Below are positions 1 to 64,000 of a stretch of 64,000 nt of DNA, one piece after another; position 1 is the first letter of the stretch, and the number at the start of each line of letters is the position of its first letter. The notes beneath the pieces are model-generated. The model saw only the letters and a list, made by a program, of their open reading frames with translations. It was not told where the DNA came from and did not search any database. The stretch is from Thermoplasmatota archaeon (GTDB lineage Archaea > Thermoplasmatota > Thermoplasmata > Lutacidiplasmatales > JAMCUS01), in assembly GCA_023379385.1 (NCBI GenBank), contig JAMCUS010000032.1, positions 14,243-78,242 on the forward strand, read 5' to 3'. Position numbers and translations under genes: made by a program.

Positions 1-331
1 CAGACACAATACCCGCTGTTATGTATCTACCACCATCATAAGAGAAATATTTTGGAACTGGAAGATCGGATAAAGATAGATTGGTTTTTTTGTATGGTGA
101 CGAAACAAATAGAGTTGGCTGGAGTGGCGTTTCAATTGCTCTCAGAATAGGAGCAGAAAGATTGCTGATATCTGTATTGAGTTCTTTAGCAATGATGACT
201 CTATCGCACCATATGTTGCCAATTACTGGTATGTCTTCGCTCTCAAAAAGTATGGTCTTATTCTGCATGGCGTGTTGCTCCTTTGACACGAAAAGTGGAT
301 CTTTTAAATTTACAGATTTTTTCAATGGCAT
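1..331 (-). CDS. UbiD-family decarboxylase, N-terminal part (gene continues past the window start)
   Basis: Minus-strand ORF running off the left edge. Translation MPLKKSVNLKDPLFVSKEQH...PVPKYFSYDGGRYITAGIVS contains the DGG-YITAG motif typical of UbiD/PAD1-type decarboxylases. Confidence 0.45.
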   Translation of the reverse strand, partial: MPLKKSVNLKDPLFVSKEQHAMQNKTILFESEDIPVIGNIWCDRVIIAKELNTDISNLSAPILRAIETPLQPTLFVSSPYKKTNLSLSDLPVPKYFSYDGGRYITAGIVS

Positions 332-390
332 TCTCTTTTCTAAAATATAATCATATAGCATGGTACATCTCCATTGTGTCTAATAATTTA

Positions 391-1365
391 TTATTTTCCG
401 TTAAATTTATTTTTATCAATAACCTTTTCAAGAATTTTCTGTGATGCAGTATATGGATCTATGTTTTTATTATATACTTCAGTCATAAGCTCTTTTGTCT
501 CTGGGTCATGCTCCATCATGTATCTCATTCTATTCATAAATTCATCATAGATTATACCTTCCATTTCATACTGTAAAACCCGTTCATTACGTTTGGGTAT
601 GCCCTTACTTGCAGATAGATTCTTTTTGTGTTGATATATCGCATCTACCAGCTCCTTTATACCCATCTTCTTCAATGCAGAGGTACCAATAACAACAGGC
701 ATCCATTCTTTATACGGGTATTTGGCTATAGAGATCATATTTTCGAGATATGCTATGGCTTCATCTGCGCCTTCAATATCAATTTTATTGATAATAAAAA
801 TATCACCTATCTCTAACATACCTGCCTTAAGTGTTTGAATATCATCACCCAAATTTGGAGAAAGTACAACAGCAACCGTTTCTGCTACATTTATTATGTC
901 CACGTCTGCCTGTCCGGTTCCAACAGTTTCCACAATAATGACATCCATTTGAAAACCCTCCATTAAACGGATTATATTCCTTGTTGTTGTCGCAATACCA
1001 CCAATACCACCTCTGGTAGCCATGCTTCTTATGAATACGTTTTTGTTGAGTTCTAAATCGTTCATTCTTATGCGATCTCCAAGTATGGCTCCACCTGAGA
1101 ATGGGCTTGTTGGATCTATAGCAATAATTCCTACATATTTCCCCTGGGAGACAAATTCTTGTGCAAGCTCGGCTATAAGAGTGCTCTTGCCCACACCAGG
1201 TGGTCCCGTTATGCCTATTACATGGGATTTTCCCGTATTTTTATATATATCTTTTAATATATCTAAATACCCATCCTCTCTATTTTCAATTATAGATATT
1301 GCCTTTGATAATGCATATCTGTCTCTATAAAATATTTTTTTAACAATATCCACATTACTCAACAC
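391..1365 (-). CDS. meaB: Methylmalonyl-CoA mutase-associated G-protein chaperone MeaB/ArgK
   Basis: Walker A GITGPPGVGKST, NKID G4 motif, ~320 aa, and adjacent to the mutase B12-binding subunit. Confidence 0.85.
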   Translation of the reverse strand: MLSNVDIVKKIFYRDRYALSKAISIIENREDGYLDILKDIYKNTGKSHVIGITGPPGVGKSTLIAELAQEFVSQGKYVGIIAIDPTSPFSGGAILGDRIRMNDLELNKNVFIRSMATRGGIGGIATTTRNIIRLMEGFQMDVIIVETVGTGQADVDIINVAETVAVVLSPNLGDDIQTLKAGMLEIGDIFIINKIDIEGADEAIAYLENMISIAKYPYKEWMPVVIGTSALKKMGIKELVDAIYQHKKNLSASKGIPKRNERVLQYEMEGIIYDEFMNRMRYMMEHDPETKELMTEVYNKNIDPYTASQKILEKVIDKNKFNGK

Positions 1366-1428
1366 TCCAGTTTAACATAAATTTTTTGATGAAACATTTC
1401 GGAATAAACTATATCATTTCTGCCTACT

Positions 1429-1839
1429 CTAACTTCTCTTTAAATGCTTGATAATTGCGTCTCTTATGACATCCAAAGATGTGCCAGGTCCAAATACCTC
1501 AATAACACCCATTTTTTTAAGTATTTCTGCATCACTGTCCGGTATTATACCACCGACATATACAAGAATGTTCTCTCCACCTCTTTCTTTCAATAATCTC
1601 AAAATTTCTGGAACCAGTGTCATGTGTGCTCCTGACAAAATACTGATACCTACGGTATCTACATCTTCTTCAATAGCAACTGTTACTATCTGGTCAGGTG
1701 TCTGTCTTAAACCTGTATATATTACCTCCATGCCAGCATCTCTTAAACCTCTTGCTACAACCTTTGCGCCTCTATCATGCCCATCCAGACCAGGTTTAGC
1801 AATCAATACTCTTATAGGTCTTATTCTCTGGTTTCCCAT
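1429..1839 (-). CDS. Methylmalonyl-CoA mutase small (B12-binding) subunit
   Basis: B12-binding DxHxxG signature in [26 protein letters not shown]; 136 aa; operon partner of MeaB. Confidence 0.85.
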
Positions 1840-2051
1840 TTATACACCTTACTCATAATTACATGTGCTGTAATATGCATATTTTATCAATTAATAATTT
1901 TTTCTATCATTTATAACATATAATATATAAGTCATATTATAAATACTTATTATTGCTCTATCGTATCAATAATATCTGCGTCTCCACTAAAGCAACGGAG
2001 TTTTATCTTTTATCGCAAGAAGACACCTTCCGTAAGGCGGGGTAGTTCACT

Positions 2052-3041
2052 CTATTTTTCAAGCTGTACAAAATATCTAGTCAATGACCTGTGAACTCGT
2101 GAAGGAAATACATTATTAACCTTCAGATAGTCCTTTGCTAAATCTATTAAACCTTCATTTGGGAATATGAATGATACCTTTTTGCCTTTAGATATAGTAT
2201 CAGCCATAGCTGAAAGTGTTTTTCTGTATAATAGCTCCAGAGCAATGTGATTGAGAGTAGAAGATCTACCATAGGGGGGATCTGTTGCTATACCATTAAT
2301 AGATCTCTTTATTTCGTTGCATCGCATTGCGTCATGTTGAGTGATATCGATCATGTCTGATACGTTATTATAATTGATATTGGCAATTGATTCTTTTATT
2401 CTTCTGAGATCTATGTCTATACCAATTCCCTTTATTCCCATTAATGCGGCCTCAATCAATAACCTCCCAGTACCTGCAAACACATCAAGAACTGTGTCAC
2501 CTTCCTTTATCATAGACAGGTTTATAAGCAGTTTATTCAGTCTGTATGGCAGAACAACCGGGGCATCTATTATATACCTGCCGTGTATATTCGCGTTTTT
2601 GAATTTATAACTGCTTATAACACAGTATGCAATATATTCATTATTTCGCTTTATAATTCTGAAGATAGGTCTATCATGCAAGTATTGCTCTCTTATTGAT
2701 GAAGCCATGTTAAAATTATTTCTGGACCATTCACTAATTCCACCTTCCTCCCATACAGTTATATCTTTATTAAAAAGTGCTTTATTTGTATCATTCATAT
2801 CCTTTGCTAAATACCCTATCTCAAAGCATAGTCCTGATCTAATGAATATTTTTTTTATTAATTCTTTAGAAACATTGGACCTGAAAAAAAGGTAATGCCT
2901 GAATCTATCAAAAGGATTAAAAGTAACCCCATAGGTGGAAAAAAGTGATGAAAGCTCGTATTCTGCAAGAGCTGGCAGATCACCAGCTAGTCTGACATAA
3001 AAAAATTCAGAATCTATGTCTTGCTTTGATACGTTCCTCAC
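2052..3041 (-). CDS. tRNA (guanine-N2)-methyltransferase, Trm11/Trm-G10-like SAM-dependent methyltransferase
   Basis: SAM-binding VLDVFAGTGRLLIEAALMG and catalytic DPPYG motif; the length and N-terminal region are consistent with archaeal THUMP-domain Trm11. The true start is probably an internal Met, since the first 35 nt overlap the next ORF. Confidence 0.7.
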   Translation of the reverse strand: MRNVSKQDIDSEFFYVRLAGDLPALAEYELSSLFSTYGVTFNPFDRFRHYLFFRSNVSKELIKKIFIRSGLCFEIGYLAKDMNDTNKALFNKDITVWEEGGISEWSRNNFNMASSIREQYLHDRPIFRIIKRNNEYIAYCVISSYKFKNANIHGRYIIDAPVVLPYRLNKLLINLSMIKEGDTVLDVFAGTGRLLIEAALMGIKGIGIDIDLRRIKESIANINYNNVSDMIDITQHDAMRCNEIKRSINGIATDPPYGRSSTLNHIALELLYRKTLSAMADTISKGKKVSFIFPNEGLIDLAKDYLKVNNVFPSRVHRSLTRYFVQLEK

Positions 3042-3420
3042 TTTTATCAGTCATCCTGAGTGCCCATGCACCGCTTATTAAAAACAGAAGCAGTAGTATG
3101 CTTATTAAAATAATATATATAAATTTTGTTCCAGAGGATATTCCTTTCATAAGCAACGTTCCTAAATATAAAAATGCAATGCCTAAAACAAAGAAAAGAA
3201 CAGTACCACTTTTGGATATATCCCCATAATCTGTAAAAGCAAATGTGAAATAGAAAATTACTGCAAACACTAACGCTACAAATCCATTAATAACAAGCGC
3301 CATAGGGGTGTTGGCGGGATACGCATATAAAAAAATGTACGCAAAAATGGCAACAAGTATAAAAATTATGACTCCTAAAATGAGATAACCCATTTCAGAA
3401 ATTTTCTTCCGTTCTACCAT
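3007..3420 (-). CDS. Small integral membrane protein (4 predicted TM helices)
   Basis: 137-aa ORF dominated by hydrophobic helices; no recognisable motif. Confidence 0.45.
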   Translation of the reverse strand: MVERKKISEMGYLILGVIIFILVAIFAYIFLYAYPANTPMALVINGFVALVFAVIFYFTFAFTDYGDISKSGTVLFFVLGIAFLYLGTLLMKGISSGTKFIYIILISILLLLFLISGAWALRMTDKSEERIKARHRF

Positions 3421-3590
3421 GGTGTTAGATTGTTTACGCTGTATTTATATTTATTTTTATAAAAGACAATACATATAACAACATAAATATATTCAATAGC
3501 AGATCCCAGGTGACGCCATTATAAAAAATAGTTTTATTAAAATCAAAACATATATCAATCCATCCAATTCTATGATAGGAATAAGACAGT

Positions 3591-4976
3591 TTAGAAATGG
3601 AGCTGTTCAGATACCATTTTATCTGCAATTTCCATGAACTTTTTTAAATGTTCAGATTTTATATTGGCTCCTGAAGCTATAACATGCCCCCCCCCTTTTC
3701 CACCTACCATCTCTGCAGCCGTTTTACACACCTCTGTAAGATTAAGGCCATGTTCAATCATGTATCTTGTACCTCTGGAGGATACCTTTACGTTTCCATT
3801 ACCATCTACTGAATATCCAAATAATGGTTTTCTGGAATCAGTTATATAGTTAACGGATATTCCCGATACAGCTCCCGCTATGGAGGGTTGCTCAACACTG
3901 AAATAACTTATTGATTTAAGTGAGGTATAGTTACCTGATTCAATTTTAAGCAATTCTTTAATGACTTTTTGATGAAAATTATTTTGAAGATTCTGAAGAT
4001 CAGAAATCTGGGATTTATCACCCATGGCGTACAGTACACCCAGTGATTCAGCACCCTCTCTCCCACACGCGTTCATATATGAGGATAGAAGGAGACTGTT
4101 CTCAATATCTCCTTTGAGTATGTATCTGGGTGCAACAGCATCAATAGCTATTTCCGGTCTTACGCCATGATTTAACAGATACTGAACAATGTAGGAATTC
4201 AGCTTTTCTACAAGTTTACTGTTATTATCATACAGATCAAGGTAACTACTTTTATCATCTATTTTTAATGTATTGAGCAGATTCGAGACGCCTTCATCTC
4301 TGCCTGTGATACCTACAAGATATGGTTCTGTAGATTCTCTTATCTCTTCTGCAATAGGTTTACCGTAATATGGCAAGCCAACCCTTACGGTTATTAGATT
4401 TCTTTTAACAGCTTCTTCAACGAGTATTTTATTCAATCCATTATAGCCGCCTGTATGCTGTCTATCTGCGATCGTTCCAGCAAGAAAGAAAGGTATTGAA
4501 TTCCACGATTCTTCATCATACAGTATTGTGAACAGAAAGGATATTGTAGTTCCACATGCCTCACGGGTTCCATCCATGCCATAGTTTACAGGATTTAGAT
4601 TTATTAGATCGTCGTCATCTCCTACCACTGGGTGATGATCCATTAGTATTGTATTATGTTTATTTTTAATAAGATCAATGGCAGAGCTTCCTATGTCTAA
4701 TAAAAGTAGAGTTGATCCATCAGTTGGTAGCATATTGACAAAGTTGCTATCTACACCTTTTACAAAAGATAGATGAAATCTTTTTTTTTTCATTTGAAAT
4801 AACCTAACAACAATAGACGCGGCAGAGACGCCATCCCCGTCGTAATGTGCTATTATACGTATATTGTTACTATTTTTTACCAGTTCTATACCTCTATTGA
4901 ATGCATCAATATATCTATCTATTAACATGCCATTGATAAAAGCTGGAATATTCACGTTCTTATTCTTGTTAACCAT
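3591..4976 (-). CDS. DHH/DHHA1 phosphoesterase, archaeal RecJ-like exonuclease
   Basis: DHH motifs (AHYDGDGVSAAS, ILMDHHPV) and the C-terminal DHHA1 GGGH motif (GGKGGGHVIASGA); 461 aa. Confidence 0.8.
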   Translation of the reverse strand: MVNKNKNVNIPAFINGMLIDRYIDAFNRGIELVKNSNNIRIIAHYDGDGVSAASIVVRLFQMKKKRFHLSFVKGVDSNFVNMLPTDGSTLLLLDIGSSAIDLIKNKHNTILMDHHPVVGDDDDLINLNPVNYGMDGTREACGTTISFLFTILYDEESWNSIPFFLAGTIADRQHTGGYNGLNKILVEEAVKRNLITVRVGLPYYGKPIAEEIRESTEPYLVGITGRDEGVSNLLNTLKIDDKSSYLDLYDNNSKLVEKLNSYIVQYLLNHGVRPEIAIDAVAPRYILKGDIENSLLLSSYMNACGREGAESLGVLYAMGDKSQISDLQNLQNNFHQKVIKELLKIESGNYTSLKSISYFSVEQPSIAGAVSGISVNYITDSRKPLFGYSVDGNGNVKVSSRGTRYMIEHGLNLTEVCKTAAEMVGGKGGGHVIASGANIKSEHLKKFMEIADKMVSEQLHF

Positions 4977-5084
4977 GCTAACACCTATCTCCGGAAGTTA
5001 TCATCCTGTCTAACATAGACGTTTAAACTTCATGTGTACAACTCTAAATCTACTATATCCTCTATCCAAAATTGTTTGATCCTT

Positions 5085-5610
5085 TTAAATTTCATACCTT
5101 AAATACCCTTCCGAATCAGGCTTCATATTGCCTGTTTTCGATGTAACAACAGAATCTCTACCAAATTTCTGGAACATATGTTTGAATAATTCAAATTTCG
5201 CCTTACTCAATTCATCTTTATATGCAAAAACAACTTTGTCTACATTATAATCAAGAAGTTCATCAACCATTTCAAAAAACCCCTTTTCTGTTTTCAAATG
5301 ATATGCCTGTTGCATTACCTAAATATTTTCCATTGATTATTGTGTATCCACTCGTGAAGCACCACTGCTTGAACTGTTCAATCTGATTATTAATATCACT
5401 CTTCTGCTTTGCTGTTAATGCCATTGCATAAAGCATTATCTTTCTTTTTATATTTCTGTTAAAAAGTTTGTAGACATCCTCATCATTGTAACAGTAATGA
5501 CCATTAGACATAACTGTAAATCTAATCTTACTATTATATATATAGACCTGAAATGTTTTTCTGGTAATCCCTAAAAGGTTCATGACCTCATTTGCTTTCA
5601 TAGTTAACAT
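5085..5610 (-). pseudogene. Degenerate IS607-family tnpA (MerR-HTH serine recombinase) remnant: frameshifted, catalytic Ser replaced
   Basis: Two overlapping ORFs (5272-5610 and 5085-5315) align in series to the intact IS607 TnpA at 37771-38343. The N-terminal HTH MKANEVMNLLGITRKTFQVYIYNSKIRF matches MKLSTWAKKLGISYKTAWRLWKDGKIDAF. The recombinase motif YARVSS reads AMALT here, so the nucleophilic Ser is lost, and a frameshift precedes the C-terminal half. Confidence 0.55.
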
Positions 5611-5655
5611 CCTTGTAAATTATATCTCTATAATAACGGTTATTATTTTTATAAA

Positions 5656-6105
5656 TCATATAACTGGTGGTGTATAAACCCATTTGCTATCTATGATTTC
5701 AAGTCTTTTGTAATACTTAACCAATCTTCTAATTTTTGAATTGATTAAATCAAAACCTCTTTTATTGGATTTATCGTATTTATGTTTTCTTAAATGTGAC
5801 GCAAGAGATTTATGTTTTGCAATAAGATTTGCAAGATCCTCAGGAATATCTATTCTTATATTATTTTTCTTTAGTATTAATTTTATGCTATTACCAGTAG
5901 CAAGTTTAACACTTGGAACTCCATATTGATCCCTCAAAATTGTGCCAATTTTTGATGGTGTGTTACCTTTTTTGTATTCTTCAGTTATGTATTTCTCAAT
6001 TTCTTCGTTACCCATTTTAACCCATGCCGGATTCACTGTATAACGTGATTTATGGGATCCTGCTTTACCTCTTTTACTGTTATGCATTCTTGACAACCAA
6101 ATCAT
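5656..6105 (-). CDS. rps15: 30S ribosomal protein S15 (uS15, archaeal S15P/S13e)
   Basis: MHNSKRGKAGSHKSRYTVNPAWV...GNTPSKIGTILRDQYGVP is the conserved S15P/S13e N-terminus; the true start is probably Met-7 (coordinate 6087). Confidence 0.85.
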   Translation of the reverse strand: MIWLSRMHNSKRGKAGSHKSRYTVNPAWVKMGNEEIEKYITEEYKKGNTPSKIGTILRDQYGVPSVKLATGNSIKLILKKNNIRIDIPEDLANLIAKHKSLASHLRKHKYDKSNKRGFDLINSKIRRLVKYYKRLEIIDSKWVYTPPVI

Positions 6106-6390
6106 CCTCCTCTTGTATATCTACATTACATCCCAAAATTTGTTTATAAACTTTTTGGATAGTTATAACTCTAATATTCATCACATATATAATAATTTTT
6201 TAGGCATTCTTATTGACTACGCGTATTTTATCTGAGGTGTTACGACCATTTGGATACTGAGTAATGATATCACCTGCCACAAAAAAACGCTTGCACGTAT
6301 ACACATATCACTGACATGGATATATAGTTGCCGACACATCATAAACCCCATATTATATGAGCCATGCCGATAAAGTTAACACCCATAACA

Positions 6391-6795
6391 TTACTTACTA
6401 GCATTGTTTACCATTTCAATTAAATCAGTTTCAACCTGTTCTAATTCTTTTTTATCTATTTCATTAAATAATTCAGAGATTATCGTTGGCTTCATTCCAG
6501 CTATTAACACTTTTTCAGTTCTGTTTATGACATTTATTTTACACGGCATACAGAGTGATATTAACCTATTTTTATTCAAAAGTTGATTTGCATATTTCGC
6601 TGAACAAATTTCTATTATTTTCAATTGATCCTGTTTGAAGCCCTTTGCCAATAGACGCTCTTTTACGTCATAAATCTGGAATAATGCCCATCCCTTTTGT
6701 TCTACCACTTTCAAAACAGATACAACAGCGTCATCAAAGTTTTTGTCAGTTTCAACGGCATAAACAAAATCATCTACATTCATATTTTCACCCAT
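6391..6795 (-). CDS. DUF302 domain protein
   Basis: 134 aa; the pattern VVEQKGWALFQIYDVKE...LCMPCKINV resembles the DUF302 family. Confidence 0.55.
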   Translation of the reverse strand: MGENMNVDDFVYAVETDKNFDDAVVSVLKVVEQKGWALFQIYDVKERLLAKGFKQDQLKIIEICSAKYANQLLNKNRLISLCMPCKINVINRTEKVLIAGMKPTIISELFNEIDKKELEQVETDLIEMVNNASK

Positions 6796-6891
6796 GTTAC
6801 AGTATCAAAATTTTACTATAAAATTTTATAATATTTATGTATTGCTCAATAAGAAGCATGTTTTTATATTTTATAAGAGATAACAACATTA

Positions 6892-7410
6892 ATGACTAAA
6901 GAAGGAAAAAAAATGGAATATATAAAATACATAAAAATAGTTGTTGTTATTATGGTAGTTCTTATAATCATAACACCACTTGCTACAAAAACTACAAAAA
7001 CAGCTTTGCCTGTAATATTTATAGAACCCTCTATATCTATGAATGTAAACAACAGTTCTGTACAGATACTGGTGACAGGTATAACCCCATCAGTCTACTC
7101 AACAATATCAATATTGATAGGTACCAAAAGTGGTATATGGACGTTTAATGAAACAAGAAATGAATCAATATACGATGCATTTCATACCAATTTATCATCA
7201 TTTTATCTGAATGTTACATGCATAAGCAGTGGTAGTAGCACTAATTATAAAACAGTAGAGTTTACAGCACAGTACCATATAAATATAATTAGTAGATATA
7301 ATCCGGTTAACATAATGGTAACTCAACCACCTGCATTGGGTAGCAGTACCTTGCAGATTAAATCAAATACATTCAAACTTGCTTTAATTGAGGTAGGAGG
7401 ATCGATTTAA
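6892..7410 (+). CDS. Membrane-anchored secreted protein (N-terminal TM/signal anchor, Thr/Ser-rich ectodomain)
   Basis: N-terminal hydrophobic segment IKIVVVIMVVLIIITPLA, then a polar region with many N-x-S/T sites. Confidence 0.4.
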   Translation: MTKEGKKMEYIKYIKIVVVIMVVLIIITPLATKTTKTALPVIFIEPSISMNVNNSSVQILVTGITPSVYSTISILIGTKSGIWTFNETRNESIYDAFHTNLSSFYLNVTCISSGSSTNYKTVEFTAQYHINIISRYNPVNIMVTQPPALGSSTLQIKSNTFKLALIEVGGSI

Positions 7411-7721
7411 TGAAAATAAACAGTTCGCTTTTTGTCTGGATAGGTATTCTTGTAGTACTGATAATTGCAGAAATACTGGAGATTGCTGGTGTTATTTCGT
7501 ATCAGTTTATCGTAGGTAATATATTCTTTTTTGTATTTGCAGTTGTTATAATTGCCTTTCTTGCGATCATAGGTGCCATGTTTGTTGGTGTTTTATTATC
7601 AAAGAAATTATATACAGATAATAATTTTACACCGTTTGAGGTTGAAATGCTGAAAATGAAAGAGGATATAGCAGAACTTAAAACAATGATTAAGGAATCT
7701 AAAGGAGGAAAAAATGAGTAG
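7410..7721 (+). CDS. Small membrane protein (2-3 TM helices, charged C-terminal tail)
   Basis: Start overlaps the stop of the upstream ORF (ATGA), and its own stop overlaps guaA-A; translationally coupled. Confidence 0.4.
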   Translation: MKINSSLFVWIGILVVLIIAEILEIAGVISYQFIVGNIFFFVFAVVIIAFLAIIGAMFVGVLLSKKLYTDNNFTPFEVEMLKMKEDIAELKTMIKESKGGKNE

Positions 7722-8280
7722 GATCATTGTTGTTGATAATGGTGGTCAATGGACTCATAGAGAATGGCGTGTCCTTAAAGAGATGGGTGTAGAAACAGAA
7801 ATTATAAAAAACAATACACCTGTAAACTCCATAAAGGCAGATGGGATTGTCTTATCTGGTGGTACTGCAAATTTTTCATATGACGAACGAATGCTTGGAT
7901 CTGTATCTGAATATTTAGATCAGTTATCCATACCAATTTTAGGTATATGTGTAGGACATCAATTTATGTCCATTCATCTTGGTGGTGAAGTAAAAAGAGC
8001 TATTAAACCAGAGTTTGGAAAGGTAATTATAGAATTAAAATCGGATTCTGAACTTTTTAAGAACATACCAAAAAAGTTCGTTGCGTGGGCATCACACAAT
8101 GATGAGGTAACCTCTTTACCGCCTTCTTTTATATTAACAGCTTCATCTGATAACTGTCTTGTCGAAGCTATGGAAGATGGATCCAAGTCGCTATATGGTG
8201 TTCAGTTCCATCCAGAGGTTGAACATACTGAATATGGTAGAAAAATATTCAGTAATTTTGTTGATATATGTAAGAAATGA
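7714..8280 (+). CDS. guaA: GMP synthase [glutamine-hydrolysing] subunit A (class I glutamine amidotransferase)
   Basis: Catalytic triad context GICVGHQ, then HPE; 188 aa, typical of the archaeal split GuaA-A. Confidence 0.85.
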   Translation: MSRIIVVDNGGQWTHREWRVLKEMGVETEIIKNNTPVNSIKADGIVLSGGTANFSYDERMLGSVSEYLDQLSIPILGICVGHQFMSIHLGGEVKRAIKPEFGKVIIELKSDSELFKNIPKKFVAWASHNDEVTSLPPSFILTASSDNCLVEAMEDGSKSLYGVQFHPEVEHTEYGRKIFSNFVDICKK

Positions 8281-8328
8281 ACGGGATAGCAAAGATATTA
8301 TAAAATAATATGTATGTGTGGGTAACTT

Positions 8329-9219
8329 ATGTATGTGTATAGAGATATTCCCTCTTTTATAGCGTTTGGTGTATCATTTATCATGCTATTATACGGTTCG
8401 TATATAGACTGGAAATTCAGAGAAATAGATAATTGGCCATGGGTTGTAATGGCCTTAACAGGTGTGTTTATAATTATTTATATTGATGGAAATACAATAG
8501 TTGAACTTTCACATATACTTCCATTTATCGCTGCCTTATTATCTCTGTTTGGACCTATTATTGATTGGGATGAAATTATAAAAATGGATGATCTGTATTA
8601 TATTCTTATAGATTACGGTAGCTATGTGATTTCTGCTATACTATTTTTACTAACTTATATATTTTTAGGCTTAAATAATTTTTTTATAACCATGCTTATA
8701 GTTTATATGATGTACGTTTTTATAAGGGTTTTGTATGAATTATCTGTGATACATGGCGGTGCTGATGCTAAAGCCCTTATGTCTATATCGTTTTTATTTT
8801 TTAATGGGTTTTCGTTGCCAGTAATTCCATTAATAAAGTATAACACAGTATTTCCTTTCTCATTTCAGGTTTTATTTGATGCCGTACTAATTTCACTATT
8901 CCTACCGGTATACTTTTTTATAATAAATATAAAAAACAGAAATATATCAATTCCATACATGCTATTTGGATACAAAATGTCATTACCAGAAGCCAAGAAA
9001 AAATATGTATGGCTTATGGAATTGCCAGGCAACAGAATGATTCTATTTCCAGGTAAGCTGGATGACGAGGTAATCAAACATGCATTTGATGGTCTTGAAC
9101 GTGAAAAAAAAGAAAATGTATGGGTCACGCCGCAGCTTCCGTTCATTATTTTCATTTTTGTTGGATATATTATTCAGACAATCTTCTTTAGTCCATTAGC
9201 ATTAATATTTTATCATTAA
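8329..9219 (+). CDS. A24-family aspartic peptidase, archaeal preflagellin/prepilin peptidase (FlaK/PibD-like)
   Basis: Polytopic membrane protein with the two catalytic Asp contexts YIDWKF and HGGADAKAL. Confidence 0.65.
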   Translation: MYVYRDIPSFIAFGVSFIMLLYGSYIDWKFREIDNWPWVVMALTGVFIIIYIDGNTIVELSHILPFIAALLSLFGPIIDWDEIIKMDDLYYILIDYGSYVISAILFLLTYIFLGLNNFFITMLIVYMMYVFIRVLYELSVIHGGADAKALMSISFLFFNGFSLPVIPLIKYNTVFPFSFQVLFDAVLISLFLPVYFFIINIKNRNISIPYMLFGYKMSLPEAKKKYVWLMELPGNRMILFPGKLDDEVIKHAFDGLEREKKENVWVTPQLPFIIFIFVGYIIQTIFFSPLALIFYH

Positions 9220-9410
9220 ATCAGATTTGTACATAACCTGTAGAATTGTTATTATAATTGATAATTTTCGGTAGTTACCGTTGGATACGTATGAGTGAAA
9301 ACGTAACACTGCACAGCATCTGTGACATAAAGTGGGATAGATGGCAAGCATGCGCAGTCATCCAGTTATTACATTGTTTAAATTACATTGAATTATATCA
9401 TCAACGAATT

Positions 9411-10037
9411 TCATTGAAGATCAATTGCTCCGCTCATAGACGTTAAACCACTTATTGGATGAACCTGAAGAGAATAACCATAAAAGTTTGATTGAGGTGG
9501 TGATTGAGTGTTGCTAAACCATACGATAGTTAACCATCCGCCTGCCTGAAGGGTTGTCATTCCATCCGGTGCTGTAGAGAAACAAACCGAAGGTTTATCT
9601 ACCGGTAACGTAACTGGGCATCCACTATATTGCCATGTACCAGGACCTGCGGTGTCAACACCACCTATATTGTATTGCCCCATATATTTACCAGTAGTAT
9701 TGAAATAATTAACGATAAAATAACCACCACCTGTAGGATTAGGAAATGGTATTCCTTGAGCATTAACAACAGAAAAACCCACATCCTGAATATGTATTGG
9801 GGCAGAGATAGTCATGATTGATACGTTCTCAATAATATATGTACTGGATGATGCCGCAGAGGTAGTACTGTAAAAAACAACATTTGCTGGAAGATATCTA
9901 GGTGCTTTAACAAGTCCTATAACCATTGTGTAAAGTATTCCAGCAAGTACGACTGTGATTGCAACCATAAGTACCGTTGCAATTACGGTGGAAACAGCTA
10001 CATCCCTTTTCTTTGAAATATTGGAATGTGTATACAT
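9411..10037 (-). CDS. Pilin-like surface protein with N-terminal class-III-like signal/anchor
   Basis: N-terminus SKKRDVAVSTVIATVLMVAITVVLAG (basic patch plus hydrophobic helix), then a Thr/Ser/Gly-rich beta-type domain; convergent with the prepilin peptidase. Confidence 0.4.
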   Translation of the reverse strand: MYTHSNISKKRDVAVSTVIATVLMVAITVVLAGILYTMVIGLVKAPRYLPANVVFYSTTSAASSSTYIIENVSIMTISAPIHIQDVGFSVVNAQGIPFPNPTGGGYFIVNYFNTTGKYMGQYNIGGVDTAGPGTWQYSGCPVTLPVDKPSVCFSTAPDGMTTLQAGGWLTIVWFSNTQSPPQSNFYGYSLQVHPISGLTSMSGAIDLQ

Positions 10038-10189
10038 AGATTATTAATATTAAAAAGGATGTTATTAAATGTTTTGCTATCTCCGGCTTTGAGACAAAAT
10101 TATTAAACATATATTAATTTAACTTTATAAGCTTGATTTCAAGTAATATTTATATGCTACTTTAACACAATATAATTAAAGGAGCATGC

Positions 10190-11380
10190 TAAAAAGCGTA
10201 ATACAGAATTATAGTCCATCAGATAGAGTTTTCAGTCTTATGCATAAATTTACAGACGGTATTAATATGTGCATTAATATTGCTCTTGAAAAAAAAAATT
10301 AACCTCCAGAAATGCACTTTCAAAGAATGCATATCCACTCTTAACCGAGTATAAAATTCCCTCTTACTATTATCCGTCAATAATCAACAAGGCAATAGCA
10401 TTAACCAAAACCTACAACAAAAGATTGAGAAAAGGCAGGAAAGCAACCAGACCTCATGTTGAAAAGCCAATGCTGCCTACTTACTATGGGTTTAAAATTG
10501 AAAATGGCAATATTATGATTCCTGTTTCAAATGAGAAATATAAAAGAGAATATGAAGAAATATCATTAAATGAATATGTTCAAAAAAACATATCAGAAGT
10601 GAAAGTACACTCTTTTACATTGAATTAGACCAACCTTTCCTTATCAATAGGAAAGGATGTTGAAGTTATAGATTGTAAGAATACAGTTGGTGTAGACCGA
10701 AATTTGAAAAACGTAACTGTTGGTAATGAAGAGCATCAAGAGGTATATAACCTTTCAGACGTGGTAACCATTAAAAAAAGATATAAAAAGAAGATATCAC
10801 ATTTTAATAGAAATGATCGCAGGATAAAAAAGAAGATATATGAAAAATACGGTAAAAGATCTAAAAATAGAACTAAACAAATCATGCACACAGTGAGTAA
10901 ATAGATCGTGGAAAACGCAAAAAACAATAGCGAAGCAATAGTATTAGAAAATATCAAGGGTATAAAAGAGATAACACATAAAGGAGATAATAAAGGTAAA
11001 AATTACAGATTCATGTTTCATAATGCATTCCCATACGGTATGCTGGCAAATCAAATAAAATACAAGGGAGAATGGTTGGGTTTACGAGTAATAGAATTAT
11101 CAAGGAAAGAAACAAGGAACACAAGCAGAGAATGTTCGGTATGTGGGTCACTGACCCCCGAAAAGAACAGGGAAGAACTTTGATCTGTGAACGTTGTAGC
11201 CTGATAATAGACAGAGATGTAAATGCATCAATAAACATATCAAAACGTGGTCGTACATGGCTAACACGATCCCTACAGGAAATGGAAAAAGGGTGGTCAG
11301 GCGAAGCAATGAAGCAGTCAAAAGATGTGGAGCAGATGATCACAAGAGATAAAATCGTATCAAACTATGATATAAAATAA
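10190..11380 (+). pseudogene. IS200/IS605-type tnpB (OrfB) pseudogene with several frameshifts and stop codons
   Basis: ORF fragments 10425-10628, 10704-10904, 10908-11183 and 11072-11380 line up in series. They carry RuvC-I (GVDRNLKNVTVG), RuvC-II (IVLENIKGIKE) and the zinc-finger/RuvC-III segment (CSVCGS...CERCSLIIDRDVNASINI). There is an in-frame TAA at about 10902 and a frameshift near 11170. Confidence 0.6.
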
Positions 11381-11599
11381 TTTTGTCTCTAAGTTGTCTC
11401 AAGGCTGCTATCTCTCTATGGATACTACCAACCGTTAGAGCAATCACGATAAATAATTGAATGTCAGTAAACCCTGTTTTTCATGTAGTACGTACCCGGT
11501 ATATAGGTTGCTCAGTACGTGAAATGATATATCTGGCAATCAATTGCAATTTAACGGTTTGTAATTACCATAGATGGTATGGTAAAATTAATATCCTTG

Positions 11600-11673
11600 T
11601 TATAATTAATATACGTTAACTTTATAATATATAACGAATTTAGGTTATTAAAAGCTAAAAGGTGTTATAATAT
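11600..11673 (+). promoter_or_regulatory. Putative archaeal promoter (TATA-like ctttataatatata) and SD-like aggtg upstream of the Ubl operon
   Basis: AT-rich TATA-like element ~45 nt upstream of ATG 11674 and GGTG ~15 nt upstream; read from sequence only. Confidence 0.3.
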
Positions 11674-12807
11674 ATGCCAAATGAATCTACTAATAATGTG
11701 ATATGTCCATTTTGTGGTGAGTCTGTTGATCAAAAATTGGCAGAGTGCCCCGTATGTGGAGCAAAGCTATTTGATGAGCTATTCATATGCCCCAGGTGTA
11801 CTGCTAGTGTTACATCTAAAGATGCAATATGTCCGTTATGTGGCGTTAAACTAGCAACAGAGATTTCAAAGGTACAGATAGAGGGTGGTAGTACATACGT
11901 TGTAACAGATGAAAATTTTTCATATAGGTTATTTAAAACCCTTACCGGGATGGATTACAAGGGATTGATATTATCAAAAATGAACTTACAGAAAATTGAA
12001 AAAAAATATTCCATAACTGATGCAACAGCGTATTGGTTGACAGCAACACAGGGAAAAGAAAAAACAATAGATCCACAGAGATTAGATTTTGAGTTGATGT
12101 ATACGGTATCTGAGTTTGTTAAAAACAATAGCCAAAGTGTTACAATCATAGATGCATTAACATTGCTTATATCTTCTAACGGTGGTCAAAAGGTTGGTGA
12201 TTTCATAAAGTATATTTCAGATCTTATATCCACAAAGGATTCAATCGTTATATTACCTGTTCAGGATAACTTCATGGAACAGAAAGATTATGATTTTATA
12301 AAGGAATATGTACAACCCATAAATTATAAAGAAATACAGAATGAGGTTACAGCAAATAAAGAAGCAGAAAAAATGAGAATTGTGATTAGAAAACAGAATA
12401 TAACTGGGAAAAAAGGCGATGAAAAGGTAATACCGTCATCCGCAAAAGTTGAAGGAACCGTTACTAGCGACATGAAGAATGATTTAAATAAAAAATCAAT
12501 GTTAACAGATACAACGCAAAATATAGAGGAGGTAAAAGGAAATATGAACCAATCTGTAGCTACAGGTCCAATAAGAATAAAATTAAGAGATTCTGAAACT
12601 GGTGCTGTACTTGAAATGGAGCTTGATATTGATAACACCATAGATGAACTCATAGAAAGTGCAGGCGCTTACTGGGAAAAGGCAACGGGTGTGTATGTTA
12701 TACGAAAAGGAAATAAAATTCTTAGAGGTAATATGAGAATTGGAGATGCCGATGTTAGAGATGGAGATATTATTGAGCTCATTCCAGATCCTGAAGGTGG
12801 AATATAA
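11674..12807 (+). CDS. Double zinc-ribbon + DUF835-like domain protein with C-terminal ThiS/MoaD/SAMP-like ubiquitin-like beta-grasp domain ending Gly-Gly-Ile
   Basis: The N-terminus has four CxxC pairs (CPFCG, CPVCG, CPRCT, CPLCG). The middle region has a DUF835-like WLT motif (ITDATAYWLTATQG). The C-terminal ~75 aa (IRIKLRDSE...VRDGDIIELIPDPEGGI) resemble the ThiS/MoaD tail (DGDxIxIxPPxxGG). It is the first gene of a tightly packed four-gene operon. Confidence 0.75.
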   Translation: MPNESTNNVICPFCGESVDQKLAECPVCGAKLFDELFICPRCTASVTSKDAICPLCGVKLATEISKVQIEGGSTYVVTDENFSYRLFKTLTGMDYKGLILSKMNLQKIEKKYSITDATAYWLTATQGKEKTIDPQRLDFELMYTVSEFVKNNSQSVTIIDALTLLISSNGGQKVGDFIKYISDLISTKDSIVILPVQDNFMEQKDYDFIKEYVQPINYKEIQNEVTANKEAEKMRIVIRKQNITGKKGDEKVIPSSAKVEGTVTSDMKNDLNKKSMLTDTTQNIEEVKGNMNQSVATGPIRIKLRDSETGAVLEMELDIDNTIDELIESAGAYWEKATGVYVIRKGNKILRGNMRIGDADVRDGDIIELIPDPEGGI

Positions 12808-12825
12808 AAATGGAGGTGGTTATAG

Positions 12826-13320
12826 ATGACTCAGCCACTTTCTTTTATTAGACAGAGATTACTAGCAGAAATTGAACAGGTTAAAAAGTTGATGGAGTAT
12901 CCTGTTGAGGTATCTGATCCAACTTTAACAAATTTTCCTATAGAAGTTACAATAACAATTCAAAAAATTCCTGGACCATATCTTAAGGATGGTAAGTTAT
13001 CGACACGATATACTCACAAATTCAAGATTATTGTAGATGCTGAATATCCCTATAAAAAACCAGTGATTCACTGGCTAACACCAATATTTCATCCTAACAT
13101 AATGCCACCTCATGAAGGTGGATACATATGTACAAAAATGTTAAAGGTATGGTCGTCTCAGTCATCCATTGTTTCTTTTATTCAGGGTGTGATAACATTG
13201 TTAAGCAATCCCAATCCATACGATCCACTAGGTAGTGATGCATGTTTAATGTCGGCACAATATTTTGTCAAACATCCGTATCACCCACCATCTATATTAA
13301 AAAAAGGAGAAGAAGACTGA
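12826..13320 (+). CDS. Ubiquitin-conjugating enzyme (E2/UBC fold) homologue
   Basis: UBC signature HPNImpphegGyICtkmLkvWs: the HPN motif, a catalytic Cys in the G-x-IC context, and a downstream Trp; 164 aa. Confidence 0.8.
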   Translation: MTQPLSFIRQRLLAEIEQVKKLMEYPVEVSDPTLTNFPIEVTITIQKIPGPYLKDGKLSTRYTHKFKIIVDAEYPYKKPVIHWLTPIFHPNIMPPHEGGYICTKMLKVWSSQSSIVSFIQGVITLLSNPNPYDPLGSDACLMSAQYFVKHPYHPPSILKKGEED

Positions 13321-13351
13321 TTATTAAAATCTAATAGGGGTATCATTTCAA

Positions 13352-15241
13352 ATGTCAAAAGGTATAAAGATCGTTGCGGAACATAAAAGAGAGGTTAAAG
13401 AAATACCTCCACCAGATAGAGATAGAATTTCATATCATAAATGGGATTCTGCAGAATCAACCGAAATTTATGTTAATACATATAGATCTGGCAATCTTTT
13501 TGATGTATATATATCCAAAAAAGCGGAGGAGAAGATGATGAATCACTGTCTGTCCGGTGTTCCAACAAGGACAGAGGTCATGGGTCTACTTGTAGGGGAT
13601 ATATACAGATATAACAATACAATATATGCAGTTATCAAGGATGTTTCCACTACAGAACTTGATGCCAATGCCGTTCATGTCCAGATAAATAAAGAGGATT
13701 CTTCATATACAAAATTATTTCAAAGATTAGATGAAATTGGCGCAAATTTTATTCTTGTCGGATGGTATCATTCACACCCAGGACATACATGTTTTCTATC
13801 TGAAACAGATATTAATACACAGAAAAAGATGTTTCCAGAATCATACCATTCTGCAATAGTTATAGACCCTATTTCACAGCAGTTTGAGGTGTTTACTGTT
13901 GACAATGAAGGTGGGTACATTAGAAGATCGCATGCAATCTTCTGGGATGATTTTGAAAAGCCCTATGTAGTTGAAGAGGCTCCTCCAGTACCATCATTTC
14001 AGGGTGGTTATGCTGCAAATGAGGGTATATTAGCCGAAAGGTATAACGATATTACCAATAGAGAAGCCATACTGAAAAATCATGAAATGGAATTAACTAA
14101 CCTCAGAAATAGCTTAATTGCGAAAGAGAGAGAACTAATCGAAAGAGAGAATATGTTTGCAAAACAGGGGCAGATGGCATCGGCAACTACCGCCACATAT
14201 GCTGATAGAATGAACATAGAAAGAGAGAGAATTGAATCTCTTGCTAAAAATATTGCTGTCAGAGATGCAGATCTAAGAAGAAGGGAAGAACAGATAAAAA
14301 ACATAGAAATGGAATTGAGAAAAAGAGAATCAGAAGTTGTCAAATATACTGGATTAACAGAGAGCATAAAAAAAGAATGGGAAAGAATAAGTACAGATAA
14401 AAATAATATTGAGTTTGCACAGAAATCTATATCCAGAAAGGAAATTGAATTGAAAGAGAAAGAGTCTATATTAAAAGCAAAGGAGGAGGAGCTGGCGGCT
14501 TTAGGATTGATACCCAGTGTTAAAGAGGAACTGGATAAATCAAAGATAGAACTTAATAGGCTCAATAATGAGATAAAACAGAGGGAGGAAGCACTAAAAT
14601 TAAAAGAGAATGATTATAATAAAAGAAGGAGGGAAATTGAAGCCATGCAAAAGGAATACACTTCGAAGCTGCATGAACTTAATGAACTGGAACTATCCCT
14701 GAAAACCAAATCTGTTACATTGACAACTAAAGAAGCAGAAATAGAGAAAATTAAGGAGTTACAGTCCGAAAAGGAAGTAGAACTTAAAAATCGTGAAACA
14801 AAGATCACTGAGATGGAAGAAAAACTGCAGCGTGGATTAACAGATCTGAAAAGTAGGACAGAAATACATGCAGCCAAAGAAAGCACATTCAGTTTGAAAG
14901 AGATGGAACTCCAGAAGGAGAGTAAAGAACTTGAAAATATTAATATAAAGCTTAAGAAAGAAGAGAAAATTATAAAAATGCTTACAGATACATTTGGAAA
15001 GACCGTTATCAGTAGTGGTGCCATAAAGCAATATAACAGTAGTGACGAATTTTATAAAGATATGATAATCAGAGCAAAGGAGCAACTTTCAACCATGGCT
15101 GAAGAGTTTGTAATAATACAAAAAAATACACAGAAAATGTTAACACTTCTGAAAACCACGAAAAAAATAGCAGATAAAACAGTTTCCAAAAGAAAAACAA
15201 AAAAGAAGGTACGAACTGTATGGAAAAAGGCAGCAAAATAA
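13352..15241 (+). CDS. JAB/MPN (JAMM) metallopeptidase fused to a ~400-aa coiled-coil region
   Basis: Complete JAMM motif: Glu in TEVMGLLVGD, then HSHPGHTCFLSETD (HxHx7Sx2D). The C-terminal ~420 aa are heptad-rich E/K/L repeats. Confidence 0.85.
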   Translation: MSKGIKIVAEHKREVKEIPPPDRDRISYHKWDSAESTEIYVNTYRSGNLFDVYISKKAEEKMMNHCLSGVPTRTEVMGLLVGDIYRYNNTIYAVIKDVSTTELDANAVHVQINKEDSSYTKLFQRLDEIGANFILVGWYHSHPGHTCFLSETDINTQKKMFPESYHSAIVIDPISQQFEVFTVDNEGGYIRRSHAIFWDDFEKPYVVEEAPPVPSFQGGYAANEGILAERYNDITNREAILKNHEMELTNLRNSLIAKERELIERENMFAKQGQMASATTATYADRMNIERERIESLAKNIAVRDADLRRREEQIKNIEMELRKRESEVVKYTGLTESIKKEWERISTDKNNIEFAQKSISRKEIELKEKESILKAKEEELAALGLIPSVKEELDKSKIELNRLNNEIKQREEALKLKENDYNKRRREIEAMQKEYTSKLHELNELELSLKTKSVTLTTKEAEIEKIKELQSEKEVELKNRETKITEMEEKLQRGLTDLKSRTEIHAAKESTFSLKEMELQKESKELENINIKLKKEEKIIKMLTDTFGKTVISSGAIKQYNSSDEFYKDMIIRAKEQLSTMAEEFVIIQKNTQKMLTLLKTTKKIADKTVSKRKTKKKVRTVWKKAAK

Positions 15242-16101
15242 AAATAATTACCAAGAATAAAAAAGAAAAAAAAGATTCTGTTAGCCAGGGCAAGGCAAAA
15301 AAAAGTATAAAAAAGTTAAAGATCGGGTATGAAGATAGCGATATACACGACAGGATTAAAAGAATACCATGGATAAAAATTGATAAAATCAAAAAATCAA
15401 GGGTGCTGGTTATTGGAGCCGGTGCAATAGGTAACGAGGTAATGAAAAATCTTGCCTTGTCAGGATTTAATGACATAACATTAATAGATATGGACCATGT
15501 GGTGATTTCAAATCTTAACAGATGTCTTTTTTTTACTTTTGAAGATGCAAAATCGAAAATATATAAGGTAGATGCTATTAAAAATCATATAAAAGATATG
15601 GTTTCATCAATCAATATCAAAGGAATTACAAAGCCAGTTGAAGAGATAGAGGAAGAGTTTTTCAACAATTTTGATATAATATTCGGTTGCGTGGATAACA
15701 TACTTGCCAGGGTCAGAATAAATAGCCTGGCGTCGCATTATCAGATTCCATATGTGGATGGTGGAACTCATGGGATGGTTGGTAAGGTACAGGTGATATT
15801 ACCTCCTGATACGCCATGCATTGAATGCAATCTAAATATTTCACATTACAAAAATTTGGAACAGCTTTTTACATGTTCAGGACGTGATGATACGAAGGCA
15901 TTCGAGCCAAAAATACCTGCTGAAGTCACAACAACAGCGATTATAGCGGGAGTCATGGTTAGAGAGGGACTAAAGATTTTATCTGATAAGAGAGACAATG
16001 TAATAAAGCATATATTCTATTATGATGGATTAACAAATAAATCAGATATTCTTGAATCAGAGATAAGCAAGGGATGCAGCAATCACAGTAAAAATCATTG
16101 A
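15220..16101 (+). CDS. E1-like ubiquitin-activating enzyme (ThiF/MoeB/UBA family)
   Basis: Rossmann motif VLVIGAGAIGNEV, adenylation motif DMDHVVISNLNRC, and the Cys-rich C-terminal region DTPCIECN; 22-nt overlap with the JAB gene. Confidence 0.85.
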   Translation: MEKGSKIKIITKNKKEKKDSVSQGKAKKSIKKLKIGYEDSDIHDRIKRIPWIKIDKIKKSRVLVIGAGAIGNEVMKNLALSGFNDITLIDMDHVVISNLNRCLFFTFEDAKSKIYKVDAIKNHIKDMVSSINIKGITKPVEEIEEEFFNNFDIIFGCVDNILARVRINSLASHYQIPYVDGGTHGMVGKVQVILPPDTPCIECNLNISHYKNLEQLFTCSGRDDTKAFEPKIPAEVTTTAIIAGVMVREGLKILSDKRDNVIKHIFYYDGLTNKSDILESEISKGCSNHSKNH

Positions 16102-17168
16102 TTGATAATTTTGAGTGGTGTTCTTTCCACTTCAAGTTTGTCTGATGTCGGATAACTTTCTGTTATGTAACTGCTGGCGTTGAGTTTCTTATATATATCA
16201 CTCAGGATCCATGACGCAATTTCTATCTTCTTTTTGTTTTTATTCACGAAGTAATATTTTTCAGGGACCTTCAGTGTATGCAGAATTTTAATAACATTGT
16301 TTGTGTCACCCTCTATCACACCCTTTATAAGCGTTCCGTCATCGGTAACAATTTCATAATTTTTTTTAACATTCACAGCTCTGATCCTCAATCTATTCCT
16401 GAGCTGTACTGAATCCTTAAACGGTGATGAGCAGAAATGCACGGTTAATCCGCTATCCGCAATGTTGCTAAAGACATTCTCAACACTCTCAAGACTGCCC
16501 ATGGCCTCTGCAGATTCTATGTTCCGCAGTTCGATACCTCTATTCCTCATTCTGATCCAGTTTGTAGGAGAGAATTCCAGTTCATTGAGATTTATGAATG
16601 GAACCTCTATTTCAGATAATGAATCGATGAGTCTCACGACGTTATTTTCTTTACCTGGTATTGCTGGAATTTCTACGCCAGCCGTATATCCCTCTTTATT
16701 GAGCTGTTTGAGGGTTGAATAATATGGTGATCCCTTTACCCTGTCCCACAAGTATGATGGTATGTGTATTCTTACTTCATCCACACCCGTATGAAACATC
16801 TTAATCAACAATTTGTGATTAGGTGTTATGGTGTATAGATGTATATGATGTTTCTCCCCAAAAGTCTCCTTCAATAATTTTATATAATGCAGGGTTCTGA
16901 AAGGAACTGATAACGGATCTCCACCAGTTATACCGGTGCCAGTCGATGATGATACAGTTACCTCTTCAATAATGTCATCATCATTGAATACAGCCTTTTC
17001 ATTGGCAAAGGTTTCTCCCTTCTTCCTCTCATCAGAGATAGGACAGTAAAAGCATCTCATAGAACATTTAGGTGTTACAAAAAGCACTGTTTTTCTTCCT
17101 TTCCTGCATAATTTGCAACCAACTGGCAATCTTCCAGAGAGCAATGAACCAGCGACAAGTTTACGCAT
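16095..17168 (-). CDS. Radical SAM domain protein (PflX-like, CxxxCxxC)
   Basis: CSMRCFYCP cluster near the N-terminus; 357 aa; convergent with the E1 gene. Confidence 0.65.
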   Translation of the reverse strand: MRKLVAGSLLSGRLPVGCKLCRKGRKTVLFVTPKCSMRCFYCPISDERKKGETFANEKAVFNDDDIIEEVTVSSSTGTGITGGDPLSVPFRTLHYIKLLKETFGEKHHIHLYTITPNHKLLIKMFHTGVDEVRIHIPSYLWDRVKGSPYYSTLKQLNKEGYTAGVEIPAIPGKENNVVRLIDSLSEIEVPFINLNELEFSPTNWIRMRNRGIELRNIESAEAMGSLESVENVFSNIADSGLTVHFCSSPFKDSVQLRNRLRIRAVNVKKNYEIVTDDGTLIKGVIEGDTNNVIKILHTLKVPEKYYFVNKNKKKIEIASWILSDIYKKLNASSYITESYPTSDKLEVERTPLKIINQ

Positions 17169-17254
17169 AGTATGATAATGGTACTGCGGTATATAAAAAT
17201 AAGCAACGCATGTAGAATAACTTTGATATATGAATTAAGGGATATGACTAAACG

Positions 17255-17920
17255 ATGAAGGAAAAGGTAGTTACACTGTTATCGGGTGGTCTAGATTCAT
17301 CCACGTTATTGGCATATCTCATAGATAATGGATATGAACCATATGTGATAACATTTGAATACGGGCAGATACACGAAAAGGAGATTATAAGTGCAGTAGC
17401 TATAGCGCGACATTACGGTATAAAGAATCACAAAATCATAAAAATAAACATGAAAGATATTGCCAAATCCGCTTTACTTGATAGAAATACTGGGATCCCC
17501 ATGGATAGATATGTCATGAATGAAATCCCGGTTACCTATGTTCCAGCGAGGAACATCGTCTTTCTATCCATTGCGCTATCATACGCAGAAAGCGAAAATA
17601 TAGAGAATATCGCAATAGGTGCAAATGCCATAGATTATAGCGGTTACCCAGATTGCAGAGAAGATTTCTTTAAATTATTTGAGGAAATGGCGAATGAAGG
17701 TACAAAAATGGGTTTATCATATGGAAATATAGAGATAATGAGGCCATTTATACATATGAGCAAGAAGGATATTGTGCTTTTAGGCAACTCTCTGCATCTA
17801 CCATTTGAAAAAACATGGAGCTGTTATAACGGTAACGAAAAGCCCTGCATGCACTGTGATTCATGCATCTTGAGAAGCAAAGGGTTTAAAGAAGCCAATG
17901 TTACAGATCCACTGGTGTAA
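17255..17920 (+). CDS. queC: 7-cyano-7-deazaguanine synthase QueC
   Basis: PP-loop LLSGGLDSST and the C-terminal zinc motif CxxC...C (CYNGNEKPCMHCDSC). Confidence 0.9.
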   Translation: MKEKVVTLLSGGLDSSTLLAYLIDNGYEPYVITFEYGQIHEKEIISAVAIARHYGIKNHKIIKINMKDIAKSALLDRNTGIPMDRYVMNEIPVTYVPARNIVFLSIALSYAESENIENIAIGANAIDYSGYPDCREDFFKLFEEMANEGTKMGLSYGNIEIMRPFIHMSKKDIVLLGNSLHLPFEKTWSCYNGNEKPCMHCDSCILRSKGFKEANVTDPLV

Positions 17921-18560
17921 CATGAATATTGTAGAAATTTTTGAATCAATACAGGGTGAAGGTCCCGATACTGGAAAGAGAACACTATTTATAAGAACTG
18001 CTAGATGCAATTTGAGGTGTATCTGGTGTGATACAAAATATTCATGGAATAATGGAGTGACGTATCATGTCGATGAACTGGTGAAAATAATTGAAAAGTA
18101 TAAGGCAAGTGATATTTCAATAACAGGCGGTGAGCCATTATTGCAGAAAAGTGAACTTGTTAAATTGTTGAAATTGATTGATAAAAAAAAGGATATAAAA
18201 ACTGTACTTATAGAAACCAATGGCGCCATAGATATACGCCCTTATCTGGTATTCAGGAAAATAAAAATTTCCATGGATGTCAAATGTCCTTCATCTGGCA
18301 TGACTGAATTCAATCTGTATGACAATATCAATTTGATAAGAAAACAGGATGTAGTGAAATTTGTAATAAAAGACGGGGTAGACTATAATTTTGCAAAAAA
18401 AATATTGGATGAACGGATGATAAAAGGAGAGGTTATTTTTCAGCCTGTATACGGTGCAGACCTTAGAACCATTGCTGAAAATATTATTAAAGATAAACTA
18501 AATGTGCGATTCATGGTACAGATGCATAAATATATATGGGGAGATGAAAAGGGACATTAA
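17898..18560 (+). CDS. queE: 7-carboxy-7-deazaguanine synthase QueE (radical SAM)
   Basis: CNLRCIWCDT radical-SAM cluster; overlaps the end of queC. Confidence 0.85.
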   Translation: MLQIHWCNMNIVEIFESIQGEGPDTGKRTLFIRTARCNLRCIWCDTKYSWNNGVTYHVDELVKIIEKYKASDISITGGEPLLQKSELVKLLKLIDKKKDIKTVLIETNGAIDIRPYLVFRKIKISMDVKCPSSGMTEFNLYDNINLIRKQDVVKFVIKDGVDYNFAKKILDERMIKGEVIFQPVYGADLRTIAENIIKDKLNVRFMVQMHKYIWGDEKGH

Positions 18561-19567
18561 AAGCTTCTTTCAATGGATTTTTCAGCTATAAGCCTCAGAA
18601 TCTCCATATATTTTTTATCCTTTATCACAGACAGCTCTCTGATAACCTTATCCACGTATTGATGTGCAATATCCATAGCAATCTTTTCCGCACCGCTTTT
18701 CTTTATAAGATCAACAAGTTTATCCACATCCCTCTCGTCTTTATTCTTTTTAATAAATATTTTTATAAACTCCTCTTTATCCTTTGAATCAAGCTGCTGA
18801 ATAGCAATAAGACTCATTATTGTATGATTGCCTGTTTTCAGGTCTGTATATCTTTTTTTACCAATAACCTCCTCTGTTCCATAAATATCCAGAATATCAT
18901 CCTTTATCTGAAATGCTATGCCCAGGTTGAGTCCGTATCGTTCCATGGCATCTGTAACCTCCGTGCTCATGTCAAGCACCATTGCTGCACTTCTGCTAAC
19001 AGCAGCTATTGCTGAAGCTGTTTTCCTGGTAACTATATTTATATATTCATTAACATTCATATTTTCTTTATATCTGTATTTACTTTCTATAACCTCTCCT
19101 TCAGCAAGGTCTATGCATGCTTTTGCCACCATAAGCATTATACCTCGCTTATAGGTAGTTGCAAGTTCAAATGCCTTTACAAAAAGAAAATCACCTGTTA
19201 CAATAGCATACGGCATGCTGAATTGTTCAACAACCGACGGGCGACCTCTTCTTAAAGGTGCATTATCAATTATATCATCATGGATTAAAGTGGCTGTATG
19301 GACCATCTCTATGGAGGCTGCTAAAGGTATAATTTCATTAAAATTTGAACCTCCCAGAGCTCTGTAAATTGTGAACAGAAGCAGTGGTCTCAGCCTCTTC
19401 CCACCTGATTTTATAGAATATACAGCACTTTCTGTTAAGGCGGTATTGTTTTCAGAGGCTATTTCAGTTAAAAAAGGCTCCAGATGTTCCAGAGCTTCAA
19501 AAATGCTTTTATCAATCATTTCAACTGGCAGGTCTACATATTTGTCAATCGTATTCGTAACCACCAT
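18557..19567 (-). CDS. idsA: Polyprenyl (geranylgeranyl) diphosphate synthase
   Basis: FARM LIHDDIIDNAPLRRG and SARM KDDILD motifs. Confidence 0.85.
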   Translation of the reverse strand: MVVTNTIDKYVDLPVEMIDKSIFEALEHLEPFLTEIASENNTALTESAVYSIKSGGKRLRPLLLFTIYRALGGSNFNEIIPLAASIEMVHTATLIHDDIIDNAPLRRGRPSVVEQFSMPYAIVTGDFLFVKAFELATTYKRGIMLMVAKACIDLAEGEVIESKYRYKENMNVNEYINIVTRKTASAIAAVSRSAAMVLDMSTEVTDAMERYGLNLGIAFQIKDDILDIYGTEEVIGKKRYTDLKTGNHTIMSLIAIQQLDSKDKEEFIKIFIKKNKDERDVDKLVDLIKKSGAEKIAMDIAHQYVDKVIRELSVIKDKKYMEILRLIAEKSIERSF

Positions 19568-19765
19568 ACATCACATCCAACTGCAGATTCCGTAAAGGAT
19601 TAATTCTATTTAAACATATATTTTTCTTTACTCAATTTTTGCAGTGGCTAATGACTGTACAACCTGTAACGCTTTGTGGTCAAAATTATTGATGTTTTTA
19701 ATATACCCAAATTTGGGCCATAATCATATATAAATATCATAACATACATTGTATATTGTATCGTA

Positions 19766-20497
19766 ATGTCTGAATATACTATCAAAATGGATGATGTTTC
19801 TAAAGTTTATGAAAAGAAATACGCTTTAAAGAATGTTAATCTTGAATTCAAATCAGGCAGGATATATGGTATTTTAGGCACGAACGGTGCAGGTAAGAGT
19901 ACACTCCTTAAATTGATATATGGTATTACATCCATAACAACAGGCAGGATATACCTCAATGAAAAACTCATTAACAAAGAACGAAATGTTATGAAAAAAA
20001 TGGCTGGTTATTTACCAGAATTGCCACTGCTGAATGATTACCTGACAGTAGACGAAACAATAACAGGAACGCTGAGGTTAAGGGGATACACATATGAAAA
20101 AAGTGGAGAGGTAACCGACCTTTTTTTAAAATGGATAAATTTAGGGAATTTTAGAGATGAACTTATCGTTAACTGTTCCAAAGGAATAAAACAGAAAGTA
20201 GCATTTGGCATTGCTACACTTCATAACCCAGCAATTTTTCTTCTGGATGAACCTTTCATGGGGCTGGACCCACCAACCACATTTTTGATCAAGAAATGGT
20301 TAGTAGATATGAAGAGTAATAGTAAAATTATAATTATAACCACACATATAGCCTCTGTTGTAGAGGAGATAGCAGATACAATCATCATACTTAACAACGG
20401 AAAGGTGATAAAAACCGGGACCTTATCCGATTTATTATCAATGAAAATTGCCAGAAACCTTGAAGAGGTTTTGTTTAACATGAACACTGACTACTGA
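19766..20497 (+). CDS. ABC transporter ATP-binding protein
   Basis: Walker A GTNGAGKST, signature CSKGIKQK, Walker B FLLDEP. Confidence 0.8.
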   Translation: MSEYTIKMDDVSKVYEKKYALKNVNLEFKSGRIYGILGTNGAGKSTLLKLIYGITSITTGRIYLNEKLINKERNVMKKMAGYLPELPLLNDYLTVDETITGTLRLRGYTYEKSGEVTDLFLKWINLGNFRDELIVNCSKGIKQKVAFGIATLHNPAIFLLDEPFMGLDPPTTFLIKKWLVDMKSNSKIIIITTHIASVVEEIADTIIILNNGKVIKTGTLSDLLSMKIARNLEEVLFNMNTDY

Positions 20498-20546
20498 TTT
20501 TACATCTGTTCTGACAAAGATTTCCATAGGCTGAATTTTATCCAAA

Positions 20547-20963
20547 TTATCCAAAATTAGCCATGTCGGGTGAGAACTTGTATCCATAATAGATCATACC
20601 TGATTTGCCATCCTCTCCTATTTTTCTGAATACCATGCGTACAGGCATTCCTATGTATACCTTTGTATTGTCATCAATATCTACAACCTGTGCCGTAATG
20701 CTTATTCCTTCTTCCAGCTTTATCATTGCTATAACATACGGTATCTGCATTTCAAATCCTGTTAATCCTTCGTGAACATAGGTAAAAGCATCTATAACGC
20801 CATTTCCAGATAAATTAAAGTTATCAATGTTATTGATCGATAAACTTTTACACGATGGGCATACAGATCTTTTAGGAAAGAATAATCTGTTGCATCTACC
20901 ACATTTAGATCCCTGCAGCATGTATCTGCTCTTTGCTTCTCTCCAGTATCTTGACACGCTCAT
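20547..20963 (-). CDS. DUF35 OB-fold/zinc-ribbon scaffold protein of the thiolase/HMG-CoA synthase complex
   Basis: CGRC...CPSC zinc ribbon plus an OB fold; located immediately downstream of thiolase and HMGCS, as in the characterised archaeal complex. Confidence 0.75.
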   Translation of the reverse strand: MSVSRYWREAKSRYMLQGSKCGRCNRLFFPKRSVCPSCKSLSINNIDNFNLSGNGVIDAFTYVHEGLTGFEMQIPYVIAMIKLEEGISITAQVVDIDDNTKVYIGMPVRMVFRKIGEDGKSGMIYYGYKFSPDMANFG

Positions 20964-20976
20964 AATTCAACACCTC

Positions 20977-22146
20977 TTAATTTACCCTCTTCAATATATT
21001 TATTACCGATACAGAGCCTATACCACCTATAGTATGTGTAAGCCCTATTTCAGCACCATTCACAGTTCTTTTTTCAGCTCTACCGGTAAGCTGCTTAACG
21101 ATTTCTACTATCTGTGCGATTCCTACAGCACCATAAGGCTGACCATGTGCTTTCAAACCGCCAGATGTATTTATGCTAGGTTTATCCCCTATTCTGTACC
21201 TACCATTCAAAAGCTCTTTGCCCGCTTCACCCTTTTTAGTAATATTCAGATCTTCTATGGCAATAATTTCTGAAATTGTGTAGTTATCATTAAGCTCTAC
21301 CAGATCCAGCTGTGATGACCCAATTCCAGCAAGATCATATGCCTTTTTAGACGCCAGTATTGTTGAGTCAAAGGTGCATATATCCCTTCTGTGAAAGAGG
21401 GTTGCAGTATCTGTGGAGATTGTAGATGCCTGAATCTTTATCGGTGTATCTGTAAATTTTCTGGCTATATCAAGCGGTGCTAGAATTACAGTGGCTGCAC
21501 CGTCTGATAAAGGTGCGCAATCCAGCATTCCGAGGGGAGTGGATACAGGAGGTGATTTTAAAACGGCCTCCACTGTAATTTTATTCTGAAAATGTGCTGT
21601 GCTGTTCATTGAACCATGGTAGTGATTCTTTACTGCAACCTCAGCCATGGCTTCTCTTTTTGTGTTATAGGTGTTCATATGCTTGTTGGCTATGAGTGCA
21701 TACTGAGATGCCTGTGTAACTCCAAAAAAGGTTTCCCATTCCTGATCTGATGTGCTACTGGTTATATCCCTGGCGACATCTTCACTCACGTCTGTAAGTT
21801 TTTCTGCACCGCCCACAACAACAATATTGTAATATCCAGATGCAACAGCCAGATATGCCTGATGAAATGCCAGTGCACCGGATGCCTCTCCTGCCTCAAT
21901 ACGTATGGAGGGTATATGATCACTGGAAAGGCCAGCATAGTCAAGCAGTATTGGTGATACATGCTCCTGTTTTATCAGACTACCAGATGCCATTGTACCT
22001 ATATATAATGCATTTATATCATTTGAAGTTATTTTAGCATCATTGATCGCTTTAAGACCTGCCTCTATACCGATATCCCTGAACGATCGGTCCCAGAGTT
22101 CACCGAACTTTGTTTCGCCTATGCCTATAATAGCAACCTCTCTCAT
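20977..22146 (-). CDS. Acetyl-CoA acetyltransferase (thiolase)
   Basis: Thiolase-fold sequence with active-site Cys contexts; 389 aa. Confidence 0.85.
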   Translation of the reverse strand: MREVAIIGIGETKFGELWDRSFRDIGIEAGLKAINDAKITSNDINALYIGTMASGSLIKQEHVSPILLDYAGLSSDHIPSIRIEAGEASGALAFHQAYLAVASGYYNIVVVGGAEKLTDVSEDVARDITSSTSDQEWETFFGVTQASQYALIANKHMNTYNTKREAMAEVAVKNHYHGSMNSTAHFQNKITVEAVLKSPPVSTPLGMLDCAPLSDGAATVILAPLDIARKFTDTPIKIQASTISTDTATLFHRRDICTFDSTILASKKAYDLAGIGSSQLDLVELNDNYTISEIIAIEDLNITKKGEAGKELLNGRYRIGDKPSINTSGGLKAHGQPYGAVGIAQIVEIVKQLTGRAEKRTVNGAEIGLTHTIGGIGSVSVINILKRVN

Positions 22147-22148
22147 CT

Positions 22149-23198
22149 TTAACCATCTCCTAAAATAATTTTGTTCCTGAATTTTGCATAAATTGAATAA
22201 TCAATATAAACAGAACGTTCCACGAGCCATTTTACCGACGGGGCTTTCTCTTTATGGAAGCTATTTATTTCTTCTGTTACAGTTATATCAAAACCATCGC
22301 ACCCCGCACCTGAACCGAATCCTATAACGAATATTCTATCACCTGGCTTTGCTATATCAAGAACTGCAGAGGTTCCTAACATAACCGCACCAGAGTAGGT
22401 ATTGCCTATATATGGTGTCAGCAGACCCACTGTAATCTGTTCATCTCTGAATCCCAACATTTTCGCTGCTCTGTAAGGGAATTTACCATTTGGCTGATGC
22501 AGAACCACATAGTTATAATCTTCAGGTTTTGTATTCTGATGCTTAAACACCATATTGCTACATGCAATTATATGCTTGAAATATGCTGGCTCACCTGTAA
22601 AACGACCACCATGCCTGGGATATTTCTGACCTTCCCTTCTCCAGAAATCAGGAGTATCTGTTGTATATGAGCAGGTATAATTTATATCTGCAATGACATG
22701 CTCATCCCCTATAATAAATGCAGCACCTCCTGCAGAAGCCGAGTATTCCAGCGGATCTCCGGGGGATCCCTGTGAGGTATCAGATCCTATTGCCATGCAG
22801 TAATTATACATCTTTGATTTGACAAGCCCCATAGATATCTGTATAGCAGCAGTACCTGCTTTACATGCAAATTCAAGATCTGCAGCGGTCATATACGGAG
22901 TAATATCAAGAGCTTCAGCTACAATTGTTGCAGTGGGCTTTACGGCGTAGGGATGTGATTCCGAACCAACGTATACAGCTCCTATCTCCGATGATTTTAT
23001 GTTTACTCTGTTCATAGCAGCTTTGGCAGCCTCTGTTGATATCGTTGCGGTATCTTCATCAGGTGCTGGAACTGATTTGGAGTTTATATTTAGACTCTTT
23101 CCGTATGCTTCTCCATTGATGCCCCATACCCTACCGATCTCTGCAGGTCTTATTCTATATTTTGGGATGTATGCCCCATAACTTACTATTCCAACCAT
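22149..23198 (-). CDS. Hydroxymethylglutaryl-CoA synthase (archaeal type)
   Basis: Archaeal HMGCS family; 349 aa; operon with thiolase and DUF35. Confidence 0.85.
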
Positions 23199-23199
23199 A

Positions 23200-23859
23200 T
23201 TATACCAACTTCCTTAATCTTTTCATTAGCTCAGTTTTATCAAGATAGGTAACAATTAGAGGTATGTCCTCCAGCGTTGCAAGCTTGATAGACAACTTGT
23301 CAACCTTTTTAGGAGAAACGTATACAATGGCACCAGGCTTGAACGGATGAACCCTGACAGCAATCATTGGTGATCTTCCGTACTCAACACCTGTAAAAAT
23401 AAGCATACGTTGGGTTGTTTTGCCATATATTTCAAAAAAATTTATCCAGTTGAGTTCAATTATGGCTTTTATACTATCCACAACAGAATATCCAAAGATA
23501 TATTTCCTGGGGGTGTTGTAGAGATATTTGCCGTCAATAATATTGACCACATCGTCAACAGGCATAAATTCGTGAAACTCGTTTCTATCGTATATAGATG
23601 ATGGTAAATTATTATTTTTAGTTTTGATTCTGATATCTTTTACATTTCCAAATGCTGCTATAAACCTCTTTATTGTATCCATTTTTGGATTTCTTCTGCC
23701 TCTTTCGTAATCTGATATTACAGTTCTGCTGACTTTCATAGATTCTGCCAGTTCTATCTGGGATATGTTAAAAAGTTCCCTCCATTTCCTAATAGCCTTT
23801 CCTGGATCGGATGATAAGGTTATATCTCCGGCTATCTCCAACATGAGCTCGTTATCCAT
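23200..23859 (-). CDS. XRE-family HTH transcriptional regulator with C-terminal domain of unknown function
   Basis: HTH_3 segment [25 protein letters not shown]. Confidence 0.6.
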
Positions 23860-24002
23860 ACGCTGTATAAATAATTACTACTATTTAAGAATGTCTACAT
23901 CTATGTTAGACATTTTATTGTCCATAATTATCGGACAGGTACTATAGTTGCAAAATTATATCAAAGAAAAAAAGATATATTCCAAACGGGTTTTGATATA
24001 AC

Positions 24003-24899
24003 ATGGAAGTTGTATTTTTAGGAACGGGTGGTAGTTATCCCTCCAAAAAAAGAAATGTGCCTGCCATAGTGGTAAAGGGGTACGGAAGTGGGCTTATGCT
24101 GCTGGATTGTGGAGAGGGAACCCAGCGACAGATAATGAATGCTGGTCTGAGCTTTATGAAAATAAACAATATTTTTATTACACATCTGCACGGGGACCAT
24201 TATCTGGGACTTCAGGGTCTCCTTCAGACCATGGCATTAAATAATCGTACAAATGAACTTTCAATATATGGCCCGGAAGGGATTGAATATATTGGAAATT
24301 TTATTATGAAGACAGGTTCCTGGAACCCTGGATACAAGGTATCATTTAATACTATAAAAAAAGATTTCAATAATGATTTTGGAAATCTTATCGTAAGTGT
24401 AGAACATGGAACGCATCTTATTACAGATTTTGCGTATAAAATAAAAGAGATGGATAGAAGAGGGAGTTTCAATAAAAAAATAACAGAACAACTTAATATA
24501 AAAGGCAAAGATTTCTCTGTTCTGGAAAGGAATGGTTTTATAGTAAAAAATAACAGAAAAATATATTTAAATGAGGTTACAGGTGAAATTAAAAAAGGAA
24601 AATCAATTGTATACACTGGAGATACAGCACCCTCTGACAAAATTGCTGAATTTTCTAAAAATGTTAATCTGCTTATTCATGATTCAACTGTAACATCAGA
24701 CCTTGAAGGTAAGGCCAATCAGTATGGTCATAGCAGTTCAGCACAGGCTGCTATGATTGCAAAAGCTGGCAATGTTGATAAACTTGTACTGACACACATA
24801 AGCCCCAGATATGAAGATACAGAACATATGCTTCAGGAAGCTAAAAACATCTTTCCAGAAAGTTATATTGCAGAGGATTTCTGGAGACTGAAGGTTTAG
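24003..24899 (+). CDS. rnz: Ribonuclease Z (tRNA 3' endonuclease, metallo-beta-lactamase fold)
   Basis: HxHxDH motif ITHLHGDHYLGLQGLLQTM; 298 aa. Confidence 0.8.
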   Translation: MEVVFLGTGGSYPSKKRNVPAIVVKGYGSGLMLLDCGEGTQRQIMNAGLSFMKINNIFITHLHGDHYLGLQGLLQTMALNNRTNELSIYGPEGIEYIGNFIMKTGSWNPGYKVSFNTIKKDFNNDFGNLIVSVEHGTHLITDFAYKIKEMDRRGSFNKKITEQLNIKGKDFSVLERNGFIVKNNRKIYLNEVTGEIKKGKSIVYTGDTAPSDKIAEFSKNVNLLIHDSTVTSDLEGKANQYGHSSSAQAAMIAKAGNVDKLVLTHISPRYEDTEHMLQEAKNIFPESYIAEDFWRLKV

Positions 24900-25190
24900 G
24901 GAATAATAATAGTTATAGTTTAATTAAAGATAGTTACCATTACAATAAATAGGTTACTTACATTAAATTTAACTCTGTGTACTGGAAGACATCTTTCATA
25001 AGATAAGGGATGAAAGCGAGTAAAAAGTTTTTATAACGATATAGATGAGCACAACAATATATAAATAGTATAATATGCAAATGGGAGCGATGAAGCAGGA
25101 AGCCATACCAGTGTAAGGGCCGGGGTAGTTCACTATAAACTTTGAAATTTCCACTGTAAATGGTGTCTACACTAACTTTTTTAATCAGAA

Positions 25191-25628
25191 TTGTCATTAC
25201 ATGATATTATGGATAATAAAAACAGAGATATCATCAAAACCAATAAAATCAATAAAAAAAAGATAAAGGTTGTTGTAAAAAAACCATTTATAAGCACCAA
25301 TAAATTTAATCTAACGTCTGCTTTAGTTTTCTTTTTTTCTGTTATAATAGTGTATATAATAACAGCTGATAAACCAGTTGCGTTGATAGTATCCATATTT
25401 GTAACAGCTATATTTTATATTTACTTAATAAAAAAACAGATGAAAAGCGTGAGGGTTATCGTTAATGGAGAGTCAGATGCGTTTAATAAAGAGATTTCTC
25501 AATTGGCAACACTCTACATACGAAATAAAATTGAAAAAGAATTATTTCTGTTAAAATACAGTGACGAAAGAAGAGATATTGCGGAATATGTTGTTATGGT
25601 AATCAATGAGGTCAATACGTTTTTGTAA
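25191..25628 (+). CDS. Small hypothetical membrane protein
   Basis: 145 aa; basic N-terminus followed by 2 TM helices; no motif. Confidence 0.35.
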   Translation: MSLHDIMDNKNRDIIKTNKINKKKIKVVVKKPFISTNKFNLTSALVFFFSVIIVYIITADKPVALIVSIFVTAIFYIYLIKKQMKSVRVIVNGESDAFNKEISQLATLYIRNKIEKELFLLKYSDERRDIAEYVVMVINEVNTFL

Positions 25629-25680
25629 TAATTCAACATATTATAAAAAACATGCATTGAAATCGTGGTCAAACATATCA

Positions 25681-26460
25681 TCATTTTTGGTTGATTATGA
25701 CAACCACACTGACGTCATCATCTCCTTCCTTTTCAATAACTGAGGAAATAAGTACCTTGCATAATACCTCAGGTAAATCATCTTTTTTAAGTATTGCCTC
25801 AATTTCATCATTGGTCAGTACATCATGCAATCCATCTGTACAAAAAAGGATTTTAGATGAATCCTCTAACTTTATATTATAGTGTGTTATTTTCTCCAGT
25901 TTATCATTTCCTATATAATTCGTTAATAAAACATGTGCTGGATGCTTTCTCTCATCGCTTACTAATATTTCTCCGCTTTCTACCAGTTCATGAGCTTTTG
26001 TCTGATCCACGGTAATCTGTTTAAAACCAGTACTGCTGAGATAGTATATTCTAGAATCCCCTACATGAGCAATATGCATAACATCGTCTACAATGAACCC
26101 CATCGTAACTGTTGCACCCATACCGGTATATTCTGCTCTTTTATTGGCTAATTCTAATATTTTAGCATTGGCTAAGTTTATACCTCTTTCCAATAATTCA
26201 TAAATAGATCCTTTCTCAATATCCATTGCATGTAATTGTAATAACGACGGTGCATACCTGCTAACGGTAGAACTGGCAACTTCACCTGCGTTATGTCCAC
26301 CCATACCGTCAGATATTATGGCAAGAAGCCATTCATTGGTACCTTTATAGTTAATATAAGATCCTTTCTGGACCTGTATAGCATCCTCATTATGTAGTCT
26401 GGCAGCACCTTTCTTGCTTAAAATTGCGTATTGATACATATTTTCACATACTCTGCTCAA
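25681..26460 (-). CDS. PP2C-family Ser/Thr protein phosphatase
   Basis: PP2C motifs SDGMGGHNAGEVAS, AHVGDSRIY, TDGL and C-terminal DDVSVVV. Confidence 0.85.
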   Translation of the reverse strand: MSRVCENMYQYAILSKKGAARLHNEDAIQVQKGSYINYKGTNEWLLAIISDGMGGHNAGEVASSTVSRYAPSLLQLHAMDIEKGSIYELLERGINLANAKILELANKRAEYTGMGATVTMGFIVDDVMHIAHVGDSRIYYLSSTGFKQITVDQTKAHELVESGEILVSDERKHPAHVLLTNYIGNDKLEKITHYNIKLEDSSKILFCTDGLHDVLTNDEIEAILKKDDLPEVLCKVLISSVIEKEGDDDVSVVVIINQK

Positions 26461-26506
26461 TTACACTTCAACTATCAATGATGTATAGATGCTGCCTTCT
26501 TACACG

Positions 26507-27166
26507 TCATACGGTTTTGTTCAGATCCTTTTCAACAAACTCCTTTATTGTTTTGTATGTACTTACCATTGTAAATTCAGGTATTGAAGATGCAAGTATT
26601 GATATGATCTTTTCTTTCATCTCTCTCTTCTCAGTCTCCATATCCGTTAGCTGTGTATACATGTCTACTAAATTTTTGGGAATATCACCAGGTTTGAGCA
26701 GTGTCTTTTTCATCTCCTCCGGCCTGGACTTCAATGCAGCCATTACAACCGATTTAACCTCAAATCTGTTCAGATTCTCAAAGAATATGTGTATTACTTC
26801 ATAAAACCTGAGATCAATCCATAAATCCGTTAATTCAGATATCTTGTTATTCATTTGTAGTTTGGTAGATGCTATTTCAAGTTCACCTGCCTGGCTCTTT
26901 CCCATCTCCAGTCTTGGTATCTCTTCGTATCTCAATATGTAGATGTCAGTACGGCATTTCACAAGCTCTTTCTCAATATCACTTATCATTATGTCAGAGA
27001 AGCTTTTGTTCATTTTCTTCTTGAAAAATTTATCATACGTTAACCACAACAACCCGAAAACAGTGGTTATTGGAACTCCAGGTATAATGTTTGCAAATTT
27101 GAATACGTTTGATATACTGGACCCTGCATTCATTGCAAAGTCTGTATCCAGATCTTCTATATCCAT
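26507..27166 (-). CDS. Hypothetical protein with one N-terminal TM helix
   Basis: 219 aa; 10-nt overlap with the upstream 649-aa gene; no recognisable domain. Confidence 0.5.
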   Translation of the reverse strand: MDIEDLDTDFAMNAGSSISNVFKFANIIPGVPITTVFGLLWLTYDKFFKKKMNKSFSDIMISDIEKELVKCRTDIYILRYEEIPRLEMGKSQAGELEIASTKLQMNNKISELTDLWIDLRFYEVIHIFFENLNRFEVKSVVMAALKSRPEEMKKTLLKPGDIPKNLVDMYTQLTDMETEKREMKEKIISILASSIPEFTMVSTYKTIKEFVEKDLNKTV

Positions 27167-29106
27167 TTTACCACCTCCACCATGTCTTTTCTCTGCATTA
27201 CCTTGCCCAGTTCAGGACTGCTGTATACAATTTTTCCCTCTCCGCTCCTTACCAGAATATCAAATACTCTATCGTAGGTTCTTTCGTTGTGGCCTTCTGT
27301 ATGATATTTCGCTTTAAGCATTCTTGTGGATATCTGCCCATCTACAAATCTGTACATCATCTCTTTTGCATCTCTTACAATGCGGTAGAGCCTCTCATCA
27401 TATGCTTCAGTATGGAAAAATGGTAAATAACGTTCTGCATGTGGATCCCTGCTGTTATAGATCAATTTACCCTTTGTTGCCAGATAAGGTACGCAAAATG
27501 GATTTGAATGATAGTTATTTATGTACTGTATTGCCTCCTGGTCAAATCCTGTTGGTGAGTTGATACAGATCACACAGGTGTATTTATCTGCTGAGGCAGA
27601 TCTATATGCCTGGTCTATCATCCCAGTGACAGAATTGAATTCTGTGGGTATGTTGTCATATCCCCTGCTTTTAAGTAGGTCCAGATGCGAGTTGTTTACA
27701 CCCACTAACACCAGCTTGTTAGTTCTCCATGATTTAACAGTGCCTCTAATTATTCTATTCTGGGGCAACCCTTCATAGGAGGATGTATTATTCGCTGTTG
27801 ATACATCTGCAATCTCTATTGACGAGGTGATTCCTATTTTAATCTGTTTCTCTTCATTATCTGCATAATAAAAATACTCTTTCGCTCTCTCCATGTTATG
27901 CTTCAGTGATAGAATGAACTCATCTTCCAGCATCTTCGCCTCCTCTCTCTTCACGGCAGTGCCCTCTCTTAACCCATGCAGAAGATTCTCCTTTTCTTCT
28001 TGACTCTTTCTGATCTCATCATTCATTAATTTTAGATCCTCTTCTCTTCTTAACTCTTCTTCCTTAAGTCTGGCACTGAGCATGGATACCTCCTCCTCCA
28101 TTGCTATTCTCTGTCTTTCCTTCTCCTCCCATTCCTTCTGAAGCATGCTTTTCACCATCTCATTGTTTGCATTCTCTTCCGCTATTCTGTTCTTCTCTTT
28201 TTCCAGTTCATCGTACCTCTTTTTCTGTTCTTCCAGCTCATTCAGAGTATTCTTCAGAGATTCCATGTAATCATTGCTCATTTTAGAAAGCCCTTCTCTG
28301 AACTTATCAACGTTTTCTGTGAGGGAGGCATTATATCTGTCTCGTTCCTGTCTTAGCTCTTCATATCGCTTCTCCAGCTCCTGTGTACGTTCACCGATGA
28401 TACTCTCTATCTCCTCCTGTATATCATCACCGTCATCATCCAGTTGATTTATCTCATCCCATGCATTGGTCAGTTCCACAAGGCTTTTCCCAAGGTTGCT
28501 CTTCATGTAGTCAAGCACTATTGAATCCATCTTTTTTGTGATGGTATTTATCATACCCTCAAAATATTTATTGGGAATACTCTGCATGAACTTATTGAAA
28601 AATTCCTCGGGTTTCCATATGTATTCCTTTATGAAGTTAATCTGTGACACATTACTCGTGGCTTCATTGAACATTCTTAGTAAGGTTTCTCTATCCAGAT
28701 GAGAAATGTTCCAGAACCACTCTATTTTTGTGTACAGTTCATACAGCTCTTTTTCATCAACAGTCTGGTCACTTTCGTCGTCAAGGTGATATCTGCTCCT
28801 TACTGAATCACTGAAAATATATTCATCATCGTCCTCCTGGTCGTTAGAAGTTGTGTTCAATTTTTTGCTGTATTCCGCTACATCCAGAAGGAAATAGGCT
28901 GCAAACAGATCATCTTCCAGTTCATGTCTGCGATCATAGTCGTGAATGCTATCAACATATGCGTTGTACACTTCTTCGTTGTTCTTTATATTGCTGTAAA
29001 GGTTTTCAAGGTTCTCAAGAGATTCACGTTCCAGTGTACCCAGTCTACCTCTCAATATTCTATTCACAATATTCACCACTTCAGGGTTATTTCCATTTAC
29101 CACCAT
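27157..29106 (-). CDS. Large coiled-coil protein with acidic N-terminal region and C-terminal globular domain of unknown function
   Basis: 649 aa; residues ~230-400 are E/K/R-rich heptads; the C-terminal ~250 aa are globular and Cys/His-containing. Confidence 0.6.
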   Translation of the reverse strand: MVVNGNNPEVVNIVNRILRGRLGTLERESLENLENLYSNIKNNEEVYNAYVDSIHDYDRRHELEDDLFAAYFLLDVAEYSKKLNTTSNDQEDDDEYIFSDSVRSRYHLDDESDQTVDEKELYELYTKIEWFWNISHLDRETLLRMFNEATSNVSQINFIKEYIWKPEEFFNKFMQSIPNKYFEGMINTITKKMDSIVLDYMKSNLGKSLVELTNAWDEINQLDDDGDDIQEEIESIIGERTQELEKRYEELRQERDRYNASLTENVDKFREGLSKMSNDYMESLKNTLNELEEQKKRYDELEKEKNRIAEENANNEMVKSMLQKEWEEKERQRIAMEEEVSMLSARLKEEELRREEDLKLMNDEIRKSQEEKENLLHGLREGTAVKREEAKMLEDEFILSLKHNMERAKEYFYYADNEEKQIKIGITSSIEIADVSTANNTSSYEGLPQNRIIRGTVKSWRTNKLVLVGVNNSHLDLLKSRGYDNIPTEFNSVTGMIDQAYRSASADKYTCVICINSPTGFDQEAIQYINNYHSNPFCVPYLATKGKLIYNSRDPHAERYLPFFHTEAYDERLYRIVRDAKEMMYRFVDGQISTRMLKAKYHTEGHNERTYDRVFDILVRSGEGKIVYSSPELGKVMQRKDMVEVVKWI

Positions 29107-29231
29107 ATCATCACCTCTTCATCTATTTTTACCGTCCATTTTTTCACATTATAAACATTTTAATATAATTTCTTTCTTGCAGGGGTCTGAATTCCTTCTG
29201 TAAATTCAGAATAGTCATCTATTTCCCACAT

Positions 29232-30620
29232 CTACTGCCCCTCCCTGCTGAATTTATACTGCCACACCCTTCTCCCTTCATTGATAACTGCAACACCTGC
29301 CTCTACTGTATAGTTGTCTGATTCTGTGCTGAACCTCCATTTTTTTCTTCCTTTTTCAGATCTGTCTACCGTTGCTAGACAGCCAAGTACTGTATCAAGA
29401 TACTGCCACTCTGTTGTCCTTTCAGGATCGTAGCTCGCTTCACCTGTGTGGAGAAGACTGATAAGTTCGTTCATTCCTCTCTTTGTAGATTCATCACCCA
29501 TTACCAGTGGATTTATCACAATTTCTCTTCTGCCACCACTCTCCCTAACTGTAGTCATGAGCTCCAGCATATCTTTTGATCCCATTACTGACTCAAGAAA
29601 AACTCTGAACTTATCCCCAAGTGCTCTGTTTCTGCAGAGTTCCTGATCTATATATGGTTTTTTTATTCCTGTCTTTTTCATATCCTCTACTATCTTTTTT
29701 GCCCAGACTGCATCAGCAATAATTGGAAAGCTGATCAACTCTTTGTTACGTATGCATCTTTTTATGTATTCTATCCATTCCTCTTTACTGCCATTCTCTA
29801 TAAGCTCTGAAATACTCCTGCCAGTCATACTGCCGTTGAATTCCAGATTTACAGGTTCCGTGTGAGCTTCCACAACCGGTTTATTGTTTATATCTTTTAT
29901 GGAGACAGGTGCATGCACATCTCTCTGCGTATGCTTCTCTGCAACGCTATCTGGTAATGGCTCCAATAAATCTTCTGTTGCCGTTCCAGACAGTAATTCC
30001 CAGTCGGTAACCAGACCGTCTATAAATATACCTTTTACATTCTCCAGACGTGGATCTGCCCATGTTATGATATTATTGCACAGGTCCACCAGTATGATCC
30101 ATGTATCCGAGTATGATGGTGCGTTATGTGTTACCCACCCTGCTGTGGATATTCCACAGATGATCTTTACTTTATATTCCTTCATGTTATGCATCTCTAT
30201 TGCCTGATTCTGCAATAAGGATGAATCAATTTTAGTCGGAGATTTTGTTATACTAGCCAGAAACTCATAGTCATGAAAAAATAATAAATTAATAAGGCAT
30301 TTATTTTTGGCCAGAATGCCAGAACCCATCAGCTCTATACCCATTCTTTTACTGTATGGAAAATTCTTTCTGAAGTCGTTAAAGTTTACCTTACCCTGTA
30401 TTTTTTGCCAGTGTTTGACACCGTCTGTTTCTCCTATGGACTCAAATGTGTATGTGTTTATAATCTTGCTGAATAATTCCTTTACCCTGTGCTTGTTTTT
30501 ATCCGTCAGCATCAGATAGATTCCACTTCCGTTCAATCTATCCTTTAAATTTTCATAGTATTCATCTTCCAGTTTCATTGCTGTTCTTGCTGTCACCCAC
30601 TCATCCATCTGTTTCACCAC
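29232..30620 (-). CDS. Hypothetical protein (462 aa), island-specific
   Basis: No confident motif; it contains a C/H/D cluster (KIICGISTAGWVTHN...ILVDLCNN) that could be a thiol-peptidase-like fold. Confidence 0.5.
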   Translation of the reverse strand: MVKQMDEWVTARTAMKLEDEYYENLKDRLNGSGIYLMLTDKNKHRVKELFSKIINTYTFESIGETDGVKHWQKIQGKVNFNDFRKNFPYSKRMGIELMGSGILAKNKCLINLLFFHDYEFLASITKSPTKIDSSLLQNQAIEMHNMKEYKVKIICGISTAGWVTHNAPSYSDTWIILVDLCNNIITWADPRLENVKGIFIDGLVTDWELLSGTATEDLLEPLPDSVAEKHTQRDVHAPVSIKDINNKPVVEAHTEPVNLEFNGSMTGRSISELIENGSKEEWIEYIKRCIRNKELISFPIIADAVWAKKIVEDMKKTGIKKPYIDQELCRNRALGDKFRVFLESVMGSKDMLELMTTVRESGGRREIVINPLVMGDESTKRGMNELISLLHTGEASYDPERTTEWQYLDTVLGCLATVDRSEKGRKKWRFSTESDNYTVEAGVAVINEGRRVWQYKFSREGQ

Positions 30621-30643
30621 AATCTTTTGTTTTGATTTTATTT

Positions 30644-33600
30644 TTATTTATTCAATTTTTCAAAGAAGCTCTTTATATTCTCTTTCATTCTGTCATTTAA
30701 CTCCTGCCCACGTTCCATGCATTCCTCCAGATCTCCTTTTATTTGTTCATATAACTCCTTCAACTTCCTGTCACCCTCCATTCTCTCTTTCAGGATCTCC
30801 CTTATATCCTCGTCCTCAAGTACCTCACTGATCTCTTTTACTACGTTCTTCTCTTCATACTCCTCTATCAGCTTCCTCGTCTCGTTTATCACTATGCCCT
30901 GTTTCCTGTCCGCTCTCCTGTATGCCCTCAGCTGTTCTACATCCTTGCCTAAATTATAGAGATCATTCAGTCTCTCTGCTATCTCTATCAGCCCTATTCT
31001 CTTTTCCTGCTCTCCCTTTACACAATCCATTATTAGCTCTTTTATCTCCGGATTATCTTTCAGCTCTTCACTGCTCTCCAGATCTTTTCCTATGTCTTCC
31101 TTCTCGGGCTCTATTCCTGTATATGCCCAGTACATTATTCTACCCAGTATACATGTCATTGTCTTCTCGTTCGGAAATTTGCCACCTTTCAATAGCTCCG
31201 GTGCTGCCCACTGCGGCGTGTATACCAGTTCATCACTTCTCGATATTGATCCCATTCTGAAGCAACCTCCCCAGTCTATCAGCTTTACCTTATTGCCTCC
31301 CACTATTATTATATGCTCCGGCTTCAGATCTGTATTCACTACTTTATGCATTTTCCACGCATACAGTAATGGATCTATGCAGTCGTAGAACACTCCCGCA
31401 AGTACCTCTTCCCTCGGTTTCTTTTTTACATATTCCCTGAGGTTATCTCCTTCTATCCACTCCATCTCTATATGCGTATTGTCGTAGTCATATACCTGCG
31501 CTATTCCTGAATGTTTCAGCTTCTTGTGCATCTCCGCCTCTTTCAGGAATCGCCTGCCCACGTCTCCTGCTGTAATAGGGTATTTCACTACCACTACCTG
31601 TTCCTCTATACTACCATCCTTTCTTCTTCTCTTCGCTTTCCACACCACACTCTGCCTGCTCTCGTGTACTGGTTTATCTCCTACAAATTGATAACTCTCA
31701 CCCAGTATATCGTGAAAGTACTGCCCTGGCGTTTTTTCATATTGTACAGGAACATCCATTTGCAGGGCTCCTGTCTCCACCTTCTCTGTTTGGCTTTTAT
31801 CTTCCTCTATGTACAGACTTTCCTTATCCCTGTACTCTTTTTCAAAACTTCTTCCCAGTGCATCCCTGTATGTCGCTTTAGCCTCCATTCTTATCTCGTT
31901 ACCTATCGTACCTAAAAACCGGATCTCTGTCTCTCTCACCTCTCCTGCCTTCAGATCTCCTACCTCTATTACTCTATTGTCCATTTTCGCTTCCCCTTCC
32001 GGTACTTTCAGTTCCACTCTGAGCTCTTTGATCTCCGATTTCCCATTGTTCGTTATCTGCATTTTCAGTTTTACTCTTCTGTTTCTTACGTACATGTTTC
32101 CTATTGAGATCGCTATGTCAGGTATAGTTTCATTAATTGATTTATCCAGTTTAGCTCCTGTCGCTCTCAGCTCCTCTAAATTACCCTCTTTTACAGATTT
32201 CTTTACACTCTTCTCATATTCCTCAATCATCTCTCCCAGTTTCTTCAGTTTCACCAACTTATCACTAACTGGATAATATTCTAGTATCACCGCTGCTCTC
32301 TGCCGGCATATCTCTATTCTTTTCTTGAGTTCGCTCCGGTCTACAACATTCTCCTCTACACCCTCTGTTAACTTCTTGATATTGTTGTATACAGCTCCGG
32401 TATCCCTGTACAGATCCTCTGCCTCCCTGTACTTTTCCAATTCCACCAGTCGCTCTCCTTCCTCAAGTTTCATATTAGCAGATTCATATTCCTCTTTCAG
32501 ATCTCTCTTTATACTCTCCAGCACCTCTATTGCAATTTCACCCACGGTTTTCTCTTCGTATCCCTTTGCTGTGGATTCCAATACCATAATCTTTCTGCTG
32601 TCATTTCTCAATTTAGCAATCTTTGATATTGCCACTGCATCAAGCACTCCTCTGGATCCACCACTAGCAAGATATCCCAGAGATCTGATTGCATTGCCTC
32701 TAACAGTTGCATCTTCATCAGATAAACACTGGATCAGTGCTGCAACACCTTTATCCTCTACAATATACGCACTCCATCCATCTTTGGCAATATTGCCAAG
32801 TACCCATGCCGCGTTCTGGCGTACATATACATCTTTATCTGATAGATTACGGATCATGGGAGCAATTCCATTCTCCTCTACTATATCCTTGCTCCATCCA
32901 TCATTGGCAATGTTGCCAAGTGCCCATGTTGCAACACCTCTTACATATCCATCGTTATCAGAAAGGCTCTGAATCAGTGAGGGAATGCCTCTTTCCTTAA
33001 CGATCTCCTTGCTCCATCCACCCTTAGCAATGTTGCCAAGTGCCCAGATCGCTTTGCCACGTATCTCAGCATCGCTATCTGATATGCTGTATATGAGTGG
33101 TGCAATTCCCTTCTCCTCTACAACCTCTTTATTCCATCCATCCTTCGTTATGAATCCCAGTGTATCCGTCATTTTACGCCTGACTTCTGCATCACTGTCA
33201 TATAGAACATGTACCAGTGGTGCGATTCCCTTCTCCTCTACTATATGTTTGCTCATTCCACTTTTGGCAATGTTACCAAGTGCCCATGCCGCGTTCTGGC
33301 GTACATATACAGAATTATCAGAAAGGCTGCGTAGCAATGGAGATATACCTTTCTCCTCTACTATATCCTTGCTCCATCCATCCTTGACAATGTTGCCAAG
33401 TGCCCATGTTGCAACACCTCTCACATATCCGTCGTTATCAGAAAGGCTATACACTAGCGGGGCAATGCCCTTCTCCTTAACGATCTCCTTGCTCCATCCA
33501 CCCTTAGCAATGTTGCCAAGTGTCCAGATCGCTTTGCCACGTATCTCAGCATCACTATTGGACAGGCAGTGTACCAGTGGTGCAATTCCCTTCTCCTCTA

Positions 33601-33724
33601 CTATATCCTTTGCTCCTCCGTCTTTGGCAATAAAGCCCAGGGCATTTACAGAAGTTTTCTGTATTGTAATATCCTCGCTTCTCAGATTATTTATCCAATT
33701 CGAAATCTCCCATCTGTTTACCAT
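30644..33724 (-). CDS. Armadillo-repeat protein with beta-sandwich middle domain and Hanks-type Ser/Thr protein kinase domain
   Basis: N-terminus: 8 x 40-aa repeats with the ARM consensus (IAPLVxxLSDxDxxVRxxAAWALGNIAKxGWSKxIVEEKG). Kinase motifs: VVVVK (VAIK), catalytic loop VNTDLKPEH, DWG (DFG) and TPQWAAPE. C-terminal coiled coil. Confidence 0.8.
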   Translation of the reverse strand: MVNRWEISNWINNLRSEDITIQKTSVNALGFIAKDGGAKDIVEEKGIAPLVHCLSNSDAEIRGKAIWTLGNIAKGGWSKEIVKEKGIAPLVYSLSDNDGYVRGVATWALGNIVKDGWSKDIVEEKGISPLLRSLSDNSVYVRQNAAWALGNIAKSGMSKHIVEEKGIAPLVHVLYDSDAEVRRKMTDTLGFITKDGWNKEVVEEKGIAPLIYSISDSDAEIRGKAIWALGNIAKGGWSKEIVKERGIPSLIQSLSDNDGYVRGVATWALGNIANDGWSKDIVEENGIAPMIRNLSDKDVYVRQNAAWVLGNIAKDGWSAYIVEDKGVAALIQCLSDEDATVRGNAIRSLGYLASGGSRGVLDAVAISKIAKLRNDSRKIMVLESTAKGYEEKTVGEIAIEVLESIKRDLKEEYESANMKLEEGERLVELEKYREAEDLYRDTGAVYNNIKKLTEGVEENVVDRSELKKRIEICRQRAAVILEYYPVSDKLVKLKKLGEMIEEYEKSVKKSVKEGNLEELRATGAKLDKSINETIPDIAISIGNMYVRNRRVKLKMQITNNGKSEIKELRVELKVPEGEAKMDNRVIEVGDLKAGEVRETEIRFLGTIGNEIRMEAKATYRDALGRSFEKEYRDKESLYIEEDKSQTEKVETGALQMDVPVQYEKTPGQYFHDILGESYQFVGDKPVHESRQSVVWKAKRRRKDGSIEEQVVVVKYPITAGDVGRRFLKEAEMHKKLKHSGIAQVYDYDNTHIEMEWIEGDNLREYVKKKPREEVLAGVFYDCIDPLLYAWKMHKVVNTDLKPEHIIIVGGNKVKLIDWGGCFRMGSISRSDELVYTPQWAAPELLKGGKFPNEKTMTCILGRIMYWAYTGIEPEKEDIGKDLESSEELKDNPEIKELIMDCVKGEQEKRIGLIEIAERLNDLYNLGKDVEQLRAYRRADRKQGIVINETRKLIEEYEEKNVVKEISEVLEDEDIREILKERMEGDRKLKELYEQIKGDLEECMERGQELNDRMKENIKSFFEKLNK

Positions 33725-33820
33725 ATATCATCACCACTTTCGTCGTTTACGCCATATTCACTTTTATTGAAATCCATAACTATCACACTGCATCTCTCAT
33801 TCTATCAGTAAATTAATCTG

Positions 33821-34732
33821 TCAATTCTCTACAGCCCTCAGATATTCAATTAATGCTCTGTATTCATTGTATGAATACTCAATATCATTGCCGACCATAC
33901 CCTTTCGCTCTTTCAAGGCTGGCACTACGTTTCCTTCCTTATCAAATTCTGTAAGAATGCTGCTATAAAAATATGTGACAGGTGTGTAATTAACGGTACC
34001 ATACCACCTTTTTAGCTCTGCTAACGTTTCTGGAAAAAATTTAGTCATGAGGTCTTCGCAATATTTTTTTCTCTTTTCCACCTCTGTTAGCAGTGGAAAT
34101 TGTTCCGAGATGGAATTCGACCTGAATAATTCCCTGTTAATATTATCAAACTTGGTGAAGATCATAATTAAAAAAATCTGTTTTGCATTGCCCGTAAACC
34201 ATGCAGAATTCCCTATTGCGTTTACAAATTTTGCAGTAGCCCTATCGTTGCCGTATCCACCGGTTACTTCACCTGCCGATAATTTACTGCTATCTATCAA
34301 TATGATCACTCCCCTGGACGAAAGCAATTTTCTGATTGTTCCAGCATCTGCACTTGATTGTGTCATCCCCCTTATTGATTCTACCAGTTCAGTCAGCCCA
34401 TGGAAGTATACGTTTAAATTGATGTTCGTATATGTATTATCCTTTTTAAAAAATTTTGAAAGGCGAATACCACTGCTACTCATGTATCTGAATGTAACGG
34501 AGAATTCCGTAAATGTTGATGATGATTTCTCTGGCCATTCCCCGGACCTGAGCCTGCTGTATATGCTGGTAATCTCGTTCATTATGAGAGGAGATGCATA
34601 AAATTTGAACAGGTTTTTATTCCTATTTTCATTGGAGTACCGTATCTGGGAGGAATACAAAAGTCCAATGAATGTTTCTTTCCCAGATCCATCATCACCT
34701 ACTACTGCCACATCCATAACATCCAACATCAT
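33821..34732 (-). CDS. P-loop GTPase, Ras-like/TRAFAC class, atypical (paralogue 2)
   Basis: G1 VVGDDGSGKETF, Walker-B-like IILIDSS, and G4-like FTKFD (TKxD instead of NKxD). Confidence 0.65.
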   Translation of the reverse strand: MMLDVMDVAVVGDDGSGKETFIGLLYSSQIRYSNENRNKNLFKFYASPLIMNEITSIYSRLRSGEWPEKSSSTFTEFSVTFRYMSSSGIRLSKFFKKDNTYTNINLNVYFHGLTELVESIRGMTQSSADAGTIRKLLSSRGVIILIDSSKLSAGEVTGGYGNDRATAKFVNAIGNSAWFTGNAKQIFLIMIFTKFDNINRELFRSNSISEQFPLLTEVEKRKKYCEDLMTKFFPETLAELKRWYGTVNYTPVTYFYSSILTEFDKEGNVVPALKERKGMVGNDIEYSYNEYRALIEYLRAVEN

Positions 34733-35715
34733 TTATTTGGCTTTATTTCTTCGTCTTCTTTGATTTCATCAGGCATTTCATCAGCGATTTTCTTGAAATG
34801 GGTGATAAATCCCTCAAATTCTGAGTATGAGTAATCAAGTTCATGTCCCACGCCTCCTGGAACTACGCTCAGTGCCGGAGATGGAAATCCATCGTCTCCG
34901 AATACAGTATTCACATGGGTAAAAAAGTAGGCTGTATTATCAAAGCTCACGTTCATCAGGCTACCCCCCTTCAATAGAGCAAGAGTTTGTGGGAAGAAGT
35001 TGGTCATGATCTTCTCTGCAAATTCAGTTCTTCTTTTACCATCGCGGAGTGGTGGCGGGTATGGCTCCTTCAGATTCATTTTAATTAGCACATTTCTATC
35101 CACCTTGTCAAATTTAGTAAAAACAATAACGGGATAAATCTTCCTTTCTGCAGGGTCATCCTTCTTGGAATTGTACTGCGCCACTAGAGAGACAAGAGTG
35201 GCCATTGTTCCATCATAGTTAAGCATATCATGGTGCTCCTTGCTTCTCGCCTGAGTTGTGATCCTGCTGGCATCAATGAGGAATACAAGCGTTCTCGACT
35301 CCAGCACCTTTTTTGCAGCGTCTGTAAAATTCTCGGTCTGTCTTCCATCAGGTGTTCTAATCATGTCTGTAATATCCTCTCCAGCTACATCATATATTCC
35401 AAATCCTATAATAGCAAAAGGATTCATCCAATTCTTTTTCTGTACCCATCTGGGTATCAATGTGGCCATTGTTTTCTTGTAACCAAATAGAAATGATAAT
35501 GTTGTCGTCTGCCCTTTTAAGGTCGCATCAGGCCATCTACCCTCCACTAGTTCGGTATAGGTTCTACTTATAATGTTCAACGCAGATGGTGCTGCATAAA
35601 ACCTAAAAATGTCTCTGTTTGATGGCTCGTCAGTATACTTAACCTGTGCTGCATATAACAACCCTATAAATGTTGTTTTTCCAGCTGCTCTATCTCCCAA
35701 AACTGCTGTGGGCAT
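34729..35715 (-). CDS. P-loop GTPase, Ras-like/TRAFAC class, atypical (paralogue 1)
   Basis: G1 VLGDRAAGKTTF, G3 YDVAGED, G4 FTKFDKVD; 4-nt overlap with the downstream paralogue. Confidence 0.65.
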   Translation of the reverse strand: MPTAVLGDRAAGKTTFIGLLYAAQVKYTDEPSNRDIFRFYAAPSALNIISRTYTELVEGRWPDATLKGQTTTLSFLFGYKKTMATLIPRWVQKKNWMNPFAIIGFGIYDVAGEDITDMIRTPDGRQTENFTDAAKKVLESRTLVFLIDASRITTQARSKEHHDMLNYDGTMATLVSLVAQYNSKKDDPAERKIYPVIVFTKFDKVDRNVLIKMNLKEPYPPPLRDGKRRTEFAEKIMTNFFPQTLALLKGGSLMNVSFDNTAYFFTHVNTVFGDDGFPSPALSVVPGGVGHELDYSYSEFEGFITHFKKIADEMPDEIKEDEEIKPNK

Positions 35716-35814
35716 ATTTCATAACCTCCTATTACTTAGTAATAGCATTGTTTAATACATAAGGTTGTATAAAATAGTTTGCAAAACCACTTTTTGTTTG
35801 TTATAATGTAAATC

Positions 35815-36600
35815 TCATTTTGATCCAAAAATATCATCTATAGTTTTATCAATGGTTTCTTTGCTGGAAGTCGGTGTATCCTCTTTTTTAACAGGTACCA
35901 TCACCCATTCTCCTGGCTTTATATCTGGTTTTATACGTGAAATGATCAAATTAAAGATTCTGGTAGCATCTGTATATGGAACATCTGAAAAAACAGATAT
36001 TGATGTCAATCTGAGTTTAATATCCAATAACATGGATAATAAATACGCCATCTTCAATCGTTCGTCCTCACTGCTATTAGGCACATGCAAAAAGATCTTC
36101 ACTGCACTGTTTTCCCTGTAGTAGGCTATAAGCTTCTCTACTACACCTCTGTTCAGATATTTTTGGAGCTCCTTGATATATTCATCAATATTATTTTTCT
36201 CTCTATGAATAGAAAAAAGTGGAAGATTTCCCACTGCCTCTTTGTGTTCTGCTTCAAATTTTTCCATATCTCTATCCAGTTCTTCGTAAGTAATAGCACC
36301 CTCCAATAGAAATTGTTTGGGAACAATTACTGTATGATTCTCAACAGCACCTCTCTTATATTCATCCAGCCCCTTTACAATTCTAGAAAAAAGTATTGCA
36401 TTAGAGTTGGAAAGAATTAAATGAGGTATATGCATATATTTTAAATCACTCTGGCTTATAGGAAGAAAAAAACCCTGATAAGGTCTCACATAACCCTCTG
36501 CAATTCCATTCTTGGAATATGCTTTCATTTTGTAACCCTTATAATTTCCATAAATGAATTGCTCACATTCAATCACTTCATCGTTTTTTTCATCTACCAT
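35815..36600 (-). CDS. Hypothetical protein (261 aa), first gene of the island operon
   Basis: No motif recognised; its start abuts the right end of the IS607 element. Confidence 0.5.
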   Translation of the reverse strand: MVDEKNDEVIECEQFIYGNYKGYKMKAYSKNGIAEGYVRPYQGFFLPISQSDLKYMHIPHLILSNSNAILFSRIVKGLDEYKRGAVENHTVIVPKQFLLEGAITYEELDRDMEKFEAEHKEAVGNLPLFSIHREKNNIDEYIKELQKYLNRGVVEKLIAYYRENSAVKIFLHVPNSSEDERLKMAYLLSMLLDIKLRLTSISVFSDVPYTDATRIFNLIISRIKPDIKPGEWVMVPVKKEDTPTSSKETIDKTIDDIFGSK

Positions 36601-36674
36601 TAATAATCACCGCCAAAGAAATTTTGTAATGCCATATCAATCTGCCTAACCACATTCCGTAATAGTTGCAATTT

Positions 36675-37784
36675 TTATGGACATTCATTTACTGAACCTC
36701 CATTTAACTTGCTTGATAGCGAACGGAGACTGTATCCTCCCGCCAATCCTAAGAATTCTAAATTCTTTGCACCTACATGGTCTACATTATCTACATGGCT
36801 ACGTCGCAAACATAAAAATTTAATCCCCTTACGATTTCTCCTGTCTATGTCGCCACATTCAGGGCATCTCTGCGATGTTTTCCAGGGATCTTTGCGATAT
36901 ACGGATATCCCAAGCTCTTCACACATCTGCTCTAACCGAATGCCAACCCTGGCATAATGCCAGAAAGACAGAAGTCTATTTACCCCACGTGAAAACCTTC
37001 CACGTTTATTCATCGTGACATTTTTTAAATCTTCTATTACCATTGCCTTTACTCCCTCTAAATTCAGCTTTTTTATGTACCTGTTCTCCTCTGTTGTTAT
37101 ATACTGGTGATATGATTTCCTGTGCTTATCTACCGATAACATCTCTGCTTTCATTTCGCTTCCTAGGTTCTGTCCATCTGATGTAAACAGCATTGAATTT
37201 ACTCCTCTATCTATTCCTATTATTTTCCCTTTTGCACGTTTTTCAGGTCTTTCTTTTTCCAATATTAAATCAATAAATAGGCCATTCTCTTTATTCCAAC
37301 CTAATCTTATTGACTTCCCTATCTCCCAACCGTCCTTAAGCAATTCATTTATTTGCTTATTCAGATTGAATAATATTACCACACCGGGAACGCCTGAACC
37401 GAATTTCACACACTTATCAAAAGAACCATCAAAACCATCTATTTTTGTGAATCTGCCATCTAAATTGGCTATTGTTTTATGGATTATGGGCATTCTTTTA
37501 TCTTTTTTTTCTAACTGTGATGATATGATTTCTTTGGACTGCTTCCCTATGCATTGTGATAACCTGGCTGTAATATTAAATTTAAGGGATATCCCATCTG
37601 TTACCTCCTCAGATAATAATCCACTGGAGAAATCCTGTGCAGACCACAACCTCTCTATTGTATAATTCACTGCCCTGTTATAAGTAACTAAAAACTCCTC
37701 AAGCTTATTGACCTTGTTTATATTTACCTCTTTCAGATATATGCGGGATGTCCTCTTCATTTTATTATTATCAGTCAGATTCAT
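36675..37784 (-). CDS. tnpB: TnpB (IS605/IS607 OrfB, RuvC-like RNA-guided nuclease family)
   Basis: RuvC-I IGIDRGVNSM, RuvC-II MVIEDLKNV, zinc finger CPECG...C, 369 aa. Confidence 0.85.
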   Translation of the reverse strand: MNLTDNNKMKRTSRIYLKEVNINKVNKLEEFLVTYNRAVNYTIERLWSAQDFSSGLLSEEVTDGISLKFNITARLSQCIGKQSKEIISSQLEKKDKRMPIIHKTIANLDGRFTKIDGFDGSFDKCVKFGSGVPGVVILFNLNKQINELLKDGWEIGKSIRLGWNKENGLFIDLILEKERPEKRAKGKIIGIDRGVNSMLFTSDGQNLGSEMKAEMLSVDKHRKSYHQYITTEENRYIKKLNLEGVKAMVIEDLKNVTMNKRGRFSRGVNRLLSFWHYARVGIRLEQMCEELGISVYRKDPWKTSQRCPECGDIDRRNRKGIKFLCLRRSHVDNVDHVGAKNLEFLGLAGGYSLRSLSSKLNGGSVNECP

Positions 37785-38343
37785 TTTTTATTACCTCTAC
37801 TATCTTATCTCTTTTCCTCTTGCCCTTCCTCAGCCCGTAATATCTTGCACACATTGATGTTACTATTGATATCATATCCTGCATCAGGTCGTTCTTATCA
37901 TTATCCGTTTCATTCACTACCTCTATATGCTTCCCCAGCTCATTGAATAATATGTTTATGTAGTTGAATCCAAATCTGGTAAGCCTATCTTTATGCTCAA
38001 CTATGAGTATATTATAATTCTTATCTATAAATAATTTATTCAATTGCTTACGATTATCATCAACTCCACTGCCTGTTTCTTTGACTATCTTATATATGGA
38101 ATAACCTTTAGCTATTGCATAATTTTCTAAACGTTGAGCCTGTGCATCCAGATTATTTTTATTCTCCGAACTGGAAACTCTTGCATAAATGCATACTTTA
38201 TCTGGGAATTTATTTTCAATTTCCTCATTCACAATGACTGTACCGGTTGGTAATTGAAATGCATCTATTTTACCATCTTTCCATAATCTCCATGCTGTTT
38301 TATAAGAAATACCCAATTTCTTAGCCCATGTTGATAATTTCAT
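37771..38343 (-). CDS. tnpA: IS607-type TnpA (MerR-like HTH + serine recombinase/resolvase)
   Basis: N-terminal HTH LGISYKTAWRLWKDGKI and the resolvase motif IYARVSSSENK with the nucleophilic Ser; 190 aa. Confidence 0.85.
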   Translation of the reverse strand: MKLSTWAKKLGISYKTAWRLWKDGKIDAFQLPTGTVIVNEEIENKFPDKVCIYARVSSSENKNNLDAQAQRLENYAIAKGYSIYKIVKETGSGVDDNRKQLNKLFIDKNYNILIVEHKDRLTRFGFNYINILFNELGKHIEVVNETDNDKNDLMQDMISIVTSMCARYYGLRKGKRKRDKIVEVIKNESD

Positions 38344-38395
38344 GTCACTATCTGTCCATACATGTCTATCAAATATTTAAAGTTTATCAATACCT

Positions 38396-39801
38396 GTGCT
38401 TTGTTGAACAATTCCTAAGCCAGTAAATTTGCATCACTTTCTGATAACTTAACTTCCCACGTATGTACGTCTGCATTATACTCCTTAAGGAACTTTATTA
38501 TCTTCTCGCTGTCCTCTTTTCTTACTATTATTACGCTATTGATATATCTGATATGTTTTATTCCGTCAAGCAGTCCTGGTACCCTATTATGATATCTACC
38601 ATTAATACGAGCTATTATTGTAACCATATAGCTTTCTATAGAGTTTGCATGCATTCTTCATCTCTATATTTTGATCTTTTCTTCGCAATCGAAAGAGTAT
38701 CAACACACCATTTACCATGTTATAGGATAAGAAATAGAACGGTATAAATACATAACCGAATAGCTATATGGTATATATGAACAAAAGATGGGGTAAAGGT
38801 TATAAAGATAAAAGAGACTGAAAAAAGTATAATGAAGAGCTGGTAGTGAGAGGAGATTTTATTCTTGACCTTTCATTTGTTGATAACTGGATGGATGATT
38901 TGAAAAAGATGAATGAGGGAAAGAGAGGATCACCATTCCTCTTTCCTGATTCATTCATGTGATGGCTAATAATATGGCATCAAATGGTTGATTTTCGATC
39001 TCTTGAAGGGATATCACTCGTTCTTTCAGAGGAAGGTATCATTCCATATTCAATAGATTATTCCACTATATGTTACAGGATACACAATATGAAACCAGAA
39101 GTTTCCATGCCTAAGTTCAAGGGACTTGAATTAGCAACAGATGGTACAGGATTGAAGACCTCCAACGGAGGGGGATATAGGATATTCAGGTATGGTGATC
39201 CAGATGCGAAGATGAAGAAACATGTGGTAGTGGTAATAACAGCAGATGTAAAGAATAAGAAATTGATAGGGATAGAAGCGCATATAGAGGGACCAGATAA
39301 ATCCGAGGCGGATGTAGCGGAAGAGCATCTTAAGAGTGCGAAAAGTAAAGGATACAATGTTACTAAATTTTATGGAGATGTAGCATTCGACACCAATCGT
39401 TTGTTTGAAACACTACACGTGATGGGTGTAGATCCTGTAATAAAGATAAGAAAAAACGTAGCACCAGAGAATATTGGAGGAAGTAAGTGGCGTAGGAAGG
39501 AGGCGAGGGAATATAAAAATAAAGGATATAAAGATTGGGCAAAAGAGAAAGGATATGGGATGAGATGGCCTGGGACAGAGGGGATATTTTCAGCGGTGAA
39601 GAGGAAATATGGTGAGAATTGCGTATCAAAGAGTGTGAAGAGTCTGGAAGCAGAGGGGTTTCAACGCTTCCGGGTATATAATGAGATGAAATCATATGGA
39701 GAATCAAAGGTTAAACATATGTAAAGATTGAAAAAAAAAATTTGAAATTTAGTAAAAAAGAGGGAATATACCTTCAGAAAGCTAATATTTGTTCAACAAA
39801 A
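38396..39801 (+). mobile_element. Second IS element with DDE transposase and ~20-bp imperfect terminal inverted repeats
   Basis: TTTGTTGAACAA at 38398-38409 and its reverse complement TTGTTCAACAAA at about 39788-39799 flank the transposase ORF; a 79-aa minus-strand ORF (38415-38654) lies inside. Confidence 0.45.
38984..39724 (+). CDS. DDE transposase (IS4/IS5/ISH-like)
   Basis: D (ATDGTG), D (YGDVAFD) and E (SAVKRKYGEN) contexts, basic, 246 aa. The upstream same-frame stretch FHLFDNWMDDLKKMNEGKRGSPFLFPDSFM is cut off by TGA at 38960-38962. Confidence 0.6.
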   Translation: MVDFRSLEGISLVLSEEGIIPYSIDYSTICYRIHNMKPEVSMPKFKGLELATDGTGLKTSNGGGYRIFRYGDPDAKMKKHVVVVITADVKNKKLIGIEAHIEGPDKSEADVAEEHLKSAKSKGYNVTKFYGDVAFDTNRLFETLHVMGVDPVIKIRKNVAPENIGGSKWRRKEAREYKNKGYKDWAKEKGYGMRWPGTEGIFSAVKRKYGENCVSKSVKSLEAEGFQRFRVYNEMKSYGESKVKHM

Positions 39802-39850
39802 TCCGTAGAATGGATAATTTTATATAAGTAATTATACATCTAATTTTTAT

Positions 39851-40279
39851 ATGACATTAAAATATTGCCCGACCTGTAGAAGGAATGTGGAACCAGAGGA
39901 AAGCTGGAATATTATACTTTTAGTGATTTTATTGATTTTTTTTATTATTCCAGGCATTATATATATGGTGTATATGTATGATAAAAAAAGATGTCCGATC
40001 TGCCATACTCCTGAATCCATGATGGCTGCGCCAATATTTGACGGTAGTCAAAATTACGGTGGTACCATGGGTTACACGACTCCAGCTCCCTTAACTTCCG
40101 GTCCTTCATATAGTCCACAATACTCACCACAGGTCCAGGTGCTTATCCAGCCTCCTGCTACGTCTCAGTCTGTAACATTATCATCCCATAAAGACGGGGA
40201 AATAAGTTGTCCGTCTTGTCATAAAGAGGTTTCTGCTACCTTTAACATATGCCCTAATTGCCAGTACAAATTGCATTGA
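39851..40279 (+). CDS. Zinc-ribbon membrane protein
   Basis: N-terminal CPTC...CPIC and C-terminal CPSC...CPNC ribbons flanking a TM helix and a Pro/Ser/Tyr-rich linker. Confidence 0.5.
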   Translation: MTLKYCPTCRRNVEPEESWNIILLVILLIFFIIPGIIYMVYMYDKKRCPICHTPESMMAAPIFDGSQNYGGTMGYTTPAPLTSGPSYSPQYSPQVQVLIQPPATSQSVTLSSHKDGEISCPSCHKEVSATFNICPNCQYKLH

Positions 40280-40369
40280 GAAATCAATATAAAACAGACA
40301 TAAAAAAGACTCCAAGACTGATAGAAAAACATATATGTATGATACAGATATATTCGGTAGGATCGTGAG

Positions 40370-40825
40370 GTGATAAATATATCAGATTCAGTTTTGACTA
40401 CGAATGAAAATACAAAAATATGTCCCACATGTAGTGCTGTGATTCCTTATGACGCAAAGGAATGCGGGGAATGTGGCGAAAAATTTAATATACCTGCACA
40501 AGAAAAAGAGATTTCAAAAGAGGTAAACATTATATCAGAGACGGATGCGTCAGATAAAGAAATGGTTGATGCGAATATTGATGATAGAAGAAATGGTATT
40601 ATTGGCGCAGGTATTTTATTAATGCTAATTGGATTCATAAGTGGACCTATTATGATAGCACTGTATTCATTAAATGGTATAAATATACTCAACATTAATT
40701 TTAGATCAGATCCGGTATCATTATGGTTGCTGTTTTCTTTGGGTACTATTGTTGGATTTATAGGAACAGCTATCGTCGTTGTAGGTCTGAACGGTAATAA
40801 ATATATAAAGGAAATTATAAAATAA
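40370..40825 (+). CDS. Zinc-ribbon membrane protein
   Basis: CPTC...CGEC ribbon, then 2 TM helices. Confidence 0.5.
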
Positions 40826-40850
40826 TTTAAAGATTAATTTTGGTGATTTT

Positions 40851-41459
40851 ATGAACAGTATGTATAAACAGATTGCTATGATATGGCACAAGAAACCTGA
40901 AGAATTTGTTAAAGCTATTAGAATGAGAAAGATAGATTGGAGAAAGGGTAGAACTATAGAACGATTGGAACACCCTACCAGAATTGATAGAGCCAGGCGT
41001 CTTGGCTACAAAGCTAAACAGGGATTTATCGTAGTAAGAGTAAAGGTGAGAAGAGGTGGGCAGCAAAAAAGGCATTTAATTGCTGGGAGACGTCCAAAAA
41101 GAAAAGGTATTAATAAATTAACCGTTAATAAAAGTATTCAGAGAATTGCAGAAGAGAGAGCCGCCAAGAAATATTCTACATTAGAGGTTCTTAATTCATA
41201 CTATGTAGGAGAAGATGGAAAGAGCAAATTTTACGAAATTATAATGGTGGATACACATCACCCTGTCATTTCATCAGATCCAAAATATAGATGGCTTCTT
41301 GACGACGCCAACAAAGGAAGGGTATTCAGAGGCTTAACCTCAGCAGGTAAGAAAGGTAGGGGATTGAGATGGAAAGGTAAAGGTGCTGAGCGGATGAGGC
41401 CATCAAGAAAAGCAAACATAAGAAGAGAAAGGAGGATTCAGTACAAGGTTGTCCCCTGA
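40851..41459 (+). CDS. rpl15e: 50S ribosomal protein L15e
   Basis: [15 protein letters not shown]...[27 protein letters not shown] is the conserved L15e N-terminus. Confidence 0.85.
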
Positions 41460-41466
41460 TCTGTTT

Positions 41467-42144
41467 TTAGATAACGAGGAACTTGATATAGGGCAGGTAT
41501 CTGTTTATAAGATTTTTTGCCCATTCCAACTTCTTTCTTTTGATTTCAACATTTTTATTTTTTCCGTAAGGTGTGTTGAAATCAAAGTTATATGCATATA
41601 TCGGCGTTGCAGATAATTCATCAGCCATGAATAAGGCTCTATCACCATCTGTAAAGCCACCAAAATTATAAATTCGTTCAAATGCGTATGACTGAGTTGT
41701 GGCAACAATTCTAAATGGTGAAAAGTTACGCATGTAGCTTTTTATAATGTCACGATTATCGCCGTGTGAGTGTATGACCGGTATTGATCCATTATTAACA
41801 GCCTCCATAATTGAATCTAGGTTTCCATCTAGATCTGTTGTGATGAAGTCCGGGATTATTTCTAATTCAATTAACCTATCCATAACACTATCCGCTGCAA
41901 TTACAACTGGCCCATGGCTCTCTATCCATTTTTTTATATCGTGTGAAAGTGACGGTCCATTTCCTATAACAATTACATTTTTATTTTTTATTCTATTTCT
42001 TAACTCATCACGGGTGTACTGAGCAATACCGCTGTTGATAATTTCTTTATGTAATGCTATGGCTGATAATTCATCATCTGATCGTTTCCAACCGAATGAA
42101 TTCAATATTTCAATGTATACAGGCTCCCATTTTTCGAACTTCAT
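41467..42144 (-). CDS. mptE: 6-hydroxymethyl-7,8-dihydropterin pyrophosphokinase, archaeal MptE (DUF115)
   Basis: VIGNGPS and TDLDG motifs; 225 aa. Confidence 0.65.
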   Translation of the reverse strand: MKFEKWEPVYIEILNSFGWKRSDDELSAIALHKEIINSGIAQYTRDELRNRIKNKNVIVIGNGPSLSHDIKKWIESHGPVVIAADSVMDRLIELEIIPDFITTDLDGNLDSIMEAVNNGSIPVIHSHGDNRDIIKSYMRNFSPFRIVATTQSYAFERIYNFGGFTDGDRALFMADELSATPIYAYNFDFNTPYGKNKNVEIKRKKLEWAKNLINRYLPYIKFLVI

Positions 42145-42181
42145 TTATGAAATATAAGTCAATGTAAAAATTTAAAGATTA

Positions 42182-43534
42182 CTACCACAGTTTCTTTATC
42201 TGATCTATGTTTTTGAATAAATAGTATAAAGTTCCCGTCATTACAAAATTATTCAATATCAGTATAATCGTAAAAGCAAGTGATATACCAAAAGTAGAAA
42301 TGGCAGTAGTACCGAATCCAAAAAAGTAGGGCCAGCTTATATTTGTATTACTCTGAAATGAGGTATACGGTAAATTTAAAAAAAGATCCCCTAATAAAAA
42401 CAAAAATAGTAATCCTGACGCTAAAAATGACAGAATGTATACCTTTGTAAGCTCCTTTTTGGTGAAAAGAAGATAATCAATAATAATAAAAACAAGCACA
42501 TACATTAAAAGTACTGCCCAATGGAAGATGGCTGTGCTATATAATATATTATCATCTGTAAGCAAAAATATACCTGATATTATTTCAAATATAAATAAAT
42601 ATTTTATTATCTTTTTGTTGTATGAATTTAATGCGTCTATTTTGGCTAATACAAATCCAATTATTATAGAAATAAGTATTATTAAAATACCTATGTAGCC
42701 ATACACCGCTAATGAACCGGTCGGAAAGTAGATATTGGCAGTGGCAGGAGGTGAAGTGGTGGGTAATGGTATGGTGCTTGTCTTATTTGTGATAGTAATA
42801 TATAAAATAGCGTTGGTTGTTGATGGATCATCACCGGTAGCAGAGAGTTGTATTGTATAATTACCTGGAGTTATCGTTTTAGATACTGTTACGGTAAAAG
42901 TTCCACTGTATGGCGGATCGCCTGTGTAAGGCAGTCCTGTGACAGTTAAACCATTAGGCACAGAAACGGTATTTATTGTAGTTCCCCACGTAGAACCAGA
43001 AGAAAGTTTTACAGTATAGTTTATGCTTGTTTCAGAATTTTTTGGTAGAGAAACATGGGATGGATTAAGGGTTACGTTAGAGGTACCCACACCATTTTTT
43101 GATGTTGTACCTGTGATAGTAATATATAAAATAGCATTGGATGTTGATGGATCATCACCGGTAGCAGAGAGTTGTATTGTATAATTACCTGGAGTTATCG
43201 TTTGAGATGCTGTCACGGTAAAAGTTCCACTGTATGGTGGATCGCCTGTATAAGACAGCCCTGTGACAGTTAAACCATTAGGCACAGAAACGGTATTTAT
43301 TGTAGTTCCCCACGTAGAACCAGAAGAAAGTTTTACAGTATATGCTATGCTAGTTCCAGAACCACCTAATAATGTAACATGGGATGGATTAATAGTAATG
43401 CTGGAACTGCCAGTACTATTGCTACCAATGCCAGATGCATTAACCGATACATTAGTCACCATAAAAAGAAATAGTATTGTAGTAATGGCCAACATAAATA
43501 CAACAATCTTTTTTTTGTACATATTTATCAACAT
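42182..43534 (-). CDS. Thr/Ser-rich surface protein with internal ~95-aa tandem duplication and multi-TM C-terminus
   Basis: Signal/anchor at the N-terminus, two near-identical NPSHV...ILYITIT modules, then 5-6 TM helices. Confidence 0.5.
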   Translation of the reverse strand: MLINMYKKKIVVFMLAITTILFLFMVTNVSVNASGIGSNSTGSSSITINPSHVTLLGGSGTSIAYTVKLSSGSTWGTTINTVSVPNGLTVTGLSYTGDPPYSGTFTVTASQTITPGNYTIQLSATGDDPSTSNAILYITITGTTSKNGVGTSNVTLNPSHVSLPKNSETSINYTVKLSSGSTWGTTINTVSVPNGLTVTGLPYTGDPPYSGTFTVTVSKTITPGNYTIQLSATGDDPSTTNAILYITITNKTSTIPLPTTSPPATANIYFPTGSLAVYGYIGILIILISIIIGFVLAKIDALNSYNKKIIKYLFIFEIISGIFLLTDDNILYSTAIFHWAVLLMYVLVFIIIDYLLFTKKELTKVYILSFLASGLLFLFLLGDLFLNLPYTSFQSNTNISWPYFFGFGTTAISTFGISLAFTIILILNNFVMTGTLYYLFKNIDQIKKLW

Positions 43535-43775
43535 TATAATATGTGCAACGCTATATAAAATATTCAGATTAATTTAATTTTTAAAATTAAATTTGTTTAT
43601 TAATCTCATTTTACTAGAATTTTGCATGTATAGTTTTTTGATCTGCTGTGTAAATAAATGTATGATTTATTATGCAGATAAAAATATAACATATTAAATA
43701 AATTAATAATTAAAGGAAAAGTTTAATAATATTTCTGTTTTACCAATTTAAGATATTGAATAGTAGTGGTTTAAT

Positions 43776-44972
43776 ATGAAAGATTTTATAAAAGTGGAGT
43801 CTCACAACGTAACTCCTATGGAAAAGCAGAGTGTGGAGATTGTAGAAAGGAAAGGGATTGGTCATCCGGATAGCTTGGCTGATGGAATATCTGAGAGTGT
43901 AAGCAGGGCACTCAGTAATATGTACATAGAACGTTACGGAAGAATTTTGCATCATAACACGGATGAGACACAGATTGTAGGTGGGCAATCTGAACCAAAA
44001 TTTGGTGGTGGAGAAATTTTGGACCCTATATACATATTGCTAGTAGGACGTGCTACAACAACTGTTAATGGAGAAAGATTGCCATACAGACATGTAGCTC
44101 TCAGGGCTGCAGAAGAGTATTTAAAAAATACATGCAAGCATCTTGATATAAATGATGTAATACTTGATTGTAAAATTGGCCAGGGTTCCGTGGACCTCAG
44201 AGGTCTATACGAAACAAAAAAACACCTTGCCAATGATACCTCGTTTGGTGTCGGATTTGCACCCTTATCTGAAACTGAGACTATTGTCTATAATGCTGAA
44301 CGATTTATAAACAATGAGGCTGTAAAGAAAATACCTGCAATTGGTGAAGATGTTAAGGTGATGGGTTATAGAATAAATGATAAAATACACCTGACAGCAG
44401 CTATTGCCTTTGTTGATTCATTGGTTCCAGACAAGGAACATTATATATCTATAAAGGAGGAAATTCAGTCACTTCTAGAATCATATTTAAGTAGATATAC
44501 AAAAAGAGAGTTAAAAATATATATAAATACGGCAGATAGATATGATGAAAATCTCTACTATCTTACAGTTACAGGCTTATCAATGGAAAATGGAGATGAT
44601 GGATCCGTTGGAAGAGGTAACAGAGCTAATGGTATTATAACACCAGGTAGACCAATGAGTTTGGAAGCGGCTGCCGGTAAGAATTCAGTAACCCATGTTG
44701 GAAAGATGTATAACATAATTTCTCAGGAGATTGCTAGTGAGTGTGTAAAAGCAGGAAATGGAGATATTCAAGAGGCATATGTGAGTATATTATCACAGAT
44801 AGGTAAAGATATTACGGATCCTCAAGTGGTATCCGTTAAATTATTGATGGCAGATGGTAATGTAAAGGAATCAAAATACAAAGCAGAATGTGAGGGCATT
44901 GTTGAAAATAAACTTGCAGAGTTGCCAGAACTTTACAAAAAGGTACTTTCCGGCAAGGTATCTATATTCTGA
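43776..44972 (+). CDS. mat: S-adenosylmethionine synthetase, archaeal type
   Basis: [12 protein letters not shown] near the N-terminus; 398 aa, typical of the archaeal MAT family. Confidence 0.85.
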
Positions 44973-45058
44973 ATACAACCCTTTCAACAATTTTGTAAAA
45001 TTATTTATAAACGTGAATATAATCATAAAATGCAAAAATTATAATAATAACAAACATA

Positions 45059-46267
45059 TTGAATATAGATAATATGAAAAAAAAATCTAAAAGAATGGAC
45101 AAGGTATCTCAAATAACAGAAACAGATGAATGGCAAAATGCAGATATAGAGTATGCCGATGTCATTTCAAGGGATATGTTTCCATTTTTTGGTGGCAAGT
45201 TAACAGATAATGAAAAAGTTGGTAGATATCTCGATATTATTAAGATGTGTCCGATCTATTACCCTGCACAACTTACATTGGGAAACACCTATTTAAGTAT
45301 AGGAAAAGATAAAAAGGGTATTGAACAACTTGATGCAGGTTTTCAAGTAGTCAAAGACTTTTTTGAAGAAGAGGATATGGATAATGTAATAAATAATGTT
45401 GGAGATTATTTAGAGAAAAATTTGAAATTTGATCTCGCAATAAGATACTATCAAAAAGCACTGGAGATGATATCAAAAAAGGGGTGGATCTATGATTCTA
45501 TGGCATATTGCTATACCATGTTAGGAAATTTTAAAGAGGCATTGAAAATACAGCAAAAAGCTCTTGATTATGATCCTGGTAATTCTAAATATTATTCAAA
45601 TGCGGGCTGGATTAATATGTGCATTGGTAACATGGAGGATGCAAAAATCCTTTTAAAAAAATCTTTGAAACTGAATCCAGATGACGATGTAACAAAAGGG
45701 AATTACGATGCCTTGAAGTGTATTGTAAATAAGAAACTTAAAAATTGGGATGCCTATTTACTAAGAAAGATGGATAAATACGAATATAAGGATATGGAGG
45801 ATGAGGATTTTATAAAAGAGATTGCGGAATACAACGTATGCAGATTAGATGCTTTTAAAGTGGAGATTGTACGTGGAATGCCTGAATATACAATCAAAAA
45901 GAAAGTGGATCTATTACTATCCATTCAATATTTCTTTAAAAATGCTTTTCGTGATGAATTTGGGGGTTTTGATGATGACTTCTTTTTATATGATGATATT
46001 AATGAATTGAATTTTAGTTTTGAAAGAAGGATGAAACATGTTATTGATACCACTAAAGATATAGACGAAACGATTTTTAATGATATATATACAGGTTTGA
46101 CAGAATTTTATAAATTCATGACTAAAAAACGCCTTACTACAAAAGATAACTTTGAAAAACTAAAAAAAACAATGGAATTAGAAAAAGATGACCTGTATGA
46201 TAAAATGATGACAAAGTACAAAAAAAGAAAGAAGGATACAGATGAGCCAAATATATTCCCTTTTTGA
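45059..46267 (+). CDS. TPR-repeat protein
   Basis: Repeated 34-aa TPR-like units (AIRYYQKALEM..., ALKIQQKALDYDPGN..., KILLKKSLKLNPDD). Confidence 0.55.
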   Translation: MNIDNMKKKSKRMDKVSQITETDEWQNADIEYADVISRDMFPFFGGKLTDNEKVGRYLDIIKMCPIYYPAQLTLGNTYLSIGKDKKGIEQLDAGFQVVKDFFEEEDMDNVINNVGDYLEKNLKFDLAIRYYQKALEMISKKGWIYDSMAYCYTMLGNFKEALKIQQKALDYDPGNSKYYSNAGWINMCIGNMEDAKILLKKSLKLNPDDDVTKGNYDALKCIVNKKLKNWDAYLLRKMDKYEYKDMEDEDFIKEIAEYNVCRLDAFKVEIVRGMPEYTIKKKVDLLLSIQYFFKNAFRDEFGGFDDDFFLYDDINELNFSFERRMKHVIDTTKDIDETIFNDIYTGLTEFYKFMTKKRLTTKDNFEKLKKTMELEKDDLYDKMMTKYKKRKKDTDEPNIFPF

Positions 46268-46568
46268 TTGAATCACCGGTGATTTCGCCATACAGTACGG
46301 GATCGCTAACAACCTGTTTTTAATAATTTTGTATAAGTAAGTTCTTATGTAAATGCTTATGTTATTTATTCACAACGCCTAAGCATCTACACTTTACATA
46401 CTGTAAACTTCAGATAAACAAATGTCATTATTCAGTTCATATTTCTTTTTATTATATATTTTTTTAGGTTATATTTCCCAAAGGCATTCTTTGTCTATAG
46501 TACTTAATGAATGTAAAGGTTGTGTAATGTGGGCTATGTGTTGATAACAATAATAAAAAAGTATTATA

Positions 46569-48044
46569 TTGTTAAATGCGTTAGGGTATTGTAGGTATAA
46601 AATTATGTATGAAGCGATACCTGTAGAAACAACTTCTGAGCTATCTCTTAATTTTAATGAAACCAATAAGGGATATACAAAAGAAGAATCAATGATTGAG
46701 GCATCCAGATGTTTGACTTGTGTAAATCCAACATGTGTAAGAAGATGCCCTGCACACCTTCACGTTCCAGGTTATATGAAACAGATAGCTAAAGGAAATT
46801 TTCAGGAAGCCCTAAAGGTTGTATATAATTTTTTTCCAATTGCCGGTACATGTGGTAGAATCTGTTTTCACCCATGCATGGAGGATTGTTTGCAGAATAG
46901 AACGCCTGATGGATACGCTTTGCGTATACCCATGATAAGAAGAGCTGCAGCTGATTTTGGAGATATTAATAAATTAATAATTAGGCCTGGATTTCCAACA
47001 GGAAAGAAGGTGGCGATTATAGGTGCCGGTCCTGCTGGATTAACGTGTGCATATCATCTGAGAAGGCTCGGGCATGATGTAACCATCTTTGATAAAGAGA
47101 AGGCACCAGGCGGTCAGCTGTACTATACGATACCTAAATTTAGGTTACCAAAAGATGTACTGATCAATGAATGTTCAATACTTACAAAGCTCGGTGTTAT
47201 TTTTAAATTTGGAGTGAATATAGGTAAGGACGTAGGTGTAGAACAGATTACAAATGACTTTGATGCCGTATTTATAGCTATAGGTGCCATGAAACCTATT
47301 ACGCTGAACATACCTGGAGAGGAATGTAATGGAGTCATGCACTCTCTTGATTTTCTTAAAGAGGTTAATGAAATGCGTATAAAATCGTTGCATGGTTCCG
47401 TATCTGTTATTGGTGGTGGTAATGTAGCCATAGATGTATTAAGAACAGTCATAAGATTATCCCCTGACGAGCTTCATATAATATACAGAAGAAGCCCACG
47501 TGAAATGCCTGCTAGCAAGGGTGAAATACGAGAATTCATTGAGGAGGTTGTCCAGCATCATGTAGATATAAAAGACGTGGATGATGCTAAAGAAAAATTT
47601 ATGTTGTTTGAGGTTCTTGAGAACGAAAAAAGCAGGACGCCAACAAAGGTAGTTGCGCATTTCTATACCCAGCCAGTAAAGTTTTCAGAGTCAGCAGGTA
47701 AATTAACTTCCATAATATCATCTCCGGTAAGACTGGTAAATGACCCCTCCAATCCACGGGGTAAGCTCATTGTTGATAAAGATACCACTTTTGAATTAAA
47801 AACAGATATGGTTATCATTGCTGCTGGTGAGAGACCAGACGTTGCATCACTCAATCTAAAAGAGTTGAAAACTACCAGATGGAATACGATTGTTGTGGAT
47901 AACGAATTGAAAACTAGTATATCTAAAGTTTTTGCCGGTGGAGATGTTACAAATGGCCCTGCCAGTATGATAGAAGCCATAAGAGACGGAAAAAACGGTG
48001 CCTATGCATTAGATAAGTTTTTGATGGAACATGTACATAATTAA
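46569..48044 (+). CDS. GltD-like NADPH-dependent FAD/Fe-S oxidoreductase (glutamate synthase small subunit family)
   Basis: N-terminal Cys clusters (CLTCVNPTCVRRCP, CGRICFHPCMEDC) and the dinucleotide-binding VAIIGAGPAGLTCA. Confidence 0.7.
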   Translation: MLNALGYCRYKIMYEAIPVETTSELSLNFNETNKGYTKEESMIEASRCLTCVNPTCVRRCPAHLHVPGYMKQIAKGNFQEALKVVYNFFPIAGTCGRICFHPCMEDCLQNRTPDGYALRIPMIRRAAADFGDINKLIIRPGFPTGKKVAIIGAGPAGLTCAYHLRRLGHDVTIFDKEKAPGGQLYYTIPKFRLPKDVLINECSILTKLGVIFKFGVNIGKDVGVEQITNDFDAVFIAIGAMKPITLNIPGEECNGVMHSLDFLKEVNEMRIKSLHGSVSVIGGGNVAIDVLRTVIRLSPDELHIIYRRSPREMPASKGEIREFIEEVVQHHVDIKDVDDAKEKFMLFEVLENEKSRTPTKVVAHFYTQPVKFSESAGKLTSIISSPVRLVNDPSNPRGKLIVDKDTTFELKTDMVIIAAGERPDVASLNLKELKTTRWNTIVVDNELKTSISKVFAGGDVTNGPASMIEAIRDGKNGAYALDKFLMEHVHN

Positions 48045-48347
48045 CGGTTCATTAGGATTTGAAAGCAAAAAAAAAGCTCTGGTGGCATTTCATTCTACAG
48101 TAATAGACAATAAACAGTATATAAATGCGTATGTTAATGATACAGATATACTGTTCACAGTTAAAGGAACAGATTTATTAAGTATAATGAGAACCGTTGA
48201 TGATTATCTAGCAGCACTGGAACTCTCCATAAAGATCATGGAGGTTGGATAACACATCGTAAATATTGTTACCATTATCCATAACGTGGCCATTTACAGT
48301 AGCAATCTGGTATTAATTTTAAGTAAATATTTTTATATAAAAAGATC

Positions 48348-48983
48348 ATGTATATTGTTATGACTGTTTCACATTACTTTAACATAAGTGTTATAGGAAG
48401 CTACGCAATTCTTTTTATTATTATCGCTATTGTTATGATGTTCTTCGGTAAAGATATTATAAAAATCGTCGCGGCCCTTGCTGGTCTTGTTATGGGGTCC
48501 GTAATTGGTATTGTTATAGGTATGCTGTTATTTCCACACAACATACTCTATATCATTCTTATAGCTATTGCATTGGGGTTAATAGGCATTATTATTGGAT
48601 TATGGATTCTACGATCTACTATTGCCTGGATGGGCTTTTTAACCTTTGCTGGAATTGTATACTATTTAATTGGAAAGCCATCGTTACAGACTTTACTGAA
48701 TAATAAAAATTTATACCCATTATTCTACATCATTATTGCAGGAATAATAGGATATATTTTGTTTTATATTCTTTACGATAGTATTCTCATATTATTGACA
48801 GTTATTATTGGTGCAGTCCTTTTTTTCATATCTTTAAGTTTTATAAGTACAGACTATATTCTGACAATTCTGCTTTCAGCTATACTTGGAATTCTTGGAT
48901 TTATTTTCCAGACCGAAAAAGATGAAAAAGGAAAAAAGACCAGGATTAAAAAGATTTATTATAATAACAATACCCATTCATAA
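48348..48983 (+). CDS. Integral membrane protein (5-6 TM helices), unknown function
   Basis: Hydrophobic throughout, with a basic C-terminal tail. Confidence 0.4.
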   Translation: MYIVMTVSHYFNISVIGSYAILFIIIAIVMMFFGKDIIKIVAALAGLVMGSVIGIVIGMLLFPHNILYIILIAIALGLIGIIIGLWILRSTIAWMGFLTFAGIVYYLIGKPSLQTLLNNKNLYPLFYIIIAGIIGYILFYILYDSILILLTVIIGAVLFFISLSFISTDYILTILLSAILGILGFIFQTEKDEKGKKTRIKKIYYNNNTHS

Positions 48984-48988
48984 ACAGT

Positions 48989-49651
48989 TCACGAAATGTC
49001 TGTATTTCCCCTGTATATTTTATTCCAATCATTGAGAAATCGTTCAATACCTATATCAGTAAGAGGATGTTTTACAAGGAGATGCATAATATTAAACGGC
49101 ATAGTAGCAATATGCGCTCCTGTGAGAGCTGCCTCAACAACATGTACAGGATTTCTTATACTTGCTACAATGATCTCCGTTTGAAAGTTATAATTTTTGT
49201 ATATAGTCATTATCTGTTCAACAAGATCCATTCCGTAACCAGAAATATCATCAATTCGTCCAACAAAGGGACTTACAAACGATGCTCCCGCCTTGGCAGC
49301 TAGCAGAGCCTGTGATGGTGAGAAAATCAGAGTCATATTAACTTTTATGTTTTTTTCATGCAATATTCTGGTTGCCTTTAATCCATTAAATGTTACAGGA
49401 ATTTTTATATTTATGTTTTCAGATATATCTGCAAGTTTTTTCCCCTCTTTTACCATATCCTCCACGTCTGTGCTTATTACCTCTGCACTGACAGGACCCT
49501 TAACAATTTTGGATATACTTTTTAATATTTCAATAGGATCACCTGTTTCTTTTGATAGAAGTGTAGGATTGGTAGTTACACCGTCCACCATGGATAGTTC
49601 GATACCCTCTTTGATCTCTTTTATACTTGCTGTGTCAAGAAAAAACTTCAT
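48989..49651 (-). CDS. tal: Transaldolase / fructose-6-phosphate aldolase (short archaeal type)
   Basis: [15 protein letters not shown] start and TNPTL motif; 220 aa. Confidence 0.8.
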
Positions 49652-49655
49652 TTTA

Positions 49656-50600
49656 TCAACCTCTAATCTTCATGGCATATTTTACGCCTTCTTCAATATC
49701 TTTTACGGATAAACCGTATTTATCCATAAGTTCATCCGCTTCGCCAGATTCACCGAATATATCATGTATTCCCAACTTCACTACATGAACGGGATAAACA
49801 TCAGAGGTAACCGATGAAATTATTGCACCCACACCCGTATTTATATTGTGTTCCTCAATTGTTACTATGACACCATATTTTCTGGCAATTCTTTCTATTT
49901 CCTCTCTGTTAACAGGTTTTATGGTATGCATATTGTATACGGCAACATCTATATTTTGCTTTTTAAGAGATTCAGCAACATCCAATGCCCGTTTAAGAAC
50001 CTGTCCCGTGCCTACAATTACTGCATCTGATCCTTCTCTGAGTACAGGTATTTCATTAATTTTAAATTCTGTTTCTCTTTCGGTTATGGTTTCAGTCTCC
50101 ATTCTGGACAATCGTACATAAAAAGGCCCTTTTATTTTAGCAATGGAGATTATACCGTTATATGTCTCATTGCTATCGACAGGTATAAAGATTTTCATAT
50201 TTGGCAACCCGTACATAAGACCAATATCTTCAATCATTTCATGTGATGCTCCATCACCGCCAACAGTTATACCTCCGTGTGTGGCAACTATCTTTACATT
50301 TAAAGACGAATAGGCAATGGACTGCCGTATCTGGTCGTAAGCTCTTCCTGCAGCAAATATTGCAAATGTACTCACGAATACTGTTCTTGTATCAATGGAT
50401 AAACCTGCCGCCATTGCCATCATGTTCTGCTCTGCAATGCCTGCATTAAAGAATCTATCATTGAATTTTTTAGCAAACATAGCGGTTTTTGTAGATGTTG
50501 ACAGGTCTGCATCCATTACAACCATATCTGGATCCGATCCACCTAACGCTATTAGCGCTTCTCCATACGCCTTTCTGGGACTTTCAACCACCCCTTTCAC
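49656..50600 (-). CDS. Transketolase, C-terminal subunit
   Basis: Pyrimidine-binding and C-terminal transketolase domains; adjacent to the N-terminal subunit gene. Confidence 0.85.
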
Positions 50601-51481
50601 AGGATATCACCCAATTCTTTTATTGCTCTTTCATACTCACTGGCTGTGGGAGGTTTTCCATGGAATGATACATTGTTTTCCATGAAGGAGATACCTTTAC
50701 CCTTGATCGTTTTTGCAATTATTACAGATGGCTTTTCTCTATTCTGCAAAACATTAGATGTTGTTTTTACGATATCCTCCATATTATTACCATTCATATG
50801 TGTAACATCCCATCCAAACGCTTTCCATTTCTCGCTAAGTGGTTCTACAGACATAATTTTTTCCGTTTCGCCATCAATCTGCAATCCATTTCTATCAACA
50901 ATTACTATTAGATTATTGACATTATAATGGGCGGCAGCCATGGCCGCCTCCCATACTTCCCCACTCTGGCATTCTCCATCTCCAACGATGGTAAAAACCA
51001 TGCTATTTGATTTTCTCATTTTTAAAGAAAGTGCAAGTCCAACCGCAATTGATATGCCCTGACCTAACGATCCTGTTGATGCCTCTATTCCTGCTAACTT
51101 ATGCATTGCTGGATGACCCTGAAGATCAGAACCCAATTTTCTCAATGTCCATAGCTTTTCCTTTGAAAAATATCCAGTTTCAGCTAATGCTGCATACTGC
51201 GCGGGCACTGCATGACCTTTACTCAATATGAATCTATCCCGTTCTACCCATAAAGGATCCGATGGATCATGATTTAGGATATTAAAATATAACGCCGTAA
51301 CAATATCTGCAATGGATAGAGAACCACCAAGGTGGCCTGATCCTGCTAAATAAATCATTTTAATAATATCTCTCCGTATGTCAACAGCCTTTCTTTTCAA
51401 CAATTCAATGTCACAGATCTTTTCAAACCCTTTTTTTTCCAAAGAAATATCACCATCTAACTCTGTTAAAACAGGTTTCAT
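50597..51481 (-). CDS. Transketolase, N-terminal (TPP-binding) subunit
   Basis: TPP-binding GDGE..G motif (TIVGDGECQSGEVWEA); 4-nt overlap with the C-terminal subunit gene. Confidence 0.85.
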   Translation of the reverse strand: MKPVLTELDGDISLEKKGFEKICDIELLKRKAVDIRRDIIKMIYLAGSGHLGGSLSIADIVTALYFNILNHDPSDPLWVERDRFILSKGHAVPAQYAALAETGYFSKEKLWTLRKLGSDLQGHPAMHKLAGIEASTGSLGQGISIAVGLALSLKMRKSNSMVFTIVGDGECQSGEVWEAAMAAAHYNVNNLIVIVDRNGLQIDGETEKIMSVEPLSEKWKAFGWDVTHMNGNNMEDIVKTTSNVLQNREKPSVIIAKTIKGKGISFMENNVSFHGKPPTASEYERAIKELGDIL

Positions 51482-51696
51482 GAACTAGACAAAGTCTTTC
51501 AAATATTAAACATTTTACAATTTTTTACATTTATAATTCTGTTTCAGCATAGCATGTCAAACTGTTAATGAATTCTGCATGACCTCTGCATATATCACAA
51601 TATCCCTAACAATTTAAATTTATTTAAAGTATAAAAATAACCATTAATATCATAATTCAATAATTTTTCGATAATTTATATATGTTTACCAGAGAT

Positions 51697-54600
51697 TTAT
51701 CTTATTTTATGTTTACAGATTGGGCATATATATACAAGCATTGGAATTTCGTTATGGCATGACGGACATATTGCTGTTTTTTTAGTTGCTGATCTGTTTT
51801 TCACGGGTGTACTCTTTGTGTTGTAATATCTGCCTTTTGATGTACTAGCTGTATAGGTAGCGTTGCGCCTTTTTGTCATGGATGTGGATGACGTACCAGA
51901 TGTTGGTTTATATGGTGTTGGCTGTTGTTTATATGGTACAGATGATGTTGCAAATTTTGTGTTTGGTAGGGAGGCAGGAGGCTGTGGAGCGCTATAACCG
52001 GATGTCAGGTTTTTACTTTCCTCTTTTGTGTTACTGGTTCTGTTTTTATTGTTTGTCATCTTAAGCACAATATTTTTGCCTTTATCTATGTAATGTTTTG
52101 CCACTTTAGTTGTCTTATCTCTGTAAAAAATCATGAGAATCAGTAAAGCTAAGATTATAAAAATAATTATAACATAAATTATAGTAGATTCAGAACTAAT
52201 ACCACTACTGGACGAACTGAGGCTTACAGGTGTGAACGTTACATTTTCAGTTACATTTTTATTTACTGTAATGATTCCAGTAGGTTGCGATATATTGTAG
52301 CCTTTTATAGATGTAATTGTGAAAGGGTAACTTCCGTTGATCTCTTTAAATATTATAAATTTACCTGTACCACTTTTATTAAAATTATTTAAGGTTACAG
52401 ACCAGTTTGTACCGGATGGCAATCCTGTTTCTGTGAAAGTAACAGTGTACACAACAGGTCTAACAATTGAAAAGTTTATAACTATATTTGTATTGACTCC
52501 ATTTACTTTAAACTGACCAGATGACGGTGTTGCTCTGTATCCATGAACAATTCCTATTGTATAATTATATGTTCCATTAACAACATTGAATATTACCGTA
52601 TTGTTGATTGAACTTTTGGTGTAAATGGTATTCAGTGTTACAGACCAGGAGGTTCCTGTAGACAATCCTGTTTCTGTAAAGTCAACCGTATATTTGGTTG
52701 CGATTGTAAAGGATATATTCTGTTCGGTATTCCTTCCATTAACCGTTATGCTGCCAGATGATGGTGTTGCAATATAATTAGAATTTCCTATATTAAAGGT
52801 GTATGTACCATTAGATTCCTTAAAAGTTATTGTGTTAGTAGATGAACTGCCTGTAATGCCTGATAGTATTACATACCATACAGTAGATGCAGGTAAACCA
52901 GATTCAATAAATTTTATTGTATATAGTGAGGCTGAACTGGAGCTCCACGTTATTGTTTTGCTAACTGATGCACCGGAAACATTCACATTACCTGATGTTG
53001 GTGAAGGAGAATAGTTAGGAATTGGTCCAACTGTAAACGGGTAGGTTCCATTTGTTAACATGAACTGAATTGATGTGGTAGTAGTATATTTTGTATAGCC
53101 ACTAACAGATACAGACCAATTCGTACGGGATGACAATCCTGTTTCATTAAAGGTTACAGAATAAGCTGTTCCGATAGCCCATGATATCGGTTGGGTAATA
53201 TTTTTACCATTGATGTTGACAGAACCATGGGATGGTGTTGCTACATATCCTGTTATATATTCAACAAGGTATGTATAGGTACCATTTGGCTCTTTAAATA
53301 TAATATCGGTAGAAGTGGAATATTTTACAGAATTATTAAGAGATACAGACCAGTTTGTACCTGCTGGCAACCCACTCTCTGTAAAGGTAACAGAATATAA
53401 GGACTGAATAGCACTGCTCCACGAAATCGCTATATTTATCGCATTTCCATTCACAGAAAAGTCACCGCTGGAGGGTGTTGCTACGTATCCCCTTTCAGGA
53501 TAAACTTTATAATAATATTGCCCGTTGTACAAGTTAAACACAATTTTATCTGTGATAGAATATATTGGTGTATTGTTATTGATTGATACAGACCAGTTTG
53601 TACCTGCTGGCAACCCACTCTCCGTAAAGGTAACTGCATAGGCAGGGGAACTGGTGGATATAATAGATACCGTTCCAGAAACACTGTTTGTAACGTACAG
53701 ATACTGATTTGAATAATCGTATGTAATATAATCTGGTTTATAGCCCACAGTGATATTACCCATAATGGTGTTATTACTGGAATCAACAACTGTAATATTG
53801 CTTGTGTTGTGATCAGCAATATAGATGTAACCATTATTTGGATCGTAGCTCATACCAAATGGTGCTGTGTTTAATTTTATTGTTGTAACAATGGAGGGTA
53901 ACTGGGAATTGCCTTTAATCACGGTTATATTGTTTGACCAGTAGTTTGCTACATATATATAATCATTGAAGGGATTGTATAAAACGCTTACCGGCGTTGA
54001 CCCAACAGATATATTAGCAATAACGCTATTGGTTGCCACATTTATTACAGTGACGTTATGTGATTGTGCATTTGCTACAAACAGGTAATTTTCGGCAGGA
54101 TCATATGCAATCCCCACAGGCGATGTGCCCACAGGGATTTTGGTAGCTGTAGTAGTCCCTGTAACAGGATTTATAATTTCAACTTCATTAAACGCAGAGA
54201 TATCCACATATACACTTTTTGCACTGCCAACGTAAACAGAATCTGCTGGATACTGGTCTACACCTATGCTGGTAACAGAATTGGTACTGGTATTTAAAGC
54301 AGAAACATCGCTGGAGTTAAAATTGGATACATAAATATATTTCTGGACAGGATCGTACGAAATGGCATCAGGAGTGTTACCAACGGTAACATTCGTTATT
54401 ACACTGTTGTTTGTGCCATTGATGATTGTAGCAGCATTCATATAATCATTTGCTGTATAAAGAAACTTATTTGAAGGATCATACACAATGCTGCCTGGTT
54501 GTTCACCCGTAGTGGTATTATAGTTTCCATTCATCAGTGTATTGTTCTGCAGCAGAAGTGTATACTTTACATAACCTATAAAATTTGCAGTTTCACCGGT

Positions 54601-54789
54601 TACAGGTTTTGAAACTGTTTTGGAATTTTTCATTGAAATGTTATTATATCTGGATGGAGTAGATGTGTAATTTACATAACTTGTTGAATATTGTATTGGT
54701 ACCACATATGGCGTAATAATCATAAAAAATATTATAACAGATATAATGGAGATGAAGATACAAATAAATTTTTTTATTTTACGAACCAT
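51697..54789 (-). CDS. Large surface protein: YVTN beta-propeller repeats + 7 tandem Ig-like modules + TM + Ser/Thr-rich tail + C-terminal zinc ribbon
   Basis: Signal anchor, then repeated YDPxNxYIYVxN YVTN-type blades. Seven VTFTESGLPAGTNWSVS... ~90-aa modules follow, then a TM helix (IIYVIIIFIILALLILMIF), a polar tail, and CPSCHNEIPMLVYICPICKHKI. Confidence 0.7.
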   Translation of the reverse strand: MVRKIKKFICIFISIISVIIFFMIITPYVVPIQYSTSYVNYTSTPSRYNNISMKNSKTVSKPVTGETANFIGYVKYTLLLQNNTLMNGNYNTTTGEQPGSIVYDPSNKFLYTANDYMNAATIINGTNNSVITNVTVGNTPDAISYDPVQKYIYVSNFNSSDVSALNTSTNSVTSIGVDQYPADSVYVGSAKSVYVDISAFNEVEIINPVTGTTTATKIPVGTSPVGIAYDPAENYLFVANAQSHNVTVINVATNSVIANISVGSTPVSVLYNPFNDYIYVANYWSNNITVIKGNSQLPSIVTTIKLNTAPFGMSYDPNNGYIYIADHNTSNITVVDSSNNTIMGNITVGYKPDYITYDYSNQYLYVTNSVSGTVSIISTSSPAYAVTFTESGLPAGTNWSVSINNNTPIYSITDKIVFNLYNGQYYYKVYPERGYVATPSSGDFSVNGNAINIAISWSSAIQSLYSVTFTESGLPAGTNWSVSLNNSVKYSTSTDIIFKEPNGTYTYLVEYITGYVATPSHGSVNINGKNITQPISWAIGTAYSVTFNETGLSSRTNWSVSVSGYTKYTTTTSIQFMLTNGTYPFTVGPIPNYSPSPTSGNVNVSGASVSKTITWSSSSASLYTIKFIESGLPASTVWYVILSGITGSSSTNTITFKESNGTYTFNIGNSNYIATPSSGSITVNGRNTEQNISFTIATKYTVDFTETGLSTGTSWSVTLNTIYTKSSINNTVIFNVVNGTYNYTIGIVHGYRATPSSGQFKVNGVNTNIVINFSIVRPVVYTVTFTETGLPSGTNWSVTLNNFNKSGTGKFIIFKEINGSYPFTITSIKGYNISQPTGIITVNKNVTENVTFTPVSLSSSSSGISSESTIIYVIIIFIILALLILMIFYRDKTTKVAKHYIDKGKNIVLKMTNNKNRTSNTKEESKNLTSGYSAPQPPASLPNTKFATSSVPYKQQPTPYKPTSGTSSTSMTKRRNATYTASTSKGRYYNTKSTPVKNRSATKKTAICPSCHNEIPMLVYICPICKHKIR

Positions 54790-55032
54790 GATATTTGTAT
54801 TTATTTACAATTACTTATAGATTGTTATTTTATTAATAACGTGTCAAAACATCAAAACCCTTTTAGATGTTACTTTATATTATGTGAATACGCAACAGTA
54901 AAATCCATATATAGTTTAAGCATAGCCATGTATATAATTGATGTCAATATCAAATCAATTATGATATATATAAATGTAAATTATATAGATTTATATATAT
55001 TAAAATGATAGGCACATATAAATAGGGAGCGG

Positions 55033-55105
55033 GGGGCCGTGGGGTAGCTTGGTATCCTTCTACCTTGGGGTGGTAGAGACTCCGATTCAAATTCGGACGG
55101 CCCCA
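55033..55105 (+). tRNA. tRNA-Pro (anticodon GGG), 73 nt, no encoded CCA, no intron
   Basis: Manual fold: acceptor GGGGCCG/CGGCCCC, D-stem GGGT/ATCC, anticodon stem CTACC/GGTAG with loop TTGGGGT, T-stem TCCGA/TCGGA with loop TTCAAAT, discriminator A. Confidence 0.85.
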
Positions 55106-55295
55106 TAATTTTGTTGATGTGACATGCGGCTGTATAATTAATTATTTCATTTGATTGATAGTAAATCGTTTAAAAAAATGAAATAAACCTATTTTATGAA
55201 TTGAGATGAATACAGCCATGGATTTTACATGTTAAATTGTTAATATGCGAATGATATACAATATATAATAATAACTCAATATGTAAAAAAAGGAG

Positions 55296-56156
55296 ATGAT
55301 ATATATGATAGAAAATAAAACAGTTTTTGTAATAGGAGCAGGTATAATGGGTTCCGGTATTGCTGAAATTGTAGCTATTAATGGGTATAATTGTTATCTG
55401 TATGATATATCAGATAAGATTCTTGATAAAGCTATGAACGACATAGGTAATAGCATAGAAAAATTAAAAAATAAAAAGGTGTTGAATGAAAATAAAGAAG
55501 ATATTCTGGCTAGAATAAAGGTTACAAAATCGTTAAAAATAGATTCTAAACCCTCAATAGTCATAGAGGTAGCACCTGAAAAGATGGATATTAAAAAGAG
55601 TATATTTTCGGAGATAGATGGATATTATCCAGATACAGAGATTCTTGCCTCTAATACCTCATCTCTATCTATAAGCGAGATGGCGTCGGTGGTTAAAATG
55701 CCTGAAAAGGTTATAGGCTTGCATTTTTTTAATCCTCCAGTATTGATGAAGCTTGTAGAAATAATACCCGGGTATGTAACATCATATGAAACGATTGAAA
55801 AGGCAAAAAATTTCGTTGCAGACCTTAAGAAAGAGGTTACAATGTCAAAGGACTACCCAGGTTTTGTAACATCACGTATGCTTGCAGTTATCATAAATGA
55901 AGCGGCATGGATGCTCTATGAAGGCATTGCATCAAAGGAGGATATAGATAAAGCTGTAAATTTGGGGCTTAATCATCCCATGGGACCTCTCGCACTGGCA
56001 GACCTGGTTGGTATTGACACACTACTACACATTCTGGAAAGGTTGCATACAGGCTTTGGTGACGATAAATATAGACCTTCACCAGTCCTTCGTAACATGG
56101 TTTATTCCAATAGGCTTGGCAGGAAAAGTGGAGAAGGGTTCTACAGGTATAAATAG
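55296..56156 (+). CDS. 3-hydroxyacyl-CoA (3-hydroxybutyryl-CoA) dehydrogenase
   Basis: NAD-binding VIGAGIMGSGIAE at the N-terminus; 286 aa. Confidence 0.8.
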   Translation: MIYMIENKTVFVIGAGIMGSGIAEIVAINGYNCYLYDISDKILDKAMNDIGNSIEKLKNKKVLNENKEDILARIKVTKSLKIDSKPSIVIEVAPEKMDIKKSIFSEIDGYYPDTEILASNTSSLSISEMASVVKMPEKVIGLHFFNPPVLMKLVEIIPGYVTSYETIEKAKNFVADLKKEVTMSKDYPGFVTSRMLAVIINEAAWMLYEGIASKEDIDKAVNLGLNHPMGPLALADLVGIDTLLHILERLHTGFGDDKYRPSPVLRNMVYSNRLGRKSGEGFYRYK

Positions 56157-56309
56157 GTACATGCCCTGTTGCTGTGTTGAATAAATCTGGCATAACACCT
56201 TTTAATTCCATCCAAACCTTATCAGTTTATACTGGATAAATATTTATAATCAGTATAATGCTCTGTTAATCAGATCTGGCATTTATTCAACAGAGCTTAT
56301 CCTGCAAGG

Positions 56310-56957
56310 TTAATTAAATATTAAATATATGAATAAAAGGATAGATATGCCAAAAAGAGTACCCCATTTTACAATATCCCATTTGATTACCTTTGATCCA
56401 TCCAGTGGATGTATGGGTATCATGTTAAATATTACAAAAAATATGTTCATAGTGGCAAGTTCTATGAATAAATCTTTTAAATTGCTGGGAATCATACTTA
56501 TAACTACAAATAGAATTGCAAATCCAAAATTTGTTAATGGTCCTGCTATGCTTATTTCACCATTTTCACGGGTTGTTACAGACCCTGTGATATATACTGC
56601 ACCCGGTGCCGCAAATAGAAATCCCATGACAGAGGTAGCTATGGATAGAAGTAAAAAAAACATATTACTTCTGAACTCAGCATAACATCCATATTTAATT
56701 GCCACAATTTTATGTGCCATTTCATGTAATAGAAAACCTGTAACAACAGCAAGAAAAGAAAATATTACAAGATATAAAATGTTACCTCCGAAGAAATTGG
56801 CCACCTTGCCCAATAATATAAAATCAAAAAATAGAACTGCAGATGCAAGTAAAATATGTTTAATCTCTTTAAATGAAAAAAAGCTTCGTTTTGAATTAAC
56901 AACATATGATACAGTATAACTGTTATTGCCCCACATTTTATCACACTTTGGATACAT
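56310..56957 (-). CDS. M50/site-2-protease-family membrane zinc metalloprotease
   Basis: HEMAH (HExxH) within a TM helix, plus multiple TM segments. Confidence 0.65.
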   Translation of the reverse strand: MYPKCDKMWGNNSYTVSYVVNSKRSFFSFKEIKHILLASAVLFFDFILLGKVANFFGGNILYLVIFSFLAVVTGFLLHEMAHKIVAIKYGCYAEFRSNMFFLLLSIATSVMGFLFAAPGAVYITGSVTTRENGEISIAGPLTNFGFAILFVVISMIPSNLKDLFIELATMNIFFVIFNMIPIHPLDGSKVIKWDIVKWGTLFGISILLFIYLIFN

Positions 56958-57221
56958 TATAAAATCATTCTACATAAAGATTTCAGATCGCATAGCTTGT
57001 TAACTTTTTATTTTAAATAATTCATTTATACTGTAAATTCGAATAAATAACGCATAGATATAAGCCTAATTAAGAAACAGTCACTGACTCAAACTGTCTT
57101 TACATAGCGTAATATAAATTTATGCTATCACCATATATATTTGTTATTTCATAAAAACGATTTTTCATACTTTGTAAAGTATAATTTAAATAGTTAAAGT
57201 TAATTTAAAATAAAGATAGTT

Positions 57222-58463
57222 ATGAATATGAATTATAAAAAGAATATTACGGTTGCAATTGCGATTGTGCTTATTGTGGCATCGTTTATAGGTGGATATT
57301 TCACATACATGTACACTTCTGGTAAGAGTGTTAATGGCATTCCATCCACAAATAACACATCAAACAGATCCATAACGATAATAGATGATACAGGAAGAGT
57401 AATTACCATTCATGGAATACCTCAGAGGATAGTATCCCTCGCACCCTCCAATACAGAGATACTGTTTGATCTTAATCTCAGAAATAAATTGGTAGGAATT
57501 GATAGTATATATGATTACACAACTGCACAGGTTAAGGAATGGGGTATTTCCAACGTTACACAGGTAACCACTTCCACAAATATAAATTATGAAGAGATCC
57601 TCAATCTCACACCAGATCTTGTTCTGGCTGCTGGTATAACCTCACCGGCGCAGGTATATAAATTGACCTCGCTAGGCCTTACTGTAGTTGTGCTTAATCC
57701 TGAAAATATGCATCAAATTTTAAATGATATATACCTGGTTGGACTTGTGTGTGGCACCCTGACTACTGCAAAAACCATTATATCCAATCTTTCTGCAATG
57801 CTAACGCACATTGAAACAACAGTAGGGAGTGTATACACAAAACCATCAGTACTCCTTACCTATTACCCGGATAACTACAGTATGGCGTACTGGACCTATG
57901 GCCCTGGATCATTCGGCAACAGATTAATTATAGATGCAGGTGGTTATAACATAGCCTCTAACCTTTCATTATCATACCCTGAAATTTCTGTTGGATCAGT
58001 TGTAAATTTAAATCCCAGCTTTATAATGGTTGGTGTTGGTCCGTATGGATTGAATATAACCAGCTATTCCTCTTTCAATCCTACATGGATAAACCTATCC
58101 GCCGTAAAGAATAACACAATCTATGGTCTTAATGACGCATATATAAGCGAGCCAGATATATCATTATTTTACGTACTGCAGGAGATGGCTTATATTCTTC
58201 ATCCATCGTTATTCAATCTCACCGGGAATGTATCAGGAAGATTATATAACGGCAATACGCCACAGACTTCAGTTACAATAAAACTTCTAAACGCTACTAA
58301 TACTGTTGTTGCTACGACGGATACAAATGCAACTGGTGGCTATCAATTCACAGGTATTCCATGTGGTAGCTATAAAATGGAGATCATCTACAACGGAAAG
58401 ATCTATTACAGGAATATTAACATAATATATCTTAATATGGTAAACGTAGTTATACACCTCTAA
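57222..58463 (+). CDS. ABC transporter substrate-binding protein (Fe-siderophore/B12 class III type) with C-terminal carboxypeptidase-regulatory-like beta-sandwich
   Basis: N-terminal anchor, a class III SBP region (IVSLAPSNTEILFDLNL), and a C-terminal TNATGGYQFTGIPCGSYKMEI module. Confidence 0.65.
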   Translation: MNMNYKKNITVAIAIVLIVASFIGGYFTYMYTSGKSVNGIPSTNNTSNRSITIIDDTGRVITIHGIPQRIVSLAPSNTEILFDLNLRNKLVGIDSIYDYTTAQVKEWGISNVTQVTTSTNINYEEILNLTPDLVLAAGITSPAQVYKLTSLGLTVVVLNPENMHQILNDIYLVGLVCGTLTTAKTIISNLSAMLTHIETTVGSVYTKPSVLLTYYPDNYSMAYWTYGPGSFGNRLIIDAGGYNIASNLSLSYPEISVGSVVNLNPSFIMVGVGPYGLNITSYSSFNPTWINLSAVKNNTIYGLNDAYISEPDISLFYVLQEMAYILHPSLFNLTGNVSGRLYNGNTPQTSVTIKLLNATNTVVATTDTNATGGYQFTGIPCGSYKMEIIYNGKIYYRNINIIYLNMVNVVIHL

Positions 58464-58464
58464 A

Positions 58465-59523
58465 ATGAAAAATAATATTAAAGATTTTAGTAAATACAAC
58501 ACACCGAAAAGATGGCTTATAACAGTAACCTCTTTACTATTTTTGCTTTTTATATCAGTACTGGTTTCTGTCTCAGTGGGTACCGTAAAAATTCCATTTC
58601 AGCAGGTTATGATTGTTATCTGGAATGGTATAGCAGGAATACATCAGAACTCTCTTTACTCAAAAATAATTCTTCAGTTAAGACTACCGAGTATAATAAT
58701 GGCTGTTATAGTAGGAGTAGCACTTTCCTCTTCAGGGGCTTCTTTACAGGGATTATTCAGAAATCCACTCATAGACCCATACATACTTGGAATATCTGCA
58801 GGAGCTGCCTTCGGCGCTGCTCTATCTATAACAATGGGATTTGATAGCTACCAATCCTTTTATTATTTACCCATTTCTGCGTTTATAGGCGCAATTATAG
58901 CTGTAACCATGGTATACGGGCTGTCGTATAGTCATGGTGAAGTATCCAATAGCAATTTAATTTTTGGAGGTATAGCAGTAGGTTATATTTTTTCAGCAAT
59001 TGTATCATTTCTTATGTTTGTATCAGGGCCACATCTTCAGGAGCTCATTTACTGGTTGTTGGGAAGCTTTTCAGATGCTTTATGGGGAGAGATAGACTTA
59101 ATTTTAATGCCAGTTATTATCTCTGTTTTTATACTTTTTTATTTTTCTAAGGAACTGAATCTTTTAACCGGTGGTGAAGACCTCGCTGCAGCAACCGGTG
59201 TGAATTTAAAACTCACTAAAAATATGATCATTTTTATAACTACGTTGCTGACAGCCATTGCAGTTAGTATGAGCGGAATAATAGGATTCGTTGGTTTGGT
59301 AATACCGCATATAATGAGACGTATTGTTGGAAATGATTACAGAATACTTATTCCTACATCAGCTATAGGAGGCGCAATACTGCTTGTTATTTCAGATACT
59401 ATTGCTAGAACAATTATATCACCCGTTATAGTTCCTGTTGGTGTTGTAACCTCATTTATAGGTGCACCTTTTTTTATTTACCTGTTTAGAAGGTCTTTGA
59501 AAAGAATGGAGGTCAGTATATAA
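58465..59523 (+). CDS. FecCD-family ABC permease
   Basis: ~9 TM helices; the FecCD family is inferred from its position between the class III SBP and the ATPase, and no permease motif was checked. Confidence 0.7.
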   Translation: MKNNIKDFSKYNTPKRWLITVTSLLFLLFISVLVSVSVGTVKIPFQQVMIVIWNGIAGIHQNSLYSKIILQLRLPSIIMAVIVGVALSSSGASLQGLFRNPLIDPYILGISAGAAFGAALSITMGFDSYQSFYYLPISAFIGAIIAVTMVYGLSYSHGEVSNSNLIFGGIAVGYIFSAIVSFLMFVSGPHLQELIYWLLGSFSDALWGEIDLILMPVIISVFILFYFSKELNLLTGGEDLAAATGVNLKLTKNMIIFITTLLTAIAVSMSGIIGFVGLVIPHIMRRIVGNDYRILIPTSAIGGAILLVISDTIARTIISPVIVPVGVVTSFIGAPFFIYLFRRSLKRMEVSI

Positions 59524-59540
59524 GCAGCAAAAACGATAAA

Positions 59541-60797
59541 GTGATTCATATGAAGGTGGATGTTAATAATGTAAATGAATGCAGTAATTCAAATTTATCC
59601 ATTACAGATCTAACTGTTTATTTAAATAAAAAAAAGATTTTAAACAACATATCCTTCACACTGAAACAGGGAACAATTCTGGGTATAATGGGTCCAAATG
59701 GTTCCGGTAAGACAACCCTTCTTAAAGCAATTGTAAATCTAGTAAAATCAGACGGAGATATAATCCTGAATGGAAAAATAATTAAAAAACTTTCTAAGCT
59801 TGAGATAGCAAAAAACATCTCATTTCTACCGCAGGTTACAGAGCTGTTCAGAGGATTCAAAAGTTTTGAGGTGGTACTGGTGGCGAGGTATCCACATAAC
59901 AGTGATTATATATTTGACAGAAAGGAAGACATAGAAAAGACGGAAAGAATTCTTGAGATTACGGGAACCATGAAGTATCGTGATAAATATCTTTCCGAAC
60001 TTTCCAGTGGTGAACGTGGAATGGTACTTATAGCGAGAGCACTGGCACAGGAAGGAAAGCTACTTCTCCTGGACGAACCTACAGCACATTTAGATGTAAA
60101 AAATCAGCTGGAGATTATGGATAAACTGAGGAATATTGTTAAAACGGATAACAGTATGGCTATAGTAACTTTTCACGATATTACCATGTGTAAAAAATTT
60201 TCAGATATGGTTATTATGCTGAGAGATGGATCTATAATAACATATGGTAAAACAGATGAGGTAGTTACTGAAGAAAACATAAAAAGATGTTTTGATGTGG
60301 ACCTTGATTTTAATATAGCAGCACCACCAAAAAAAATATTGAATATAAAACATGCACATATAATATGTGGTGCAGGCAGTGGAAAAGAGATAGCCAAATG
60401 GTTTAAAGGAAGAGGTGTAACAGTGACCATGGGTATATTAAGCCCAATGGATTCAGATTACATTGTTGCAAAATCACTTTCTATAAATGCCATTGTAGAA
60501 GAACCATTCAGATCAATATCGCCGGAGATGGTAGAAAAGCATAAAAAAGTTATTGAGAAGAGTTCAATCGTGATCATAACAGATTTTCCTGTGGGAAATG
60601 GTAACATAGATAACATAGATATTTTATTGCATTGTAATAAACAGATATTCATTATAGAAAAAAGCCAACCAGAAAGCAGGGATTATACTGCAGACAGGCG
60701 GTTTACTGTTATATGGAATGAAATCAAAAAAAAAGCAAAGGTTTTTAATAACGAAAACGATTTTTATAACTTTATTGAGGCCAATAGGTTTGAGTGA
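59541..60797 (+). CDS. ABC transporter ATP-binding protein with ~170-aa C-terminal extension
   Basis: Walker A GPNGSGKTT, signature LSSGERG, Walker B LLLDEP; there is an extra C-terminal domain of unknown function. Confidence 0.75.
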   Translation: MIHMKVDVNNVNECSNSNLSITDLTVYLNKKKILNNISFTLKQGTILGIMGPNGSGKTTLLKAIVNLVKSDGDIILNGKIIKKLSKLEIAKNISFLPQVTELFRGFKSFEVVLVARYPHNSDYIFDRKEDIEKTERILEITGTMKYRDKYLSELSSGERGMVLIARALAQEGKLLLLDEPTAHLDVKNQLEIMDKLRNIVKTDNSMAIVTFHDITMCKKFSDMVIMLRDGSIITYGKTDEVVTEENIKRCFDVDLDFNIAAPPKKILNIKHAHIICGAGSGKEIAKWFKGRGVTVTMGILSPMDSDYIVAKSLSINAIVEEPFRSISPEMVEKHKKVIEKSSIVIITDFPVGNGNIDNIDILLHCNKQIFIIEKSQPESRDYTADRRFTVIWNEIKKKAKVFNNENDFYNFIEANRFE

Positions 60798-62499
60798 TCT
60801 ATTTATGATTAATGATCTATCTTTTGTAAAAAATTTTGAATTTCCTGCAGTCTTATTCAGTGATCTGCCCATGCTGGAGAAAAACGATAGTTACTATACA
60901 TATTCTATAAGAGATAATACATCACACAAAAAAATATTCATTATAGACAACAGATACGAAATAGAGATTCCAGTACCATTTATTGATAAGGTTAGTGAAG
61001 CAGACCTGCCACATATATTCTGGAATCATTCAATTAATATGGATGATAAAGCAATAATTATTCCGTTTCTCAATATGGATGAAATATTTACCAGACCATC
61101 TGCAATGAGGGCCTCTTTTGAAAAAATATTATCTGTTAAAAAACACGAACATCAGGTCTGGGCAATGAATGTTGCTCTTCCAAACAGAGTAGCTTTGCTA
61201 ACCTATCTCAATGTTTCTATTTTTGATAGTACCCTGGTGGATAATCTGGGAAACAACGGAATATATATAGATGACTATTACTTTGGAAAGGTTCCATCCG
61301 ATCTATTATGCCGGTGCAAAAGCTGCCTTAATGGAAAGCTTGATAACATTGGCGTTATACAGCATAACAGGTATGTACTTTACAGAGAGGTTGAAAGGGT
61401 TAAACAATTTATCAAAGCAGGCCAGTTAAGAAGTTATGTAGAACAGAGAGTTGCAGAGGATCCAGCCGCCACTGCAGTGTTAAAGGAATTCAATATAAAC
61501 GGATACGCTATACTGGAAAAATATACGCCAGTTGTAGGCAAATTTTCTAATTATGTAACAGATCTATCCTTCAACAGGCCAGAAGTTGTAAGGTTCAGGA
61601 ACAGGATATCCAATATATCTATAAAACCAGATAAAAATATAGATACAGTGATACTCTTTCCCTGTTCCAAAAGAAAACCATACTCATTATCAAAAACACA
61701 CGGAATATTCTCATCCATAATTTCTGAAACAGGAATGAGAAGTAATATACATGAACTTATGATCACCTCTCCATTATCCGTTGTGCCGAGAGAATTGGAA
61801 AATTATTACCCTGCAATGAATTATGATACACCTGTTACAGGATACTGGGACGAAATAGAAAAAAAGGTGACTTCAGATGTACTGGAGAATTATTTAAAAC
61901 GCAACAAATATAAAAATGCAATAATACACCTTCATGGTGGAGAGGTGTTTGTTAAAGAGGTTGTAGAAAAATATGTTGATAATGTACACGTAAGCTCGGA
62001 TAACAATCCTTTATCAGATAATTCATTACACAACCTTAAAGAAACACTGATCGATTTAAAGAAAAATGTAAATTCAAAAATAAAAATAGATAAGAACAGG
62101 GGTTCAGTCAAATCAATGTTTACGTTCCAGTTTGGTAAGGATATAACAGATGGAGTAAATGTGATTATAAAAGGTTATTTTCCTGAATACAGAATAATTC
62201 ATAACAATAGGCAACTGGCAATGTTCAACGCAGCGGAGGGTAAATTTAGCCTGACTTTAGATGGTGCCGAACTTCTTTTAAACAACAAAATTAATGTCGT
62301 AGAGATAGAGAACCTGTCTATAAAGGGAGATATTTTTTCTCCTGCTGTTATCAGGGCTGACAGCAGTATAAGATCTGGAGACGAAGTTGTGGCAGTCTAC
62401 AATGATACCATAAAGGCCATCGGAGTTGCAAAGATGAACGGAGAAGAGATGGAGAGATCCCGCCATGGGCTTGCAATAAAGGTCAGAACGCATGTTTAA
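60718..62499 (+). CDS. Archaeosine synthase (ArcS)-like protein with C-terminal PUA domain
   Basis: 593 aa with a C-terminal PUA-like segment (KGDIFSPAVIRADSSIRSGDEVVAVY); queC and queE are in the same window. The real start is probably downstream of the 80-nt overlap. Confidence 0.5.
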   Translation: MKSKKKQRFLITKTIFITLLRPIGLSDLFMINDLSFVKNFEFPAVLFSDLPMLEKNDSYYTYSIRDNTSHKKIFIIDNRYEIEIPVPFIDKVSEADLPHIFWNHSINMDDKAIIIPFLNMDEIFTRPSAMRASFEKILSVKKHEHQVWAMNVALPNRVALLTYLNVSIFDSTLVDNLGNNGIYIDDYYFGKVPSDLLCRCKSCLNGKLDNIGVIQHNRYVLYREVERVKQFIKAGQLRSYVEQRVAEDPAATAVLKEFNINGYAILEKYTPVVGKFSNYVTDLSFNRPEVVRFRNRISNISIKPDKNIDTVILFPCSKRKPYSLSKTHGIFSSIISETGMRSNIHELMITSPLSVVPRELENYYPAMNYDTPVTGYWDEIEKKVTSDVLENYLKRNKYKNAIIHLHGGEVFVKEVVEKYVDNVHVSSDNNPLSDNSLHNLKETLIDLKKNVNSKIKIDKNRGSVKSMFTFQFGKDITDGVNVIIKGYFPEYRIIHNNRQLAMFNAAEGKFSLTLDGAELLLNNKINVVEIENLSIKGDIFSPAVIRADSSIRSGDEVVAVYNDTIKAIGVAKMNGEEMERSRHGLAIKVRTHV

Positions 62500-62503
62500 G
62501 GCG

Positions 62504-63619
62504 TTATTGTTTAAGCAGGTAAAGGAATCTATCCCCTATCAGTTTTACATTGGATAACTCTTTATATTCCTCTAACTTCCCTTTGTCCATGGCATCTGAT
62601 AACCCCTCTTCAATCGGTATCTTACCTAACAACGGAAGATCATATGCAACTTCATCCTTGCCCCATATCTTTATTTTTGAATTGCAGTGAGGGCAAACTA
62701 CATAGCTCATATTTTCTATGATTCCCAGCGATTTAACGTTCATAGCTTTAGCCATGTTTATAGCTTTTTTCACTATGAGAGAGGCCAAGTCCTGTGGCGT
62801 CTGTACAAACAGCATTCCATATATGGGTAACTGCTGAAAAACTGTTAATGGTATATCACTCGTTCCGGGAGGCATATCCAATAAAAGAAAATCTAGAGTA
62901 CCCCAGTCTACATCTTTATAAAACTGATTAATCATCTGGCTTACAATTGGACCTCGCCATATAACAGGTTGATCTTCCTTTTCCAGTAGCATGTTTGTAG
63001 ATATCAATTTTATTCCATATTTAGGAGTGGATGGTGGAATTATAGTATTATCCTGTACCTCCATAGGGCCTTTAACTCCAAAGATTTTGGCTATGGATGA
63101 TCCCGTAATATCTGCATCCATTATACCTACCTTGTAACCTCTTCTGCTGAGTTCTACTGCAAGAAGTGCGGTAACAGATGATTTGCCAACACCACCCTTT
63201 CCAGAACCTACCGGAATTAGATATTTTATATTATCCTTCTTAAGATCATTGAGAACCGGTGGTACAACTACCTGTGACTTTTTTTTATCATATTCATTAA
63301 CATATTTTGGTTTGCTTATTTTAAGTTTGGATATCATTGCTTCTCGTTCATTATCACTCATTGTTCTTAATTCTACATTTACATTCTTGAATAATTTTGA
63401 TTTCACAAGAGCTTCTTTAACATCATTTTGTATTGAAGTTCCTAAAGGACATGATGGTATAGTTAAAGAGATTATGACCCTAACATCATTACCATCGATT
63501 TCCACTTTGTGAACCATTCCAAGCCTAACTATGCTAACACCAATCTCAGGGTCTTTGACAGGTGTAAGTATATCTATAACATCTTTTTCACTTAAAGAGA
63601 CAGACATATTAATTACCAC
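62504..63619 (-). CDS. Mrp/NBP35/ApbC-family Fe-S cluster carrier ATPase with N-terminal DUF59/MIP18 domain
   Basis: Deviant Walker A GSGKGGVGKSSV and the CPHC motif. Confidence 0.85.
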   Translation of the reverse strand: MVINMSVSLSEKDVIDILTPVKDPEIGVSIVRLGMVHKVEIDGNDVRVIISLTIPSCPLGTSIQNDVKEALVKSKLFKNVNVELRTMSDNEREAMISKLKISKPKYVNEYDKKKSQVVVPPVLNDLKKDNIKYLIPVGSGKGGVGKSSVTALLAVELSRRGYKVGIMDADITGSSIAKIFGVKGPMEVQDNTIIPPSTPKYGIKLISTNMLLEKEDQPVIWRGPIVSQMINQFYKDVDWGTLDFLLLDMPPGTSDIPLTVFQQLPIYGMLFVQTPQDLASLIVKKAINMAKAMNVKSLGIIENMSYVVCPHCNSKIKIWGKDEVAYDLPLLGKIPIEEGLSDAMDKGKLEEYKELSNVKLIGDRFLYLLKQ

Positions 63620-63725
63620 GTAAGTCCGATGCTTTATGACTATATATCGTTTATAGTCAAATTTGTTGCAAATATTTTGATATATGAATATAAAATCAGA
63701 CTATTTGCATTAAATATATGCAGAA

Positions 63726-64000
63726 TTAATCATTTTTATACTTCCTTAACATTTCAGATGATACTCTTAATAGTTCAAATCCTCTTTTTATTCCTGTATT
63801 CGCATATTCAAATTTATTTTCCTCAAAATAGTTTTTTATTTCATTTTCTCTGTTTAAACCTAAAATTGGTATGATAGCCTGGAGGGTCCTCGGTGGTATT
63901 GACGACCCTTTGAACATTTGAACGAATTCAGGTATGTACAACTTCGTCCATAACCATGCCACATCCCTGTTTGAAGGATTTACTATTGAATTTGCTACTA
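63726..64000 (-). CDS. Hypothetical protein, C-terminal part (ORF open to the window edge)
   Basis: The minus-strand ORF has no stop before position 64000. Confidence 0.3.
   Translation of the reverse strand, partial: VANSIVNPSNRDVAWLWTKLYIPEFVQMFKGSSIPPRTLQAIIPILGLNRENEIKNYFEENKFEYANTGIKRGFELLRVSSEMLRKYKND

What the first reader, a model, noticed from the sequence alone, without database searches (positions are those of the whole stretch)
11674..16101. Complete eukaryote-like Ubl-E2-JAB-E1 conjugation operon (Bil/Bub-like gene order) in a Thermoplasmatales-like archaeon
Four tightly packed or overlapping genes encode, in order, a protein ending in a ThiS/MoaD-like beta-grasp with terminal Gly-Gly, a UBC-fold E2, a JAMM deubiquitinase-like peptidase, and a ThiF/E1 adenylating enzyme. 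The E2 carries the HPN motif and a Cys in the canonical G-x-I-C-x-x-x-L-x-x-W context. The peptidase has an intact E...HxHx7Sx2D motif. An E2 argues for protein conjugation, not merely sulfur-carrier chemistry of the MoaD/ThiS type. The gene order Ubl-E2-JAB-E1 is that of bacterial Bil (BilABCD) antiviral operons. Here the Ubl is the C-terminal domain of a 377-aa ZnR-DUF835 protein, which recalls Bub-type systems where the Ubl is fused to an effector domain. Archaeal instances are rare (for example Caldiarchaeum), and this domain combination is not one I recognise.
Basis: partly seen in the sequence, partly recalled or inferred. Interest (0 to 1): 0.85.

Follow-up and report, generated by a model that had tools for sequence, protein, structure and literature searches.

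The report
Archaeal ubiquitin operon with cargo-fused modifier
This Thermoplasmata archaeon carries a real, eukaryote-like ubiquitin-tagging gene set (E1, E2, Rpn11-like protease), but its ubiquitin-like tag is built onto the end of a 300-residue zinc-ribbon/KaiC-like protein, an arrangement not described before for this kind of system.

Summary
The four genes exist as described, and every domain call holds: DZR+DUF835+Ubl, a UBC E2 (HPN, Cys102), a JAMM protease and a ThiF E1. Three corrections apply.

- The Gly-Gly is not terminal. It is followed by Ile, and by 1-9 variable residues in relatives, so this is a pro-form.
- The beta-grasp is ubiquitin-like (best fold match Caldiarchaeum ubiquitin), not ThiS/MoaD-like.
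- The enzymes are not Bil or Bub family members. They are closest to eukaryotic UBE2T/Ubc13, SAE2/UBA3/UBA1 and Rpn11; only the gene order matches Bil.

The E2 family gave 112 matches in the one-genome-per-species collection, and all 80 loci retrieved are Thermoplasmata-type MAGs. There it is usually (E1)-free 77-82 aa Ubl-E2-short JAB, in a conserved housekeeping neighbourhood. The window belongs to a small clade in which the same Ubl is fused behind a zinc-ribbon/inactive-KaiC (DUF835) module, the JAB carries a ~400-aa predicted coiled coil, and E1 sits last.

It is most likely a genuine Ubl-conjugation cascade. A conserved internal SD+ATG suggests a free Ubl may also be made. It is a new variant of a known kind, and the targets are unknown.

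The parts
11674..12807 (+). Modifier gene: 377-aa DZR - DUF835 (inactive KaiC/RecA-like) - disordered linker - ubiquitin-like domain - GG - Ile
   Evidence: ORF. Pfam DUF835 and DZR. Alignment with 5 orthologs. AF2 model.
11698..11853 (+). Double zinc ribbon (residues 9-60): four CxxC pairs at C11/14, C25/28, C39/42 and C53/56, all invariant
   Evidence: Pfam DZR 1.6e-6, DZR_2 and Zn_Ribbon_1. Invariant Cys columns. Short beta hairpins in the model. Whether it is RING-like (cross-braced) was not testable.
11857..12393 (+). DUF835 / iKaiC alpha-beta domain (residues ~62-240), RecA-superfamily fold without a Walker A motif
12394..12564 (+). Low-complexity, poorly conserved linker (residues 241-297), kept in frame in all subclades despite indels. 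Contains an SD-like GGAGGT followed 10 nt later by an in-frame ATG (M289, nt 12538-12540).
   Evidence: pLDDT 25-46. Indel-rich alignment columns. Internal SD+ATG in all type-A subclades, with background statistics.
12565..12801 (+). Ubiquitin-like beta-grasp domain (residues 298-376) ending in the near-invariant ELIPDPEGG
   Evidence: 52-55% identical (MAFFT) to free-standing 77-82 aa Ubls that end ...PDPEGG* in type-B operons. beta-beta-alpha-beta-beta-beta topology at pLDDT 83-89. Foldseek top hit Caldiarchaeum Ub 6fnn_C at 8.4e-7, then Hub1, SUMO and ISG15.
12802..12804 (+). One-residue C-terminal pro-peptide (Ile377) after the GG
   Evidence: The tail varies (I, K, IREGE, LGWxNLYLL) while the GG is invariant. 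Most free Ubls end at the GG.
12826..13320 (+). E2: UBC-fold conjugating enzyme, HPN 89-91, catalytic Cys102
   Evidence: Pfam UQ_con 5.1e-15. PDB phmmer gives UBE2T 7.8e-11 and Ubc13 with the Cys aligned. AF2 pLDDT 86.8. Foldseek gives Cdc34, UbcH5, Ubc12, E2-25K and UbcH7. Invariant residues.
13352..13966 (+). Rpn11-like JAMM/MPN+ metalloprotease domain (residues 1-205) of the 629-aa protein
   Evidence: Pfam JAB 6.4e-17. PDB hits: Rpn11 4.6e-18, Caldiarchaeum Rpn11-like 6fju 4.6e-13, CSN5 1e-10. E75, H140, H142, S150 and D153 are conserved in 81 orthologs.
14024..15241 (+). C-terminal extension of the JAB protein (residues ~225-629): predicted coiled coil, then a Lys-rich tail. Specific to the fused-operon clade; orthologs are 634-884 aa.
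   Evidence: Residues 230-560 are E 18%, K 14%, L 11%, with only 1 Pro and 6 Gly. Weak SMC/HmpF hits. Homologous coiled region in L011. Short-JAB versus long-JAB split. The coiled-coil call is an inference from composition.
15220..16101 (+). E1: single ThiF-type adenylation domain. GxGxxG at 66-71, Zn site C200xxC203 + C286xxH289, candidate catalytic Cys219 in a short crossover loop. No UFD and no inserted Cys domain. Lys-rich N-terminal 35 aa.
   Evidence: Pfam ThiF 3.8e-54. PDB hits: SAE2 1.5e-27, UBA3 1.9e-25 and UBA1 1.1e-24, versus BubCD 1.8e-13, MoeB 2.7e-13 and ThiF 1.2e-11. All six Cys invariant in 59 orthologs.

Best explanation
This is a genuine, eukaryote-like (Caldiarchaeum-type) ubiquitin-like protein conjugation system belonging to a Thermoplasmata-wide family. 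In this small clade it has been remodelled so that the modifier is encoded as the C-terminal domain of a zinc-ribbon / inactive-KaiC (DUF835) protein. Proposed mechanism: (1) the Rpn11-like JAMM protease removes the residue(s) after the invariant Gly-Gly. (2) The ThiF-type E1 adenylates Gly376 and forms a thioester on crossover-loop Cys219. (3) The Ubl passes to Cys102 of the HPN-type E2. (4) The E2, with no dedicated E3 in the operon, transfers it to lysines of targets, so the whole DZR-iKaiC module becomes covalently tethered to the target, or to other copies of itself. (5) The same JAMM reverses the modification. Its ~400-aa predicted coiled coil probably serves as a scaffold or localisation device. 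A conserved internal SD+ATG just upstream of the Ubl suggests the gene may also give a free ~89-aa pro-Ubl. The role is more likely cellular regulation or proteostasis than antiviral defence. Shown here: the domain identities, the catalytic residues, homology of the fused Ubl to free GG-ending Ubls, and the phyletic and syntenic pattern. Inferred: every biochemical step, the targets, and whether the long form, the short form or both are conjugated.
For: Pfam, PDB and fold evidence identifies all four proteins. The fused Ubl is 52-55% identical (MAFFT) to free 77-82 aa Ubls ending exactly at ELIPDPEGG in (E1)-Ubl-E2-JAB operons in about 70 species. The GG is invariant while the tail varies, even within the window's own population (I versus K in L006). 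This mirrors the Caldiarchaeum pro-Ub, which is cleaved by CsRpn11 (PMC5654768, PMC6043591). No free-standing Ubl gene was found in any type-A locus or elsewhere in the window. The fusion ORF stays open across an indel-rich linker in three subclades whose E2s are only 56-70% identical. Catalytic residues of E1, E2 and JAB are invariant in 59-85 orthologs. Where this Ubl family occurs outside an E1/E2 context (P0135, P0176), the GG is lost, which argues that the GG is retained in the fusion for conjugation. The type-B form lies in a conserved neighbourhood next to ribosomal protein genes in about 40 species. The internal SD+ATG is reported.
Against: There is no biochemical evidence. No E3 or target is identified. 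The E1 lacks the UFD and Cys domain of canonical E1s, so how it recruits the E2 is unknown. The AF2 models rest on 10-sequence alignments. The conserved internal start could mean that the free Ubl is the only conjugated species. Type-A flanks differ between genera, and a degraded TnpB lies immediately upstream, so some mobility cannot be excluded.
Confidence: 0.6

Rival explanations
1. The functional modifier is a free ~89-aa pro-Ubl made by internal translation initiation at M289. The in-frame fusion to DZR-DUF835 is a by-product of stop-codon loss, or gives a separate, non-conjugated protein.
For: An SD-like motif (GGAGGT, GAGGTG or AGGTGGTG) lies 6-10 nt before an in-frame ATG, 1-12 codons upstream of the Ubl core, in all three type-A subclades, within an otherwise unconserved linker. 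Free Ubl genes in type B use AGGTGGT. SD-like motifs precede 26% of annotated starts but only 6% of internal ATGs, and the chance of such a pair in a 15-codon window is about 0.023. A gene caller called exactly this short ORF on a truncated contig (P0017).
Against: The long ORF is kept open through 55-75 variable linker codons in lineages whose E2s are only 56-70% identical. The three subclades share ancestry, so the SD+ATG could be a relic. Both products may coexist.
Confidence: 0.15
2. The Ubl is an integral, non-conjugated UBL domain, as in Rad23, Dsk2 or parkin. It docks the DZR-iKaiC protein onto the E1/E2/JAB machinery or a proteasome/Cdc48-type unfoldase, or marks it as the system's substrate.
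For: The same Ubl family does occur as an internal, GG-less domain in P0135 (TPR - coiled coil - Ubl - DUF835) and fused to FHA in P0176. Integral use, and an association with DUF835, therefore exist.
Against: In the fusion the ELIPDPEGG end is invariant and lies at the C-terminus with a short variable tail, exactly as in conjugatable pro-Ubls. No other Ubl gene is present in type-A loci for the E1 and E2 to act on.
Confidence: 0.12
3. It is a Bil/Bub-like antiviral defence operon. Conjugating a bulky Ubl fusion to viral structural proteins would block virion assembly.
For: The gene order Ubl-E2-JAB-E1 equals BilABCD. Bil and Bub Ubls also come with N-terminal domains and a conserved Gly followed by up to 9 variable residues (PMC10557695, PMC11601596). 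Type-A flanks are not conserved between genera, and a degraded TnpB lies upstream.
Against: The E2 is HPN type, not CEHH or Ser. The E1 is a single ThiF domain with a loop Cys, not IAD-AAD-CYS or Tyr. There is no DUF6527. PADLOC gives no hit for the Ubl or the E2 and only generic JAB and Cap2-E1 hits. Sequence neighbours are eukaryotic and Caldiarchaeum proteins. The sister type-B form is vertically inherited in a housekeeping neighbourhood. No defence genes flank the operon.
Confidence: 0.08
4. It performs sulfur-carrier (SAMP, Urm1, MoaD or ThiS type) chemistry for cofactor or tRNA modification.
For: The E1 is minimal and resembles MoeB/ThiF in size. QueC, QueE and a radical-SAM gene lie downstream in the window.
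Against: An E2 with an invariant HPN/Cys is present. The Ubl fold is ubiquitin/SUMO-like. The E1 has no rhodanese domain and is closer to SAE2, UBA3 and UBA1 than to MoeB or ThiF. The QueC/QueE pathway (preQ0/archaeosine) is not sulfur-carrier dependent, by established knowledge. Those neighbours are confined to the window's own close relatives.
Confidence: 0.03

Closest known systems
Caldiarchaeum subterraneum / Asgard eukaryote-like ubiquitylation operon (Ub, E1, E2, srfp RING E3, Rpn11; Nunoura 2011; Hennell James 2017, PMC5654768; Fuchs 2018, PMC6043591)
   Same: It has a ubiquitin-fold modifier with a GG plus a C-terminal pro-peptide, and its best fold hit is CsUb 6fnn_C. It has an HPN/Cys UBC E2. 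Its Rpn11-like JAMM hits CsRpn11 6fju at 4.6e-13. Its E1 adenylation domain is closest to eukaryotic E1s. The genes are organised as an operon.
   Different: There is no RING E3 in the operon. The E1 lacks the C-terminal UFD and the ~60-aa Cys domain. The host lineage is Thermoplasmata. In this clade the modifier is fused behind DZR+DUF835 and the JAMM carries a ~400-aa predicted coiled coil.
Thermoplasmata (E1)-Ubl-E2-JAB operon, 'type B' in this report. Essentially undescribed: its E2 clade appears in passing in the E2/UEV tree of bioRxiv 10.1101/2023.07.25.550441.
   Same: The Ubl (52-55% identity), E2 (42-49%), JAB and E1 are orthologous, with the same invariant ELIPDPEGG and the same catalytic residues.
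   Different: In type B the Ubl is free-standing (77-82 aa), the JAB is ~215 aa without a coiled coil, E1 comes first or is encoded elsewhere, and the chromosomal neighbourhood is conserved. The window's type A is rearranged to fusion-E2-long JAB-E1.
Bacterial Bil (BilABCD) antiphage operons
   Same: The gene order is Ubl-E2-JAB-E1. The JAB pre-processes a Ubl whose conserved Gly is followed by a short variable tail. Some BilA proteins have N-terminal extensions.
   Different: BilB is CEHH type without HPN. BilD is an IAD-AAD-CYS pseudodimer with a PF14459 N-terminal domain. Bil operons are sparsely distributed and have a defence function. None of these features is met here.
Bacterial Bub (6E/DUF6527) operons
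   Same: The Ubls carry 'a variety of N-terminal domains', and a JAB processes the pre-protein.
   Different: Bub uses an E2 Ser and an E1 Tyr (oxyester chemistry), Ubl-E2 or JAB-E1 or E2-E1 fusions, and a DUF6527 serine protease. Here the E2 and E1 have Cys, the enzymes are separate proteins, and there is no DUF6527.
DUF835 / iKaiC output domains of archaeal signalling proteins (Galperin et al. 2018, PMC5847659) and FlaH/ArlH-type KaiC-like proteins
   Different: Known DUF835 architectures are REC-DUF835, TM-DUF835 or tandem DUF835. A C-terminal conjugatable Ubl has not been reported.

Membership tests
Archaeal eukaryote-like ubiquitylation system (Caldiarchaeum type) | Ubiquitin-fold modifier ending in Gly-Gly, with or without a pro-peptide | tested here: met
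   beta-grasp at pLDDT 83-89. Foldseek top hit CsUb at 8.4e-7. Invariant PDPEGG plus a 1-9 aa tail.
Archaeal eukaryote-like ubiquitylation system (Caldiarchaeum type) | UBC-fold E2 with HPN and a catalytic Cys | tested here: met
   UQ_con 5.1e-15. Cys aligned with the catalytic Cys of UBE2T. AF2 plus Foldseek hit eukaryotic E2s. HPN and C102 invariant.
Archaeal eukaryote-like ubiquitylation system (Caldiarchaeum type) | Rpn11-like JAMM protease with Ex(n)HxHx7Sx2D | tested here: met
   Rpn11 4.6e-18, CsRpn11 4.6e-13, motif invariant.
Archaeal eukaryote-like ubiquitylation system (Caldiarchaeum type) | E1 with an adenylation domain and a catalytic Cys | tested here: met
   ThiF 3.8e-54, closest to SAE2, UBA3 and UBA1. 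Invariant C219 in the crossover loop. Thioester formation itself is not testable here.
Archaeal eukaryote-like ubiquitylation system (Caldiarchaeum type) | E1 C-terminal ubiquitin-fold domain (Clusters I/II of Hennell James 2017) and an inserted ~60-aa Cys domain | tested here: not met
   The protein is 293 aa and ends just after the adenylation domain. Only ~35 residues lie between C203 and the TTT motif.
Archaeal eukaryote-like ubiquitylation system (Caldiarchaeum type) | Small RING-finger E3 in or next to the operon | tested here: not met
   No RING Pfam hit above threshold in the operon or its flanks. The N-terminal 4xCxxC module scores as DZR, with zf-C3HC4_3 only at E 0.0086 and sub-threshold. 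Whether the DZR is RING-like in 3D could not be tested.
Bil (BilABCD) | Gene order Ubl-E2-JAB-E1 | tested here: met
Bil (BilABCD) | E2 BilB with Cys plus adjacent His (CEHH) and no HPN | tested here: not met
   The E2 has a canonical HPN and matches Pfam UQ_con and eukaryotic E2s.
Bil (BilABCD) | E1 BilD with the IAD-AAD-CYS architecture (PF14459 N-terminal domain) | tested here: not met
   Single ThiF domain of 293 aa, no PF14459 hit.
Bil (BilABCD) | Sparse, defence-associated distribution and antiphage activity | tested here: not met
   PADLOC gives no system-level hits. The type-B sister operon is syntenic in about 40 species. Antiviral activity itself is not testable here.
Bub (6E/DUF6527) | E2 catalytic Ser, E1 crossover-loop Tyr, and the DUF6527 (BubE) protease | tested here: not met
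   E2 Cys102 and E1 Cys219 are invariant. No DUF6527 in the locus.
Sulfur-carrier beta-grasp systems (MoaD, ThiS, SAMP, Urm1) | E1-only activation without an E2; linkage to Moco, thiamine or tRNA-thiolation genes; MoaD/ThiS-like fold | tested here: not met
   An E2 is present. No such neighbours. The fold hits listed are ubiquitin-type (Ub, SUMO, Hub1, ISG15, NEDD8) and no MoaD or ThiS appears among them.
DUF835 / iKaiC | Match to PF05763 above the gathering score; RecA/KaiC fold lacking a Walker A | tested here: met

The most novel reading that the evidence does not exclude
A 'cargo-carrying ubiquitin' in the archaeal, eukaryote-like lineage. Conjugation by a canonical HPN E2 would covalently attach an entire zinc-ribbon/KaiC-like signalling module to target proteins, or polymerise it. 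The same gene would also supply a free Ubl by internal initiation. A coiled-coil-anchored Rpn11 homolog would write-protect or erase the mark. Together with the Thermoplasmata-wide E3-less E1-Ubl-E2-Rpn11 operon, this would be a vertically inherited, pre-E3 stage of ubiquitin signalling outside the Asgard/TACK archaea. The recurring Ubl-DUF835 link (also seen in P0135) hints that iKaiC proteins are its effectors or receptors.
Probability: 0.3. Interest if true: 0.75.

Novelty: new variant of a known kind. Interest (0 to 1): 0.6.

Why it matters
Eukaryote-like ubiquitin systems in archaea have been characterised only from Caldiarchaeum and discussed mostly for Asgard/TACK lineages.

This locus points to a large, apparently vertically inherited E1-Ubl-E2-Rpn11-like family in Thermoplasmata that works without a recognisable E3. 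That is relevant to how ubiquitin signalling was assembled before eukaryotes.

The window's variant adds something not seen in that lineage: the modifier is welded to a KaiC-like signalling domain, and the deubiquitinase to a long predicted coiled coil. If the whole fusion is conjugated, it is a natural example of ubiquitin-mediated covalent recruitment of an effector domain. It would also give DUF835/iKaiC, a widespread archaeal domain of unknown function, its first functional context.

All the components are small and soluble-looking, which should suit in vitro reconstitution.

Tried and rejected
- **PADLOC scan.** Only generic JAB and Cap2-type E1 hits, and nothing for the Ubl or E2, so classification as a defence system was rejected.
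- **NCBIfam.** No family reaches its cut-off.
- **Rfam and tRNA scans of the window.** Nothing near the operon.
- **Type-B fifth gene as a DUF835 equivalent or E3.** The conserved 377-388 aa protein downstream of type-B operons has no similarity to DUF835 or to the JAB extension. It has a signal peptide, many N-glycosylation sequons and a C-terminal TM anchor, so it is probably only a syntenic surface protein.
- **Exhaustive representative search with a Ubl profile.** HMMER kept the DUF835 columns (361 profile positions), so the top 150 were mostly DUF835 proteins. It still showed that no other C-terminal DUF835-Ubl-GG fusion ranks among them, and it revealed P0135 and P0176.
- **Rooting of the E2 tree with human UBE2D2.** Type A is monophyletic and sister to all of type B. 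The outgroup is too distant to decide which architecture is ancestral.
- **RING-likeness of the DZR.** Could not be assessed, because the Ubl and RecA-like domains dominate the fold searches of the full-length model.
- **Species composition of 'Cluster III' archaeal operons in Hennell James 2017.** It is given only in a figure, so I could not tell whether Thermoplasmata MAGs were included there.

Full report
**1. The observation**

The four ORFs are at exactly the coordinates given, all on the + strand:
- 11674-12807 (377 aa)
- 12826-13320 (164 aa)
- 13352-15241 (629 aa)
- 15220-16101 (293 aa)

They are separated by 18 nt, 31 nt and a 22-nt overlap. A convergent radical-SAM gene overlaps the end of the last ORF.

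Pfam confirms every domain call well above chance: DUF835 3.8e-19 plus DZR 1.6e-6; UQ_con 5.1e-15; JAB 6.4e-17; ThiF 3.8e-54.

One detail is wrong. The first protein ends ...ELIPDPEGGI, so the di-glycine is followed by one residue.

**2. The C-terminal domain is a bona fide ubiquitin-like modifier**

Pfam sees the tail only weakly (YukD and Rad60-SLD, both sub-threshold). The decisive evidence is comparative.

- More distant E2 homologs (about 45% identity) sit in operons that contain a free-standing 77-82 aa ORF. That ORF is 52-55% identical to residues 298-376 of the fusion and ends exactly at ...ELIPDPEGG*.
- Across about 90 loci this C-terminus is nearly invariant. Most free forms stop at the GG, and some carry 1-8 extra residues.
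- All 17 fused forms carry a tail: I, K, IREGE or LGWxNLYLL. An invariant GG with a variable tail is the signature of a pro-modifier.
- An AF2 model (10-sequence alignment, mean pLDDT 71) gives, in order: zinc-ribbon hairpins; an alpha/beta domain (60-240; pLDDT mostly 75-89); a disordered linker (242-297, pLDDT about 25); and a beta-beta-alpha-beta-beta-beta module (300-371, pLDDT 83-89).

The domain is therefore ubiquitin-like, not ThiS/MoaD-like.

**3. The enzymes**

*E2.* phmmer against the PDB hits UBE2T (7.8e-11) and Ubc13, with the catalytic Cys aligned. The AF2 model (pLDDT 86.8, pTM 0.81) has the UBC topology, and all top-50 Foldseek hits are eukaryotic E2s: Cdc34, UbcH5, Ubc12, E2-25K, UbcH7, Ubc13 and Ubc9.

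*JAB.* The best hits are Rpn11 (4.6e-18), the Caldiarchaeum Rpn11 homolog 6fju (4.6e-13) and CSN5.

*E1.* The best hits are SAE2 (1.5e-27), UBA3 (1.9e-25) and UBA1 (1.1e-24). These are far ahead of BubCD (1.8e-13), MoeB (2.7e-13) and ThiF (1.2e-11).

*Conservation.* In alignments of 59-85 orthologs:
- E1 keeps GxGxxG, a C200xxC203...C286xxH289 zinc site and crossover-loop Cys219.
- E2 keeps HPN and Cys102.
- JAB keeps E75, H140, H142, S150 and D153.

The E1 is minimal. It has no UFD and no inserted Cys domain.

**4. Distribution and two architectures**

The word-indexed protein search found only 10 E2 clusters and 3 fusion clusters. A motif scan of a one-genome-per-species collection found 112 relatives. 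All 80 loci returned are MAGs labelled Thermoplasmata, Thermoplasmatota, Methanomassiliicoccales or the equivalent. The scan uses family-specific motifs, so it defines this family rather than all archaeal E2s.

Classifying all the loci gives three types:
- **Type B (about 70 loci):** (E1)-Ubl(77-82 aa)-E2-JAB(~215 aa). E1 is adjacent in most loci.
- **Type A:** fusion-E2-long JAB (629-884 aa)-E1. It occurs only in the window's clade (L001-L010), L016/L017 (E2 70% identical) and L011-13/L018/L023 (56-57%).
- **A third form (L046, L053, L056):** E2 plus a TM-anchored JAB, with no Ubl nearby.

Type A is monophyletic on an E2 tree.

Type B lies in a conserved neighbourhood in about 40 species: MttB-NicX-E1-Ubl-E2-JAB-surface glycoprotein-SIS-AP endonuclease-rpL18e/L13/S9-RpoN. 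That indicates vertical inheritance, not a defence island.

Type-A flanks differ between genera. In the window a degraded TnpB lies upstream and QueC/QueE lie downstream. Neither is conserved beyond close relatives.

**5. The N-terminal module**

The exhaustive representative search returned 4176 matches at E <= 0.001. The top 150 are mostly DUF835 proteins with the domain C-terminal or in tandem, and none is another DUF835-Ubl-GG fusion.

That search did reveal two related proteins:
- **P0135 (1684 aa):** FYVE-like zinc finger - TPR - coiled coil - the same Ubl family, internal and without GG (ELIPDPKPE) - C-terminal DUF835.
- **P0176:** Ubl without GG, fused to FHA.

So this Ubl family is associated with DUF835 twice, independently. 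Where it is not conjugatable the GG is lost, but the GG is strictly kept in the operon-encoded fusion.

**6. A possible second product**

In the otherwise unconserved linker, all three type-A subclades have an in-frame ATG 1-12 codons before the Ubl core. Each is preceded at 6-10 nt by an SD-like motif:
- window: GAGGAGGT-N10-ATG (M289)
- L016/L017: GAGGTG-N9-ATG
- L011/L018/L023: AAGGTGGTG-N6-ATG

Free Ubl genes of type B use AGGTGGT.

In the window, SD-like 5-mers precede 13 of 50 annotated starts, including the fusion gene and the E2 gene, but only 26 of 419 internal in-frame ATGs. The chance of such a pair in a 15-codon window is about 0.023. The subclades are not independent, so this is suggestive only. 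It raises the possibility that a free ~89-aa pro-Ubl is made alongside the 377-aa fusion.

**7. Mechanism**

I infer the mechanism by analogy with the reconstituted Caldiarchaeum cascade. There, Rpn11 removes a 9-residue pro-peptide, E1 cannot activate the uncleaved form, and E1 and E2 are charged and auto-modified (PMC5654768, PMC6043591).

The steps would be:
1. JAMM cleavage after Gly376.
2. E1 adenylation and a Cys219 thioester.
3. Transfer to E2 Cys102.
4. E3-independent transfer to lysines.
5. Reversal by the JAMM.

No other Ubl gene exists in type-A loci or in the window, and the long ORF is maintained. The full-length DZR-iKaiC-Ubl is therefore the most likely substrate of the cascade, which would covalently tether an iKaiC module to its targets. 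Every biochemical step is inferred, and the targets are unknown.

**8. Comparison with known systems**

- **Bil:** matches in gene order only. BilB is CEHH type, BilD is IAD-AAD-CYS, and Bil is a sparsely distributed antiphage system (PMC11354881, PMC10557695).
- **Bub:** uses an E2 Ser, an E1 Tyr and the DUF6527 protease (PMC11601596). None of these is met. What is shared with Bil and Bub is the idea of Ubls with N-terminal domains and variable post-Gly tails.
- **Caldiarchaeum/Asgard type:** the closest family. It shares the Ub fold, the HPN E2 and the Rpn11-like JAMM. The RING E3 and the E1 UFD/Cys domain are missing here.
- **Prior notice:** a 'Ca. Thermoplasmatota E2' clade is mentioned in passing in one E2/UEV phylogeny (bioRxiv 10.1101/2023.07.25.550441). 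Fuchs 2018 notes Rpn11-like JAMMs in Ub-E1-E2 operons without an E3.

I found no description of the Thermoplasmata operon as such, nor of a DUF835-Ubl fusion. 'DUF835' occurs in a single paper in the library.

**9. Verdict**

The conjugation-system interpretation is supported, and the Bil/Bub and defence framing is not.

It is a new variant of a known kind: an archaeal eukaryote-like ubiquitin system with an unusual fused modifier and a coiled-coil deubiquitinase. I score interest at 0.6. It is a good candidate for reconstitution, but there is no functional evidence and no known target.

Noticed in passing
window 12520-12540 (linker of the fusion gene); equivalent positions in L011, L016, L017, L018 and L023: A conserved SD-like motif plus an in-frame ATG lies just upstream of the Ubl domain, in an otherwise unconserved linker. 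This suggests internal initiation of a free ~89-aa pro-Ubl from the fusion gene.
   Followed up: partly
L097 8001-13055 (protein P0135; JGI 3300041077, contig Ga0452210_000044): A 1684-aa protein with the architecture FYVE-like zinc finger - TPR - long coiled coil - internal copy of the same Ubl family without GG (ELIPDPKPE) - PE-rich linker - C-terminal DUF835. It is a second, independent Ubl-DUF835 association. P0176 is a Ubl (no GG) fused to FHA.
   Followed up: partly
L046 9932-11648; L053 4801-6507; L056 4786-7442: A third operon form. The E2 is followed by one or two longer JAB proteins (263-362 aa), most ending in a hydrophobic, TM-like segment. No Ubl or E1 is detectable within the locus.
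   Followed up: partly
L014 5025-6158 and orthologs in 39 type-B loci: A conserved 377-388 aa protein lies directly downstream of the type-B JAB. It has a signal peptide, many N-x-S/T sequons, a C-terminal TM anchor and no Pfam match. It is probably a surface glycoprotein and only a syntenic neighbour.
   Followed up: partly
window 10908-11380 (+): Two overlapping short ORFs match the Cas12f1-like/TnpB TNB zinc-finger domain. They are a degraded IS200/605-type TnpB remnant immediately upstream of the operon. Gene calls in this stretch differ between otherwise identical MAG contigs (L001 versus L002).
   Followed up: no
window 30644-33724 (-): A 1026-aa protein with about 600 residues of HEAT/Armadillo repeats fused to a Ser/Thr protein kinase domain (Pkinase 3.6e-19). 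This is a eukaryote-flavoured architecture in the same genome.
   Followed up: no
window 16095-18560 and 60718-62499: A radical-SAM/DUF8061 gene, QueC and QueE lie next to the operon, and a DUF5591+PUA protein (ArcS-like) lies 45 kb away. These are scattered archaeosine/preQ0 pathway genes and are not conserved next to the Ubl operon in other genera.
   Followed up: partly
L011 8524-11154 (876-aa JAB ortholog): In the L011/L018/L023 subclade the long JAB protein carries an extra CxxC...CxxC zinc ribbon (residues ~235-258) between the JAMM domain and the coiled coil. The window protein lacks it.
   Followed up: no
window 15220-15330 and 15170-15241: Both the C-terminal tail of the JAB protein (KRKTKKKVRTVWKKAAK) and the N-terminal 35 residues of E1 (MEKGSKIKIITKNKKEKKDSVSQGKAKKSIKKLK) are strongly Lys-rich. 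They are encoded around the 22-nt gene overlap. Their function is unknown; they may bind nucleic acid or an acidic partner.
   Followed up: no

What the first reader, a model, noticed from the sequence alone, without database searches (positions are those of the whole stretch)
12571..12807. Ubl domain is C-terminally fused to a double-zinc-ribbon/DUF835 protein and ends in GG-I, implying maturation by the co-encoded JAB
The last residues are ...IELIPDPEGG-I. Conjugatable beta-grasp proteins need a free terminal Gly-Gly, so the single extra Ile suggests processing by the adjacent JAMM peptidase, as in the CysO/Mec+ and SAMP maturation logic. The ~300 N-terminal residues (four CxxC pairs and a KaiC-like DUF835 region) would then be the cargo. 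Alternatively the whole protein is the conjugated entity. I do not know of this architecture in a described system.
Basis: seen in the sequence. Interest (0 to 1): 0.65.

Follow-up and report, generated by a model that had tools for sequence, protein, structure and literature searches.

The report
Cargo-bearing archaeal ubiquitin-like modifier precursor
A Thermoplasmatota archaeon encodes a ubiquitin-like domain at the end of a 377-residue zinc-ribbon/inactive-KaiC protein, inside an operon with eukaryote-like E1, E2 and Rpn11-type enzymes, so the whole protein is probably trimmed after Gly-Gly and attached to targets: a new variant of a known kind of system.

Summary
Window 11674-12807 (+) encodes a 377-aa protein with four invariant CxxC pairs (DZR), a DUF835/inactive-KaiC domain, a roughly 80-residue disordered linker and a confidently predicted ubiquitin fold (residues 300-376) ending ...ELIPDPEGG-I-stop.

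The next three genes are a UBC-type E2 (HPN + Cys), an Rpn11-like JAMM peptidase with a long coiled-coil tail, and a ThiF-type E1.

Three orthologous lineages, all Thermoplasmata MAGs, keep the fusion, the operon and the invariant GG. The tail after GG varies: I, K, IREGE, LGWQNLYLL.

The nearest outgroup operons (E1-Ubl-E2-JAB) encode a free 79-82-aa orthologue, 56% identical, that ends exactly in ...ELIPDPEGG-stop. Other family members are Ubl-GG-E2 fusions. The fusion is therefore a derived, conjugation-competent pro-Ubl, and trimming by the JAB is the best reading. It is inferred from the Caldiarchaeum Rpn11 and bacterial BilC precedents, not shown here.

One new wrinkle: all three lineages keep an in-frame ATG with a Shine-Dalgarno-like motif just upstream of the Ubl, so a free Ubl may also be made.

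An unrelated 1684-aa protein fuses the same Ubl family to DUF835 independently.

Verdict: new variant of a known kind, of moderate interest.

The parts
11674..12807 (+). Gene for the 377-aa DZR-DUF835-linker-Ubl protein (NCBI MCL4326417.1, annotated only as 'DUF835 domain-containing protein')
   Evidence: ORF listing and sequence. The exact sequence is in public databases on 14 contigs. Orthologues occur in three lineages.
11704..11844 (+). Double zinc ribbon, residues 11-57, with four invariant CxxC pairs
   Evidence: Pfam DZR at 28.6 bits against a cut-off of 27.3. All eight Cys are invariant in alignment A1. The AlphaFold2 model is low-confidence here.
11902..12303 (+). DUF835 (inactive KaiC/RecA-like) domain, residues 77-210, with no Walker A motif
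   Evidence: Pfam PF05763 at E 3.8e-19. Foldseek matches FlaH 4yds at E 1.2e-5 over 165 columns. DUF835 is classed as iKaiC in PMC5847659.
12325..12561 (+). Disordered linker rich in K, E and N, residues about 218-296. Its sequence and length are not conserved, but the frame always stays open.
   Evidence: pLDDT is below 30. The alignment shows no conservation. There are 0 stops in frame against 5-17 in the other forward frames, and the indels are in frame.
12526..12546 (+). Internal Shine-Dalgarno-like GAGGAGGT (12526-12533) plus an in-frame ATG (12544-12546, Met291). This is a candidate start for a free 87-aa Ubl.
   Evidence: The equivalent SD+ATG is present in all three lineages. Codon-shuffle P values are 0.038, 0.021 and 0.106. 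The background is 7.6% of internal ATGs. This is a candidate only.
12571..12801 (+). Ubiquitin-like beta-grasp domain, residues 300-376, ending in Gly375-Gly376
   Evidence: AlphaFold2 pLDDT 89. Foldseek TM is about 0.8 to Hub1, Ub, ISG15 and CsUb. The domain is 56% identical to the free Ubl of L012/L013.
12802..12804 (+). Ile377, the single residue after GG and the predicted leaving group of JAB trimming
   Evidence: Tails vary among orthologues: I, K, IREGE, LGWQNLYLL. A near-identical strain (P0001) differs from the window protein only at this residue, which is K.
12826..13320 (+). UBC-type E2, 164 aa, with HPN at residues 89-91 and Cys102
   Evidence: Pfam UQ_con at 5e-15. The best PDB matches are UBE2T, UBE2N and UBE2D. 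HPN and C102 are invariant.
13352..15241 (+). Rpn11-like JAMM peptidase (domain about residues 50-176) with a C-terminal extension of about 450 aa that looks like a coiled coil
   Evidence: Pfam JAB at 6e-17. The best PDB matches are yeast Rpn11 at 5e-18 and CsRpn11 at 5e-13. E75, H140, H142, S150 and D153 are invariant. The coiled coil is inferred from composition and weak RNase_Y_N and MukB-like hits.
15220..16101 (+). ThiF-type E1, 293 aa
   Evidence: Pfam ThiF at 3.8e-54. The best PDB matches are SAE2, UBA3 and UBA1. The GxGxxG motif, the zinc ligands C200/C203/C286/H289 and C219 are all invariant.

Best explanation
The gene encodes the modifier of a four-gene, eukaryote-like ubiquitin-type conjugation operon, made as a precursor that carries cargo.

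Proposed mechanism:
1. The Rpn11-like JAMM peptidase removes Ile377 and exposes Gly376.
2. The ThiF-type E1 adenylates Gly376, probably forming a thioester on Cys219.
3. The modifier passes to Cys102 of the UBC-type E2.
4. It is then joined by an isopeptide bond to lysines of targets, or of other copies of itself.

Because the beta-grasp sits at the C-terminus, nothing separates it from the N-terminal part. The whole 376-residue protein (zinc ribbons, inactive-KaiC domain, 80-residue flexible linker, Ubl) is therefore the conjugated entity. No RING or other E3 was found in the four operon proteins. The DZR-DUF835 module is therefore the best candidate for targeting, oligomerisation or effector function, and may tie conjugation to KaiC-type signalling partners. 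The same JAB would reverse the conjugation.

Shown here: the domain architecture, the fold, intact catalytic motifs in E1, E2 and JAB, the invariant GG with a variable tail, free orthologues ending in GG, and conservation of the operon.

Inferred: JAB trimming, E1/E2 transfer, conjugation of the full-length protein, and any role of the N-terminal module.
For: The operon fusion-E2-JAB-E1 is conserved in three lineages that are 39-58% identical.

ELIPDPEGG is invariant while the tail differs.

The sister operons L012 and L013 have the order E1, free Ubl, E2, short JAB, and their Ubl ends exactly in GG. L015 and L016 show the same E1-Ubl-E2 order. Most family members are free Ubls ending in GG. 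Ubl-GG-E2 fusions also exist, and these need cleavage after GG.

The fused Ubls form one clade nested among free Ubls.

Catalytic residues are intact: HPN/C102 in the E2, the E1 motifs and the JAMM motif. All three enzymes match eukaryotic Rpn11, UBE2 and SAE2/UBA1 best.

Only one copy of this Ubl exists in the 64-kb window, so the operon has no other modifier nearby.

The linker frame is kept open with in-frame indels, so the fusion is under selection.

Precedents: CsRpn11 cleaves CsUb-pre exactly after GG (PMC6043591). BilC pre-processes BilA, which carries up to 9 residues after its conserved Gly (PMC10557695). Bacterial Ubls with N-terminal domains are described in 10.1101/2024.11.21.623966.

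A second, independent fusion of this Ubl family with DUF835 (P0030) supports a functional link between the two domains.
Against: There is no experimental evidence for any step.

A conserved internal SD+ATG just upstream of the Ubl could yield a free Ubl, and that product might be the real modifier.

In P0030 the same Ubl family is fused to DUF835 without a GG. The Ubl-DUF835 partnership can therefore be non-covalent.

The full-length model has low overall confidence (pTM 0.43) and says nothing about contacts between domains.

Only 64 kb of the genome was seen, so a free Ubl gene elsewhere cannot be excluded.

Nothing indicates the targets.
Confidence: 0.6

Rival explanations
1. One gene gives two products. 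Translation also starts at the conserved internal SD+ATG (Met291 in the window) and gives a free Ubl of about 87 aa. That free Ubl is the true conjugated modifier. The full-length fusion is a second isoform, for example an adaptor, a decoy, or a scaffold that docks E1, E2 or JAB through its Ubl.
For: All three lineages have an in-frame ATG 3-13 codons upstream of the Ubl. It is preceded by AGGTG, GAGGTG or GGAGGT at the same spacing as at the real gene starts, although the linker is otherwise unconserved.

In the L007 group the Met aligns exactly with the start of free Ubls (MSIRVKV against MxxRxxV).

Codon-shuffle P values are 0.038, 0.021 and 0.106, with a product of 8e-5. Only 7.6% of internal ATGs in the window carry such a motif, against 24% of ORF starts.
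Against: The motif could be a decaying relic of the ancestral Ubl gene start. The test was post hoc, and the three ATGs are not at homologous positions.

No internal TATA-like element is conserved.

If only a free Ubl were needed, nothing would keep the 55-84-codon linker frame open in every lineage.

This reading is compatible with the best explanation and does not exclude it.
Confidence: 0.25
2. The C-terminal Ubl is a non-conjugated interaction domain, like Rad60/NIP45 SUMO-like domains or UBL-domain shuttle proteins. It would dock the DZR-DUF835 protein onto the E2, E1, JAB or another partner, and the GG would be vestigial.
For: The family contains non-conjugatable Ubl fusions: Ubl-FHA, Ubl-VWA, and P0030 with Ubl and DUF835 but no GG. 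The Pfam and Foldseek hits include Rad60 SLD.
Against: GG and the preceding ELIPDPE are invariant in all fusion orthologues and identical to free orthologues that stop at GG. By contrast, the non-conjugatable fusions have lost GG.

The Ubl is at the extreme C-terminus with only 1-9 variable residues after GG.

No other Ubl gene is in the operon or in the window, which would leave E1, E2 and JAB without a substrate.
Confidence: 0.1
3. The protein is a sulfur-carrier system of the ThiS/MoaD/CysO type. The Ubl C-terminus would be thiocarboxylated by the E1 and the JAB would act like Mec+. This is the analogy the first reader used.
For: The E1 is a short ThiF/MoeB-type protein. In one lineage (L001, L014, L018) a class-V aminotransferase, which may be a cysteine desulfurase, follows the E1. 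C-terminal ThiS fusions to enzymes are known (PMC1779556).
Against: A canonical UBC E2 with HPN and Cys is conserved in every operon.

The fold and sequence are closest to ubiquitin, Hub1, ISG15 and CsUb. No ThiS, MoaD or SAMP appears among the top 50 Foldseek hits.

The E1 matches SAE2, UBA3 and UBA1 far better than MoeB or ThiF, and Pfam reports only ThiF-family and generic NAD(P)-binding-fold hits for it, with no rhodanese domain.

The aminotransferase neighbour is absent from the window and from L007.
Confidence: 0.03
4. The fusion is an assembly or gene-calling artefact, such as a lost stop codon or a frameshift between a DUF835 gene and a Ubl gene.
For: The ancestral arrangement has a free Ubl gene, and the internal SD+ATG resembles a gene start.
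Against: The same continuous ORF is present in more than 10 independent contigs and assemblies from three lineages. The indels are in frame and there are no stops in frame, against 5-17 in the other forward frames.
Confidence: 0.02

Closest known systems
Caldiarchaeum subterraneum (Aigarchaeota) and Asgard eukaryote-like ubiquitin operon: Ub, E1, E2, small RING E3, Rpn11 (PMC3082918, PMC5654768, PMC6043591)
   Same: Both have a ubiquitin-fold modifier; CsUb is the top (full-length model) or tenth (domain-only model) Foldseek hit at 22% identity. Both make it as a precursor with residues after GG. Both have a ThiF-type E1, a UBC E2 with HPN and Cys, and an Rpn11-like JAMM, and in Caldiarchaeum that peptidase trims the precursor exactly after GG. 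Both are operon-encoded in an archaeon.
   Different: Pfam found no RING E3 in the four operon proteins. The modifier carries about 300 N-terminal residues (DZR, DUF835 and linker) instead of being about 80 aa. The JAB carries a coiled-coil tail of 450-700 aa. The host is Thermoplasmatota. The window JAB matches yeast Rpn11 (5e-18) better than CsRpn11 (5e-13).
Bacterial Type II BilABCD and Bub operons whose Ubls have N-terminal domains (PMC10557695; 10.1101/2024.11.21.623966)
   Same: Both are four-part Ubl, E2, JAB, E1 operons. The Ubl has up to 9 non-conserved residues after the conserved Gly, removed by the JAB (BilC). Some single-beta-grasp Ubls carry N-terminal disordered, coiled-coil or DUF1508 domains and are still taken to be the conjugated species.
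   Different: The enzymes differ. The Bil E1 has an extra N-terminal inactive adenylation domain (PF14459), and the Bil E2 is non-canonical. Here the E1 is a 293-aa single module and the E2 is a canonical UBC. The N-terminal domains also differ (DZR + DUF835). The host is archaeal, there is no evidence of a defence role, and PADLOC gives only generic JAB and E1 hits.
Type II CBASS Cap2/Cap3 (conjugation of the cGAS-like CD-NTase)
   Same: A whole functional protein of about 40 kDa is activated at its C-terminal glycine by E1/E2 chemistry and attached to targets, and a JAB peptidase antagonises or trims it. This is a precedent for the whole protein being the conjugated entity (summarised in PMC10557695 and PMC10449767).
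   Different: In CBASS the E1 and E2 are fused (Cap2), the substrate has no beta-grasp domain, and the system is bacterial antiphage immunity.
Archaeal SAMP/UbaA/JAMM1 sampylation and mycobacterial CysO/Mec+
   Same: Both use a beta-grasp protein with a C-terminal GG, an E1-like adenylase, and a JAMM that can trim precursors.
   Different: Those systems have no E2. Their modifiers are ThiS- or MoaD-like and double as sulfur carriers. Here a canonical E2 is present and the fold is ubiquitin-like rather than ThiS- or MoaD-like.
DUF835 (PF05763, 'iKaiC') output domains of archaeal response regulators (PMC5847659)
   Same: The N-terminal globular domain passes the Pfam threshold for DUF835. It lacks a Walker A motif and resembles FlaH.
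   Different: The known architectures are REC-DUF835 and REC-PAS-DUF835. Neither the one paper in the library that mentions DUF835 nor the public annotation of this protein reports a combination with a zinc ribbon and a Ubl.

Membership tests
Ubiquitin-like beta-grasp modifiers competent for conjugation | beta-grasp (beta-beta-alpha-beta-beta-beta) fold | tested here: met
   AlphaFold2 pLDDT is 89. Foldseek TM is about 0.8 to Ub, Hub1, ISG15, CsUb and SUMO.
Ubiquitin-like beta-grasp modifiers competent for conjugation | A flexible C-terminal tail ending in, or processed to, Gly-Gly | tested here: met
   The protein ends ...PDPEGG-I. GG is invariant in all orthologues, and free orthologues stop at GG.
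Ubiquitin-like beta-grasp modifiers competent for conjugation | Actual adenylation, thioester formation and isopeptide conjugation | not testable with these tools
   This needs biochemistry.
Eukaryote-like archaeal ubiquitin system (Caldiarchaeum type) | Operon with E1 (ThiF fold), E2 (UBC with HPN-Cys) and an Rpn11-like JAMM | tested here: met
   
Eukaryote-like archaeal ubiquitin system (Caldiarchaeum type) | RING-type E3 (srfp) in the operon | tested here: not met
   Pfam gives no RING hit above threshold in the four operon proteins. The N-terminal 8-Cys module scores as a tandem zinc ribbon (DZR), with only weak RING hits at E 0.009-0.13. The neighbouring genes in the window are unrelated.
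Eukaryote-like archaeal ubiquitin system (Caldiarchaeum type) | Free-standing Ub of about 80 aa made as a short-tailed precursor | tested here: not met
   The tail is present, but the modifier is 377 aa with an N-terminal DZR-DUF835. The sister clade does have the free form.
BilABCD (bacterial ISG15-like) operons | E1 with an N-terminal inactive adenylation domain (PF14459) and a non-canonical E2 | tested here: not met
   The E1 is 293 aa with a ThiF domain only, and the E2 is a canonical UQ_con. PADLOC has no specific hit.
SAMP/UbaA and CysO/Mec+ sulfur-carrier type systems | No E2; ThiS- or MoaD-like modifier; link to sulfur transfer | tested here: not met
   An E2 is present and conserved. 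The fold hits are Ub-like, not ThiS- or MoaD-like. No conserved sulfur-metabolism neighbour is present.
DUF835 (PF05763) | Score above the Pfam gathering threshold | tested here: met
   The score is 69.3 bits against a cut-off of 33.1, over residues 77-210.
DZR double zinc ribbon (PF12773) | Score above the Pfam gathering threshold, with four CxxC pairs | tested here: met
   The score is 28.6 bits against a cut-off of 27.3. All eight Cys are invariant. The margin is narrow, and the structure model is low-confidence.

The most novel reading that the evidence does not exclude
A self-targeting ubiquitin-like modifier. In an operon where no RING E3 was found, the modifier carries its own recognition or effector module (zinc ribbons plus an inactive KaiC domain). 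E1/E2 would then covalently plant an iKaiC signalling module on partners such as KaiC/FlaH-type ATPase assemblies. The coiled-coil Rpn11 would act as the matching scaffold and eraser. The same ORF would also deliver a free Ubl from a conserved internal start, so one gene would supply both plain and cargo-bearing ubiquitin.
Probability: 0.2. Interest if true: 0.78.

Novelty: new variant of a known kind. Interest (0 to 1): 0.55.

Why it matters
Archaeal ubiquitin-type systems with a real E2 are rare, and so far they have been studied only in vitro with Caldiarchaeum proteins. Their targets and physiological roles are unknown.

This clade offers a built-in clue. The modifier is welded to an inactive-KaiC (DUF835) domain, which is otherwise known as an output domain of archaeal response regulators. 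A second, unrelated giant protein joins the same Ubl family to DUF835. This makes a specific hypothesis testable: that Ub-like conjugation is coupled to KaiC-type signalling assemblies.

The finding also extends to archaea, and to a eukaryote-like enzyme set, the recent bacterial observation that Ubls can carry N-terminal functional domains. It gives a natural example of a protein of about 41 kDa that is probably conjugated as a whole.

Public annotation does not record the Ubl domain at all. The names given are "DUF835 domain-containing protein" and "RPABC4/Spt4".

Tried and rejected
- **Word-indexed search with the Ubl domain alone.** It returned only an 87-aa fragment of the same gene and was uninformative.
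- **PADLOC.** It gave only generic CBASS-type JAB and E1-E2 model hits, and none for the Ubl protein or the E2. There is no support for a known defence system.
- **Makarova et al. 2017 (iKaiC paper).** It is not held in the library.
- **Viral contig scan with the Ubl profile.** No relatives were found.
- **A second Ubl copy in the window.** None was found.
- **Conserved internal promoter upstream of the internal ATG.** A TTTAAATA at -61 exists only in the window and is not conserved, so it was rejected as evidence.
- **RING-like reading of the eight-Cys module.** The spacing (CxxC-x10-CxxC-x10-CxxC-x10-CxxC) and the Pfam scores favour tandem zinc ribbons. The structure model is too poor to decide.
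- **N-terminal release of the Ubl by the JAB.** This was rejected because JAMM/Rpn11 enzymes cleave after the Ubl C-terminal GG, and the linker has no conserved site.
- **Conserved flanking genes.** None was found beyond the four operon genes.
- **Literature searches.** They found no paper that links DUF835 with ubiquitin-like proteins or that describes E1/E2/JAB operons in Thermoplasmata. The library does not cover all journals.
- **Caveat on the representative library.** It did not list the full-length fusion proteins themselves, only a fragment. Other C-terminal Ubl fusions could therefore be hidden behind cluster representatives.
Full report
**What is in the sequence.** The ORF at 11674-12807 (+) encodes 377 residues and ends ...IELIPDPEGGI followed by TAA. 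The two Gly codons are at 12796-12801 and Ile377 is at 12802-12804. Pfam finds a double zinc ribbon (residues 11-57, just above threshold) and DUF835 (residues 77-210, E 3.8e-19). On the last 78 residues it gives only sub-threshold ubiquitin-like hits, YukD and Rad60-SLD. AlphaFold2 on a three-sequence alignment gives a DUF835 core of moderate confidence, a disordered linker (218-296, pLDDT below 30) and a beta-beta-alpha-beta-beta-beta domain at residues 300-371 with pLDDT 77-89. The domain alone reaches mean pLDDT 89. Foldseek against the PDB returns Hub1/UBL5, ubiquitin, the ISG15 C-terminal domain, Caldiarchaeum ubiquitin (22% identity) and SUMO at TM about 0.8. No ThiS, MoaD or SAMP entry appears among the top 50. 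The N-terminal globular part matches the KaiC-like FlaH.

**The operon.** Three genes follow on the same strand. The first is a UBC-type E2 (12826-13320; Pfam UQ_con 5e-15; best PDB matches UBE2T, UBE2N and UBE2D; HPN 89-91 and Cys102 invariant). The second is a JAMM peptidase (13352-15241) whose catalytic domain matches yeast Rpn11 (5e-18) better than Caldiarchaeum Rpn11 (5e-13). It has an intact E...HxH...S..D motif and carries a C-terminal extension of about 450 residues that looks like a coiled coil. The third is a 293-aa ThiF-type E1 (15220-16101) that matches SAE2, UBA3 and UBA1 far better than MoeB or ThiF, with nucleotide-binding, zinc and candidate catalytic Cys residues conserved. 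Pfam detects no RING E3 in these four proteins. PADLOC gives only generic JAB and E1 hits. Base composition is uniform at about 33% GC. The flanking genes are a GATase, a prepilin peptidase, a type IV pilin, a degraded TnpB-like element, a radical-SAM protein, QueC and a QueE-like radical-SAM protein. None of these is conserved in the orthologous loci.

**Relatives of the fusion.** Searches of 5.8 billion proteins, the GTDB species genomes and JGI metagenomes found the fusion only in Thermoplasmata/Thermoplasmatota MAGs. It falls into three lineages: the window type, the L001/L006/L014/L017/L018 type (58% identity), and the L002/L007/L008 type (39-44% identity). The order is always fusion-E2-JAB(long)-E1. 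The Ubl is the best-conserved part, at 66-78% identity in the domain alignment A3. ELIPDPEGG is invariant, whereas the residues after GG are I, K, IREGE, LGWQNLYLL or LGWLNLYLL. A near-identical strain differs from the window protein only at the last residue, K instead of I. The linker differs in sequence and length, but its frame is always open. It has 0 in-frame stops against 5-17 in the other forward frames, and the indels are in frame. The fusion is therefore real and maintained.

**The decisive comparison.** The closest E2 relatives outside the clade (44-45% identity; L012 from GCA_974322095.1 and L013) lie in operons ordered E1, 79-82-aa protein, E2, short JAB (214-217 aa, no coiled coil). 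The small protein is 56% identical to the window's C-terminal domain and ends exactly ...ELIPDPEGG-stop. A profile of the domain, searched against 1.84 billion cluster representatives, finds 77 relatives. Most are free 73-84-aa proteins. Many stop at GG, and some have tails of 1-5 residues (V, K, NR, AR, CNGSA, F). Four are Ubl-GG-E2 fusions, which must be cut after GG to work. Others have lost GG and are fused to FHA, VWA or other domains. Two more loci show the order E1-Ubl-E2. In a neighbour-joining tree, which has no support values and rests on a short alignment, the fused Ubls form one clade sister to the L012/L013 free Ubls. The fusion is therefore a single derived event. It occurred in a family whose members are ordinary, conjugation-type, GG-terminated Ubls. 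It coincides with the gain of the coiled-coil tail on the JAB and with the move of the E1 gene.

**Mechanism.** The best-supported reading is a cargo-bearing pro-Ubl. The Rpn11-like JAB would remove the residue(s) after Gly376. E1 would adenylate Gly376. E2 Cys102 would carry the thioester. The entire protein would then be attached to lysines, and the JAB would also reverse this. Trimming after GG by an operon-encoded JAMM is demonstrated for Caldiarchaeum CsUb-pre, where a 9-residue tail is removed (PMC6043591). It is also demonstrated for bacterial BilA and BilC, with up to nine residues after the conserved Gly (PMC10557695). From general knowledge, N-terminal extensions on ubiquitin (tags, ISG15, FAT10) do not block E1/E2. 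Bacterial Ubls with N-terminal disordered, coiled-coil or DUF1508 domains are described (10.1101/2024.11.21.623966). In type II CBASS a whole enzyme is conjugated through its C-terminus. All steps beyond sequence, fold and conservation are inference. What the DZR-DUF835 module does is unknown. DUF835 is regarded as an inactivated KaiC-like domain that serves as an output of archaeal response regulators (PMC5847659). With no RING E3 detected in the operon, it is the obvious candidate for targeting or oligomerisation.

First, all three lineages keep an in-frame ATG 3-13 codons upstream of the Ubl. It is preceded by AGGTG, GAGGTG or GGAGGT at the same distance as at the genuine gene starts. In the window these are GAGGAGGT at 12526-12533 and ATG at 12544. 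In the L007 group the Met aligns with the start of free Ubls. Codon shuffles of each linker give P values of 0.038, 0.021 and 0.106. Only 7.6% of internal ATGs in the window carry such a motif. This is either a relic of the ancestral Ubl gene start or a working internal start that also yields a free Ubl. The test was post hoc, and no internal promoter is conserved.

Second, a 1684-aa protein from an unrelated locus (P0030, L020) combines a zinc finger, TPR repeats, a long coiled coil, a Ubl of this same family (47% identical to the window's, but without GG) and a C-terminal DUF835. This is an independent Rosetta-stone link between this Ubl family, DUF835, zinc fingers and coiled coils. It also shows that the partnership need not be covalent.

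**Rivals.** The dual-product model is given 0.25 and is compatible with the main model. A non-conjugated docking Ubl is given 0.1. It is disfavoured by the invariant terminal GG, by the lack of another Ubl in the window, and by the fact that non-conjugatable relatives have lost GG. A sulfur-carrier system is given 0.03, disfavoured by the conserved canonical E2 and the ubiquitin-like rather than ThiS-like fold. An artefact is given 0.02, excluded by more than 10 independent contigs.

**Novelty and verdict.** The kind is known: operon-encoded Ubl, E1, E2 and JAB with a tailed pro-Ubl, and Ubls with N-terminal domains. Four things are new here:
- the domain content (double zinc ribbon plus iKaiC/DUF835);
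- the archaeal, eukaryote-like enzyme set in Thermoplasmatota without a detectable RING E3 in the operon;
- the co-evolved coiled-coil Rpn11;
- the possible internal start.

Public annotation calls the protein only "DUF835 domain-containing protein" or "RPABC4/Spt4". I found no paper that links DUF835 to Ubls. I rate it a new variant of a known kind, with interest 0.55.

Noticed in passing
window 13352-15241; L007 8595-11240; L001 9650-11554: In the fusion clade only, the Rpn11-like JAB carries a K/E-rich C-terminal extension of 450-700 aa that looks like a coiled coil (629, 634 and 881 aa in total). The L007 version also has a CxxC...CxxC zinc ribbon just after the JAB domain. The sister-clade JABs are 214-217 aa. 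The gain coincides with the Ubl fusion.
   Followed up: partly
L020 8001-13055 (protein P0030, JGI 3300041077): A 1684-aa protein has a zinc finger, TPR repeats, a long coiled coil, a Ubl of the same family (47% identical, no GG) and a C-terminal DUF835. It is not next to E1, E2 or JAB genes. This is an independent second fusion of this Ubl family with DUF835.
   Followed up: partly
window 12526-12546, and the equivalent sites in L001, L018, L007, L008 and L002: A conserved internal Shine-Dalgarno-like motif plus an in-frame ATG lies a few codons before the Ubl domain in all three lineages, within a linker that is otherwise unconserved. The product of the codon-shuffle P values is about 8e-5.
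   Followed up: partly
window 12790-12828; L001 about 9120-9150: The codons for ...P-E-G-G (cct GAAGGTGG) lie just upstream of the E2 gene and resemble a Shine-Dalgarno site for it. In the L001-type genes the E2 start (TTG) overlaps the Ubl tail LGWQNLYLL, so the tail sequence looks like a by-product of gene overlap.
   Followed up: partly
proteins P0027, P0073, P0081, P0084: These are Ubl-GG-E2 single-chain fusions in the same Ubl family, with GG at the junction. They would need cleavage after GG to release both parts, as in bacterial BubAB.
   Followed up: partly
proteins P0023, P0031, P0035; P0075, P0061, P0088, P0041: The same Ubl family also occurs N-terminally fused, without GG, to an FHA domain. 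It is also fused to a small conserved domain, with or without VWA and a zinc ribbon. These look like non-conjugatable Ubl-domain proteins.
   Followed up: partly
window 10425-11380 (+): A series of short overlapping ORFs carries split hits to the Cas12f1-like/TnpB TNB zinc-ribbon domain. It is apparently a frameshifted TnpB-type transposon remnant immediately upstream of the operon.
   Followed up: partly
window 8329-9219 (+) and 9411-10037 (-): An archaeal prepilin peptidase (A24) and a type IV pilin-like protein lie just upstream. They are not conserved next to the operon in the other lineages.
   Followed up: partly
L012 5025-6158; L013 8207-9361: In the sister-clade operons, a conserved 377-384-aa protein with no Pfam hit follows the JAB gene. 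It has an N-terminal signal-like segment and a C-terminal transmembrane segment. Whether it belongs to the system is unknown.
   Followed up: no
L001 12437-13675; L014 10289-11527; L018 10425-11663: A class-V aminotransferase, possibly a cysteine desulfurase, directly follows the E1 gene in one lineage only.
   Followed up: no
result: The 50%-identity representative library returned only an 87-aa fragment (P0004) for the fusion clade. It returned none of the full-length 353-391-aa fusion proteins, so architectures can be hidden behind cluster representatives.
   Followed up: no

Follow-up and report, generated by a model that had tools for sequence, protein, structure and literature searches.

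The question raised by this locus is what kind of system is encoded by eight minus-strand genes at positions 25681-36600 of the window, the 64,000-nt stretch of DNA from a Thermoplasmatota archaeon that was analysed. The first-pass annotation had read them as an IS-flanked, horizontally acquired island that combines two GTPases with a kinase and a phosphatase.

Layout and surroundings of the island

The eight open reading frames have the lengths and coordinates first listed for them. They and the neighbouring mobile elements are as follows.

25681-26460 (-), PP2C Ser/Thr phosphatase with all catalytic motifs
26507-27166 (-), 219-aa protein, marginally hydrophobic in one segment (residues 24-42)
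27157-29106 (-), 649-aa protein, coiled coil in the centre (~200-420), C-terminal part globular
29232-30620 (-), 462-aa protein with a lineage-specific N-terminal part and a conserved C-terminal adaptor-like domain
30644-33724 (-), 1026-aa ARM-kinase protein (Pfam Arm 4e-56, Pkinase 3.6e-19)
32400-33724 (-), ARM-repeat coding segment, hypervariable between co-occurring strains
33821-34732 (-), GTPase B, 303 aa, degenerate paralog of GTPase A
34729-35715 (-), GTPase A, 328 aa, DO-GTPase-type, motifs intact
35815-36600 (-), 261-aa protein that accompanies the GTPases in the core; two-lobed module of predicted longin plus DENN-core-like (TagF-like) type
36675-38343 (-), IS607-type element directly upstream, a neighbour outside the system
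36675-37784 (-), TnpB of IS607 (Pfam Cas12f1-like_TNB 7.2e-12)
37771-38343 (-), serine recombinase of IS607 (Pfam Resolvase 1.4e-18)
38984-39724, DDE transposase on the 36.6-kb side of the island

The close packing of the genes was confirmed throughout, including the overlaps of 4 nt at 34729-34732 (GTPase A and GTPase B genes) and 10 nt at 27157-27166 (649-aa and 219-aa genes) and the 99-nt gap after the first gene; the other spacers are 96 nt (between the GTPase B and ARM-kinase genes), 23, 125 and 46 nt. The island is one tightly packed operon-like unit.

The GC content of the island (0.38-0.43) is above the background of ~0.34, and the GC3 of the six central genes (0.39-0.44) exceeds the background of 0.292 ± 0.038. 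The GC3 of the end genes for PP2C and the 261-aa protein (0.28-0.29), however, is like the background, and the E/K/R richness said to set the island apart is 0.224 versus 0.169 ± 0.064, inside one S. D. of the background. The claim of flanking IS elements holds on one side only. The IS607-type element, found at the same position in all three contigs that reach far enough upstream (L164-L166), and the DDE transposase lie at the 36.6-kb side, whereas the 25-kb flank is free of IS elements and consists of housekeeping genes (tRNase Z, an HTH protein, HMG-CoA synthase and thiolase). An ncRNA-like repeat reported on the latter side was not recovered: there is no notable repeat there, and no Rfam family in the whole window. 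Horizontal acquisition of the island is plausible; the composition and the adjacent IS607 are compatible with it, but no empty site was found among the sampled strains, in every one of which the island is fixed at the same place.

The GTPase pair and its conserved partner

The comparison set comprises 163 related loci, almost all from Thermoplasmata MAGs. The conserved core consists of GTPase A, its paralog GTPase B and the 261-aa protein, in several gene orders. In keeping with the first-pass reading, the eight-gene order is unconserved in the relatives, where only the genes of the GTPases and the 261-aa protein recur, together with the C-terminal domain of the 462-aa protein in a closer clade.

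GTPase A is, judging from its motifs (G1 GDRAAGKTT, Walker B YDVAGED, G4 TKFD), the catalytically competent partner of the pair, and all motifs are intact at 163 of 164 loci. It matches Pfam DO-GTPase2 marginally above threshold (28.4 versus 27 bits), and most of the GTPase homologs bear precomputed DO-GTPase1/2 matches. The nearest structural neighbours of GTPase A are YcjX and Rag/Arf/SRβ/Gα, and some of these closest structures belong to GTPases with known longin or Roadblock partners.

GTPase B is ~30% identical to GTPase A and has kept the G4 motif, TKFD being read in both paralogs as had been described. Its P-loop is GDDGSGKET, and its Walker B (YFHGLTE) has lost the aspartate. A second GTPase paralog is present at 126 of the 164 loci, and in essentially all of these copies the Walker B DxxG is gone. 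The Walker A motif (GxxxxGK[ST]) is intact in only 51 of the 126, the P-loop lysine being often lost (GSGLTT and GSGRTT are common variants), and G4 is retained in 119. The B copies also diverge much faster than the A copies. GTPase B is likely, from these motif states, a pseudo-GTPase. The two NTPases had rightly been called atypical, in that they are non-housekeeping GTPases; the degeneracy of the second had been missed.

The 261-aa protein, previously left without any assignment, is the most conserved partner of the GTPases (150 of 164 loci). Its AlphaFold model is confident and matches, by two methods, TagF, longin and DENN GTPase regulators; a longin lobe is followed by an alpha/beta lobe, and DENN modules align over both. 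The protein is predicted from this model to be a longin/DENN-like GTPase-regulator module, in which no d-DENN domain was identified. The arginine finger of longin-type GAPs is located in the longin domain (PMC12290439), and the invariant Arg83 in the longin beta4-beta5 hairpin of the 261-aa protein may be a candidate for such a finger. The Pfam GAP1 models (GAP1-N1/N2/M/C) do not recognise the protein, a targeted profile comparison with a genuine GAP1-N2 protein is negative (-1.9 bits), and hhalign gives E 0.18.

Variable modules around the core

The cargo that varies among the related loci comprises the kinase, PP2C and the 649-aa and 219-aa proteins. In the 1026-aa protein about eight ARM/HEAT repeats are followed by a linker and a beta-sandwich-like domain, after which come a divergent Hanks kinase and, at the C-terminus, a coiled coil, much as first described: the Pfam repeat matches fall in 7 stretches, Tandem Repeats Finder gives a 120-nt unit in 7.7 copies at 32710-33631, equivalent to about eight ARM repeats, and the match for the beta-sandwich is weak (NPCBM_assoc, 0.0023). 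Motif inspection of the kinase domain found VVVVK710, the E in EAEM729, DLKPEH799, DWG817 and APE841 and no GxGxxG loop. Because this glycine-rich loop is missing and His replaces the catalytic-loop Asn, kinase activity is uncertain. It is proposed that the 1026-aa protein is the sensor and signal-output component.

Variation between strains is concentrated in the ARM segment. In the variant haplotype (L179, L175) this segment is 69-84% identical to the window and has four repeats fewer, whereas the other ~8 kb are 99-100% identical. The segment also holds an internal copy at a 480-nt offset (82% identical). A role of the ARM repeats as a diversifying sensor is proposed.

The PP2C assignment is supported by Pfam (PP2C_2, 3.6e-11), by NCBIfam (Stp1/IreP, 3.5e-58, below the equivalog cut-off) and by the motifs RLHNED, DGMGG, GDSR, DGL and DDDVS; the protein has 259 aa from TTG and 252 aa as called in public assemblies. 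The same core is adjoined by vWA, kinase-FHA, PP2C and FHA genes at L012/L181 and by kinase, FHA and Metallophos genes at L006/L182. The kinases of these loci are non-orthologous to that of the window, and kinase, FHA and phosphatase genes have been recruited at least three separate times (window, L006/L182, L012/L181).

The 462-aa protein has no match in Pfam or PDB, and the Cys/His/Asp cluster attributed to it was not confirmed, Cys and His being scattered along the sequence. Its C-terminal domain (~170-200 aa, residues ~258-460, window 29241-29849) recurs in the closer clade, where it forms the C-terminus of proteins that differ from locus to locus. L001 has it on two proteins, one of ARM/HEAT type and one of 589 aa, and L005, L006, L007, L085 and L088 have it on proteins of 248-424 aa. 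Since the loci that bear it are restricted to the closer GTPase clade, the domain appears to belong with the core.

The 649-aa protein has no match in Pfam, PDB or PHROG and only weak matches of coiled-coil type to SMC, LmuB and ZorA. No homolog was found in the 163 related loci or in viral contigs, and the protein is identical across about 35 sample blocks; it is a lineage-specific candidate effector or scaffold. The 219-aa protein, also without a homolog in the 163 related loci, had been called membrane-anchored, which overstates a single marginal hydrophobic window (KD 1.63). It has a weak match to the PADLOC '2TM effector' (0.0024) and is a lineage-specific candidate membrane effector. No toxic effector (nuclease, peptidase or pore-former) is recognisable in the island, and no vWA/TerY, FNIII-repeat or GASH protein is encoded in the window.

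Interpretation and comparison with known systems

The island is best read, with somewhat better than even confidence, as a minimal variant, specific to Thermoplasmatota, of the NTP-dependent conflict or signalling systems named DO-GTPase ('double-GTPase'). This reading starts from what the locus shows: which genes are present and how they are conserved, the state of their motifs, the predicted folds and the confinement of hypervariability to one segment. The core would be a three-protein nucleotide switch made up of GTPase A, its paralog B and the 261-aa longin plus DENN-like protein. GTPase A, with a Rag/Arf/SRβ/Gα/YcjX-like fold and a Walker B DxxGE, would hydrolyse GTP, and GTPase B would probably pair with it as a non-hydrolysing partner. 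By analogy with longin and DENN regulators, the 261-aa protein may dock on the pair and set its GTP/GDP state by a putative GAP or GEF action. In this genome the switch would be coupled to a Ser/Thr phosphorylation module. In the presumed order of events, a trigger would be bound by the strain-variable ARM repeats, the most likely one being a foreign or altered-self protein, this binding would control the kinase domain of the same protein, and PP2C would reset the signal, while the C-terminal domain of the 462-aa protein would tether the variable parts to the core. The likeliest outputs in such a conflict role would be the 649-aa coiled-coil and 219-aa hydrophobic proteins, through assembly or membrane action.

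The same core could instead be a housekeeping cell-biological GTPase module of Thermoplasmata, a group with several wall-less cultured members, and serve in membrane dynamics, polarity or nutrient signalling. Its analogues would be MglA/MglB or Rag-Ragulator-FLCN, and the kinase and PP2C would be ordinary signalling inputs to it. The Rag/Arf/SRβ-like GTPase A and the longin/DENN-like fold of its partner would suit this role, and in the 39%-identity clade many MAGs have the core with the same genes on its flanks, a conserved synteny that is more suggestive of a stable cellular module than of a mobile defence island. The lack of a toxin-type effector and the fixation in all sampled strains point the same way; no viral, plasmid or phage copies of the system were found, and PADLOC gave nothing beyond generic kinase and PP2C matches. 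A housekeeping role is nevertheless considered rather unlikely, given the patchy spread (110 of 185,579 species genomes; 35 GTPase clusters among 5.8 billion proteins; 95 representatives of the 261-aa partner family among 1.84 billion proteins) and the 2-3 paralogous loci in some genomes. Even close relatives differ strongly in the neighbours of the core. These neighbours (FGE-sulfatase, HEAT and vWA proteins, kinase plus PP2C, Band7) agree with the repertoire published for the conflict systems, of which the first three are typical. The hypervariable ARM sensor, the atypical GC3 of the central genes and the adjacent IS607 also speak against it.

It is improbable that the GTPase triad (33821-36600) and a kinase/PP2C operon with its own accessory proteins (25681-33724) are two merely adjacent, uncoupled modules. 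Such a division would agree with the 96-nt spacer between them and with the occurrence of the core without the kinase, PP2C, 649-aa and 219-aa proteins in most loci; moreover, the ARM-kinase gene of the L179 haplotype is preceded by 260 nt unrelated to the GTPase B end of the window, so the triad and kinase halves may not always be linked. However, the eight genes lie on a single strand and either overlap or are separated by short gaps, and the C-terminal domain of the 462-aa protein is confined to loci of the closer GTPase clade. ARM/HEAT proteins recur beside the core, once fused to that domain, non-orthologous kinase, FHA and phosphatase genes stand beside it in at least two other lineages, and kinase plus PP2C is a described DO-GTPase theme (PMC7159879). 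That the island is a TerY-P-like triad, another named defence system or passenger cargo of IS607 is very improbable. A kinase and PP2C are present, the kinase domain matches the PADLOC models mad6 and PD-T4-6, and IS607 abuts the island, but those matches span the generic kinase domain only, with no other component, and a vWA/TerY protein is lacking in the window. The IS607 consists of resolvase and TnpB only and lies on one side, and among the called genes of L001, L002 and L180-L182, which carry the core, there is no transposase or resolvase.

The DO-GTPase systems (Kaur, Burroughs, Iyer & Aravind, eLife 2020, PMC7159879) are computational predictions, no experimental test being found in the searched literature. 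According to that source, these 'GTPase-centric' systems are defined by two paralogous GTPases whose Walker B carries a glutamate, occur in 'a few archaea', with several paralogous loci per genome, and include a kinase + PP2C + vWA theme (the GAP1-N2 theme); HEAT repeats are among the variable modules of related vWA-centred systems. The first-pass statement that neither the GTPase pair nor the repeats are part of described systems was therefore wrong, and DO-GTPase2 matches GTPase A. The island shares with them the pairing of paralogous TRAFAC-type GTPases, the glutamate in Walker B, a constant partner other than a GTPase encoded beside the pair, highly variable neighbours around the core (FGE-sulfatase, vWA, HEAT, kinase + PP2C) and several paralogous loci per genome, and the reuse of the 462-aa C-terminal domain parallels the adaptor-domain logic published there. 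In contrast, their defining third component is a three-domain GAP1 (851 aa in L002) and not a 261-aa protein, and the island is without an FNIII-repeat, GASH or vWA protein and its GTPases without zinc ribbons or TM segments. The systematic degeneracy of GTPase B and the longin/DENN-like partner are not mentioned in the searched main text of PMC7159879, and the kinase theme, there reported as actinobacteria-restricted, is here archaeal, with the kinase fused to ARM repeats.

TerY-P, which had been taken as the nearest logic, shares the kinase and PP2C pair in a putative stress or conflict operon. The triad, attributed to work of Anantharaman, Iyer and Aravind in 2012, reportedly consists of the vWA protein TerY, PP2C and a Ser/Thr kinase. 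It is not the closest analogue, because the window lacks a vWA/TerY protein, and TerY-P has no GTPases. The known partner of the stress GTPase YcjX is YcjF, a membrane protein, in place of a paralog and a longin-like protein. GTPase A is only 15% identical to YcjX (PDB 6nz4), with no Pfam YcjX match. ROCO/LRRK-type proteins combine repeats, a Roc GTPase and a kinase in one polypeptide, whereas the island components are separate genes with no COR domain and no specific sequence relationship to them. TagF, compared as a structural relative, belongs to the PpkA/PppA/Fha threonine-phosphorylation pathway of type VI secretion (e.g. PMC5995506); the island has no type VI secretion genes and an archaeal host, TagF has no known action with GTPases, and the 261-aa partner is ~10% identical to it, with no Pfam TagF match.

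The longin, Roadblock and DENN regulators compared are MglB-MglA, Ragulator and FLCN-FNIP with Rag GTPases, GATOR1, C9orf72-SMCR8 and the DENN Rab-GEFs. The likeness to them comes from predicted structure only, with no detectable sequence homology, and the GTPases of the island fall outside the Rag, Arf and MglA families by sequence. Nevertheless, the partner has predicted longin and alpha/beta lobes like these regulators and, like longin-type GAPs (PMC12290439), an invariant arginine in its longin lobe; GTPase A is structurally near Rag, Arf and SRβ, and the pair resembles Rag heterodimers in joining one active and one divergent GTPase.

Layout, composition, and flanks of the island

Eight minus-strand ORFs were found at the coordinates given in the first-pass annotation, with the gene spacing claimed there (overlaps of 4 and 10 nt; gaps of 99, 96, 23, 125, and 46 nt).

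Genes of the island (window positions, strand, product, basis of the assignment)
25681-26460, minus: PP2C, 259 aa (Pfam and NCBIfam)
26507-27166, minus: 219-aa protein with one hydrophobic segment (ORF)
27157-29106, minus: 649-aa coiled-coil protein (ORF)
29232-30620, minus: 462-aa protein (ORF)
30644-33724, minus: 1026-aa ARM-kinase (Pfam and NCBIfam)
33821-34732, minus: GTPase B, 303 aa (TKFD motif; weak Pfam match)
34729-35715, minus: GTPase A, 328 aa (Pfam PF19993)
35815-36600, minus: 261-aa partner (ORF)

The PP2C, the kinase, and the Arm/HEAT repeats (seven stretches) proposed earlier are borne out by Pfam and NCBIfam; the beta-sandwich proposed for the middle of the 1026-aa protein was matched in the claimed place, but weakly. 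Tandem Repeats Finder detects a 120-nt unit in 7.7 copies at 32710-33631. Two plus-strand ORFs within the ARM gene, 32325-32972 (215 aa) and 32985-33770 (261 aa), were discarded as antisense repeat artefacts, because their translations are of low complexity and rich in Ser, Leu, and Pro.

The bracketing by IS elements holds on the 36.6-kb side, where IS607 and a DDE transposase are located, but no IS was found on the other side. IS607 consists of overlapping genes for TnpB and a serine recombinase (Pfam: Resolvase, 1.4e-18; TnpB TNB domain, 7.2e-12). The DDE transposase beside it (38984-39724) is called in the MAG contig L164, and the same stretch in contig L165 has no called gene, which looks like IS polymorphism or decay at the strain level. 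The 25-kb flank carries housekeeping genes (tRNase Z, an HTH protein, HMG-CoA synthase, and thiolase). The ncRNA-like repeat that had been placed on this side is unsupported, because Rfam detects no family in the window as a whole and 24850-25700 contains no repeat of note. Between PP2C and tRNase Z lies a small plus-strand ORF (25191-25628; 145 aa if started at TTG, 139 aa as called in public records), which is called in all strain contigs, contains a hydrophobic run, and has no Pfam match and a weak PHROG match (0.005-0.009). Integration linked to a tRNA was considered and rejected, the sole tRNA of the window being ~18 kb past the 36.6-kb end of the island; mobility through viruses, plasmids, or phages was likewise rejected, as no island component was matched in the collections of these elements.

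The GC content of the island is raised (0.38-0.43 vs ~0.34). GC3 of the six central genes is 0.39-0.44, compared with 0.292 ± 0.038 in 38 background ORFs; both end genes have background-like GC3 (0.28-0.29). GC3 is the cleaner composition measure: the archaeal mevalonate-pathway genes for thiolase, HMG-CoA synthase, and an OB-fold (DUF35-type) protein (20547-23198) have a GC content of 0.41-0.42 with a normal GC3 of 0.31-0.33, and raw GC peaks alone therefore do not mark foreign DNA in this genome.

The core triad: two GTPases and a 261-aa partner

A genome scan gave 110 stretches encoding a GTPase relative, nearly all in Thermoplasmata MAGs, the best being 58% identical. Loci were taken from species-representative genomes (80) and metagenomes (80), without de-replication, and compared by tblastn, ORF clustering, and iterative HMM searches. 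The triad occurs in the order partner-A-B (the window and loci L004, L005, and L085), in the order A-B-partner (L001, L006, L007, and L088), and, in a clade at 39% identity, as A-partner-B or B-A-partner. Since the triad recurs, and related loci hardly ever include the kinase, the PP2C, or the 649-aa and 219-aa proteins, the core consists of the 261-aa protein with GTPases A and B, all other genes being variable. Neighbours in related loci include proteins with FGE-sulfatase domains, HEAT proteins, AAA proteins, a Zn-ribbon protein, a VIT-vWA protein, exosortase, a Band7-type protein, and fusions of the partner family to AAA+DUF835. In the 39%-identity clade, an opposite-strand ORF of 460-570 aa (cluster 5) is conserved directly after the core in ~85 loci, e.g., L056:12883-14547 and L104:11850-13250 (both minus); it has no Pfam match, could be a shadow ORF in these high-GC contigs, and was set aside as evidence. 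A weakly Band7-like ORF of 300 aa lies ahead of the core in the same clade. Two records labelled 'bacterium' (L049) and 'Deltaproteobacteria bacterium' (L078, a 2.2-kb contig) probably represent archaeal contigs that were binned wrongly, not an occurrence in bacteria.

GTPase A matches Pfam PF19993 ('Double-GTPase 2') marginally (1.6e-6; 28.4 bits against a cut-off of 27), and GTPase B does so weakly (0.008); most GTPase A homologs have precomputed PF19993 and/or PF19975 matches. Among 5.8 billion proteins, these homologs form just 35 clusters at 90% identity, and all the named ones are from Thermoplasmatota. The structure model of GTPase A is confident (pLDDT 82.4, pTM 0.85), and a profile search of PDB sequences returned only borderline Galpha matches.

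The motifs GDRAxGKTT, YDV[AS]GED, and [TS]KFD are kept in 163 of the 164 A-type sequences, the second of them including the Walker B glutamate (DxxGE). Two paralogs are present in 126 of the 164 loci, and in the window their genes overlap by 4 nt. In the 126 B-type copies, the Walker B DxxG is gone almost everywhere and Walker A (GxxxxGK[ST]) is intact in just 51, with GSGLTT and GSGRTT as frequent variants, while xKxD is retained in 119; the copy in the window reads GDDGSGKET, YFHGLTE, and TKFD. B copies also diverge much faster than A copies. To judge from these motif states, the two form a pair of an active GTPase and a pseudo-GTPase, which may heterodimerise. The paralog B of the window is 30-33% identical to A and B copies alike, which does not single out the other B copies as its orthologs.

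Homologs of the partner numbered three by word-indexed search and 56 with a profile built from locus-derived members, and an exhaustive HMM search of 1.84 billion representatives gave just 95 family members. The family is present in 150 of the 164 loci, mostly as a standalone protein of ~265 aa immediately adjoining a GTPase. Its invariant residues are G22, Y23, P47, S72, D79, R83, H89, R181, and W232, together with a block G-x-x-D-E-x-x-R-x-T-x-x-N-H-[TS].

An AlphaFold2 model from 55 sequences is confident (pLDDT 84.8, pTM 0.86). Its structure matches include an Asgard longin domain (8.6), the RagC Roadblock domain (7.8), the VAMP7 longin (7.6), DENND10 (7.5 over 183 residues), and DENND1A (6.9 over 181 residues), with NPRL2, FNIP2, FLCN, C9orf72, MglB, LAMTORs, and Mon1/Ccz1 lower in the list. 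Foldseek agrees independently (TagF, E 2.7e-5; DENND1A, 7.9e-4). The N-lobe (residues 9-118) has the longin order beta-beta-alpha-beta-beta-beta-alpha, and the C-lobe is an alpha/beta sandwich; the predicted fold is thus a longin followed by a DENN-type alpha/beta core. In the model, G22-Y23 fall in the beta1-beta2 loop and D79 and R83 in the beta4-beta5 hairpin. In the longin-type GAPs FLCN, NPRL2, and SMCR8, the arginine finger is located in the longin domain, beside a conserved pre-strand 2 loop motif (PMC12290439). By analogy, the invariant R83 in the longin lobe is a candidate arginine finger, and it is this residue that hints at a GEF or GAP action of the partner on the GTPase.

Cargo proteins, strain variation, and the proposed switch

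The kinase keeps the beta3 lysine context VVVVK, DLKPEH, DWG, and APE and has no glycine-rich loop; the PP2C has the full set of catalytic motifs. PADLOC matched no island component beyond these two generic enzymes. Searches of Pfam, NCBIfam, PADLOC, PHROGs, and PDB sequences revealed no sign of a vWA, peptidase, or nuclease in the 462-aa or the 649-aa protein. The 649-aa and 219-aa proteins match no family, and none of the related loci encodes a homolog of either. Relatives of the last ~170 residues of the 462-aa protein are confined to the closer clade (GTPase identity >50%), where they invariably form the C-terminus but sit on differing host proteins: in L001 an ARM/HEAT protein and one of 589 aa, and in L005, L006, L007, L085, and L088 proteins of 248-424 aa. 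This domain has no Pfam or PDB relative.

Candidatus Thermoplasmatota MAGs (e.g., GCA_021792665.1) match the window. Contigs with the upstream half repeat the order IS607, partner, A, B, and those with the downstream half repeat the 462-aa gene through PP2C to tRNase Z; both halves together come from ~35 sample blocks. Short-read assemblies mostly break within the ARM repeats. No empty site that would attest an acquisition of the island was found among the strain contigs, all of which carry it.

Two haplotypes of the ARM-kinase were found. Over window positions 24000 to ~32000, the variant (contigs L179, gene at 301-2910, and L175) shares 99-100% identity with the window. Identity drops to 69-84% in the ARM-coding part (window 32400-33724), which is shorter by four repeats (a protein of 869 vs 1026 aa); the parts encoding the beta-sandwich, the kinase, and the coiled coil show practically no difference. 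An internal copy at a 480-nt offset in the ARM region (82% identity) suggests a four-repeat duplication. Variability confined in this way to the ARM repeats is consistent with a module for recognition that is subject to recombination or to diversifying pressure. The stretch L179:1-260, which precedes the start of the ARM-kinase gene, is AT-rich, non-coding in appearance, and without a match in the window, and the contig ends there. A rearrangement may have affected the boundary with the GTPase half in this haplotype, and possibly the GTPase and kinase halves are not always linked.

Phospho-signalling recurs beside the core with non-orthologous parts. Locus L181 has the order vWA, kinase-FHA, PP2C, FHA, followed by a 282-aa ORF in the position of paralog B, GTPase A, and the partner; in L182 a membrane kinase, an FHA protein, and a Metallophos phosphatase surround the core. 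FHA proteins stand beside kinase and phosphatase genes at the core in two other lineages (L180/L181 and L182).

From the observed gene content, conservation, motif states, predicted folds, and hypervariability, a probable scheme may be drawn. A longin/DENN-like regulator would set a GTPase switch made up of A with the pseudo-GTPase B; in this genome the switch would be coupled to the ARM-repeat sensor kinase, whose signal PP2C would reset. The 462-aa protein would serve as adaptor, and the outputs would be the 649-aa and 219-aa proteins. Beyond these observations, we infer the complexes, the GAP or GEF action, the sequence of steps, and the involvement in conflict. The main alternative, a GTPase module serving the cell biology of the host, would agree with the conserved synteny in the distant (39%-identity) clade and with the failure to find toxin-type effectors; we regard it as unlikely. 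That the two halves are merely adjacent modules is less probable still, being weakened by the adaptor domain of the 462-aa protein, which sits in the second half, and by the repeated recruitment of kinases beside the core.

Relation to DO-GTPase and type VI systems

'GTPase-centric systems' were defined by Kaur, Burroughs, Iyer, and Aravind (eLife 2020; PMC7159879). In the sections of that paper drawn on here, DO-GTPases have a conserved Walker B glutamate and often occur as two paralogs (in 38% of systems); their partner GAP1 has three domains (N1 or N2, M, and C), and a GASH (N1 type) or FNIII-repeat protein (N2 type) and highly variable components are added. One GAP1-N2 theme (theme 3) further contains an active kinase, PP2C, and a standalone vWA protein. 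A few archaeal occurrences are reported, Cuniculiplasma being named, and these sections mention no longin, DENN, or Roadblock fold for GAP1. Essentially this one computational paper covers the systems in the searched literature, with no later experimental treatment and no fold assigned to the partner protein. Given this definition and the PF19993 match of GTPase A, the first-pass claim that the GTPase pair is outside described systems is incorrect.

The island resembles DO-GTPase systems in its family GTPase (PF19993), the DxxGE Walker B, the paralogous GTPase pair, and a constant core with components differing between related organisms. The C-terminal domain of the 462-aa protein likewise mirrors the adaptor domains described there as coupling variable modules to the core (PMC7159879). 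Unlike GAP1, however, the partner has just 261 aa and lacks the three domains. None of the eight island proteins has a Pfam match to GAP1-N/M/C or to an FNIII-repeat or GASH protein, and GAP1 domains are absent from all 10 long partner-family members tested, which are fusions to AAA/RuvB-WHD/DUF835, a HerA-type ATPase, or a DUF7862/FnIII-like region. GAP1-N2 is the sole Pfam family matched by more than one partner member (4 of 24; best E 0.013, sub-threshold). With hhalign, the GY, SR, and GRP..HT motifs of the partner family aligned with the N-terminus of a genuine GAP1-N2 protein of L002 at E 0.18; a targeted hmmsearch against a genuine GAP1-N2 protein was negative (-1.9 bits), and the exhaustive search of 1.84 billion representatives gave no bridge to GAP1 proteins. 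Therefore, three-domain GAP1 membership fails, and the partner is not filed as GAP1. On the L002 contig (264 kb, metagenomic), two systems lie ~4 kb apart (10001-19389). In the first, a GTPase of Thermoplasmata type precedes an 858-aa fusion of a partner-family domain with AAA, RuvB-type WHD, and DUF835; in the second, a canonical DO-GTPase (686 aa) precedes the GAP1-N2 protein (851 aa).

A remote homology of the partner to GAP1-N2 is nevertheless possible, and the 261-aa family may be a minimal GAP1-N. Taken jointly, and tentatively, the data might describe an unannotated Thermoplasmatota-wide, eukaryote-like switch, i.e., a Rag/Arf-like active/pseudo-GTPase heterodimer with a longin + DENN-type regulator that is perhaps a minimal GAP1-N. 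If so, DENN-like GTPase regulation would exist in prokaryotes well outside Asgard archaea; and were the minimal GAP1-N assignment correct, every DO-GTPase conflict system, and perhaps also the checkpoint that TagF forms in type VI secretion, would operate by a regulator of longin/DENN type that is coupled to Thr phosphorylation.

DO-GTPase systems are already known, purely as predictions, and few of the conflict systems predicted in prokaryotes are understood so poorly. The archaeal branch is a stripped-down version with a core of ~900 residues. As far as the searched libraries go, four features are new: this minimal archaeal architecture, the systematic presence of a putative pseudo-GTPase, the fold predicted for the partner (longin/DENN, TagF-like), and the 170-aa C-terminal domain; the 261-aa family and this domain are unannotated and could enter domain and defence-system databases. 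Three proposals are testable: that the second GTPase is a pseudo-enzyme, that the partner is of longin/DENN type with a candidate arginine finger, and that the ARM-repeat kinase is a strain-variable sensor.

Among described systems, TerY-P, to which a likeness was drawn in the earlier annotation, is not the closest analogue, since no window protein has a vWA match. Of theme 3 of GAP1-N2, a full-motif PP2C and a kinase with the catalytic Asp, DWG, and APE but without a G-loop are encoded in the window, and a vWA protein is not; the complete trio is found in the related archaeal locus L181. Compared with type VI secretion, the host is archaeal, no T6SS-family Pfam match was obtained among the scanned window proteins, and the partner has no Pfam match to TagF even at E ≤ 5. 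The type VI threonine-phosphorylation pathway, on the other hand, has the same guild as L180/L181 and L182 (kinase, PP2C, FHA, and a TagF-like protein), and should the assigned fold prove right, one scheme would connect TagF-like proteins with GTPase switching and Ser/Thr phosphorylation.
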